DNA of 20,000 nt from IMG/VR virus record IMGVR_UViG_3300043117_000361; one strand, written 5' to 3'. This document shows positions 1 to 20,000 of this stretch, in pieces. A program made the position numbers and the translations under genes. Below the pieces are notes generated by a model, which saw nothing but the letters and a program-made list of their open reading frames with translations, was not told the DNA's origin and did not search any database. Positions within the stretch are counted from its first letter, which is position 1. The number at the start of each line of letters is the position of its first letter. This DNA comes from an uncultured virus (IMG/VR IMGVR_UViG_3300043117_000361) (lineage: Duplodnaviria; Heunggongvirae; Uroviricota; Caudoviricetes).

Positions 1-2
1 TA

Positions 3-233
3 ACGGACCTTGAGCAAGAGAACGAAGCCCTGCATAAAGAGGTCTTGCGGTTTGAACTGGAAAACAAACGCCTGAACGGCCTGTACTGCGAGTTGCTGCA
101 TCAGGTCGAAATGAAGTACTCCGACGAATCCCGTCACGAAACAGCGAAACGGATGTTACGCACAGCCCAGCAAAGTATGGGACCAGCGGCGTCAGTTAAC
201 GACAAATCTCAGATTTTGAGCAAAGTGAAATAA
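3..233 (+). CDS. Phage hypothetical protein, 5'-truncated (coiled-coil N-part; YxELLxxVxxKxxDESRHETA motif)
   Basis: Frame is open from base 3; stop lies inside the attC at 194-253. Confidence 0.7.
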   Translation, partial: TDLEQENEALHKEVLRFELENKRLNGLYCELLHQVEMKYSDESRHETAKRMLRTAQQSMGPAASVNDKSQILSKVK

Positions 234-253
234 TCTGGAACGCCTTGTTGGCG
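194..253 (-). repeat. attC site
   Basis: Minus strand: CGCCAAC-AAGGC-GTTCCAGA...TCTGAGA-TTTGTC-GTTAACT. Confidence 0.8.
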
Positions 254-264
254 CAGGAGATAAT

Positions 265-495
265 ATGAAGGTTGGAACATTCGTAAAGGTGAAAAGTGGG
301 GCGTCTACTTGGATGAAGGATCGCGGCTACTGGATAAATGACTGGCCGGAATCCATTGACGGCATGATAGGCGAAATTACCCATGATTATACTGCGTATA
401 AGGGCGACGATTGCCACTACGAGGTCGCGCTGCCCGGCGTAGACGGGTGCGGGATACATCCGCAATGGTTGTCTGTTACCTCCCGATTCACCTGA
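265..495 (+). CDS. Small hypothetical protein, SH3/KOW-like start (MKVGTFVKVK)
   Basis: RBS AGGAG upstream; 76 aa. Confidence 0.75.
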   Translation: MKVGTFVKVKSGASTWMKDRGYWINDWPESIDGMIGEITHDYTAYKGDDCHYEVALPGVDGCGIHPQWLSVTSRFT

Positions 496-603
496 CGAGC
501 GAAATGGAAGTAAATAATGGATAAGAAACATACACAAACTAACACACAGCAAACATCGACAAACCCGCGCGTCCGTCCGGTCAGGTGCAGCCGGTGGTGT
601 GTT
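473..603 (-). repeat. Degenerate attC site
   Basis: Inner arms TTCACCTGAC / GTCAGGTGCA retained; both cores mutated (TAC, GTG). Confidence 0.5.
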
Positions 604-666
604 CGCGGTGTATGGTTGTATGCGGCGACATGGGATGGTGCAGAGGTAAGGGAGGTTTTAGCATGA
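517..666 (+). CDS. 49-aa hypothetical protein starting inside the degenerate attC
   Basis: ATG at 517; ATGA overlap with the next gene at 663-666. Confidence 0.4.
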   Translation: MDKKHTQTNTQQTSTNPRVRPVRCSRWCVRGVWLYAATWDGAEVREVLA

Positions 667-977
667 ATGAACAAAGCGATCGAATGGATACGGCCTCTAC
701 TGATTTGTTGGTATTTCCGGTTCGGCATCACTTTGACTGTTGGATTGACAGGTGCCGAACATGCCTTGATGACCACCTTGCGCTTGCCGAGTATATCCAT
801 GCGGTAACACAGGCCCCGCGTCAGTACCACGATTTTTTGAGAGAGTACCGGACGTGGCTCGACAGCCACGGAATCCCTGCTGAATCAGAGGACGGATGGG
901 CGACGCGGCAGGCTTGGGACAAAGAGAACGTCCATGCGTTCATTTGGGACGTGTGGGGGGTAGATGCCAACGCCTAA
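663..977 (+). CDS. Hypothetical protein
   Basis: GGAGGT RBS before ATG 663; stop lies inside the next attC. Confidence 0.7.
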   Translation: MNEQSDRMDTASTDLLVFPVRHHFDCWIDRCRTCLDDHLALAEYIHAVTQAPRQYHDFLREYRTWLDSHGIPAESEDGWATRQAWDKENVHAFIWDVWGVDANA

Positions 978-1036
978 ATTGAGTTTTCTGAAAGGAGCGA
1001 AGCGAGTGAAAGATAAATTTAAACGTCTTGTTCGGC
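965..1036 (-). repeat. attC site containing stop, RBS and GTG start
   Basis: + strand TGCCAAC-GCCTAA-ATTGAGT...ATTTAAAC-GTCTT-GTTCGGC; AAAGGAG 991-997, GTG 1006. Confidence 0.75.
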
Positions 1037-1485
1037 ATCTGTCTGCGTGGGCGTGGGCGGATGAGATTGAGACAACGAAACAGGCTGGCGGCGTTCTGCG
1101 CTGGAAGTCGGAATACGATTGGTGGCACTGGTACGTCGTTGAGGTCGGGACGAAAGGTGGACATTGGATTGGAAGTCACGCCGATCCGATGGTCCGAAAG
1201 GCGTGGGATGCCGCAAGGGAACGTATGCCGAACGCACACTTTAGCGGCGCGGTTTCCGCGTCTGTTCCAAGCGATCATTGGGTTTCTTTTAATGTCTGGC
1301 ACGCTGATAGTCACCCACCATTCAGCGCACCTTTGATTTGCAAGGTTCTGCATTATCGCACAGATCGAATAACCGAGGATAAGATGACACTAGAGGAACC
1401 GACCGATCCTCGGTTTTGCTTCTCCAATAACAGCGAACTTGACGAAAGCAAAACTCGTGTTATTGCGTGGAAACTCAATAACTAG
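1006..1485 (+). CDS. Hypothetical protein, apparent fusion of two cassettes through an internal attC
   Basis: RBS and GTG start lie in the attC loop; reads through 1227-1283 as PNAHFSGAVSASVPSDHW. Confidence 0.65.
   Translation: MKDKFKRLVRHLSAWAWADEIETTKQAGGVLRWKSEYDWWHWYVVEVGTKGGHWIGSHADPMVRKAWDAARERMPNAHFSGAVSASVPSDHWVSFNVWHADSHPPFSAPLICKVLHYRTDRITEDKMTLEEPTDPRFCFSNNSELDESKTRVIAWKLNN
1227..1283 (-). repeat. Degenerate attC site inside a CDS
   Basis: GCCGAAC...ATTGGGT; left core ATGCCGAAC is the exact complement of GTTCGGCAT at 1030. Confidence 0.55.
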
Positions 1486-1531
1486 CTCAACTTCGGAGCG
1501 AAGCGGAGTAAGCTGGAGCGCCTTGTTGGGC
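1473..1531 (-). repeat. attC site (family A)
   Basis: Minus strand GCCCAAC-AAGGC-GCTCCAGC...GTTGAGC-TAGTT-ATTGAGT; near-identical to 5088-5147. Confidence 0.85.
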
Positions 1532-1557
1532 GTTCCGTAACATAAAGGAGAAAAGCG

Positions 1558-1776
1558 ATGAACGAAAAAAAGTACATGATTGATGACGAACCGGCCAGCG
1601 CGAATGACATCATTCGCAAGGCGAAGGAACTGGACACGGATTACGGGTCGGACGGCTTCTGTCAGACCAGCGTGGCCGCAGATGTTTTGCAGCGGAACGG
1701 GTTTTCGGTCTGGCACAACCCTGATTATACGCCCAACGCCGGAAGTGACGATCAGAATGAAGGGAGCGAAGAATGA
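1558..1776 (+). CDS. Hypothetical protein (cassette)
   Basis: AAGGAG RBS; C-terminus PNAGSDD... is translated attC. Confidence 0.8.
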   Translation: MNEKKYMIDDEPASANDIIRKAKELDTDYGSDGFCQTSVAADVLQRNGFSVWHNPDYTPNAGSDDQNEGSEE

Positions 1777-1814
1777 GCGAGCGAAATGAGGTAGCGTCCA
1801 CTTCTTTGTTGGAC
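1731..1814 (-). repeat. attC site with ATGA stop/start overlap in its loop
   Basis: + strand GCCCAAC-GCCGGA-AGTGACG...CGTCCACT-TCTTT-GTTGGAC. Confidence 0.85.
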
Positions 1815-1970
1815 GATTTGCGCGACTTGAAGCGCGAACTTGAGGTTGCGAAAAACAGTCAACTGGCTGGTCCGGATGGACGCGCCGCGTTCACATCCTG
1901 CCTTGGGTCTGTGAACATGATTCTCGATAAACACGATACGTCCAACGCAGCAATGACGGGCGGCGAATAG
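1773..1970 (+). CDS. Hypothetical protein (cassette)
   Basis: Starts inside one attC and ends inside the next. Confidence 0.7.
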   Translation: MSERNEVASTSLLDDLRDLKRELEVAKNSQLAGPDGRAAFTSCLGSVNMILDKHDTSNAAMTGGE

Positions 1971-1997
1971 CCGTACCGTCGATTGGCCTTGTTGGGC
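1940..1997 (-). repeat. attC site
   Basis: GTCCAAC..AATGACGG...CCGTCGATT..GTTGGGC. Confidence 0.8.
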
Positions 1998-2024
1998 ACG
2001 TACCGCAAGGCCGGAAAGGACAAC

Positions 2025-2267
2025 ATGAGATCAATTCAGGAAGGCGACATTGTATGTGTTAACTTCAACAATGCACAGTACACGCTTTGCAGTCGGGCCA
2101 AGGTACTACACACGCCCTCGGCAACGGGCGACTCGTGGTACTTTCAGGACATGGAGACAAAAAAAGAATGGGCGGTCAGCGAGGGATGCACGATTACGCT
2201 GATAGAGCCTCATATGCCCAACGCAGAGTTGACCGGATCGAAACAGCCAGAGAAAGGCACAGCATGA
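2025..2267 (+). CDS. Small SH3-like hypothetical protein, TPxATGDSW family
   Basis: AAGGA RBS; similar to the N-half of 3283..3690. Confidence 0.8.
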   Translation: MRSIQEGDIVCVNFNNAQYTLCSRAKVLHTPSATGDSWYFQDMETKKEWAVSEGCTITLIEPHMPNAELTGSKQPEKGTA

Positions 2268-2318
2268 ACCAAACACCGCAAGCGGCTGTTTCGGGTACGG
2301 TCGGACGCCTTGTTCGCC
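2216..2318 (-). repeat. attC site with ATGA overlap in its loop
   Basis: GCCCAAC..GTTGACCG..CGAAACAGCC...GGCTGTTTCG..CGGTCGGAC-GCCTT-GTTCGCC. Confidence 0.85.
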
Positions 2319-2500
2319 CTTCCGGGGTGAGCATTGAGATGATGGAGTTTGCCCGTCCGCAAGACGATGATCTGTGGCACTGGGCAAACAACCTGAACGC
2401 CATGCTGCACTCGGGCTACTGCAAGAAGTGCGGCCTCACGCCGAACGGATGCCGCAACGAAGGCTGTAGGGCTAACGGAAAGGATGACACTCCGAAATGA
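2264..2500 (+). CDS. Hypothetical protein with CxxC...CxxxxC motif (cassette)
   Basis: ATGA-coupled at both ends. Confidence 0.7.
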   Translation: MNQTPQAAVSGTVGRLVRPSGVSIEMMEFARPQDDDLWHWANNLNAMLHSGYCKKCGLTPNGCRNEGCRANGKDDTPK

Positions 2501-2549
2501 GTAAGCGAAGCGCGACGAATGAAGGTAGTTGTCCATCCGCTTGTTCGAC
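2470..2549 (-). repeat. attC site (family D) with ATGA overlap
   Basis: GGCTAAC..GGATGACA...TGTCCATCC..GTTCGAC. Confidence 0.85.
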
Positions 2550-2709
2550 ATGCCCCGCGCTGGAGCTGGTGCGGGCAATCGTCGAGATGACCGAGGGACA
2601 AGCAGACATCGACAAGCGCAGCATTGTGCGCCCCGGCGTTACGCTGGGAAGGGAATCACGCCGCATACTCGCTCGTCTGTCGAACGCCGAGCATGACACT
2701 CGGCATTGA
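2497..2709 (+). CDS. Hypothetical protein (cassette)
   Basis: ATGA overlap; both termini are attC-derived. Confidence 0.6.
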   Translation: MSKRSATNEGSCPSACSTCPALELVRAIVEMTEGQADIDKRSIVRPGVTLGRESRRILARLSNAEHDTRH

Positions 2710-2751
2710 AGCGAAGCGAAAATGACGCAGTTGTCCATGCTTTTGTTGGGC
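2679..2751 (-). repeat. attC site (family D)
   Basis: GTCGAAC..GCATGACA...TGTCCATGC..GTTGGGC. Confidence 0.85.
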
Positions 2752-2770
2752 ATGGACGGGAAGGAAAACG

Positions 2771-2923
2771 ATGAAATTGAACCACTTGATTCTGATAGGT
2801 GACGCGGTGGAGAAAATCCACGAACTGACAAACACAGACATTCCTGACATCGTAGACGCCCTTACTGGTGTTGCTTGGGACGAAGAGGACGCGGGGCAAA
2901 TCAAAGCGTATCACGCTGGCTAA
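2771..2923 (+). CDS. 50-aa hypothetical protein (MKLNHLILIGDAVEKIHEL...)
   Basis: AAGGA RBS; fills the cassette; below the ORF-track length cutoff. Confidence 0.65.
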   Translation: MKLNHLILIGDAVEKIHELTNTDIPDIVDALTGVAWDEEDAGQIKAYHAG

Positions 2924-2931
2924 GATTATAT

Positions 2932-3003
2932 GCCCAATGCAGCGCTCACCGTCGGGGCTCAAGCTCCGAGCGAAGCGAGGTAGATTGAAGCCCTTTGTTG
3001 GGG
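2932..3003 (-). repeat. attC site (family B), apparently chimeric at its left end
   Basis: Body near-identical to 5653-5712; preceded by a GCCCAAT-GCAGC-GCTCACC remnant. Confidence 0.8.
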
Positions 3004-3020
3004 CTGGATTGGAGGACAAG

Positions 3021-3194
3021 ATGACATACGTGAGTGTTGACTACAAGGGCAGAGCGCACATTGCCGACGCGGAATTGCTGGACGACTACAAGGCTGGCGT
3101 GCTGGAGGATGGCGGCGTGCTGCTGCGGATCGACGGCGAGACGGTGAGCCAGTACACGGGCAATGGCGACAATGAATGGGAAGAACTTTACTAG
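3021..3194 (+). CDS. 57-aa hypothetical protein (cassette)
   Basis: GGAGG RBS before ATG 3021. Confidence 0.75.
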   Translation: MTYVSVDYKGRAHIADAELLDDYKAGVLEDGGVLLRIDGETVSQYTGNGDNEWEELY

Positions 3195-3195
3195 C

Positions 3196-3256
3196 CCCAA
3201 ACGCTGCAAAGCAGTCTCGCAGCGGTAGCAAGTAGGCTCGATTTGTCTTGTTGGGT
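3196..3256 (-). repeat. attC site
   Basis: CCCAAAC..AAAGCAGTCT...AGGCTCGATTT-GTCTT-GTTGGGT. Confidence 0.7.
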
Positions 3257-3282
3257 TTCCCAGCAAGGCGGGAAGGAACAAG

Positions 3283-3690
3283 ATGAAAAACAGGATTGAG
3301 AAGGACGACAGGGTGCTGGTGGTTTTCGCCAGCGACGGATCGAGTTTGCGCGGAGTGGTGGACTACACGCCGCAAGCGACAGGTGACTCGTGGGTGATTG
3401 TGCAAGACGATGGCACCGTCAACTATGTTCAGATGTTTGAGACGATGCAACTCGTTGGTAAACCCAACGCTGGCGGTGACGCTTCGGCGTACTCGCCGAT
3501 AGCATCCACTGCTTTGTTGTCTGTCCCGTCCAACACCATTGTGACGTGTGCCAACTGCGGCAACGAGTACGAGGTTCATTACACTGAGCCGTTCGACAAG
3601 GCTGGGGAAGGTAGACGCATCTGCGTGGATTGTTGCGAGGGACTTGGGCCAGAAGACCTGCCATGCGGCATCAGTACAGACAACAACTAG
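3283..3690 (+). CDS. Two-cassette fusion protein: SH3-like ATGDSW domain plus CxxC...CxxC zinc-binding domain
   Basis: AAGGA RBS; internal attC 3462-3522 is translated as the linker PNAGGDASAYSPIASTALLS. Confidence 0.75.
   Translation: MKNRIEKDDRVLVVFASDGSSLRGVVDYTPQATGDSWVIVQDDGTVNYVQMFETMQLVGKPNAGGDASAYSPIASTALLSVPSNTIVTCANCGNEYEVHYTEPFDKAGEGRRICVDCCEGLGPEDLPCGISTDNN
3462..3522 (-). repeat. attC site read through in frame
   Basis: ACCCAAC-GCTGGC-GGTGACGCT...AGCATCCACT-GCTTT-GTTGTCT. Confidence 0.85.
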
Positions 3691-3734
3691 CTCAAGCGTA
3701 GCGAAGCGGAGTCGCTTGCTGCATTTTGTTGGCA
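3678..3734 (-). repeat. attC site (family C)
   Basis: Near-identical to 6495-6553. Confidence 0.8.
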
Positions 3735-3754
3735 ATCTGAATAAGGAGAGAAGA

Positions 3755-3997
3755 ATGAGTGAAATGAATTGGAAGCGATTGAATAAGGAACAACTGGCGA
3801 TACTGGATCACACGGCACACCGGGCCGCTGGTGGGCTGTATTGCGGGGACAGCCCCGACATGCAAAAGCTGATCGAGGCTGGGCTGATGGTGTCGGCGGG
3901 CTGCAAGTCGTTCGTGCCGGATGAGTATTTCCGTATGACGGACAAAGGACACGAAGTGCTGCGGGAAGCATGCCGCCCCAGCTATGGAGGTGAGTGA
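3755..3997 (+). CDS. Small winged-helix-like protein
   Basis: AAGGAG RBS; MQKLIEAGLM...YFRMTDKGHEVL resembles a wHTH C-terminal motif. Confidence 0.7.
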   Translation: MSEMNWKRLNKEQLAILDHTAHRAAGGLYCGDSPDMQKLIEAGLMVSAGCKSFVPDEYFRMTDKGHEVLREACRPSYGGE

Positions 3998-4049
3998 ATG
4001 ACAGTGGAGCTAAGCGTAATTGACAGTATGCTCGATCGTCTTGTTGGCA
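3976..4049 (-). repeat. attC site (left core AGC) containing RBS, stop and start
   Basis: CCCCAGC-TATGGA-GGTGAGT...GCTCGATC-GTCTT-GTTGGCA. Confidence 0.7.
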
Positions 4050-4270
4050 TCATTCGGCGCGAGCAGTTTGACCCAGAGAAGGGGCCTCCTTCGATACGTC
4101 GATTAGCCCGCCTCACGCGCAGGCAGCAGAAGGACGTGCTGGAAGAGTGCGTAGACGCGGACTTGTGCGTAAACATCGGCATCCAGTGTGGTGGCGTGAT
4201 TGGGGTGTTTGATCGCATTGGTGACTACACCGTGGAAGACCTGACGGTAGATTACCAACGCCGAGTGTGA
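3998..4270 (+). CDS. Hypothetical protein (cassette)
   Basis: GGAGG RBS, TGAATG junction; ends in an attC half-site at 4253. Confidence 0.7.
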   Translation: MTVELSVIDSMLDRLVGIIRREQFDPEKGPPSIRRLARLTRRQQKDVLEECVDADLCVNIGIQCGGVIGVFDRIGDYTVEDLTVDYQRRV

Positions 4271-4355
4271 GGTTCAGATATGGGCGCAGTTAAGAAGAAG
4301 TAGACATCGTCACGCGGATTATTTTTTAAATGAATAATGAAGTGAAAGGGATAAA

Positions 4356-4499
4356 ATGGTAAATTCCAAACAATTTATAGCCGTGCGTATAATTATGATC
4401 GCGCTCACATTTCTTATTAACGTAGCAGTTATCGCTGGCGCTGTGTGGCTGGTGGTTAATGTGCTTCAATGGCTTTATATTCTTTTAAAAACCGTATAA
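4356..4499 (+). CDS. 47-aa predicted membrane peptide
   Basis: AAAGGG RBS; long hydrophobic stretch IIMIALTFLINVAVIAGAVWLVVNVL; AT-rich. Confidence 0.6.
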   Translation: MVNSKQFIAVRIIMIALTFLINVAVIAGAVWLVVNVLQWLYILLKTV

Positions 4500-4538
4500 A
4501 ATTAAAAGCCATCCCGTGATCGGGCGCATCTTGGATGT

Positions 4539-4641
4539 TGTGAGCGCCACAAATCAAGGGCAGTTGCCCTAAGGAGTAAACCATGAGTGATGTAGAAAAC
4601 GCGAGCGGGGCGCAAGTACCCACTCAATGCGACTGTTCGGT
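4539..4641 (-). repeat. Degenerate attC containing RBS and ATG
   Basis: GGGCAGTTGCCC...GGGCGCAAGTACCC arms, right core GTTCGGT. Confidence 0.45.
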
Positions 4642-4765
4642 ATTGCGAGCGGCGTTACGCGGGCTGCTTGAATGTCGCTGTGAAGCAAACACCGGACAAT
4701 GTTGCGAGCACGTCAAGGCGGCAGAACAAGCGTTAATGAACAATAAAACAGGAGAGCCAAAATGA
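4583..4765 (+). CDS. Hypothetical Cys-rich protein
   Basis: AAGGAG RBS; ATGA overlap with the next gene. Confidence 0.65.
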   Translation: MSDVENASGAQVPTQCDCSVLRAALRGLLECRCEANTGQCCEHVKAAEQALMNNKTGEPK

Positions 4766-5127
4766 CGGCCAGGCTGACGGTCAAGAAATTGATTACTGAG
4801 TTAATGAGCATGGACCCGGATATGGATGCAGAACGTGCCCTTTCGGATATACGCACCGACACCTTGTTGGGTTTTAACGAGGAAAGTAATGAGATGAATA
4901 TACCATGCGACTGCGGAAATGAAAAAGCGTATTGGAAAGGAGATAGGTGCGGATTGCGAATATACGCCTGTGCAGAATGCCATGCGTACAACAGCGGGCT
5001 TGAAACAGCGGCCGGTCTCATTGAAGAAGGATGCAGCAACGAAGATGATAAAGCTGTGCTGCTTTGCGGAGTTTTATCTTCTAAGAAACTCAACGATCAA
5101 GCTCAGCTTCGGAGCGAAGCGGAGTAA
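4762..5127 (+). CDS. Hypothetical protein with CxC...CxxC zinc-ribbon-like motif
   Basis: GGAG RBS; stop lies inside the attC. Confidence 0.7.
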   Translation: MTARLTVKKLITELMSMDPDMDAERALSDIRTDTLLGFNEESNEMNIPCDCGNEKAYWKGDRCGLRIYACAECHAYNSGLETAAGLIEEGCSNEDDKAVLLCGVLSSKKLNDQAQLRSEAE

Positions 5128-5147
5128 GCTGGAGCACCTTGTTGGGC
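5088..5147 (-). repeat. attC site (family A), textbook architecture
   Basis: Minus strand GCCCAAC-AAGGT-GCTCCAGC-TTACTCCGCTTCGCTCCGAA-GCTGAGC-TTGATC-GTTGAGT. Confidence 0.92.
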
Positions 5148-5588
5148 TTTTAGAGCACGTTGCAATTCAGAGAGGAGCGGGCGCCAGTCTGCTGCGGCGT
5201 CGCCAATCGGCATCAATTCGTCCGGTATGTTGTCCAGGCTTACCGGGAGGCCGAGCGCCTCCTGCAGAGCCAAGGCGGATTCCATAGTATCGAATTCGTC
5301 AGTACCGTCGGCGACGTCGACGTTAGTCCAGTTTCCTGGGTTGAAACTTTCGCCCCATTCCTTACGCATGGCGGCTAGAACCTTCTGTTCAAAGTTCGGA
5401 TCCAGGCGAAAATCGGGCATCACCGGCGGCGTGTAAGTAGGCGCTTGGGGACGCTGTTTTGGGCGTCCGAGTCCCAAAAAGGCCCTCTTCTCAAACACCT
5501 CCGCAAGCCCCTGGGCGTACGCCTGCTTCAGGTGTCCGGACACGTTGCGTTGTTGTGCAACTTTAATTCCAAGTTCATATGGTGTCAT
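5103..5588 (-). CDS. K-x-A-leader protein with an acyl carrier protein-like domain (pantetheine Ser replaced by Glu)
   Basis: AGGAG RBS 7 nt before ATG; GTDEFDTMESALALQEALG aligns by eye to ACP GADSLDTVELVMALEEEF. Confidence 0.65.
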   Translation of the reverse strand: MTPYELGIKVAQQRNVSGHLKQAYAQGLAEVFEKRAFLGLGRPKQRPQAPTYTPPVMPDFRLDPNFEQKVLAAMRKEWGESFNPGNWTNVDVADGTDEFDTMESALALQEALGLPVSLDNIPDELMPIGDAAADWRPLLSELQRALKAQQGAPAYSASLRS

Positions 5589-5652
5589 AACGAGACTCCT
5601 ATTAAAGGTCAAACACGAGCGAAGAATACCACAGGAGGCTGGCGGATGTCAA

Positions 5653-5712
5653 GTTCAACGCCGGGGCTCAAGCTCCGAGCGAAGCGAGGTAGATTGCAGC
5701 CCTTTGTTGGGG
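5653..5712 (-). repeat. attC site (family B)
   Basis: GTTCAAC-GCCGGG-GCTCAAG...ATTGCAGC-CCTTT-GTTGGGG. Confidence 0.85.
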
Positions 5713-5729
5713 CAAAAATGGAGGACAGG

Positions 5730-5921
5730 ATGGACAAGACGGCAGAACTGATTGTTGATGCGATAGTGACCGACTTCACCGACAGGCGCGGGTTGCGGCA
5801 AGAGTGGGAACAGATCGACGAGAAGATTCAGAACGAAATCAAGGGCGAGTGGATGCGCCTTGTGCGCGAGATTCTTGGTCGCCCCAACGCCGGAGTTCAC
5901 ACTCCGAGCGAAGCGAGGTAG
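5730..5921 (+). CDS. 63-aa phage hypothetical protein (DRRGLRQEWEQID motif)
   Basis: GGAGG RBS; C-terminus is attC-derived. Confidence 0.8.
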   Translation: MDKTAELIVDAIVTDFTDRRGLRQEWEQIDEKIQNEIKGEWMRLVREILGRPNAGVHTPSEAR

Positions 5922-5943
5922 TTTGTGAAACGATTTGTTCGGA
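5882..5943 (-). repeat. attC site
   Basis: CCCCAAC-GCCGGA-GTTCACA...TGTGAAAC-GATTT-GTTCGGA. Confidence 0.9.
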
Positions 5944-6034
5944 ATCAGGCACGGGTAGGCAAACCTGACGGGCGTATGGCTGGCTGCTTGGGGTTCGATT
6001 CCCCGATGCCCGTTCCCATGCCGGGGTGCCTGAT
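5944..6034 (+). ncRNA. Putative tRNA-like mini RNA (acceptor stem plus T-arm) occupying a whole cassette
   Basis: CGGGCGT/ATGCCCG stem stacked on TGGGG-TTCGATT-CCCCG; closed by ATCAGGCAC/GTGCCTGAT; no credible ORF. Confidence 0.5.
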
Positions 6035-6113
6035 GCCGAACGCACAAGCTGACCATCAAAAAAGGAGCGAAGTATGAGCGGATTTTTTGTAGCGGTCCAG
6101 CGCCTTGTTGGGC
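6035..6113 (-). repeat. attC site containing RBS and ATG
   Basis: GCCGAAC-GCACAA-GCTGACC...GGTCCAGC-GCCTT-GTTGGGC. Confidence 0.9.
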
Positions 6114-6304
6114 GCATGGTTGGACGCTGTAAATGTGGCAAGTTTGTTCCTAATTGGGGCAAACTCCACGCATCATGTAAGCATGCGGCCCTGAATGGCG
6201 TTGCCATCAGTTTGCCAGCAATACGGTATTGCCCGTGGTGTGGCTGTCGTGTGCCGCCCAATGCCGGAAATCAGGGGCATGTGCCCCAGGGAGAACGATC
6301 ATGA
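6074..6304 (+). CDS. Small zinc-ribbon-like protein (CxC...YCPWCG)
   Basis: AAGGAG RBS in the attC loop. Confidence 0.75.
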   Translation: MSGFFVAVQRLVGRMVGRCKCGKFVPNWGKLHASCKHAALNGVAISLPAIRYCPWCGCRVPPNAGNQGHVPQGERS

Positions 6305-6356
6305 GTAACACGAAACGCACAGCGGGGCACATGTCCCCTGAATTGACTTGTTATCC
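6256..6356 (-). repeat. attC site with ATGA overlap in its loop
   Basis: GCCCAAT-GCCGGA-AATCAGGGGCATGTGCCCC...GGGGCACATGTCCCCTGAATT-GACTT-GTTATCC. Confidence 0.8.
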
Positions 6357-6507
6357 AAAATGCGAAGACTGCCTGCACTGGCGGGACGAGCTATGTCATT
6401 TTGCGTCTCCGTTTTTGGCACGTCGTGAAACGCAACGCAAACGCCCGATCAAGCCAAAAAGCCTGAACTGCGGTATTGAAGGAAAGAACTTTATCGCGAA
6501 CAACTAG
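6301..6507 (+). CDS. Small Cys-rich protein (CxDCxHW...C...CGxEGKNF)
   Basis: GGAG RBS; ATGA overlap. Confidence 0.75.
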   Translation: MSNTKRTAGHMSPELTCYPKCEDCLHWRDELCHFASPFLARRETQRKRPIKPKSLNCGIEGKNFIANN

Positions 6508-6553
6508 CTCAAGCGCGTAGCGAAGCGGAGTCGCTTGCTGCGCCTTGTTGGAG
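6495..6553 (-). repeat. attC site (family C)
   Basis: Near-identical to 3678-3734. Confidence 0.8.
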
Positions 6554-6566
6554 GCGTATATTGACA

Positions 6567-6707
6567 ACTTTGAGACAGGGATCGGGTCGCAGGTTCGAGT
6601 CCTGCCGGACAAGGGCAACGGGACGCCGTTCGCAGCTTTGCCACTGCGTGTGCGCACACGATTGACCGATGCCGGGCGGCATGACTCGTCCCTTTGTCTC
6701 TGAAAGT
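6567..6707 (+). ncRNA. Putative structured RNA with a T-loop hairpin
   Basis: Closing stem ACTTTGAGACAGGGATCGGGTC / GACTCGTCCCTTTGTCTCTGAAAGT; GCAGG-TTCGAGT-CCTGC at 6589-6605. Confidence 0.45.
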
Positions 6708-6718
6708 GAGGTTTAGGA

Positions 6719-6991
6719 GTGAGTGAGCAAAGAAAGCGAATAAAGGCAACAGCCCAGCGCTTTGCCCGTCAGTCTCGGGCACTGTCCGCAATGCGGTCAA
6801 CCGGCTCAGACCTGCGGCAGTACCGCAATGAATCAGCGGCCTGGTATGTTTGGCATCCAACCGCATACCGTGTGCGATTGAAATTAACATGTCGAGACGT
6901 GTTGCTCATGGTAACTGATGGCAGGCTATGCGCTCCGCAGCAAGATGAGTGTCGCGGGCATTATCTGCCCAACAGTGCGGTACATGTATAA
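6719..6991 (+). CDS. Hypothetical basic protein
   Basis: ORF track; start codon uncertain; ends in an attC half-site (PNSAVHV). Confidence 0.55.
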   Translation: MSEQRKRIKATAQRFARQSRALSAMRSTGSDLRQYRNESAAWYVWHPTAYRVRLKLTCRDVLLMVTDGRLCAPQQDECRGHYLPNSAVHV

Positions 6992-7031
6992 ACTGCGAAC
7001 GATAAGAAGAAAGAACAAAAGGAGAACAGTA

Positions 7032-7589
7032 ATGCAGAAGATTATCAGCTTGTTTCAGAGAAATTATGAGACGGATAGACTCGTGAGGGATGAAGTCGTA
7101 CCAGGTGCTGAATGGGTACTGAACGGTGAAGGCACCGCAACTCGGAAGTGGGACGGGATGTGCTGCATGGTGCGTAATGGACAACTGTTCAAGCGATATG
7201 AAGTGAAGCGAGGTAAGGCCTTTCCGCCTGACTTTGAGCCTGCTTGCGATATTGACCCGAATACGGGCAAGCAGCAGGGATGGCGTCCGGTTGGAGACGG
7301 GCCGGAAGACCGCTGGTTCCGTGAAGCGTTTACCGGGGAAGAACCGGACGGCACTTATGAACTGATTGGGCCAAAGGTGCAAGGCAACCCAGAAGGATTT
7401 AACTCGCATACGCTCGTTCCGCACGGTCAGCATCCCGTTGCCGCACCACGCACCTTCGACAAACTGCGGGAGTGGTTCAAGGGACCGGGGAGCGATATCG
7501 AGGGCGTGGTATGGTGGCACGACGATGGACGAAAGGTGAAGATCAAGGCCAAGGACTTCGGGATTCGCCGTGTTGCCAACCAGCGATAA
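7032..7589 (+). CDS. RNA ligase-like nucleotidyltransferase (DUF5565/RLIG1-like)
   Basis: Motif I TRKWDG, III TYELIG, IV EGVVW, V KIKAKDF; AAGGAG RBS. Confidence 0.8.
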   Translation: MQKIISLFQRNYETDRLVRDEVVPGAEWVLNGEGTATRKWDGMCCMVRNGQLFKRYEVKRGKAFPPDFEPACDIDPNTGKQQGWRPVGDGPEDRWFREAFTGEEPDGTYELIGPKVQGNPEGFNSHTLVPHGQHPVAAPRTFDKLREWFKGPGSDIEGVVWWHDDGRKVKIKAKDFGIRRVANQR

Positions 7590-7609
7590 TTAATAAAAAA
7601 GAGCGAAAA

Positions 7610-7906
7610 ATGAGCGAATATTGCAAAAACTGTAAAGAACTACAGGATAAAATAGATAACATTAGAACTATAGTTTCTAATAGAACCATGCTTGAGCAGC
7701 TGGATGCGTTCAAGTTGTACGACGCTTTTCTCACATTAATGTCCGGAATAAATATGTTTTCGGCAGATAATCTGAGGCGCGTTCGTGACGAGATAAAATA
7801 TGTGTCACAATATGAAAATGAGGATGAGCATCTTGTTTATATGGCACGCAGCATTATAGTCGCGCTGGAAACTGAAATAGGCTCACGGAAAGATTGTGGA
7901 AACTAG
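7610..7906 (+). CDS. Hypothetical protein (N-terminal CxxC)
   Basis: ATG 7610 in the track ORF frame; AT-rich. Confidence 0.65.
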   Translation: MSEYCKNCKELQDKIDNIRTIVSNRTMLEQLDAFKLYDAFLTLMSGINMFSADNLRRVRDEIKYVSQYENEDEHLVYMARSIIVALETEIGSRKDCGN

Positions 7907-7944
7907 TTAAAATAATCCATCTTTTTGGGCATGAAAGGAGAATG

Positions 7945-8736
7945 ATGATCTTTAACGGAAGCGACAAAATTAAGGATGACGAAGGCGACTACCTTGTGCT
8001 GGCTGACTATGGTTGCGAGGGGTTTTCGGTGGCTCATCAGGCGGGGACGCATGAAGATGCCCTGCGGTGGATGATGAGATGTGACTATGGATGCCCGCAA
8101 ACGCTGGTCAAACTGGTGCGAGTGGACACGCTGGATGTTGATCTGCTCGGCGCTACTGCTGAGCAGCAAGGCAGTGAGCATCCTGCTGATGGGCAAACCG
8201 AAGGGCGACATAATGCCACCGAACACGGCAATAAGCCTGCGGAGGTCTGGTCTTGCCCGTGGTGCGGGCACAATGAGACGTGGTTTGATAATACAATCTC
8301 ATGCCTGCCTGACGGGACAGGGACCGGAATGAAAACGCGATGCATCAAGTGTGGAAGGGCTATAGATGATTTGCCTCTTCCGAAAGTCTACGAGCTGATT
8401 GTTGTGAATGGTGATCAGATTTTATGCGAGAGATGTTATCGTGAGTTATTTAATGATCTTGATCCTGCTACGCATCTTTGTACGACTACTAAGCACGGAG
8501 AATGCAGCTCATGTGGGGCAAGTGTCACCAGCTCGATTAAAATAAAAAACAATGAAATAGAGCATATTACAGAAAAACAAGCAATCAAAGAGAACGCGAT
8601 CCGATTAGCTGACGACCACCGTAAGCACTGTGACGGATCCTGCTGTAATATCTTGTTATATCTATTGAAGCGGGTGCTTACCTTAGCTGGGATCACATTA
8701 AAGTATAAACAGGCTACCAAACAGTACGCATCTTGA
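7945..8736 (+). CDS. Mosaic hypothetical protein with several CxxC motifs
   Basis: AAGGAG RBS; composition shifts internally, suggesting fused modules. Confidence 0.6.
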   Translation: MIFNGSDKIKDDEGDYLVLADYGCEGFSVAHQAGTHEDALRWMMRCDYGCPQTLVKLVRVDTLDVDLLGATAEQQGSEHPADGQTEGRHNATEHGNKPAEVWSCPWCGHNETWFDNTISCLPDGTGTGMKTRCIKCGRAIDDLPLPKVYELIVVNGDQILCERCYRELFNDLDPATHLCTTTKHGECSSCGASVTSSIKIKNNEIEHITEKQAIKENAIRLADDHRKHCDGSCCNILLYLLKRVLTLAGITLKYKQATKQYAS

Positions 8737-8792
8737 ACGGTTTTAAGCGAGATGAAGTAAATTTTTGTTGGGCGCAAGCAGGAGGGAAAAAT

Positions 8793-8990
8793 GTGAAAAG
8801 ATATTGTCAAGTAACGGTAAGGCCATATAAAGTGCGCAAATATCCATTTAAGGCGAAAGAAATTGTCTTTACGGTTTGTCGAGCAAACGCAGTGCAAGCA
8901 GTCGAGATGCTGATGTGCTATATGGGATATGGGGCATCACAGTATCGGATCGTTTCGGCAGAGGATGTTTCTTCGTCAACAATAAGTTGA
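8793..8990 (+). CDS. Hypothetical protein
   Basis: GGAGG RBS before GTG 8793. Confidence 0.65.
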   Translation: MKRYCQVTVRPYKVRKYPFKAKEIVFTVCRANAVQAVEMLMCYMGYGASQYRIVSAEDVSSSTIS

Positions 8991-9009
8991 GCATTGAAAA
9001 AAGGAGCGG

Positions 9010-9312
9010 ATGACAATGAATAAACTCTACGATGTAATGATTGAATATCTTGGCAGAAAGGAGCAGGACAAGTTTCCTTTATCTACTATCTGTCTTGGGA
9101 GGGACGGGACGTTCCTCGTGATGGACTCGGAAGGAAAGGCTGTCCGTTTCGTCGCCAAAGACTGTAAGGTAGAAGAGATTGCCGCGCACGTAATTATCCT
9201 GCGAGGATATACTGATAAACCGGAGCATATTTCGGCTTATTGTACATATTCCAACGAGCACAGAACGTCAGTAAAGGAAAAAGATGAATTAGAAGTGCAA
9301 GCGATGCGATAA
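9010..9312 (+). CDS. Hypothetical protein
   Basis: AAGGAG RBS. Confidence 0.7.
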   Translation: MTMNKLYDVMIEYLGRKEQDKFPLSTICLGRDGTFLVMDSEGKAVRFVAKDCKVEEIAAHVIILRGYTDKPEHISAYCTYSNEHRTSVKEKDELEVQAMR

Positions 9313-9392
9313 CTATCGTCCGATGAGAACGAAGTACGCAGCGCATGAGGCTGTGTAAGGCCACAGAGGAAATGAATAAAAGGAGATGAACA

Positions 9393-9683
9393 ATGGCGAA
9401 CAATGAAATGACACCAGTATATAATGCGGAGAAGCAACGGACGTCGCAGGTAAACGAACAGATGGAATGGATCGAAAAAGCCATGAGCCAGGTGGACGGC
9501 AGCATGGGGCGGCTGGAGGATCGCCTTCACGCCGTGCTCCGCTAGGAGCCGCCGATCGACCATGGCACGTGCTCCGAGTGCCCGCAGCTCGTACCGCTTG
9601 CGGAGAGGCTCATGTCGTTTGCGGATAAGGTTGCCGCGACTGGCGACCGTGTGAACAATATGATTGATCGGCTGGAACTGTAG
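9393..9683 (+). pseudogene. Coiled-coil phage protein interrupted by an in-frame TAG at 9543-9545
   Basis: AAGGAG RBS; ...LEDRLHAVLR*EPPID...LVPLAERL...MIDRLEL reads as one coherent protein. Confidence 0.6.
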
Positions 9684-9766
9684 CCGCTTCAACGAAAAGA
9701 GTCACGGTTCCGAATAACAGGCAGAGAGATTATTTTTTTATGATAACTAGATGTGTTAGAACTATT

Positions 9767-10006
9767 ATGTGGCTGGGCAAAATAGAAACAATTACCTGTA
9801 ATGAACACTCTTTTGCATGGTCGGGACAAATTCCGTGTACAGGCATGCGAAGATGCATTTACTGCGGTGTTTATGAGCATGATCTTATAGAGCAAGCTAA
9901 AAACAGTAAACAGTCTCTCTATAGTCGTGTTATCGAGTTTTTTGTTGGTTTATTTAAAAAGAAAGGAAATCATGGAAACCGAAGAAGCGTTGGAAATAGT
10001 CTATAA
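9767..10006 (+). CDS. Small Cys/His-containing hypothetical protein
   Basis: C..H...PCTG.RRCIYCG motif; start uncertain. Confidence 0.6.
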   Translation: MWLGKIETITCNEHSFAWSGQIPCTGMRRCIYCGVYEHDLIEQAKNSKQSLYSRVIEFFVGLFKKKGNHGNRRSVGNSL

Positions 10007-10142
10007 TATGGCCAATAAACTGTATAATAGGTATTCGCACGAGACGGATGATCCGGATAAATCAAAGCAGGCCTTGGATATGGTGCATGATTTTGTGGTT
10101 AATGACTGCTGTTGCAGGCCCTGCTCAAAGGTAATAAAATGA
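9972..10142 (+). CDS. Hypothetical protein
   Basis: AAGGA RBS; ATGA overlap with the next gene. Confidence 0.7.
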   Translation: METEEALEIVYNMANKLYNRYSHETDDPDKSKQALDMVHDFVVNDCCCRPCSKVIK

Positions 10143-10375
10143 AAAAAGTAAAATTTACTGATACCAGAGTTAAAACAGGCGGGGTTATGAGGTGTTGTTT
10201 TGCCTCTATTAAAAAGGACTATGATGAGAATCATGCCAATAATGACGAAGTTAAGATAGGGGCTAATCTCAGATGTCGGTATTGTGATACAGCATTTACA
10301 CTTATAGATAGAGAGCCGAACCCTATATGGACACCCGATTGGCAGCTGGAAGATTCCGATACAGATCAGGAATAG
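10139..10375 (+). CDS. Hypothetical protein (GGxMRCC...CxxC)
   Basis: ATGA overlap; followed by a terminator. Confidence 0.7.
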   Translation: MKKVKFTDTRVKTGGVMRCCFASIKKDYDENHANNDEVKIGANLRCRYCDTAFTLIDREPNPIWTPDWQLEDSDTDQE

Positions 10376-10386
10376 TTTAATTGATC

Positions 10387-10421
10387 GCAGCGCCTTGCTT
10401 TATTGCGGGGCGCTGTACTTT
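10387..10421 (+). terminator. Probable intrinsic terminator
   Basis: GCAGCGCCTTGC-TTTATT-GCGGGGCGCTGT followed by ACTTT. Confidence 0.65.
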
Positions 10422-10551
10422 ATGGCCATTATTGCTGTTTTGTTTTTTTTTACCTATTTAAAGTTTTGATATGCATATCAAAGCCGAATAGGATCTGCAC
10501 TATGCCTATTTTTGGAATTCGGGGCCTATCAGAATGTGTTTTAATAAGGGT

Positions 10552-10581
10552 TTGACTGTACAAATACACATATGGTATAGT
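10552..10581 (+). promoter_or_regulatory. Sigma70-type promoter
   Basis: TTGACT - 18 nt - TATAGT with extended TGn, 46 nt before ATG 10628. Confidence 0.6.
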
Positions 10582-10627
10582 ATTAACAGTTGCAACATAT
10601 TAGAAGATTTTAAACAGGAATCAAGCT

Positions 10628-13069
10628 ATGCCTAGTGCTGATGAAGCTCAATTCGAGACCACTTTCTCTAATCTGGCCTATGTACATTTGCGGGACAGAG
10701 CCCCTAAACTTCTTGATTATCTTATTGGTTTTCAGTTGTTAGATAAAAATGAAGATGACACTAAAGCAGCGGGGGTATTTGGTATAAAGATTGAAAAAAC
10801 CTGGCTGTATGTAGTGTCCTTCTTTATCAGGGGAGAGCTTAAAGGCTGTGACAGTATCTATATTAAAAGCAAGAACACAGTAGTTCCCCTGGAGGAGAAT
10901 TGGGTAAACTATATTTTATCCCGCAAACCTTCGGTCATGGGAGGCCCAGACGAAACCACTATGAGCGACCTAGCCAAATATGAGCCGTCTTTTAATGAGT
11001 ATTTTGACAGTCCGTTCTCAAAAAACTCGTTTTGTGAATATGACGGTACAGATAATGTATACGGGAAATGCCTGATAGGCAGTAAATTTGACATAAGACC
11101 TTGTCTGCCATTATTTTATGCGTCTCCCAATTCTGAAATATATAAAAAATCCGCAGAAAGAACTAAATTGGCCTCTGTTGTCAGGGAATACGGCGAATTT
11201 CCTCTTAAAATAGTCGCAAACACCATACGTGAGAACAAAAAGTTTGCTGATTTGATGAAAGAGCACATACAGGCCGATGATTTGGTTTATGACGATGTAT
11301 CGTCTGAAAATAAGAAAGAACTGCGGCCGCCATCTGATGACGAGCTTAAAGAAAAGGACATAGACAGGGCTTTGTTTAACTATTATGTACGCAATATAGC
11401 TGCCAGGGGGTTCTACAGGGGAGCCCGTCCTGTAGGGGATGTCATAGACTTGCTCAAATCACGTGGAATAAACAATGCCAACGATCTGAGAAACAGATTG
11501 AGCATGATTACTGTGGCTCCTTTGAATCCGGCTTTAAGAAAAGTTTCCTCAAAAGACGACACGAACAGCAGGATAACGGTTGTTACAGACAGTAATGCCG
11601 ATCTGGTAAACAGGGATCTTACCAGAGAGCACAGAGAGGATCTGGTCAGAGAGGGTTTCACTTTTATAGACAAACGGGCATCTTCTAATGTGTCTACAGT
11701 TCTTCCAAGAAACGGATCCTCGGCAGTGGCCACTCCTACAGACACCGGATTTTATTCAGTGTTTGGCGATGATGGGGTTTTTCACGACTGTTTTATTATA
11801 AATGGTGGATTCGATTTTCACAGCGGTGCCACTGAAAATCTTTGTATTATAGATGTTAATACAAAAAAGGATATGATAGTGGATCAGGGTTCAGTTCTTG
11901 CAACACACGATTATCCGGATCTGTCTCTGAGCAAGGTATTTACAAAAGTTAAAAAAGAGAATATGGTTACGGGAAACGTTTATTTTTTTAAGAAAGGAAA
12001 CAAATTCAGTTTACCGTTTAACTATATAGGAAAAAAGAAGGGCAATATTGTAGCTGTTTTAAGATCCGGGTTAAATGTTTCTTATCCTGTAAGCGACAGT
12101 CCTCCCCACGAGCGTCTTCATATTAATACAGAGAAGCTTCCAGAGTCTTTAAAATATCTTAATCAACATGTGTTTATACCGGGAAAGACGGCGTCATTTG
12201 TAGTTAACTCCGCCGGATGTTTTATCCCTGATGATGTAGAAATATACAAAATTGCCAAGCCTTCTAAAGATGAAGTACTAAGCTGTGAAGGTGCCAGAGA
12301 CTGGTATCCGGGCGATATAGACTGTTTCGAGGCTCATCTGATAAAATCAGCAGGTCTGGTTCCTGTTACTGTCATGGCCGACTACAGGCAGTACAGGTTT
12401 CCCGACAGTCCTGACATATACGGTCGTAAAAGTATGGTCTCAGAGCTTATGACATCTTACGGACTCAGTAAAAATGCGGCTCTAAGTATACTTAATGAGG
12501 CCGATTCCAATAAATTTCATTCCGTGTTTGTTAAAACTGCTGTCCCATACGCTGATGCAGGTATTCCTATAGCACCTTCCACGAATATTCCTGTGTCGGC
12601 AGCTGATTCCATGGTAGGGGTCCCTCCCGGGGTTATGGGCGTGGGTCCATCCAGTAAGACTATGATGGTTCCAGGCCAGATGAAGGCTACCCCAAGCGAC
12701 TATAACGTGTTGGACGATAAGGACGTACAGACTATATTCCAGCTGGCTCAGACCGGTGAAAAAGAAGTTATGGATACCGGAATCATGGCCAGTCTTATTA
12801 AGACCATGGATATATCAAGCGCCATAAACAAATATATATCGGATCTCATGGTAGGCCTGGACAGGCTGGGCCGTATACTGATTATGTTTTATTGGCATAT
12901 AGATAAATTTGCGGAAACGTATGGTGAAGAGGAACTTACAGAGCTTGAAACCTCTATTAAAGACGGTTTTTCAAATCTTGGAAATCTTGTACTGTTTCTT
13001 AAAAAGAAGGAAATAGACAATGATTTTGACATTCTTGGAGGTTCATCAGGGCTGGAGGCAGATCTTTAA
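10628..13069 (+). CDS. Large phage protein, putative virion/head-associated
   Basis: 813-aa ORF, first gene of the protease operon, several K-x-A motifs; function inferred from context. Confidence 0.75.
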   Translation: MPSADEAQFETTFSNLAYVHLRDRAPKLLDYLIGFQLLDKNEDDTKAAGVFGIKIEKTWLYVVSFFIRGELKGCDSIYIKSKNTVVPLEENWVNYILSRKPSVMGGPDETTMSDLAKYEPSFNEYFDSPFSKNSFCEYDGTDNVYGKCLIGSKFDIRPCLPLFYASPNSEIYKKSAERTKLASVVREYGEFPLKIVANTIRENKKFADLMKEHIQADDLVYDDVSSENKKELRPPSDDELKEKDIDRALFNYYVRNIAARGFYRGARPVGDVIDLLKSRGINNANDLRNRLSMITVAPLNPALRKVSSKDDTNSRITVVTDSNADLVNRDLTREHREDLVREGFTFIDKRASSNVSTVLPRNGSSAVATPTDTGFYSVFGDDGVFHDCFIINGGFDFHSGATENLCIIDVNTKKDMIVDQGSVLATHDYPDLSLSKVFTKVKKENMVTGNVYFFKKGNKFSLPFNYIGKKKGNIVAVLRSGLNVSYPVSDSPPHERLHINTEKLPESLKYLNQHVFIPGKTASFVVNSAGCFIPDDVEIYKIAKPSKDEVLSCEGARDWYPGDIDCFEAHLIKSAGLVPVTVMADYRQYRFPDSPDIYGRKSMVSELMTSYGLSKNAALSILNEADSNKFHSVFVKTAVPYADAGIPIAPSTNIPVSAADSMVGVPPGVMGVGPSSKTMMVPGQMKATPSDYNVLDDKDVQTIFQLAQTGEKEVMDTGIMASLIKTMDISSAINKYISDLMVGLDRLGRILIMFYWHIDKFAETYGEEELTELETSIKDGFSNLGNLVLFLKKKEIDNDFDILGGSSGLEADL

Positions 13070-13893
13070 TGGCAAGAGAAAGAATACGCAGACGAGATAA
13101 AAATCCTTTAAGAGCTCCTGACTGGAGATGGGTTCTTGCTAAAAATGCCGCTAACGGCTATGTTAATTCCAGAGGTCTCGACCGGAGTACAGGAATGGCT
13201 TTTAAGTTTATACGCTTTTTAAAAGAGTATAAGGCCAAGGTGGAACAAGGGAACTACAAGCATATGGACAGTTCCTTTATTTTTACCAAATATCCGAGCA
13301 TGCACCAGGCATACACTCTGTTTACTGCGGATAACTATATGAAATGGGCCGTTGAAGCCTATATAATAGCCGGGGCTCCAAAAAAGACAATAGCGGAAAA
13401 GACCGGATGCGATGTTGCCGGTGTGTCTCTCTATGAGGATGTGTTCTATGATATACGTGACAGGCTTAAACACCCTCTCTATGTTATTCAGGAGGTTCTA
13501 ATGCCTGTTGCCGGTGATGATACCAGCAGAGGTGACTATAATTTCCTGTGGAAAACTGTAGCGTACTATTGTGATACAGCGGTTTTAGAGGAGTTTATAA
13601 GTAATGCACCTCTGTCTACAAAGGTTAAAGAGACAATATATGAGCTGTTTGAAGGTCAAATTACCCGTCAGGCTCTTCTTTCTGCCTTTACCCGGTTGCC
13701 GTCTAAGTATACGCATCATGATATAGTGGAAGAGTACGCTGTATTTACGGATAAAATGCGTAATAAAGAGGGTGCAGCTTCCGGAAGTGTGGATGAACAG
13801 GTTAAGAGTCTGGTGGATGGTATATCTTTGGGATTGGCACAGTTAGATAAAACTGGTAAACTAGGTAAAGTTGAGAAACAGGTTTCTTTATAA
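13069..13893 (+). CDS. Phage hypothetical protein
   Basis: 274 aa; TAATG overlap. Confidence 0.8.
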   Translation: MARERIRRRDKNPLRAPDWRWVLAKNAANGYVNSRGLDRSTGMAFKFIRFLKEYKAKVEQGNYKHMDSSFIFTKYPSMHQAYTLFTADNYMKWAVEAYIIAGAPKKTIAEKTGCDVAGVSLYEDVFYDIRDRLKHPLYVIQEVLMPVAGDDTSRGDYNFLWKTVAYYCDTAVLEEFISNAPLSTKVKETIYELFEGQITRQALLSAFTRLPSKYTHHDIVEEYAVFTDKMRNKEGAASGSVDEQVKSLVDGISLGLAQLDKTGKLGKVEKQVSL

Positions 13894-13906
13894 AAACAGG
13901 TTGATT

Positions 13907-16387
13907 ATGGATTTATTAAGCTATTCTGACGAGACTCGTATATTCAAGGCAGCGCAGGCCGCTTTGAGGGAAGCAGGCAGTGGTACTGATCCTTCGGAGG
14001 CGGTTGCTAAATACGCTACAGTCTATAAACTGGTTCCTGAAATGACTAAACGGGCTGTAGAGGCCTTTAACGTTTCCAGGACTGCTAATCATCTTAAAAC
14101 GGCTCCCGCCATAAAGAAAGCTGAATCAGTGGATTTAGCGGATACTGAGTCTGTTTTTTCTATTATGTATCCTTCTACCGTCAAGACTCCTTCTGTTGAG
14201 ACGCATAAGTCTGCTCTGTTTTCAGACACTCATGATACAATATATTATGACGAACCGGCTCCTGAGACTATTAAAGGGGATCTATCTGCTAAGTCATTTA
14301 CAGACACTCCCGATGCCGACTGGTTCCAGGCTCTCAGAGAGACTGAGCATATCAAGGCTGCGGCCGGCATAATAAAGGATAAAAAGGCTGAAATACACTA
14401 TAAGCTTGTTAACGCGATACAGGACGCTGTAGACTATTTTCGTCCTGTTGATGCTGAGAGCTTTTCAAAGTGCGCAGATTACGTCATGCGTAAAACAGCT
14501 AATAATGCTTTTCCTCTGCTTAATGAGGTGTATGAAGAGTCTAAACTCGGCGAAGTGGGCCGGGCATGGGAAGCAGCGGATAAGTTCAAATCTGTTGGTA
14601 TAGAGAAACTTGCAGAAGCCTTTGAATACGAGATAGATACTCCGACTGAGGGTATTAAGAAGCTGGCAGGTATTGTTGAGCTTGCACGTCAATACTGTAA
14701 AATATCGTCTGTAGACACGGTAGCCTCTAATGATGCTGGTAATTTTGAGGAAGTTTTTGATATGAAAAGCAAAAAACTTCTTAAAAAAAAAGCTTTTATT
14801 CCTTCCAGTATAGTAGGAGGGGTGTATAAAAACCTTCCAATTTTGAATGCGGTAAGCAGTATCGGCCAGGGTTTGACAGATAAATATAGTCTATCTGGTG
14901 AGGACATAGAGGATGTATTCGCCTCATCTGTTACTTCGGGGGTACGGGATACTGAAAACAACATTAGAGCAACTATGCTTTTAAATGATTTCCTGCGTAA
15001 CGATGAGGTTCTGTCTGCTGCTCCTCCTGAAGAAGTTGTCCGTTATTTTAATAAGCTGATGGAATCGTATCCTGATCTTTTAAAGGCTCCTATGGTTGTT
15101 AAATCTGTTATCAGGAAAGCAGTGGAATCCGGTGGTCTGGATATGTATGATCTTTCCAGCGTAGGCAGTATGGCTTCCGATGTAGCCAAGACCGAACGCG
15201 ACAAGGAAAGGAATATTATTGAGAAGGCTAAAGTTCGTAAAGAGGTATACGACAAAAAAGAGCCTATGAAGATAGACGTCAATAATTATATTCCTAAAAA
15301 AGAGCCTATGAAGATAGACGTCAATAATTATATTCCTAAATCAGAAAAACCACCAAAGGATAAACCAGAAGATGAATCAGGTGGCAAATCAGACGACAAG
15401 ACAAAAGAAGGACCTTTTGGGCCTGTGTCGACTATATTCGTAAGGCCTGATCTCAATACAAAAAGTCTTCCTGTTTATGGTACTTATGGTGAGCCTTTAG
15501 GTCTCCCCGCTCCAGATACTGATGTTCCGTTAAGCGGCAACACAGGTACATGGCATCGTGGCAGCAGTACTGCTTCTTCATCTGATAGAGCGCCTACTGA
15601 CAGGGACATACTGGATTTCATGGAATGGACCGGTCTGGGCAAAGAAGGGTCTGCCAATGAACATCTCGGCATAAGTAAAGATGCCTCTAATCTGGCTGAA
15701 AGTTTTATTAAATCCTCTAACAAAGTAACAGAAAAACTGGAAGAACTGGCCGAAGATCTGAAGGGTCGGGCAGTTACATTTAAGGATCTGCTCATGTCTG
15801 AACAGGTTCTTCCTTATCTTACAGGAGCGTCTATAGGCAGCTTAGGGGCTGGAACCTATGGGTATATGTCTTCAGATAAGATAGGGAAGGACAGACTCAT
15901 GGAGGCGGTTAGAAAAGCTCTAATGGGTTCCGCAGCCGGTGCTGCCGGCGGCCATTTGTATAAGCATCTGGCTGTTCAGGACAAAAACCACGACATTGAA
16001 GAGTCGCCGTCAGTGAGTGTACATACCGATGTCGACGAGGTTACACAGCCGCGCAAAACAGTAAATCCAAGAAATATTAAAATGGTTCCTAAAAGATTGG
16101 ATCTAGATCAGCGCAGTGAGGGGAGTAGTGCCACTATATGGGATATGATCAGACGGATGACTGGTTTTGGTCCTGAGCCTATAATGGAGTACGAACCAGC
16201 TCCATATACTCCTGGTTTCTTTGAGTCTATTGGAAATTTAATTAAGGTTGATGATCCGTCCAGTGTCAATATCAATGATCCAGCTGACCCACCTGTAGAG
16301 CTGCTTTGGCCGAAATATACCGATACATATAAAGAATTTGCTAGAGACCTTGCTATCAAAGCCCGGGAACAGGAAGAGTGGTTATGA
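13907..16387 (+). CDS. Large K-x-A-rich putative virion (internal head) protein
   Basis: ATG 13907; many K-x-A motifs; Gly/Ala-rich helices GASIGSLGAG, GSAAGAAGG. Confidence 0.75.
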   Translation: MDLLSYSDETRIFKAAQAALREAGSGTDPSEAVAKYATVYKLVPEMTKRAVEAFNVSRTANHLKTAPAIKKAESVDLADTESVFSIMYPSTVKTPSVETHKSALFSDTHDTIYYDEPAPETIKGDLSAKSFTDTPDADWFQALRETEHIKAAAGIIKDKKAEIHYKLVNAIQDAVDYFRPVDAESFSKCADYVMRKTANNAFPLLNEVYEESKLGEVGRAWEAADKFKSVGIEKLAEAFEYEIDTPTEGIKKLAGIVELARQYCKISSVDTVASNDAGNFEEVFDMKSKKLLKKKAFIPSSIVGGVYKNLPILNAVSSIGQGLTDKYSLSGEDIEDVFASSVTSGVRDTENNIRATMLLNDFLRNDEVLSAAPPEEVVRYFNKLMESYPDLLKAPMVVKSVIRKAVESGGLDMYDLSSVGSMASDVAKTERDKERNIIEKAKVRKEVYDKKEPMKIDVNNYIPKKEPMKIDVNNYIPKSEKPPKDKPEDESGGKSDDKTKEGPFGPVSTIFVRPDLNTKSLPVYGTYGEPLGLPAPDTDVPLSGNTGTWHRGSSTASSSDRAPTDRDILDFMEWTGLGKEGSANEHLGISKDASNLAESFIKSSNKVTEKLEELAEDLKGRAVTFKDLLMSEQVLPYLTGASIGSLGAGTYGYMSSDKIGKDRLMEAVRKALMGSAAGAAGGHLYKHLAVQDKNHDIEESPSVSVHTDVDEVTQPRKTVNPRNIKMVPKRLDLDQRSEGSSATIWDMIRRMTGFGPEPIMEYEPAPYTPGFFESIGNLIKVDDPSSVNINDPADPPVELLWPKYTDTYKEFARDLAIKAREQEEWL
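15254..15340 (+). repeat. Perfect 42-bp in-frame tandem duplication (KKEPMKIDVNNYIP x2)
   Basis: Directly visible in the sequence. Confidence 0.95.
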
Positions 16388-17826
16388 GTAACAATACATT
16401 TATTAAAACAGTGCTGCCCTCAAGGTACGACCATTCGGACCCTCTGTCGTCGCTTGTTGATGTGTGCTTAAAAGGTGTTGACAGTTCGTGGATAAGGAAA
16501 AAAGCCGGTACCAGGGTTTTCGGCGACCTGTCGGACATCAAACCTGAAAAAGGGCACTCCTTTGTTCATTTAATTGCTATGGGGGCTGCGCCTAATCTTC
16601 CAGGCAACCGCAATGGTGATATTTTTTATAAAACAGCCTGTGACGTTTCTATTCCAGATGGAAAAGACATAAAAAACTATAATGTTAAAAAAGGTCTTAA
16701 GGACACACACAGTACTTTTGTCACTGATGCACACGTCTATAAAGACCACAGACACAATAAAGGCGACAAAATATACGGTGATGTAGTTAAATCAGCATTT
16801 CATGATGCAGCTGAACGTGTAGAGCTTATAGTCAAACTCCCAGACAGCGAATGGGGAGAAGAGCTGCATAAAATGGCATCTGGAGAGCCTGTCGCCTGGT
16901 CCATGTCGTGTACTGTACCATATGATATATGCTCCATATGCGGCAATAAAGCAGTTAAACAGTCGGAATACTGTGATCATCTTAAAAATCATATGGCCTC
17001 TATTACAAAAGACGGACACTCTATTAACGCTATTAACGATCATATGACTTTTTTTGATATATCCAAAGTAGGAACACCGGCCGACCGTATTGCTTTTGGA
17101 TTGCAGAAGGTGGCAGCATTGGATAACGTGGTTTCTGCGGCTGAACTGGCATCTGTTCTGGATATATCCGGAAATGACGTGTACGGATTGAATAAGAGCA
17201 GTAAACTATCTGTATTAAGGAAACTTTCAGAGCTTGAAAAAGAGATAGAGGGCATATCAGATCCTGAGTCTCCTATACTTAAGCTGAAGCTCTCGTTTGA
17301 TAACGATGTGTACACGCCTATACATGATAAAATAATGCAGAAACTGGTCAATTCCACCTGTCCTGTAGAGGATATTCTAGGCGGGTTTGCTGACCGTAAG
17401 ATAGTTTTGTCGTTGAGGGATTTCATGAGGCTTATATCCGGTAATGATATTGATAAGTTCGGTCCTTCTCTTGCCCGCGCGGAACAACTTATGCCGGGTA
17501 TATTCAGCAAAGTAATGGAGAACGACATTCCGACACCTGCCGATTCTCTTGAGTTTGGAAACAAGCTTATTCCTCCCAGTATAGACGACATTATCAACGA
17601 ATGTGTAGAGGGCTGTTCTCTTGATAATGAGCCGGCAGTGCGCAGGATGTCTATTATGGTCATCAAAAACAGGAAGCCGGACATCAGAATCCGTAAAATT
17701 TCCTCTGCCGGGGACAATACAGCTGAGCTCATGGCCCGTGCGTATGCCAAGTATAAAATAGCGGCATGCAGCCGTATTAACGATGATTTTGTTGATTTAA
17801 TGTGCGTTGTTCAGAACTATGCATGA
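16384..17826 (+). CDS. Putative prohead (head maturation) serine protease with zinc-finger insert
   Basis: NRNGDxF, VYKDH (His), WSMSC (Ser), CSICGN...YCDH, FFDISxVxxPAD; pattern of HK97/herpes-fold phage proteases; ATGA overlap. Confidence 0.7.
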   Translation: MSNNTFIKTVLPSRYDHSDPLSSLVDVCLKGVDSSWIRKKAGTRVFGDLSDIKPEKGHSFVHLIAMGAAPNLPGNRNGDIFYKTACDVSIPDGKDIKNYNVKKGLKDTHSTFVTDAHVYKDHRHNKGDKIYGDVVKSAFHDAAERVELIVKLPDSEWGEELHKMASGEPVAWSMSCTVPYDICSICGNKAVKQSEYCDHLKNHMASITKDGHSINAINDHMTFFDISKVGTPADRIAFGLQKVAALDNVVSAAELASVLDISGNDVYGLNKSSKLSVLRKLSELEKEIEGISDPESPILKLKLSFDNDVYTPIHDKIMQKLVNSTCPVEDILGGFADRKIVLSLRDFMRLISGNDIDKFGPSLARAEQLMPGIFSKVMENDIPTPADSLEFGNKLIPPSIDDIINECVEGCSLDNEPAVRRMSIMVIKNRKPDIRIRKISSAGDNTAELMARAYAKYKIAACSRINDDFVDLMCVVQNYA

Positions 17827-17847
17827 GTTAAGATAGGTGGTTTAGCT

Positions 17848-18519
17848 GTGTCCGATCCTAACTTACCAGACAGATATGCTGATTTATATCGTACGTTTGA
17901 TAAAGGGCATGATCTAAACCACATAAAATCAGTTAGAGATCGCGCTTCAGTACTCTCGTCCAAATATGCTCCCGATAAATCTGATCTTATTGATCTTGCA
18001 GCCGCTCTTCACGATGTAGGAATATCCAGAGGACGCGATAATCACCCTGAACACGGCTATAGTATGCTGAAAGAGGACAAGGATATAAGAAACAGGATTT
18101 CTAATAGAGATTTCAATCTTCTTTTAGAGGCAGTAAGAGAGCATGGAGCTTCATCGGGGCGCCCTGAATCTACAGTTGCCAGAATAGTGAGCGACGCCGA
18201 TAAAACAGCTGAAAAAGACCCTTATGATTCTATTTTACGTGCTTACAATTATGGTAAATCTCACTTTCCCTCCATGACCGATGATCAACAGGTTCGGCGG
18301 GCTGTTGATCACATAGTGGACAAGTACAGCCAAGGAGGCTACGGCTCTAATGTGTTCTTTCCTGAATCAAGAGATATTCTTGAGAAAAGGACGGAGGCTG
18401 CCAGAGCTCTTCAGAAAATGCAGGACATACGTGAGATAAAAAGTAAACTAGGTATCAACAGTAAGTCCGCTCATTTTCTTGGACATGCGCTTGGAACTCT
18501 TTCTTTTTTAGGTTTGTGA
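17848..18519 (+). CDS. HD-domain phosphohydrolase
   Basis: GH...H, AAALHDVG, NH..HG, VREH, VSDADK. Confidence 0.85.
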   Translation: MSDPNLPDRYADLYRTFDKGHDLNHIKSVRDRASVLSSKYAPDKSDLIDLAAALHDVGISRGRDNHPEHGYSMLKEDKDIRNRISNRDFNLLLEAVREHGASSGRPESTVARIVSDADKTAEKDPYDSILRAYNYGKSHFPSMTDDQQVRRAVDHIVDKYSQGGYGSNVFFPESRDILEKRTEAARALQKMQDIREIKSKLGINSKSAHFLGHALGTLSFLGL

Positions 18520-18589
18520 CTGGTTAATTCTTCCTGATTTATGGGAATAATATAAAGTAAACGTTTACGAACCAAAAAAGGAGGTTGAC

Positions 18590-18934
18590 ATGCGTGCAGC
18601 ACATTTTTCTAGGCTCAATTCGAGCCGCACAGATAGGGAACTCACAGAGGCGAAAAAAATGGGACTTTCTGATGTTGTCCCATGCACCCTGTGTCCCCGA
18701 GACCCCGACGGGTACGTGGCCGTGATACTGGACACGTGCTCCAGAGGGTTTAAAGGTGTCTTTGATGCAATTCTGCTCAAAGACTGCAGCCCGGCGGAGC
18801 TCAGCAAACTGATCCGGGCCAGCAAACAGGAACGGGAAGGGAAAACCATTCCCGTATTCTTATGGGACCCACACGAGAAGCAGTGGTGTTCCATCTGTGA
18901 ATTAAAAAATAGGAGGTACCATGAAGACCTATGA
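18590..18934 (+). CDS. Hypothetical protein
   Basis: GGAGGT RBS. Confidence 0.7.
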   Translation: MRAAHFSRLNSSRTDRELTEAKKMGLSDVVPCTLCPRDPDGYVAVILDTCSRGFKGVFDAILLKDCSPAELSKLIRASKQEREGKTIPVFLWDPHEKQWCSICELKNRRYHEDL

Positions 18935-19286
18935 GGTCAAAATATCCACCAGACACCAGGGGTTGGTGGATTGGCTTGCCCGCCGTGGGATAAGGGGGCA
19001 AGGACTGGCATATCCCACAAGAGAAGATGTGCTAGGGCATGTAATTGTAGGAACATTGCCCTACCATTTGGCGGAGGCGGCTGCTGCCGTCGTGTCGGTA
19101 GAGTTGACTCTTTCTACGGAAATGCTGGATAGAGAGTTAACATGTACCGATGTTGCTGCTGCAAACCCTAAGGCCACTGCATACGTAGTAACCAAAATAA
19201 GGAGCAGAATCCGTCCTACGTGTAAAACCGGATCCTGGGGTTTGTGGACCGCCAGAGAACTGGTGGCAAAGATAAACAGTAAGTAA
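18921..19286 (+). CDS. csx16: Csx16-like (VVA1548 family) protein, putative cOA ring nuclease
   Basis: TRHxGLVDWLxxxGI...VIVGTLPYHLA...RELTxxD motifs; AGGAGG RBS. Confidence 0.75.
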   Translation: MKTYEVKISTRHQGLVDWLARRGIRGQGLAYPTREDVLGHVIVGTLPYHLAEAAAAVVSVELTLSTEMLDRELTCTDVAAANPKATAYVVTKIRSRIRPTCKTGSWGLWTARELVAKINSK

Positions 19287-19318
19287 CGATTTCAAATCGT
19301 TGTAAGGAGGTGATATCC

Positions 19319-19723
19319 ATGTTAGAAGGGGAAATAAGGACATTCTCCAGTGAGCCTGTTAGTTTCCTGGTGCTGAAACACTGGGACGAAGGCGTCTGGA
19401 TGATGGTCCCATTCAGCTCTCGTGACCTTCCTTACGAGGAGGGAGAGCTTCTTGCTGACACCGGGTTGCCGGGTTGCTCGGTGTTGAGCGTATGGAATAC
19501 CCATACGTTTCCAGAAGATATTCTGGAAAATTCAAGGCTTATAGGCAGTATGCAGAGAGAGAGGCTGGAGGACGTGTGGAATTTGTTCCGCTACCTGCTC
19601 ACCGGTGAAGGATCAGTGAGCCGCAGTCCTGACTCTATCTTTCTGGTTCCTGACTCTTTTGAATCGGATCCCTCCTATAAGAGGAAAGAGCTGATGAAGA
19701 TAAGGAAAATCCTGTTTGCTTAA
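19319..19723 (+). CDS. Hypothetical protein
   Basis: AAGGAGGTGA RBS before ATG 19319. Confidence 0.75.
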   Translation: MLEGEIRTFSSEPVSFLVLKHWDEGVWMMVPFSSRDLPYEEGELLADTGLPGCSVLSVWNTHTFPEDILENSRLIGSMQRERLEDVWNLFRYLLTGEGSVSRSPDSIFLVPDSFESDPSYKRKELMKIRKILFA

Positions 19724-19833
19724 ATAGCGCAAAAAAACAGGCATACTTACTTGTAAGACATTTAATCAATCCTTACCGCAGAGCCGACCTGCGTTAACAC
19801 GGCGACCGTCAGAGGTGATCTGATTTAATTAAC

Positions 19834-19868
19834 TACAGCCGGCAGGGTGCAACTCCCTGTCGGCTGTA
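19834..19868 (+). other. Long hairpin with T-loop-like apex (terminator or RNA element)
   Basis: TACAGCCGGCAGGG-TGCAACT-CCCTGTCGGCTGTA. Confidence 0.55.
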
Positions 19869-19892
19869 TTTCAAACAATTAAGGAGGAATAA

Positions 19893-20000
19893 ATGTGCGA
19901 TTTCATAAGTTGGATTGAAAAAGATAACAAACTTTTTTACTTAACAGATAAAGAGGTCTTCTCTGCCCAGGGCAGAGAAAAATTCTCAGGGTGTCGTGAC
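19893..20000 (+). CDS. Phage hypothetical protein, 3'-truncated (MCDFISWIE...)
   Basis: AAGGAGG RBS; open to the window end. Confidence 0.7.
   Translation, partial: MCDFISWIEKDNKLFYLTDKEVFSAQGREKFSGCRD

Follow-up and report, generated by a model that had tools for sequence, protein, structure and literature searches.

A jumbo-phage contig of 111.7 kb (111,747 bp) was found to carry a 28-site array of attC-type hairpins that mirrors the layout of bacterial cassette arrays and is wired into translation. Integrons are a bacterial device to store and reshuffle genes; in the phage array the genes lie on the strand that corresponds to the attC bottom strand, and most of them read in one fixed frame into the following hairpin. 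We consider it reasonably probable that the array is a phage CALIN (at least two nearby attC sites with no integrase close by) whose cassettes are exchanged through integron-integrase cleavage, likely by a host IntI. The window, as used below, is the whole stretch of 20,000 nucleotides of this contig that was analysed.

Extent and structure of the array

The hairpins were modelled with R1, a structure-aware covariance model trained on 23 hairpins of the array, which was more sensitive than an nhmmer profile. R1 matched 28 copies in the contig, all of them on the + strand of the window in one 9.3-kb block (window positions -2712 to 6553), and scores on the reverse strand were 12-13 bits vs 68-81 bits on the forward strand. 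Inside the window there are 18 matches at E<=0.1, between 194 and 6553, while the array runs on for 2.7 kb to the left of the window with 10 further matches. The motif YTTGTTSG is present in 31 copies on the window strand of the contig, 25 of which fall between -2303 and 6544, and in only 4 copies on the other strand. By eye alone, one more full element (2470..2549) and three degenerate ones (666-713, the left half only at 4253 to about 4300, and 4835-4872) were recognised, which together with the R1 matches agrees with the about 19 complete and 3 degenerate palindromes of the first-pass annotation. It is therefore confirmed that the repeats are real, lie where they had been placed and recur far beyond chance. 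Searches of the elements for tRNAs and for Rfam families gave no match, window positions 1-7700 had no DNA similarity to phage GenBank records, a further scan of viral sequences, for which the conserved right block was the query, gave 0 matches, and no array was present in any of 11 loci around RNA-ligase homologues.

Short-class elements on the + strand include those at 194..253 (54.3 bits, E 4.7e-11; bottom strand on +), 1473..1531 (67.6 bits), which is followed by a conserved leader and ribosome-binding site (RBS), and 1940..1997 (30.3 bits), with a 3' bulge in the strict scan and a DNA fold z of -3.13. In the long class, element 965..1036 (18.5 bits, E 0.018) is where gene 663-977 stops and where gene 1006-1485 starts, with a GTG codon. 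An ATGA stop/start overlap lies in the loop of five elements: the long-class elements 1731..1814 (37.3 bits; overlap at 1773-1776), 2216..2318 (20.6 bits; 2264-2267), 6035..6113 (32 bits; 6074-6077) and 6256..6356 (19.9 bits, E 0.0085; 6301-6304), and the attC-like element 2470..2549 (2497-2500), which had no R1 match at E<=1. Also on the + strand are the attC-type elements 2679..2751 (23.8 bits, E 0.001), 2944..3003 (58 bits), whose left core is degenerate (ACC for AAC), 3196..3256 (51.7 bits), 3462..3522 (40.2 bits), where translation reads through in frame and fuses two cassette ORFs into 3283-3690, and 3678..3734 (50.1 bits), followed by a weak attC-like element at 3976..4049 (15.4 bits, E 0.1) with a TGA/ATG junction at 3995-4000. 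From the gene calls and a reading of the sequence, the + strand stretch 4253..4872 is disrupted and consists of the left half of a site at 4253, a short site at 4835-4872 that is degenerate and, between them, AT-rich DNA in which two small genes lie (4356-4499 and 4583-4765); the GC content of 4001-5000 is 0.485. The top match in the window is element 5088..5147 (76.8 bits, E 1.9e-16), after which come 5653..5712 (65.5 bits), 5882..5943 (55.6 bits) and the final element of the array, 6495..6553 (61.3 bits), all on the + strand.

Across 23 aligned elements the core consensus is nCCCAAC...GTTGGGC, with AAC and GTT invariant or nearly so. As in attC sites, inverted core sites (RYYYAAC and GTTRRRY) stand at the two ends of the element, a second inverted pair (the L boxes) with an extra base on one arm lies inside them, and the centre and length are variable, with elements of 56-106 nt. 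The total length of attC sites is roughly 57-141 bp. AAC/GTT pairs form in 22-23 of the 23 elements, the unpaired spacers between the cores and the L boxes are 4-6 nt long, and in all seven strictly scanned phage sites it is the 3' arm of the + strand that carries the bulged base. The strict regular-expression scan for attC was too insensitive for counting (4 of about 30 phage elements pass) and served for the side of the bulge only. In the proposed hairpin 81.4% of the cells are paired, compensatory changes occur in 12 of 16 pairs, including all nine pairs of the L helix, and none of 500 shuffles was as good; the hairpin is thus supported by covariation. Compensatory changes, together with kept unpaired spacers and a one-sided bulge, reveal selection on the folded structure and not merely on sequence identity. 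The stability of single-hairpin folds is unremarkable (z +0.24 to -3.13 in five elements, both strands folded), with energies mostly no better than those of shuffles.

Polarity and phage context

The polarity of the elements was determined by applying R1 to bacterial integrons. IntI above the curated cut-off is present in 80 of 401 Planctomycetota genomes, and in 346 kb flanking Planctomycetota intI genes R1 found 11 sites at E<0.01. In the class 1 control, the dfrA17-aadA5 array of plasmid NZ_CP064254.1, it detected one of the two attC sites: the aadA5 attC was matched antisense to aadA5 (31.9 bits, E 6.8e-7), and the dfrA17 attC was missed. In bacterial arrays, 14 of 17 R1 matches contain the end of an antisense ORF, whereas in phage arrays 29 of 34 contain that of a sense ORF. 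The bulge of the strict scan is on the 5' arm in the three bulged sites of intI-oriented bacterial arrays. As R1 lies antisense to the cassette gene at bona fide bacterial sites, it models the attC bottom strand, and as the phage genes are on that same strand, the phage array is inverted. These comparisons show that the elements are attC-type sites and that their canonical orientation is on the minus strand, with the genes reversed relative to them, as the first-pass annotation had proposed.

The canonical layout of a top-strand ORF followed by its own attC is limited to a single gene, the orphan 5103..5588, which was identified by its ORF and RBS and, again as had been claimed, is the only cassette gene on the minus strand. 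It forms a textbook cassette running from 5658 to 5094 on that strand, with its stop within its own 3' attC (element 5088..5147 read on the minus strand) and a sigma-70-like promoter before it at 5652-5623 (10 of 12 matches). Only three homologues were found, which share the first 36-38 residues or a fragment.

The contig itself is that of a phage, with a large terminase, split RNA polymerase subunits, UvsX, DnaB and other markers, and the phage genes on both flanks of the array lie on the same strand as the array (80 of the 91 ORFs that encode 130 aa or more). The phage context described in the first-pass annotation therefore holds; its head-protease operon rests solely on a weak PHROG match (E 8e-4). 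The split RNA polymerases resemble those of nucleus-forming jumbo phages. Arrays are present in two further phage records. With one related contig binned in a Planctomycetota genome and the R1 matches in that phylum, the only one searched, a Planctomycetota host can be suggested tentatively; a run of R1 over 151 Planctomycetota genomes, with 36 candidates scored per genome, matched three genomes and is uninformative on the host.

No integrase was detected on the contig, as had been stated: the 111.7-kb contig, which is 57% complete, has neither TIGR02249 nor a Phage_integrase domain (PF00589) at E<=1, and the intI with adjacent attI and Pc of a complete integron was not found, so that the 9.3-kb block has its 28 sites on a contig that lacks a detected integrase. 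PF00589 had no match in the two other phage records (G002 and G403), both incomplete. When ten ORFs from Planctomycetota intI loci, at least two of them taken from the wrong strand, were searched by tblastn against the contig and 32 other array-bearing loci (L116 not included), the best E was 0.18. A Y1 HUH transposase is in none of the three phage records, and a serine recombinase occurs only in this contig among them, as part of an IS607-like element. The proposed shuffling by a host IntI or a distantly encoded tyrosine recombinase thus found no enzyme to match it in the array-bearing phage records, which are all incomplete (20-60%).

Cassette genes, the frame rule and unit boundaries

The cassette set of the phage is formed by about thirty tiny genes. 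In the window, about 20 small cassette genes encoding 47-159 aa were called between 265 and 6507, on the + strand and with RBS-like sequences before their starts. Nearly all of the proteins are orphans: at E<=0.01, Pfam gave three weak matches on 2 of 20 proteins, all under the curated cut-off, PHROGs also gave three weak matches among them, and a viral scan with protein 1006-1485 returned no relatives. A gene common to the window and another phage, 2264..2500 on the + strand, is under purifying selection, as it differs from its homologue in phage L116 by 10 synonymous and 3 non-synonymous codons (3/1/9 differences by codon position).

The genes are tied to the hairpins by a frame rule. Among 72 elements, 62 are preceded by an open frame of 40 codons or more, and in 55 of these 62 AAC is an in-frame codon of the upstream gene, so that the hairpin supplies the C-terminal tail and stop of that gene. 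In 21 canonical bacterial-type cassettes there are only 7 such ORFs, with frames of 2/3/2 and no bias.

The expectation that cassettes vary among related arrays was borne out, with single units common to different phages in differing neighbourhoods. Window 2220-2476 and L116 3001-3257 are 88% identical between unrelated flanks; this unit, of which element 2216..2318 is the 5' part, starts at AAC and ends at the next RYYYAAC. Loci L076 and L080 have in common a 233-bp unit (96% identity) that ends exactly at GCCCAA^, and a metagenome contig joins the body of element 2944..3003 (loose ends 2950 and 3002) to a second context at ...TAA|C. These three cases show unit boundaries at the left core site, RYYYAA^C, where the flanking homology is only 3-7 nt and the core itself 7 nt. 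Two other junctions (L013/L073 and L079/L083) have their breakpoint not at the left core but on the left border of the conserved right-arm block; in the former, identity of 99.5% is found only rightwards from ...CTGGAGCGCCTTGTTGGGC, and the latter behaves likewise. A diverged copy of element 6256..6356 lies in another metagenome context (loose ends 6267 and 6352), and at the left edges of the 6267 context and of the L076/L080 unit the 3 nt right after AAC differ too. As the break lies within the conserved right arm in two of the five junctions that are informative, homologous recombination also contributes or competes.

Many metagenome runs keep the same cassette order, which recurs in independent contigs of several runs that each cover many cassettes, for example 453-2987 and 2958-5691. 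Contigs of four runs had no cassette-skipping joint, and positions 7113-7600 were uncovered in runs X9 and X13; as contigs break at repeats, both absences are uninformative. The three joints listed from metagenome runs are explained by repeats left of the window.

Proposed mechanism, alternatives and related systems

In the explanation that we favour, the first base of a mobile unit is the C of the core site RYYYAA^C on the bottom strand, and the unit carries, in order, the attC body, an RBS with a start codon, and a small ORF usually without a stop of its own, ending at the RYYYAA of the following site. The RBS and start lie in the hairpin loop, which is then enlarged, or 20-35 nt past the right core, and the next cassette gives a short C-terminal tail and a stop, often as an ATGA overlap. 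Since AAC is read as a codon where upstream ORFs pass through the junction, any following cassette supplies the tail and stop, and units can therefore be reshuffled without breaking translation. Exchange would take place via integron-integrase cleavage of the folded bottom strand. In the phage this strand is the coding (non-template) one, and it is probably also the template of lagging-strand synthesis. The text of PMC13108822 reports that recombination is about 1000-fold more efficient with the bottom strand of attC than with the top one, and that in Vibrio excision climbs from <7e-5 to 3e-2 when the bottom strand is on the lagging-strand template. We infer that this replication argument applies to the phage array and that exchange is active at present. 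The enzyme would be encoded off the contig, with a host IntI acting in trans as the most economical source; DNA shielding by the phage, if present, might bar the host enzyme from the array.

Another explanation, which we regard as unlikely, is that the attC-derived hairpins are now short homology linkers, and that a conserved module of about 92 nt (attC, leader and RBS) mediates swaps between co-infecting phages through phage homologous recombination with no integron integrase, a scheme like that of the promoter-stem-loop cassettes of T4-type phages. Many matches of about 92 nt (79-90% identity), which cover an element and around 30 nt of leader, do link otherwise unrelated contigs, the phage has a UvsX-like recombinase, an SbcCD-like nuclease and a Holliday-junction resolvase, the three phage records have no site-specific recombinase in common, and the identity of L013/L073 and L079/L083 starts in the conserved right block. 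However, the homology at the three left-core boundaries is too short for homologous exchange, and the signs of selection on the folded structure also speak against simple linkers. It could also be that the hairpins chiefly act in mRNA processing, stability or translational coupling and that their likeness to attC is ancestry with no present recombination, as they are always on the sense strand, carry stops, ribosome-binding sites, start codons and the five ATGA overlaps, and are tied to translation by the frame rule. We find this improbable, because an RNA hairpin does not need the (near-)invariant AAC and GTT cores, the stems have no excess of RNA-type G.U pairing on the sense strand (12 G.T vs 15 A.C), no Rfam family was matched, and the units that pass between phages are single cassettes delimited by the core site. 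Intrinsic terminator-like sites number 10 vs 7.5 +/- 3.3 expected, and only one of the ten overlaps an element. A bacterial chromosomal integron piece that is carried passively, or was mis-assembled onto phage DNA, would fit with the related contig binned in a Planctomycetota genome and with the close attC relatives that bacterial-looking contigs have in canonical cassettes (L086, which carries a methyltransferase, and L087, which carries a TIR gene); it is nonetheless very improbable given the phage genes on both flanks, the unchanged order in independent contigs from several runs, the gene orientation and frame rule unlike those of bacterial arrays, and the arrays in two other phage records.

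Returning to integrase-mediated exchange, it is possible, and we put it forward tentatively, that the array belongs to a mirror-image phage integron economy, in which 5'-attC-RBS-ORF units lie on the recombining strand, are probably moved by the same host integrase and are translatable in any order. The attC sites would be the same as those of bacterial integrons, ORFs without stops would be completed in frame by the next attC, and the bottom strand would be on the exposed coding/lagging-template strand, for high shuffling rates in infection. Stray bacterial cassettes, such as 5103-5588, would be antisense and need their own promoter, and phage cassettes taken up by bacteria would be silent. 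If true, phages use integron recombination chemistry for a fast-changing library of small early genes, which is a likely place for trading counter-defence genes. The array also offers a natural test of what sets gene orientation relative to attC and of how strand exposure governs cassette dynamics, and suggests a route for cassettes between phage and host gene pools.

Among known systems, the sedentary chromosomal integrons, including those of Planctomycetota, resemble the phage array in their long arrays, small mostly orphan genes and mutually similar attC sites with the same core motifs, spacers and one-sided bulge, and the one canonical cassette of the phage array (5658 to 5094, minus strand) has their layout. 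Unlike them, the phage contig has no detected intI, attI or Pc, its attC is 5' of the gene on the coding strand, and its ORFs enter the next attC in a fixed frame. The aadA5 attC of class 1 cassettes is recognised by the phage-derived R1, but on the strand antisense to the gene, whereas in the phage it is the sense strand. Published phage integron examples have few sites each. The text of Qi, Rajabal, Ghaly, Tetu and Gillings 2023 (PMC9892861) describes 17 CALINs, each with two or more attC sites, from virulent as well as temperate phages; IntI1 recombined five of the six phage sites that were tested there, and the cassettes of two phages share one direction, which is the typical layout of bacterial arrays. 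That text does not contain the word "opposite", and its supplementary tables may list larger arrays. Like these CALINs, the present array has attC sites and cassettes with no integrase nearby; it differs in having 28 sites in 9.3 kb, about ten times the size of those small published examples, genes on the bottom-strand side and the in-frame junction rule.

The promoter-stem-loop cassettes of T4-type phages and the start-associated sequences of mycobacteriophages are, like the elements here, short repeats at gene junctions in hyperplastic small-gene regions that are thought to promote modular shuffling and are not attC-like. Unlike them, the elements of the present array have integron core motifs and are detected by a model that also detects real attC sites.

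Structure and extent of the repeats

A large attC cassette array with a mirror-image layout is genuinely present in this jumbo-type phage, and the window carries part of it. An imperfect palindrome is repeated through positions 194-6553, and on the + strand each element consists of ..CCAAC, a spacer, a stem, a loop (often with GAGCGAAGCG), the second stem with one extra base, another spacer and YTTGTTGG... The right-hand motif, searched as YTTGTTSG, was found in 31 copies on the window strand of the whole contig and in 4 on the opposite strand. A single block from -2303 to 6544 (negative positions lie left of the window) holds 25 of the 31, and the array extends approximately 2.7 kb leftward beyond the window.

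The hairpin was examined in an alignment of 23 elements (57-62 nt) from the phage contig and two related loci. It was modelled as a 7-bp outer helix formed by the two core motifs, unpaired spacers of 5-6 nt, and a 9-bp inner helix with a single-base bulge in its 3' arm. Paired cells amounted to 81.4%, compared to 69.0% in shuffles, and compensatory changes were present at 12 of the 16 pairs. The covariation score of 0.333 (0.133 in shuffles) was reached by none of 500 shuffles and collapsed when the partners were slid by 1-3 columns. Mispairs among the 360 cells showed no RNA-type bias (12 G.T and 15 A.C). The DNA fold energies of single elements were unimpressive, with z from +0.24 to -3.13 for five elements on both strands, therefore the evidence for the hairpin structure is comparative and not thermodynamic.

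A covariance model of the attC bottom strand, R1, was built from the 23 elements. At E<=0.1 it identified 28 sites, 18 of them within the window and the other 10 in the adjoining 4 kb to the left. All are on the + strand; scored on the reverse strand, the best of these sites reach 12-13 bits versus 68-81. Searching the whole contig gave 27 matches at E<=1, all of which were on the window + strand within contig positions 27713-36978. Visual inspection alone added one complete element (2470-2549) and three that are degenerate. The AT-rich stretch at 4270-4760 (GC about 0.49 per kb versus 0.55 around it) runs from a left half-site to the next element and encodes a 47-aa hydrophobic and a 60-aa Cys-rich protein; it resembles an insertion that disrupted an attC. 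Short stretches resembling a tRNA T-arm are located inside a cassette at 5985-6010 (GGGGTTCGATTCCCC) and just past the last attC at 6583-6612 (GCAGGTTCGAGTCCTGC), and neither ARAGORN nor Rfam detected a tRNA at these positions.

The elements are attC sites inverted relative to their genes

As one related contig was binned in Planctomycetota, genomes of this phylum were sampled, and TIGR02249, the integron integrase model, was above its curated cut-off in 80 out of 401. In 346 kb around the Planctomycetota intI genes, R1 gave 11 matches at E<0.01, the best with 49.3 bits. When the array was upstream of intI the match was on the intI strand, and when it was beyond the 3' end of intI the match was on the opposite strand. 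In every intI-linked array inspected, the cassette ORFs were antisense to the R1 strand and ended at the site. A class 1 integron annotated in RefSeq served as an independent control: R1 recovered its aadA5 attC at 31.9 bits (E 6.8e-7), antisense to the aadA5 gene, and missed the dfrA17 attC of the same control array. The polarity of R1 at the bacterial arrays and at aadA5 shows that the window + strand is the attC bottom strand, and it is this strand that bears the phage genes.

The ends of ORFs of at least 45 aa were also counted at R1 sites. At the bacterial sites (n=17), an antisense ORF ended in the element in 14 and a sense ORF in 6. At the phage loci (n=34), a sense ORF ended in the element at 29 sites and began in or just past it at 25; antisense ORFs ended in the element at 15 of the 34, although many of these are spurious and the DNA is GC-rich. 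A strict motif scan placed the bulge on the 3' arm in all seven phage sites and on the 5' arm in all three bulged sites of the bacterial intI-oriented arrays. Four more bacterial calls were bulge-free, three of them representing one hairpin. The ORF-end counts, the aadA5 control and the bulge scan agree, and the proposal of the first-pass annotation that the cassette genes are inverted relative to the polarity of their attC sites holds.

Clusters of attC sites without an integron integrase (CALINs) have been described in phages by Qi et al. 2023, who reported 17 phage CALINs, each with at least two attC sites, and recombination by IntI1 of five of the six phage attC sites tested (PMC9892861). 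The inverted gene layout is a feature of the array described here, whereas none is described for the phage CALINs in PMC9892861. Nothing closer was found among the papers listed by full-text searches of the literature on attC sites or CALINs in phage genomes, viral contigs and jumbo phages.

The cassette junctions follow a frame rule, in which the AAC of the left core is read in frame. Of the 72 elements examined, 62 were preceded by an open frame of 40 or more codons. The AAC was read as a codon of that frame in 55 of these 62 (..P/A-N-A/D..), with a stop 2-18 codons further on and still inside the element in 51 of the 55. The AAC was off frame by +1 in six cases and by +2 in one. Among canonical bacterial-type cassettes (n=21, each read on its coding strand), the core was crossed by only 7 ORFs, with frames distributed 2/3/2. 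The long elements (72-106 nt) have an enlarged loop that accommodates both the ribosome-binding site and the start of the following gene; five of those in the window show an ATGA stop/start overlap (1773, 2264, 2497, 6074 and 6301). For the short elements, the gene begins 20-35 nt past the right core, behind a conserved leader. Element 3462-3522 has no in-frame stop and fuses two cassette ORFs.

Cassette exchange and the proposed recombinase

Arrays of the same elements were found in L012, a phage contig with a terminase 45% identical to that of our contig, in L013, a phage-like contig with a helicase and DUF2800 that was binned in a Planctomycetota genome, and in L116, a third viral record (six R1 matches). 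A further 30 metagenome contigs, some of which duplicate others, gave 59 complete R1 matches at E<=0.01 and one cut at a contig end. A few of these contigs carry cassettes of the canonical bacterial type whose attC sites are very similar; examples are a methyltransferase gene that enters a 73-bit site from the opposite strand (L086) and a TIR-domain gene (L087).

Five comparisons of homology ends were informative. Window positions 2220-2476 match L116 3001-3257 at 88% identity between unrelated flanks, the match running from the AAC of the left core to the next RYYYAAC. The tail AELTGSKQPEKGTA from element 2216-2318 is joined to a different upstream gene in L116. Between the contigs L076 and L080, a common 233-bp unit (96% identity) runs from the left core to exactly after GCCCAA, and another metagenome contig has other sequence to the left of the body of element 2950-3002, with the join at ...TAA|C. 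These three boundaries are consistent with exchange at the canonical cleavage point of the bottom strand (RYYYAA^C), and they define a mobile unit composed of the attC body, the leader and the gene. In the comparisons L013 with L073 and L079 with L083, the sequences become identical only from the conserved right-arm block (..GGAGCGCCTTGTT..) onwards, and to its left the attC bodies differ; these junctions fit top-strand events or homologous exchange in a conserved module of about 92 nt. The cassette gene shared by the window and L116 differs at 10 synonymous and 3 non-synonymous codons, with differences of 3/1/9 by codon position. This synonymous excess and the codon-position pattern indicate that the gene is real.

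The cassettes had been proposed to form a shuffled library, and comparing their order among relatives and metagenome contigs supported this in part. Single units lie in unrelated flanks (window and L116, L076 and L080), but contigs of four oil-field metagenome runs contained long array stretches in the same order, with no joint that skips a cassette. Repeats lying left of the window explain the three joints reported in these contigs.

No IntI or Phage_integrase domain (E<=1) was found in our contig, or in the L012 (41 kb) and L116 (52 kb) records, both fragments. When ten ORFs from intI loci, at least two of them wrong-strand picks, were searched with tblastn against the contig and 32 other array-bearing loci (not including L116), the best E was 0.18. 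The earlier claim that the array is without an integrase thus stands for the contig as searched for IntI and Phage_integrase, the contig being a 57% fragment. The three phage records, all fragments, contained no Y1 transposase, and a serine recombinase was present only in our contig, within an IS607-like element.

Exchange is proposed to depend on an integron integrase working on the folded bottom strand, most economically one supplied in trans by the host. Its location on the coding strand may leave the bottom strand exposed. GC skew is positive across the whole window, which would fit the bottom strand being the lagging-strand template. The bottom strand has been shown to recombine about 1000-fold better than the top, and in Vibrio cholerae excision rose from below 7e-5 to 3e-2 when bottom strands were made to lie on the lagging-strand template (PMC13108822).

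Cassette cargo and the phage genome

When 20 cassette proteins were compared with Pfam at E<=0.01, three matches on two proteins were obtained, all under the curated cut-offs, and PHROG gave three weak matches. Two cassettes, 2025-2267 and 3283-3470, encode paralogous small proteins with a common ..TGDSW.. motif and similar leaders, both ending in ..PNA at the core site. The only gene in canonical cassette orientation is on the minus strand at 5103-5588, within a textbook cassette running from 5658 to 5094, and has its stop inside its own attC. Just upstream is the best sigma-70-like site of the region (5623-5652, minus strand; 10/12 matches), with TTGACA, an 18 nt spacer, TG and TATTCT. The protein encoded by 5103-5588 is an orphan, of which only the first 36-38 residues recur, at 78-79% identity, at the N-termini of two otherwise different proteins, one with LysM; this similarity suggests a shared N-terminal module.

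The source record is a linear IMG/VR virus contig of 111,747 bp (completeness estimate 57%), and it is a large phage. PHROG matches include a large terminase, split RNA polymerase beta-type subunits, a UvsX-like recombinase, a DnaB-like helicase, a primase, a ribonucleotide reductase, an SbcCD-like nuclease, RNA and DNA ligases, and an IS607-like serine recombinase with TnpB. The window + strand carries 80 of the contig's 91 non-overlapping ORFs of at least 130 aa. The IS607-like recombinase and TnpB are located at 68726-70337 of the contig, and another TnpB-like gene, standing alone, is encoded on the opposite strand at 55083-56441. A small RNA ligase lies directly 3' of the array (window 7032-7589; phrog_14301, E 6e-68), and a 723-aa RNA ligase/phosphatase fusion is encoded at contig positions 97112-99283. 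Just left of the array, at about -3999 to -3200 (L071 3200-4000), tandem repeats of ~100 nt build a gene encoding a ..W.QLL...PTN.DLRY.. motif. Towards the right end of the window, four large ORFs without Pfam matches precede genes for an HD-domain protein (17848-18519) and a Cas_VVA1548-domain protein (18921-19286, E 4e-13). The window and the genome record disagree at 22 positions (9468; 19916-19995), nearly all of them within the final 85 bases of the window.

Follow-up and report, generated by a model that had tools for sequence, protein, structure and literature searches.

A phage array of attC sites with their bottom strand on the gene strand, and with stop and start signals of neighboring genes within the sites

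Introduction

On a contig from an uncultured virus of the Caudoviricetes (IMG/VR record IMGVR_UViG_3300043117_000361), short genes alternate with sites of the integron attC type and run into them, which raises the question of how such genes are read and what part the recombination sites take in their translation. A first-pass annotation of the window (the whole stretch of 20,000 nucleotides analyzed here) had claimed that stop codons, ribosome binding sites (RBS) and start codons sit inside inverted attC sites, each carried at the 5' end of its gene, so that any shuffled order would stay a coupled operon. We confirm the observation of attC-embedded stop, RBS and start modules, which extends beyond the window, and find its interpretation partly supported. 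In our judgment the locus is probably a phage version of an integron cassette array, its genes being flipped with respect to attC, locked in one frame and read as an operon whose coupling we infer.

Results

Thirty attC-type sites with the bottom strand on the gene strand

The 112-kb phage contig carries 30 intact attC-type sites within 9.3 kb (window positions -2712 to 6553), a region with a GC content of 54% vs 42% in the rest of the contig. The sites show R'/R'' and L'/L'' inverted boxes, 6- and 5-nt spacers and an extrahelical base on one strand, hairpins are predicted for them, and their layout is that published for the bottom strand of attC aadA7. In all 30 the recombining (bottom) strand is the gene strand, the opposite of bacterial cassettes, which places the integrase crossover (RYYYAA/C, the slash marking the point of exchange) at the 5' start of each site. 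An attC model trained exclusively on 181 normally oriented bacterial sites found 14 sites on the + strand of the array, 0 on the - strand and 0 across the other 102 kb of the contig. Rfam and ARAGORN gave no matches over the window. Most of the array genes belong to no known family.

A canonical gene cassette has its ORF on the attC top strand and the attC at the 3' end of the gene; here, genes lie on the bottom strand at 29/30 junctions, and only the cassette read from 5588 to 5103 is canonical in orientation. In a bacterial control searched with the same attC motif, the longer ORF was on the top strand, i.e. in normal orientation, in 206/253 cases, which bears out the claim that the array is reversed, with attC at the 5' end of the gene. 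With 30 same-strand attC in 9.3 kb and no intI nearby, the locus corresponds to a CALIN in a record that is 57% complete; the contig has no match to PF00589 or TIGR02249, hence no integrase, and lacks the intI and attI that would adjoin the array in a complete integron. A candidate attI at the array end was unsupported, positions 6971 and 7578 being decayed left arms only. Seven decayed or half sites were found in the window. The features are as follows, with tails given up to their stop codon.

1 to 6553, +: in-window part of the flipped attC array, which extends upstream to -2712
194 to 253, +: attC (bottom strand on +); upstream gene terminates inside, tail NDKSQILSKVK
965 to 1036, +: attC; stop of ORF 663-977 at +6, RBS and GTG 1006 in the loop
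1006 to 1485, +: ORF; starts inside attC 965, continues in frame across a decayed site with AAC 1231, terminates in attC 1473
1473 to 1560, +: short attC with conserved leader, RBS and ATG 1558; module shared with unrelated genes of other contigs
1731 to 1814, +: attC; tail NAGSDDQNEGSEE, RBS, ATGA overlap at 1773
1940 to 2027, +: short attC with leader to ATG 2025; tail NAAMTGGE
2025 to 2267, +: gene of a small phage-type family whose homologs' tails were compared
2216 to 2318, +: attC; ATGA overlap at 2264
2470 to 2549, +: attC; ATGA overlap at 2497
2679 to 2751, +: attC; tail NAEHDTRH, following start 2771 in leader
2932 to 3023, +: attC with leader, ATG 3021; preceded by a gene with a stop of its own, 2921-2923
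3196 to 3256, +: attC; upstream gene has its own stop, 3192-3194
3283 to 3690, +: fusion ORF, paralog of the 2025 gene plus a Cys-rich part; terminates in attC 3678
3678 to 3734, +: short attC; tail NN, following start 3755 in leader
3976 to 4049, +: attC, core AGC; TGA-ATG at 3995-4000
4253 to 4325, +: decayed site lacking its right core; entered by ORF 3998-4270 in the -1 frame
4539 to 4640, +: decayed member of the 6256 attC family; RBS and ATG 4583
4735 to 4872, +: decayed site; in-frame entry (AAC 4739), ATGA overlap at 4762
5088 to 5147, +: attC; tail NDQAQLRSEAE; also contains the stop of the antisense gene
5103 to 5652, -: antisense cassette gene (ATG 5588, 161 aa) in normal cassette orientation; sigma-70-like promoter 5652-5623
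5653 to 5732, +: attC with leader and ATG; 90% identity to 2946-3023
5882 to 5943, +: attC; tail NAGVHTPSEAR
6035 to 6113, +: attC; RBS, ATGA overlap at 6074
6256 to 6356, +: attC, core AAT; ATGA overlap at 6301
6495 to 6553, +: final intact attC; tail NN
7032 to 7612, +: RNA-ligase gene; terminates at in-frame AAC (7578), decayed left arm with RBS-ATG

Genes enter the sites in a single frame

Genes cross 25 of the 30 intact sites, and all 25 do so in the frame of AAC, with AA/C read as an Asn codon; at four of the other five the gene stops just upstream, and one has the antisense cassette. Between 965 and 6356, a gene crosses 14/17 intact sites and reads AAC, AAT or AGC there as a codon, the remaining three being preceded by a stop (2932 and 3196) or by the antisense cassette (5653). 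The claim that most ORFs enter in the same frame with AAC as an Asn codon was thus right in its frame and needs amendment at 6256, the core of which is AAT. The longest incoming open frame is that of AAC at 26/30 sites (binomial p 2e-9), compared to 47/123 for other AAC triplets in the region. A counter-example is the decayed half-site with AAC at 4257, entered in the -1 frame by ORF 3998-4270; the decayed site at 4539-4640, with its core changed from AAC to AGC, is entered by no gene.

The overlaps described previously, ATGA at 1773, 2264, 2497 and 6301 and TGAATG at 3995-4000, are present in the sequence and the ORF tables, as are the RBS and starts in the loop at 993-1008 (GTG 1006), 4571-4585 (ATG 4583) and 6062-6076 (ATG 6074). 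ATG 6074 is in addition a further ATGA overlap that had been overlooked. All six tails and three heads reported as stereotyped occur in the translations, the stereotypy of the tails being limited to their first 2-3 residues (P/S/A-N-x).

A start inside the site, as claimed for every cassette, was predicted at 7/17 sites in 965-6356 and at 12/30 in the array, seven of these 12 being ATGA overlaps; at 8/17 sites the start is 15-35 nt behind the site, within a conserved leader with RBS and ATG, and two intact sites are read through as fusions. The stop at site 965 is 29 nt upstream of the start, and in the fusion ORF 3283-3690 an attC at 3462-3522 is translated in frame as a linker. Leader starts, fusions and the antisense cassette, which has a promoter-like motif of its own, restrict the proposed order-independent coupled operon to most junctions, not all.

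Survey of viral loci and bacterial control

In 109 viral loci with 323 sites, the incoming frame that stayed open longest was that of AAC at 220 sites, in line with the earlier claim. The AAC frame was found at 172/205 viral sites without TAA in the core and at 54/65 in a metagenome set; frames on the opposite strand of the viral sites were flat (89/81/82), and the bias was absent from the bacterial control (AAC frame at 6/20 sites without core TAA). The exit frame at the other end was mixed (63/34/22), as expected if the constraint acts only on the crossover end. The first stop was an ATGA overlap 139 times in the AAC frame vs 30 and 32 in the other frames, and 119/139 of these ATGs open at least 30 codons past the site (497/969 in any frame). 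After similar sites were collapsed (n = 254) the counts were 97 vs 27 and 25, so that even distinct site types show an approximately fourfold enrichment of ATGA in the AAC frame. For in-site starts of other phages, this stop-anchored count replaced a strict RBS filter, which undercounts (23 found). Read-through fusions were detected at 11/220 viral junctions. The orientation check classed the MW202573 and PH101 arrays as flipped and TJE1, with the same detector, as normal. On host chromosomes some normal cassettes carry the phage-type ATGA, as at 6/18 sites of locus L146.

Another reading of these counts is that the cassettes are flipped but that their fixed frame does no more than bring a stop close by, with a tail that does no harm, or has been inherited as a convention. 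The overlaps of the ATGA type would then be ordinary phage packing, to which coupling adds little. This reading can draw on the stops found inside the site (307/323 viral sites in the AAC frame vs 247 and 200 in the others), on the start lying -20 to +10 nt from the stop at only 130/220 in-frame viral junctions, about 40% having no near overlap, and on PH101, where a flipped attC-leader-ATG module comes with non-coding gaps and no read-through. However, the -1 frame usually gives an earlier stop (median tail 4 codons) and is rarely used, at 17/205 viral sites without core TAA; 38/55 of all -1-frame cases stop at the TAA of the core itself. Together with the ATGA enrichment among distinct site types, this leaves the reading unlikely.

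Tails and modules are exchanged between genes

Between relatives, gene bodies end and tails change exactly at AA/C, as was to be expected from the earlier proposal that the next cassette provides the stop for the upstream gene. One methyltransferase body has six tails in five phages and no start of its own ahead of its first conserved strand. In the 2025 gene family the PN tail is absent in 21/22 homologs, the closest one having PN and then a different tail, and a 59% homolog of the RNA-ligase gene at 7032 is a cassette in the locus L029 with its junction at the same place. Database homologs have an xN tail in 43/109 cases, at the same position in 42, and the database search for the (P/S)NA tails of the first-pass annotation revealed that (P/S/Q)N tails are common.

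One attC family lies behind 12 upstream genes. Identical attC precede unrelated bodies, with the change at the right core or at the ATG, which implies that exchange is not confined to AA/C. No related viral locus was found for ORF 1006, and the sole homolog of ORF 6074 was itself. The array cassettes were sought in a new order in 99 loci, with no match of at least 100 nt; cross-contig matches comprised only attC-leader modules and two gene bodies. Four assemblies, in which rare variants are dropped from contigs, contained no rearranged form of the array; three joints correspond to copies of the sites that lie immediately upstream of the window and are therefore not rearrangements. Some loose assembly ends show these site families to be present in more copies, on other contigs.

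Integrases and attI-like sites in related phages

Among 57 viral intI loci, 28 carry such arrays upstream of a co-oriented intI, and 96/101 sites are located on the 5' side of intI and have their bottom strand on the strand of intI, the reverse of inverted-integrase integrons, which have intI on the attC top strand. An attI-like motif is present in 29/48 loci vs 62/1391 background windows, and 19/20 entries into it are in the AAC frame (10) or stop at the core TAA (9). The intI of related phages has the catalytic motifs and, judging from sequence, these phages would possess a complete integron, with intI, a putative attI-like site and attC opposite to intI. A single origin of all flipped arrays was unsupported, a quick tree requiring 7 label changes.

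Only 2/48 array-bearing viral records exceed the TIGR02249 cut-off, with a third below it, and the absence of intI from most of them and from our contig suits the idea that the attC-derived repeats are PeSL-like regulatory modules shuffled by homologous or illegitimate recombination, free of integrase. Near-identical modules reaching to the ATG on unrelated genes, and decayed sites retaining RBS and ATG, are also consistent with it. Yet the upstream breakpoints lie at AA/C, the edge of the repeat, and are not scattered inside, the L and R boxes and the extrahelical bases are conserved, and the 28/57 viral intI loci have their arrays in integron geometry with an attI-like site. A sigma-70 promoter inside each repeat, as in PeSLs, was not found: there are 10 promoter-like matches in 8 kb (5.3 in shuffles), three of them on +, and none recurs in the sites. 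We hold this idea to be very unlikely as an account of the arrays in general; it may be true of this particular array today.

Discussion

That the strand or gene calls are wrong, with ordinary cassettes or terminators whose tails are annotation artefacts, is largely refuted and merits almost no credence: genes were called from open-frame length and RBS motifs and most have no family, but the same detector gives normal orientation in bacteria (206/253) and TJE1, homology fixes strand and frame for the methyltransferase, RNA-ligase and 2025 families, and the methyltransferase body lacks its own start.

In the integron cassette reading that we favor, a cassette consists of C, attC, an RBS and start in the loop or leader, a gene body and RYYYAA. 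Most genes lack their own stop and end in AA, the Asn codon being completed by the C of the following site, into which the gene reads 2-20 codons before stopping; in long sites this stop often overlaps or adjoins the next start (ATGA), and in short sites the start lies in the conserved leader. Any cassette can follow any other because nearly all bodies end in one frame and nearly all sites stop that frame. Ribosomes that complete the tail may unfold the mRNA hairpin along its left arm and start again at the overlapping start codon; junctions would thereby be translationally coupled, a phage promoter would drive the array as a single operon in the direction of intI, and selection for coupled reading could maintain the frame convention. 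In related phages the array is followed downstream by an attI-like site and a co-oriented intI. For shuffling in this contig, an integrase would have to be supplied by the host or be encoded in the missing 43% of the genome, and this array may be a horizontally acquired block that is partly frozen.

If so, these arrays would represent a third layout of the integron that is common among environmental phages and whose recombination site doubles as a translation cassette. Gene order, protein ends and fusions could be shuffled with expression intact, and the layout would account for a widespread type of unusual N- and C-terminal extension found in viral proteins. It is also possible, though doubtful, that phages run an integron system of their own, with a viral IntI branch, their own attI and flipped, frame-locked cassettes coupled to intI, which acts as a cassette factory, placing a portable attC-RBS-ATG module before ordinary phage genes, joining their last codons in frame at AAC, and passing whole attC units to host chromosomes. 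The cargo consists of ordinary phage genes, free-standing relatives of which terminate only a few codons away from the junction point, and many unrelated genes share one attC-RBS-ATG module, which offers a testable handle on cassette origin. The making of integron cassettes is a long-open question to which these arrays give a testable lead; were the factory real, de novo cassette formation would be directly observable.

Comparison with known systems

Phage attC arrays are already known; for a flipped, frame-locked design we found no description. Integron arrays and CALINs, including those of phages (PMC9892861, PMC4889954), share with ours the R and L boxes, the extrahelical base, the G/TT (AA/C) crossover, short ORFs between sites and, in the related phages, an intI opposite to the attC top strand, whereas here the bottom strand carries the genes, transcription runs in the direction of intI, and the site, itself translated, stands at the head of the cassette. 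The available text of PMC9892861 makes no mention of flipped genes, though MW202573 and PH101 are flipped by our check, and reports that two PH101 sites were recombined by IntI1 as folded bottom strand. Passages on flipped genes were likewise not found in the available parts of PMC13323075, PMC13366799, PMC8352920 and 10.1101/2022.02.06.479319. In normal cassettes, attC removal usually alters downstream expression little (PMC11511950). Inverted-integrase integrons of the Treponema type (PMC4889954, PMC13323075) also have intI and cassette genes co-oriented; there intI is flipped and the genes are normal with respect to attC (as in Rctr41k), whereas here the intI-attC geometry is normal, the genes are flipped and intI is downstream.

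Comparable cases, reviewed in PMC8876359, are ORF-11, which spans attI1, and the short ORFs of attC sites: an ORF runs over the crossover, has its stop provided by the incoming cassette and is coupled to the next gene, and translation through attC relieves the hairpin. ORF-11 is a leader peptide at one site, whereas here cargo genes cross nearly every junction in one shared frame. The PeSL cassettes of T4-type phages (PMC2839356) are repeated intergenic elements with an upstream stop, a hairpin, a Shine-Dalgarno sequence and a start codon, and mediate modular shuffling of phage ORFans; they have promoters and recombine by homology, in contrast to the attC, fixed breakpoint and, in relatives, nearby integrases found here. 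Finally, in engineered coding attC linkers for domain shuffling, attC is both coding sequence and recombination site. The phage arrays, with their read-through fusions (window 3283-3690; 11/220 viral junctions), would be the natural version of these engineered linkers.

Orientation of the cassettes in the array

A pairing scan, followed by a profile trained on the window's own sites (and circular for the window), located 30 intact attC sites between positions -2712 and 6553, all with the same layout on the + strand: AAC is followed after about 6 nt by an L box, a loop and a second L box carrying an extra base, and after about 5 nt by GTT. With this profile nothing scored above 18.2 outside the array or on the opposite strand. 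An independent profile, trained on nothing but 181 bacterial sites whose ORFs are normally placed, detected 14 array sites on the + strand, none on the - strand and none across the other 102 kb of the contig. The published attC aadA7 sequence (PMC9892861, supplement) shows the same layout on its bottom strand. The top-strand crossover G|TTRRRY, read on the + strand as RYYYAA|C, lies at the 5' start of each site, so each cassette begins with attC and ends with its gene, as the first-pass annotation had proposed. RNA folding prediction for the long sites gave hairpins with the start codon mostly in or near the loop.

The contig, a linear viral record, spans 111,747 bases and is 57% complete; the sequencing runs containing the array are labelled oil field metagenome. 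The GC content of the array (54% vs 42% in the remainder) suggests an acquired block; no rearranged form was found across four assemblies. Genes downstream include a weak match to a head-maturation protease. Features referred to here are the following.

5103-5652, - strand: antisense cassette gene, 161 aa, with its own sigma-70-like promoter (10/12)
10628-17826 and 18921-19286: large backbone proteins, none in a Pfam family and one weakly matching a head-protease PHROG; also a Cas_VVA1548 family protein
-4081..-2858, 19834-21503 and contig start: repeat-protein genes of one family, present in several copies

One member of this repeat-protein family is truncated and adjoins the 5' end of the array. 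Directly after the last intact site, positions 6571-6610 hold what we take to be a tRNA-like fragment (GGTTCGAGTCC arm), where ARAGORN called no tRNA.

Genes enter the sites in the AAC frame

At 26 of the 30 sites (p-value: 2e-9) the incoming frame that stays open for longest was the one reading the AA|C crossover as an Asn codon (AAC frame), compared with 47 of 123 other AAC triplets in the region. Counted by genes, 25 sites are crossed in the AAC frame (two by short genes of 24 and 39 codons) and none in other frames, while four genes end just before the site and one cassette is antisense. The next start lies inside the site in 12 of the 30 cases: in seven it overlaps the in-frame stop as ATGA, in one the two adjoin as TGA-ATG, in two they lie within 11 nt and in one 29 nt apart, and one case is an in-frame fusion. 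For positions 965-6356 the first-pass annotation had held that the sites carry stop, RBS and start alike; in-frame entry stood at 14 of 17 sites, but the start was in the site at only seven and in the leader behind it at eight, the others being one read-through and one antisense. Seven decayed or half sites (about 663, 1231, 4257, 4543, 4739, 6971 and 7578) were excluded from these counts; four are entered in frame, one in the -1 frame (4257) and two by no gene.

The antisense gene, which would be transcribed against the array direction, has no Pfam or PHROG family and no paralog on the contig. Flanked by two decayed sites, an AT-rich insert contains a 46-nt piece (4470-4515) that matches, inverted and at 89%, coding sequence at 13192-13237 (backbone gene 13069-13893). 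Two cassettes are fused in frame through a whole attC at 3283-3690 and in another locus (L001:2015-2629, - strand), where phrog_24212 starts directly after attC.

The frame rule in viral and bacterial loci

Viral contigs searched by pattern and integrase searches yielded 254 loci and, after removal of repeats and edges, 323 sites in 109 loci, with genes judged by open-frame length rather than by a gene finder. The claim that upstream frames enter the core in a common frame was borne out in these viral loci: the incoming frame was AAC at 220 sites, -1 at 55, -2 at 18 and none at 30, against 712 of 2255 control AAC triplets within the same arrays. The core's own TAA ends 38 of the 55 -1 entries, and at sites lacking this TAA the AAC frame accounted for 172 of 205; it was the majority in 47 of 51 loci with at least three sites. 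On the opposite strand the frames were even (89/81/82). ATGA was the first stop at 139 sites in the AAC frame vs 30 and 32 in the others (97 vs 27 and 25 among 254 distinct site types), and 119 of these 139 starts stay open for at least 30 codons beyond the site (497 of 969 in any frame). Among the 220 in-frame junctions, 86 have ATGA and 44 a start at -20..+10 nt; the start falls farther into the site at 19 and behind the site at 42, none was found at 18, and 11 are read-throughs. Exit frames were mixed (63/34/22). In the set for the window's own site families (99 loci), the AAC frame was found at 54 of 65 sites, with only 10 ATGA because the sites are short.

Bacterial genomes searched with the same motif listed at least 148 loci, giving 253 sites in 100 loci. 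Among these listed matches the longer ORF was on the top strand at 206 of 253 sites, compared with the bottom strand at 217 of 323 viral sites (Fisher p-value: 1e-32); core TAA was present at 218 vs 97 viral sites; the AAC frame occurred at 6 of 20 sites without it; and AAC-frame ATGA occurred at 12, nine of them in three Verrucomicrobia loci (L146, L138 and L177). The normal ORF strand in this control demonstrates that our strand call is right and that the gene flip is a viral trait within the sample compared. In L146, a Verrucomicrobiae chromosome with a normal array, 6 of 18 sites have the phage-type ATGA at the bottom-strand AAC-frame stop, where it should be useless; L138 mixes normal and flipped cassettes.

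Mere termination of the incoming gene would be served by the -1 frame, which usually reaches a stop earlier (median 4 codons), yet this frame is avoided, favouring translational coupling as the explanation of frame choice. PMC8876359 describes how ORF-11 is coupled across attI1 and how translation relieves attC hairpins, and PMC11511950 polar effects of untranslated stretches, with mostly small effects of attC removal. By analogy, the array would be read as a single transcript towards intI, its downstream genes being translated by termination-reinitiation.

Exchange of genes at AA|C

Six cassettes in five phages share a methyltransferase body of 472-475 nt flanked by sites. Its neighbours differ among them, and its six tails, which come from the next site, part exactly at AA|C. 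The best 120 of 2599 database homologs include 109 with the C-terminal motif; 43 of these carry an xN tail, 42 at the same position, and many of the other 66 end within a few residues of it. One ancestral capture could account for this family. For window gene 2025, the PN tail is missing from 21 of 22 family homologs, and the nearest one (90%) has PN and then diverges. A cassette in another locus (L029) carries a homolog of the RNA-ligase gene at 7032, with the junction at the same codon. The 1473/5088 site family recurs in 10 other contigs, where the stretch that begins at the C of AA|C and takes in leader, RBS and ATG is almost unaltered but the genes on either side differ.

Two observations count against a pure AA|C model: identical sites also head unrelated bodies, with the change at the right core or ATG, and one body pair is 90% identical although its 5' sites are only 72% identical. 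A second kind of join thus exists at the gene 5' end, for which top-strand recombination and microhomology at RBS-ATG are candidates.

Integrases of related arrays

No tyrosine recombinase match was found in the contig or in four related records. The integron-integrase cut-off was passed by 2 of 48 array-bearing viral records, a third scoring 180 bits, and in array-bearing records with an integrase match intI sits at the array's downstream end (in record G009, across the contig ends). In a reverse search starting from intI, the 57 of 70 viral loci with near-full-length matches, some of them duplicates, were scanned; 28 of the 57 carry sites on the 5' side of intI whose bottom strand is the one that encodes intI (96 sites; five elsewhere). 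An AAC-A-NN-GATT-like motif, resembling attI, directly precedes intI in 29 of 48 distinct loci vs 62 of 1391 background windows, three matches looking spurious, and the long frame reaching it was in the AAC frame (10) or stopped at the core TAA (9) in 19 of 20 cases. In loci L279, L292 and L323 the last frame adjoins or overlaps a possible intI start, and the integrase may be coupled there to the newest cassette.

Viral IntI proteins retain the catalytic motifs, and such an integrase would act catalytically on window-type sites. A quick unrooted tree of 63 rows placed 21 viral proteins on one branch (SH-aLRT 99), which contains none of the 12 bacterial rows. Of the 21, 19 come with such arrays; six other array-bearing rows fall outside the branch.

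Comparison with known systems

Flipped, frame-locked integron arrays in phages are real and widespread and, within the literature searched, undescribed: open-access sources (subscription papers lying mostly outside) gave no account of genes flipped relative to attC in phages or of the frame rule. That phages are cassette factories, the boldest reading, seems to us rather doubtful. Insertion of attC at GWT genome sites is reported in 10.1101/2022.09.11.507474. PMC9892861 reports 17 phage CALINs (attC clusters without a nearby intI) and IntI1 recombination of five sites; on checking its arrays, TJE1 was normal, MW202573 and PH101 were flipped, and Rctr41k (L503) was of an inverted-integrase type, with an integron integrase annotated as xerD and three attC-like sites downstream. 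Without read-through tails, the cultured Pseudoalteromonas phage H101 (L506, 995-1105 and 2396-2506) carries the flipped attC-leader-RBS-ATG module as a repeat.

Follow-up and report, generated by a model that had tools for sequence, protein, structure and literature searches.

The open reading frame (ORF) 3283..3690 (plus strand, 135 aa) passes without a stop through an attC-like site at 3462-3522, and it lies within an array that is a real frame-locked shuffling system, a reversed variant of attC cassette arrays. The array, in which genes of 100-300 nt are placed between hairpins with AAC/GTT cores, occupies the first 6.5 kb of the window, as we call the whole 20,000-nt stretch of viral DNA analysed here, together with 2.7 kb upstream in the virus record that holds the window (G000; 111,747 bases, 57% complete). 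We consider it probable that the reversed-array account set out below is correct overall, with the fusion encoded by this ORF being a by-product and not a selected module.

The fused ORF is preceded by a Shine-Dalgarno-like (SD) AAGGA (3273..3277, plus strand). Its first part, the N-half (62 aa; 3283..3468, plus strand), belongs to the ATGDSW family and is predicted to fold as an SH3/Tudor/Sm-like beta-barrel, in agreement with the SH3-like domain named in the first-pass annotation of this DNA. The N-half has no stop of its own and ends with AAC, read as Asn. It is followed by the 61-nt site s25 (3462..3522, minus strand), which contains neither a junction-frame stop nor a start, and whose 7-nt cores lie at 3462-3468 (AAC at 3466-8) and 3516-3522 (GTT at 3516-8). 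As had been proposed, the frame stays open here and s25 encodes a linker, of 17 aa, leading to a CxxC/CxxC domain: the C-half (57 aa; 3514..3684, plus strand), a start-less, zinc-ribbon-like body with relatives P0004, P0001 and P0005, whose two motifs are C89/C92 and C114/C117 and whose final codon is again AAC (Asn). The next site, s26 (3678..3734, minus strand), gives the fused ORF its stop, TAG at 3688-3690. The earlier statement that each half possesses its own pair of complementary 9-bp cores was borne out, with 9/9 complementary positions for the N-half (3250-3258 with the left core at 3460-3468, plus strand) as well as for the C-half (3516-3524 with 3676-3684). So was the statement that the second half lacks a ribosome-binding site and start, as neither an in-frame ATG or GTG nor an SD-backed start was found in s25 or in the first 75 nt of the C-half body; a TTG start at 3514 was set aside as improbable, the TTG TTG at the right core of s25 being devoid of an SD. 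On the plus strand the s25 hairpin scored z = -3.66, equalled by 0 of 200 shuffles. The preceding site, s24 (3196..3256, minus strand, which carries the canonical top strand; AAC at 3200-2, GTT at 3250-2), is part of the N-half cassette, lies ahead of the N-half 5' UTR, has an extra base on its right arm and is 87% alike to site L206_6636. An AlphaFold model of the fusion (5-row alignment) gave a pLDDT below 50 for the C-half and a pTM of 0.42, and was uninformative as to contact between the halves.

The fused ORF is no assembly slip, because the exact 135-aa protein is present on 20 contigs and a contig of run X13 spans 2958-3960 with 0 differences; the suspicion of a sequencing error could thus be dropped. 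Half or more of the interval 2900-4000 was present in 18 of the 22 runs listed, those with good coverage being all oil-field runs of 2020 and possibly from one campaign, and no RNA datasets were among the runs listed. Pfam and PHROGs gave no name above cut-off to either half, the interval 1400-3800 had no match among 50,697 GenBank phages, searches for Rfam and tRNA matches gave none, and promoter and terminator counts were no better than shuffle level.

Within the window the reversed array extends from 192 to 6553 (sites on the minus strand) and includes 19 of the 30 curated sites, the 11 others falling within the 2.7 kb upstream in G000; the sites measure 57-130 nt and are spread over 9.3 kb. 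Both cores were needed for curation, and the right cores at 707, 4043, 4635 and 4866, which have no recognisable left core, were not counted. A detector trained on the array's own sites, and therefore picking up only this site family, called 24 sites in the array versus 1 in the other 101 kb of G000, both strands included. With at least 2 co-oriented attC sites and no adjacent integrase, the array qualifies as a CALIN. Site s25 shows the RYYYAAC...GTTRRRY cores around an imperfect hairpin of the attC size (~55-140 nt); if the plus strand is taken as the bottom strand, most of the 30 sites also show the L-box extrahelical base opposite the recombined AAC and the purine-rich, stabler bottom strand. 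The complementary outer core halves expected of a gene cassette with a circular intermediate are present not only in the two halves of the fusion but, at 7/9 or better, in the 23 adjacent cassette pairs classed. The genes depart from the textbook cassette, where a gene with its own start and usually its own stop lies on the top strand upstream of its own attC: here the bottom strand carries the genes, and each follows its own site. Elsewhere, the window encodes an RNA ligase (PHROG 14301; 7053-7589), an HD-domain protein (17848-18519) and a Cas_VVA1548-family protein (18921-19286). Compared with G000 it has 22 differing positions, all near its end (19915-20000) except for one at 9467, and near the window end G000 carries repeated paralogous genes.

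According to PMC5027507, the integrase cuts the bottom strand between A and C of AAC, extra bases are found on the arm facing this AAC, and the bottom strand of an attC site is rich in purines and the more stable of the two. In our array, at best pairing, the extra base was on the right arm of the coding strand in 28 of 30 sites, and was often C (16/28, by a heuristic) instead of the usual G; G exceeded C on the plus strand in 26/30, and constrained folding energy was lower on that strand in 22/30. Two controls showed the opposite arrangement, namely the published TJE1 CALIN, with the extra base on the left arm of the coding strand in 3/3 sites, and L273, where the s17/s30 site family is found with genes on the opposite strand. 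Judged from the side of the extra base, the G excess, the folding energy and both controls, the coding strand is, by its sequence features, the attC bottom strand and the array polarity reversed, from which it follows that a cassette would comprise a hairpin and the body on its right. Textbook polarity, which the first-pass annotation had assumed, was consequently rejected, and the site at 3462-3522, previously given to the first cassette, belongs to the second (right-hand) one. From PMC5027507 and the tails of homologues, the crossover would fall between 3467 and 3468.

The junction lies inside coding sequence. For 26 of the 30 array sites, AAC is read as Asn by the longest open frame arriving from upstream; a stop in that junction frame occurs inside the site in 27 of 30, versus 20 and 15 in the other two frames. 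For comparison with other arrays, we screened 384 loci obtained by scanning with patterns and proteins, and kept 25; we dropped L159, L225 and L161 (duplicates of one contig), L073, L155, L180, L362 and L375 (likely chance calls), L273 because of its normal polarity, L310 because its spacing is not gene-sized, and any site that scored below 6.5 and had no core match of 8. A generic site pattern was abandoned because its matches were due to chance (of 122 loci, a single one reached 3 calls, and it proved not to be an array), and a further site-pattern scan found no loci. The other arrays behaved similarly, with the Asn frame open upstream in 74/91 sites and a stop inside in 73/91. Pooled, 100/121 sites have the Asn frame open on their upstream side, and the junction-frame stop is present in 100/121, against 147/242 for the other frames (p = 2.5e-5).

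Based on these observations, we propose that a cassette would be a unit of hairpin plus body, moved at AA|C by an integrase acting in trans (that of the host, or an IntI encoded in the missing region), with the main crossover at the AAC of the coding strand. As nearly all bodies read this AAC in frame as Asn, the C-terminal tail and the stop of each protein would come from whichever cassette follows. The hairpins would fall into three types. Those of type (i) are short and contain a stop. Type (ii) hairpins are long and supply a stop as well as an SD, a start and a leader for the body ("starter" sites). Type (iii) hairpins are short and lack a stop, and as a rule they finish in an ATGA that overlaps the following start. 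On the GTT side, exchange at a slower pace or assembly that happened repeatedly may have put a type (iii) hairpin, in matching frame, on a start-less zinc-ribbon body; such a combination would be translatable only by read-through and would hence be appended to the left-hand gene, the product being a barrel-linker-zinc-ribbon protein. The anatomy of the sequence, the polarity, the switching of tails at Asn, the separate existence of the halves and the recurrence of fusions are observed, whereas exchange on the GTT side, translation of the fused ORF and its status as a tolerated by-product are what we infer here.

Searching the halves separately, as the first-pass annotation had advised, showed that each occurs apart from the other and with other partners. 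The N-half is found without this C-half in P0002 and P0003, in a paralogue at 2025, and in L002 and L003, where the family is an ordinary phage gene without sites. In P0002 and P0003 the tail changes right after the Asn. The same was seen for the gene at 1006, in whose cluster 8 of 8 other members retain the leader encoded by the left site while the tail differs directly after Asn (6 tail types among the 8), for the P0001 cluster (4 members, leader kept, 2 tails, switch after Asn) and for P0038 (leader retained, tail altered directly after Asn); in P0036 the tail is kept, and in P0051 the divergence begins slightly ahead of the junction. For the C-half, a search of 1.84 billion representatives returned 17 matches. 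Separate from the N-half are P0004 (89% identical, all cysteines present), P0001 (81% identical, 36-aa leader) and P0005; P0004 and P0005 open with short leaders like those in starter sites, and the origin of all three leaders from hairpins is suggested by peptide likeness alone. Fourteen of the 17 matches were read, and apart from P0004, P0001 and P0005 most are proteins of 43-128 aa with unrelated fronts; 12 of the 17 are shorter or unrelated-context relatives, and the only close 90% clusters are P0004 and P0001, each with its own leader. With regard to the DNA context of these relatives, viral scans gave unrelated zinc ribbons only (L001, L004) and a metagenome scan found nothing. One C-half body is joined to at least 3 different left sites, and in 7 pairs of 96-100% identical sites the flanking DNA is unrelated on both sides; joins at GTT would therefore appear to vary too, slower than those at AAC. 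As a point against the proposed hairpin-plus-body units, the flank likeness of related sites is only weakly right-biased (0.7 or more in 2 right versus 0 left flanks, of 36 pairs). The gene at 3755-3997 is also present in L372 (79% at the DNA level) with another site, another tail and an internal stop. The SD-plus-start word of the starter hairpins also stands ahead of small genes in L131, L133, L138, L139 and other viral loci, from phages lacking any detected site.

A second read-through ORF, 1006..1485 (plus strand, 159 aa), had been described as having the same arrangement across 1227-1283. The read-through itself holds: the ORF starts with GTG 1006 within the preceding starter site s15 (965..1036, minus strand; with SD, the leader going with the right-hand gene), covers the body 1030-1233, the stop-free site s16 (1227..1283, minus strand) and a start-less body (1277-1479), and has its stop in site s17; the exact 159-aa protein is present on 8 contigs. 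The intactness of the site does not hold, s16 being not clearly intact because ATT replaces GTT and its weak hairpin does not stand out from shuffles in folding (z = -0.74). For the 84-aa appended part, a search among proteins of 46-147 aa gave no homologue. The ends of the body 1277-1479 carry ATT (1277-1279) and AAT (1477-1479) in place of GTT and AAC; these are mutually complementary, as predicted by neither crossover model and perhaps by chance, AAT occurring in 4 of 30 sites. A third read-through concerns s02 (in G000; -2628 to -2013 in window coordinates), where the frame of an upstream gene continues into a starter site and coincides with that of the ATG there; translation could thus give a fused product as well as a separate one. 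The array further contains (i) an ORF (4762-5127) fused over a truncated site (~34 nt remaining before GTT 4866), whose second part is equipped with an SD and a start (ATG 4894) of its own and also exists by itself as P0051, (ii) a site, s08 (in G000; -747 to -587 in window coordinates), with an internal duplication and no start, followed by a tiny, stop-blocked CxxC..CxxC body that looks silent, and (iii) the sole textbook-oriented cassette seen in the window (5103-5612, minus strand), with a gene of 160-169 aa ending inside site s30, a sigma-70-like promoter (10/12) at 5652-5623 and no paralogue in G000.

The first-pass annotation had also named a one-off stop-loss as an alternative. In its broader form, this explanation holds that a stop or start was lost by point mutation or deletion, that the ORF either is not translated beyond the hairpin or has no function, and that the array is a frozen relic. 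Decayed sites do occur (s08 with its blocked body, the truncated site before 4866, the four right cores without a left core), s25 has a weaker L box (score 5.5, versus 6.7 in 14 of 30 sites; its extra base is C), s16 has the ATT core, and the C-half was modelled with the low confidence given above. However, stop loss is unnecessary, since stop-free short sites are a regular class, accounting for 18 of 91 sites elsewhere, and simple stop-loss at s25 was rejected on this ground; the closest sites to s25 in other arrays are stop-free and short, and are followed by a UTR and ATG. Against decay also speak the normal length and 9/9 cores of s25, the retention of every cysteine in a C-half 89% identical to P0004, and the recent tail exchange seen between near-identical genes, and we regard it as quite improbable. 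Fourteen of the 18 stop-free sites elsewhere end 4-21 codons beyond GTT, most of them where the frame overlaps the following start, while 4 run long: L189, which has its own ATG and hence no fusion; L372, where a 45-aa barrel-like gene is joined across the site to a zinc ribbon; L251 (399-1178), where one 260-aa frame unites three zinc-ribbon-like parts, of which the first resembles Lar below cut-off; and L331, a long read-through ended by the contig edge and perhaps a fusion. Similar fusions thus recur in two or three other arrays (L251, L372 and perhaps L331). The fusion site L372_8492 is 96% identical to L172_2600, which precedes a UTR and an own start. The L251 frame crosses one whole and one apparently shortened site.

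We classed 48 cassettes, leaving 3 further ones without a called gene. As many as 43 of the 48 have no stop of their own; the start is in the body in 16, in the site in 22 and in both in 2, while 2 (s16, s25) depend on read-through only, 1 (s02) combines a site start with read-through, and 5 have no SD-backed start. A start inside the site is thus found in 25/48. All 3 stop-free sites of the array run in frame into the next gene (~1 in 27 by chance). The cassette 3468-3683, being start-less and stop-free, would be predicted to append to nearly any upstream gene of the array because 26 of 30 upstream genes reach the crossover in one frame. When a start-less body is placed at a random site, as a rough null, it receives a start in 31% of cases, is reached solely by read-through in 5%, and stays unexpressed in 64%; the read-through share of expressed start-less bodies was 2/27, versus 13% expected (p = 0.57).

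These figures bear on selected domain shuffling, in which start-less, stop-free cassettes, mostly zinc ribbons, would be kept as C-terminal modules making useful multi-domain proteins. A junction frame fixed in 100/121 sites, the in-frame continuation of all 3 stop-free sites, the independent fusions in L251 and L372, and the function of attC-encoded linkers in engineered proteins (PMC7439510) agree with such a scheme, but junction-frame stops are enriched (p = 2.5e-5), fusions occur at the chance rate (2/27 versus 13%), the C-half body is normally stand-alone (P0004, P0001, P0005 and 12 others of the 17), and a second partner was not found. The latter point also affects the supposition that the module is reused behind different upstream ORFs, as protein, viral and metagenome searches found no other upstream partner for s25 plus the C-half. 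Selection for the fusion is therefore unsupported, stops being favoured, fusions being at chance and one partner being known, and we hold selected shuffling to be unlikely. Of the idea that some cassettes are domain modules, mechanical appending survives (26/30 in the same frame) and dedicated modules are not supported (fusions at chance, stops enriched). Counter to the by-product view, every contig seen carries the fusion and the zinc ligands are preserved, as might be expected under selection, and the 3/3 in-frame continuations point the same way.

The recombinase supposed to drive the shuffling was not found on G000 (57% complete; no PF00589 or TIGR02249 match), nor was a tyrosine recombinase found in any of 5 other phage records, one of them 94% complete, and the array is no complete integron, in which intI and attI adjoin it. 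The 319-aa frames in the L372 genome were rejected as integron integrases, being XerD/XerC. No excision joint was found in the contigs of 4 runs; three contig joints lay at repeated sites, or had unknown or 59 other letters between, and were discarded as repeat artefacts. Since neither recombinase nor excision joint was found, it is by comparison alone that we infer integrase-type recombination at these sites. The missing integrase would also suit hairpins that are translation-coupling linkers spread by homologous recombination of phages and not integrase substrates, as would the SD, starts and ATGA overlaps in many sites and the 96-100% identical site families between phages. Such linkers are nevertheless hard to reconcile with unrelated 9-bp cores that are complementary cassette by cassette, with the one-sided extra base, with tails that switch exactly at AAC, or with the same site family in the normally oriented array L273, and we find this explanation very improbable.

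CALINs with IntI1-active sites have been described in the virulent phages TJE1, PH101 and P12002L (Qi et al. 2023, PMC9892861), and share with the present array the attC cluster, the lack of an integrase in the phage and the small accessory genes (PMC9892861). In TJE1, orf1 and orf2 likewise end within a site and read AAC as Asn; unlike here, there are 3 sites of textbook polarity, so that the tails belong to the same cassette, whereas our array has 30 reversed sites, tails given by the neighbour and many starts inside the hairpin. In L385 (TJE1; 77-280 and 318-1046), two of the three genes stop in a site, which may bear on cassette origin. Natural translation through attC is known from the GCUF1-OXA-28 fusion of a class 1 integron (Hocquet et al. 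2012, PMC3375312), where an in-frame attC also joins two cassettes and the cassette remains excisable; as described there, it differs in its textbook polarity, a sole stop-less upstream cassette, a downstream gene with its own start, and an off switch without an array-wide fixed frame. Engineered attC linkers (2020, PMC7439510) likewise use attC between domains and were proposed for module shuffling; those are engineered, while the linker here is natural and known from its sequence. At attI1, according to a review (PMC8876359), ORF-11/ORF-18 similarly extend over the crossover, take the incoming cassette's stop and show translational coupling; ORF-11 is one short leader at attI, whereas here every junction behaves so. 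Cassettes fused by attC loss drop the site (PMC8876359), which is retained here. We found no papers on reversed, frame-locked phage arrays in the literature covered, most subscription journals lying outside it.

Integron cassettes are usually seen as whole genes followed by their site. With the crossover inside coding sequence and in one fixed frame, cassette reordering alters proteins and not only expression, and multi-domain proteins are occasionally built through an intact site, something known before from one clinical case and as an aim of engineering. As near-identical hairpins are found on unrelated ordinary phage genes, the origin of cassettes becomes testable in phages. It is doubtful that phages use reversed attC arrays for frame-locked protein assembly in full, with tails swapped in the Asn frame, leaders swapped on the GTT side, and C-terminal domains selected as reusable parts; if true, this would be a natural, recombinase-driven counterpart of exon shuffling, with cassettes such as 3468-3683 serving as C-terminal domains.

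Follow-up and report, generated by a model that had tools for sequence, protein, structure and literature searches.

A stand-alone Csx16-like gene with altered family residues in a phage accessory island: a candidate anti-type III ring nuclease

Viral ring nucleases, i.e. AcrIII-1, AcrIII-2 and the phage homologues of Crn4, are established counter-defence proteins. Csx16, known from type III loci, cleaves cA4 in vitro and is specific for it, not cutting cA6 (Hoikkala et al. 2025, PMC12409355). The same paper reports Csx16 in two phage genomes, and it found 31 effector-less loci with ring nucleases, for which action in trans was considered. Csx16 has been modelled as a dimer in the literature; a canonical member would be a homodimer with one cA4 site and a small derived Rossmann (CARF-like) fold like that of viral Crn2, and would cleave cA4 but not cA6 in EDTA. 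A related case is Csx15, a good cA4 sponge and a slow nuclease, and it was argued that sponging may be of no avail given how much cOA type III systems make (PMC13148439). In the AcrIII-1 fold, as described, a histidine acts as the general acid and a loop as a lid. In the literature that we searched, we found neither a phage Csx16 acting as an anti-CRISPR nor a Csx16 structure or mutant series.

We analysed a stretch of 20,000 nucleotides, hereafter the window, with which a 72.5-kb virus record (IMG/VR IMGVR_UViG_3300043117_000361) ends. An earlier note had described a stand-alone phage gene encoding a Csx16-like protein at 18921..19286, and this description is borne out by an intact open reading frame, a clear family match and the viral nature of the record. 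The features that concern us are the following.
6918-7589, + strand: RNA ligase (PF17720, phrog_14301)
17827..20000, no strand assigned: left part of a 5.5-kb accessory island, which runs from the head protease gene to the next head gene and extends beyond the window end
17848..18519, + strand: stand-alone HD-domain protein of 223 aa, first gene of the island (PF01966, E 1.7e-9)
18590..18934, + strand: upstream ORF of 114 aa, with its own AGGAGG at 18579-18584, overlapping csx16 by 14 bases; no family
18911-18916, + strand: Shine-Dalgarno AGGAGG, read from the sequence, four bases 5' of the csx16 ATG and within the 3' end of the upstream ORF
18921..19286, + strand: csx16-like gene (PF09652), 121 aa, ATG start, no internal stop
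19319..19723, + strand: downstream ORF of 134 aa, likely ATG at 19319, described by comparison of its predicted fold

The csx16-like protein has a core domain (residues 6-92) and a C-terminal tail with a helix predicted at 105-119. Judged by profile scores, its membership in the Cas_VVA1548/Csx16 family is far beyond chance. Pfam PF09652 (Cas_VVA1548) matches residues 10-90 over positions 4-90 of the 91 of the profile, with E 4.3e-13 and a score of 49.7 bits where the cut-off is 25. Matches to three PADLOC Csx16 models have E from 3.6e-11 to 6.4e-5. The profile check proposed in the earlier note was only partly favourable, since NCBIfam TIGR02620 (Csx16) gives 17.6 bits, below its cut-off of 46.35. 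We found no match to the protein in PHROG, and a word-index search returned its own fragment as the sole match. A phmmer search against 1.84 billion representatives retrieved 311 proteins at E<=0.001; the best besides the query itself, P0003, shows 44% identity over the full length. The phage gene does belong to the PF09652 domain family. It is not AcrIII-1, and it is not a canonical Csx16 either, because it stays below the TIGR02620 cut-off, departs from the family in two motifs and has no type III locus around it in the 111.7 kb covered.

The Csx16 motifs used here derive from our own alignment, not from a paper, and residues were counted in 197 other full domains after removal of eight rows (seven fragments and one duplicate). 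They map to the gene as follows.
18948..18962, + strand: motif T10-R11-H12-Q13-G14, intact (H12 in 185/197 homologues)
19011..19013, + strand: Tyr31 in place of the family His/Gln (His/Gln in 174/197)
19050..19073, + strand: motif G44-T-L-P-Y-H-L-A51, intact
19125..19130, + strand: Leu69-Asp70 in place of the family Arg-Gly (RG in 183/197)

The claim that the motifs match Csx16 is correct for the N-terminal [ST]-R-H-x-G (here TRHxG) and the central G-x-L-P (GxLP.HLA), and fails for the C-terminal RG and for His31; without His31 and Arg69-Gly70, the protein can no longer be described as an intact enzyme. It retains R11, H12, G44, L46, P47, L50, A51 and Y88, where Arg/Lys11 is kept by 190 of the 197 homologues. 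All 28 cellular copies retain Arg/Lys11, His12, the His at position 31 and the Arg-Gly near 69, and only nine of 198 domains lack both the position-31 His/Gln and Arg-Gly. P0003 retains both features. Tyr31 and Asp70 recur in a separate homologue, P0011, a weak hint from the alignment that the pair may be tolerated. The changes are not an assembly slip, because the three records that carry the gene encode an identical protein and four runs compared over the gene (two of them a possible source, two with partial cover) hold no other letters. With three near-universal residues lost, the phage copy looks to be among the more worn examples of the family, and it may therefore act slowly or not at all. 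Compared with cellular Csx16 (PF09652, TIGR02620), it has the Pfam match, the R-H and GxLP motifs and a core domain of the same size, but in addition to the scores and residues above it differs in being phage-borne, with no type III genes found in 111.7 kb, and in its C-terminal tail of ~28 residues.

We then turn to the comparison with AcrIII-1/Crn2 (DUF1874; SIRV1 gp29, AFV3-109 and Marinitoga Csx1-Crn2), based in part on a confident structure model of the csx16-like protein (pLDDT 92.7). His12 is the predicted general acid, equivalent to H47 of AcrIII-1 and H495 of Crn2, in a register that follows from the ends of the structural alignments to AFV3-109 and Crn2 and needs the first ten residues to be gap-free. 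Tyr31 is predicted, in a similarly deduced register, at the place of R66 of AcrIII-1 and R514 of Crn2. Leu69-Asp70 would form the predicted mobile lid loop, being aligned, weakly, by hhalign to E88-G89 of AcrIII-1. The altered sites correspond weakly to positions of AcrIII-1/Crn2 that are required for activity. Ten of ten aligned AcrIII-1/Crn2 members have invariant N8, G46-H47, T50, N65-R66, R85 and E88-G89; among these residues, the csx16-like protein has just a predicted equivalent of H47. Unlike them, it is devoid of the first ~33 residues, including N8, and has Tyr at the place of R66 and Leu at that of E88. AcrIII-1 is also a proven anti-CRISPR, whereas the csx16-like protein is a candidate. 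Because the fold and the position of the catalytic His appear common to both, Csx16 is probably a distant relative of AcrIII-1 and not an unrelated analogue, as the earlier note had supposed; likely homology between them has been remarked on (PMC8284326). DUF1874 gave no match in our Pfam scan, where PF09652 was the sole family at E<=0.1, and Foldseek with the model found nothing at E<=0.001 in PDB or BFVD. Searches of the PDB returned no real relative: the single-sequence search gave three weak chance matches, and the profile search gave ankyrin/DARPin repeats matching the short PLHLAA stretch. Prediction of a dimer with two AMP scored 0.68, with 0.57 for one control, which we take as evidence in neither direction.

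The same protein is encoded in two further viral records, one of which has 111.7 kb. This sister record is >99.7% identical to ours in the overlap, spans 96 kb upstream and 15 kb downstream of the gene, and is ~57% complete according to CheckV. The 17 differences between the sister records and the window lie at 19916-19993, outside csx16, where two paralogues run into the contig end. The 111.7-kb record encodes a terminase, DNA polymerase A, a multi-subunit RNA polymerase, ribonucleotide reductase and RNA-repair enzymes. The capsid protein shares 58% identity with that of a complete 208-kb virus, and 28-31% with its counterparts in Salmonella phage Arash and three Vibrio phages. The csx16-like gene is carried in the head module of a large phage, in a virus record with capsid, terminase and DNA and RNA polymerase genes, away from cas genes. 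All 23 runs containing the DNA are labelled oil-field metagenome (13 flagged as possible sources); there is no RNA run among them and they have no bearing on expression.

In the complete 208-kb relative, where we found no Csx16, the homologues of the two head genes that flank the island are 43 bases apart. GC3 is 0.50-0.57 for csx16 and its two neighbours, versus 0.34-0.41 for the HD gene and three genes of the structural region. Since the flanking genes adjoin in a Csx16-free relative and GC3 shows this contrast, we regard csx16 as an accessory insertion. The Atlas model of the upstream ORF has weak Rossmann-like look-alikes (TM about 0.56-0.59). The idea that this ORF encodes a second CARF-like or Csx16-like protein is unsupported: hhalign gave 0.1% and no homologue was found, its single-sequence model has a pLDDT of 40.5, the one cluster labelled DUF1887/Card1 (TM 0.56) stood among malic-enzyme rows, and a viral scan with the ORF brought no new relatives. 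The predicted fold of the downstream ORF resembles uncharacterised bacterial proteins of 330-340 aa (TM 0.83-0.85) and, more weakly, PemK/MazF. The clusters of its look-alikes are labelled Verrucomicrobiota, Thermodesulfobacteriota and Lentisphaerota, which may be a faint hint of the origin of the island; longer homologues of this ORF were not found. No promoter was found by consensus, and terminator-like sites number two versus 1.7 expected by chance.

Other genes of the phage deserve mention. Three paralogous genes (window 19893-20000, L005:12757-14373 and G000 48382-49266) have a common N-terminus and an internal repeated unit, and two of them are in the same island, directly after the csx16 block. 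Upstream of the window, L009:2491-7967 (G000 about 10760-16240) is a run in which genes for a JAB-like protein (PADLOC E 9e-5) and a ThiF/E1-like protein (E 3e-14) accompany an ORF of 143 aa and two others of ~570-590 aa; from these matches, the run is possibly a phage ubiquitin-like conjugation operon. Besides the RNA ligase listed above, the phage encodes a fused kinase-phosphatase-ligase and a ligase with a LigD phosphoesterase domain (L010:12115-14283 and L007:13139-14497), and such RNA or nucleic-acid repair genes could mend RNA cut by host defence nucleases. Many small genes lie at about 200-6600 of the window with a repeated element between them, which shows itself in the opposite-strand frames by peptide ends that recur. 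TnpB-type transposon genes occur at L008:4083-5438 and L008:17729-19337, one of them adjoining a resolvase.

The earlier note had stated that the window holds no cas genes or CRISPR array. We saw none, and the statement can be extended to the sister record, where the recommended look for a cas locus nearby revealed no type III locus: RAMP, Cas10, Cas6, Cas1 and arrays were not found in these 111.7 kb, i.e. ~57% of the genome. RAMP was found in none of the three records carrying the gene, by a test positive in 5 of 14 control genomes. Pfam scans detected no type III cas families in 24 of the 119 window ORFs, nor in 100 of the 104 non-overlapping ORFs of the sister record outside the window (the four dropped are short and on the opposite strand). 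There are no CRISPR-like repeat runs in the window record or in the sister record. The only matches with Cas names were two TnpB-type transposon proteins and the HD protein, whose PADLOC match to a Cas10 model is weak (E 7e-4), limited to the first 75 of 577 positions and without the polymerase part.

A tight alignment of 18 of the matches led to 27 viral loci. Homologues of cas1, cas2, csm6 or cmr6 and arrays are found near the gene in none of them, and none of the 27 records (four of which are at least 90% complete) has RAMP. Array signals appeared in two viral loci, L016 and L017; L016, the one checked, is a coding repeat with a period of 15 bases. Of the 30 cellular loci that one query, the Allochromatium Csx16, retrieved, 23 lie beside cas genes or arrays when tested in the same way. 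Cultured carriers are Methanobacterium virus Drs3 (ORF3) and Bacillus phage Shbh1 (gp42), where the gene stands alone among small genes, as do plasmid copies in Deinococcus proteolyticus, Allomeiothermus silvanus and an uncultured archaeon. We guess that Drs3 and Shbh1 are the two phages of PMC12409355. Our gene resembles these in standing alone on a mobile element among small accessory genes, away from cas. However, His12 and His/Gln31 are present in 5/5 of these proteins and RG in 4/5, whereas the csx16-like protein has neither of the latter two. A viral scan with P0003 found no new relatives, and a first scan of cellular genomes with the mobile-type alignment (one narrow pattern, weak) found none among 15 candidates. 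On plasmid pDEIPR02 of D. proteolyticus, Csx16 (L040:7992-8276) is in a long same-strand run of small genes near two ssb genes, a setting that we would liken to a plasmid leading region.

The best explanation, tentative at a probability of about 0.45, is that the gene encodes an anti-type III counter-defence ring nuclease, probably slowed. The phage would have gained an accessory Csx16-family gene as counter-defence, and its product, presumably as a dimer, would bind the cA4 alarm molecule and cut it through the retained His12. Loss of cA4 would then lessen the activation of cA4-dependent effectors in a host that should have a cA4-signalling type III system. We infer the residue correspondence, expression, dimer formation and any activity. 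The enzyme would be slower than an ordinary Csx16 because two predicted active-site positions are changed, and by analogy cleavage of cA6 is not expected since the tested Csx16 is cA4-specific. Counter-defence is the likeliest purpose because Csx16 cuts cA4 in vitro and none of the 27 viral loci has RAMP or cas. The patchy island, the intact frame and the intact ribosome-binding site are further points for a ring nuclease.

Some of the same changes could mean that a former anti-type III ring nuclease is drifting under relaxed selection and no longer functions. Five changes are at well-conserved sites (28, 31, 32, 69 and 70), each a single base from a codon for the usual residue, as counted from the codons of the present gene. 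The polar K7 and S9 occupy core positions that are almost all hydrophobic in 150 homologues, and the complete 208-kb relative manages without the gene. In a quick tree of 109 of the 199 domains, the protein branches outside the cellular copies sampled; it falls among nine sequences that include P0003 (support 94) and has a long end branch (1.8 versus a median of 0.77). We draw no direction of transfer from this tree, because it has few columns and its cellular set comes from one query. Yet there is no stop or frameshift, the ribosome-binding site is intact, RH and GxLP are retained together with the C-terminal tail that P0003 also has, and the protein is the same in three records, with no other letters in four runs. 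On balance, we find decay to the point of inactivity somewhat unlikely.

Counter-defence might also be exerted without cutting cA4, either by a binder that acts as a sponge or by an enzyme shifted to another cyclic nucleotide. The changed residues are those predicted to form the lid and to position the phosphate, and Csx15 offers the precedent of a sponge. A virus-only branch of the family (L019-L037; e.g. L022:3331-3624, L025:5986-6279 and L036:5983-6279) is instructive here. Its 11 distinct sequences have Asn for His12 in 11/11, Tyr31 in 8/11 and RG in 10/11, with an insertion of 4-5 residues ahead of the RG motif. Their dN/dS is 0.09-0.39 in the 18 closest of 55 pairs, i.e. those with under 20% amino-acid-changing differences, and because it is low we consider that non-canonical forms of Csx16 are maintained. 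The branch is a candidate non-catalytic cyclic-nucleotide binder, judging by its residues. The csx16-like protein, however, retains His12 and does not group with this branch in the tree, loss of the conserved Arg is expected to weaken binding as well, and the argument that sponging is perhaps fruitless applies here too (PMC13148439). We think this reading unlikely for our gene.

A broader version, which we give little credit, is that mobile elements radiated the Csx16 fold into sponges or enzymes for other cyclic nucleotides, with the csx16-like protein and the virus branch with His-to-Asn as two such forms. Ours would be the one with the His kept, the lid Arg and His31 lost and an extra C-terminal helix, and the overlapping orphan ORF, with its Rossmann-like predicted fold, could be its partner. 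Variation in domain number also occurs in the family: P0004, P0034 and the Allomeiothermus plasmid protein (L041:7998-10013) have two Csx16-like stretches, and the N-terminal half of Shbh1 gp42 (L001:2734-3276) resembles, by eye, a worn second copy. Going by these sequences, two-domain forms are possible single-chain pseudo-dimers.

That the protein instead serves, in trans, to switch off a type III locus carried by the phage or its host, and is no anti-CRISPR, is very improbable. About 43% of the genome lies beyond the longer record, and trans action was considered for the 31 effector-less loci of PMC12409355, but no RAMP, Cas10, Cas6, Cas1 or array was found in the 96 kb upstream and 15 kb downstream, and the protein falls outside the sampled CRISPR-linked group, which was fetched with one query and so clusters partly by construction.

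The preferred reading of a slowed counter-defence ring nuclease thus keeps the purpose proposed in the earlier note and gives up its novelty. Counter-defence by a phage Csx16 is a sound idea and already known, and a stand-alone phage Csx16 is not new, because PMC12409355 already has two phage genomes with Csx16. With viral ring nucleases established and phage Csx16 in print, one more copy adds little. Any tested phage Csx16 would fill a small gap. The present copy is a natural variant that bears on whether Csx16 needs His31 and Arg69, but being worn it would be a poor one to begin with. Of greater interest as a lead is the virus-only branch, which does not have the predicted catalytic His.
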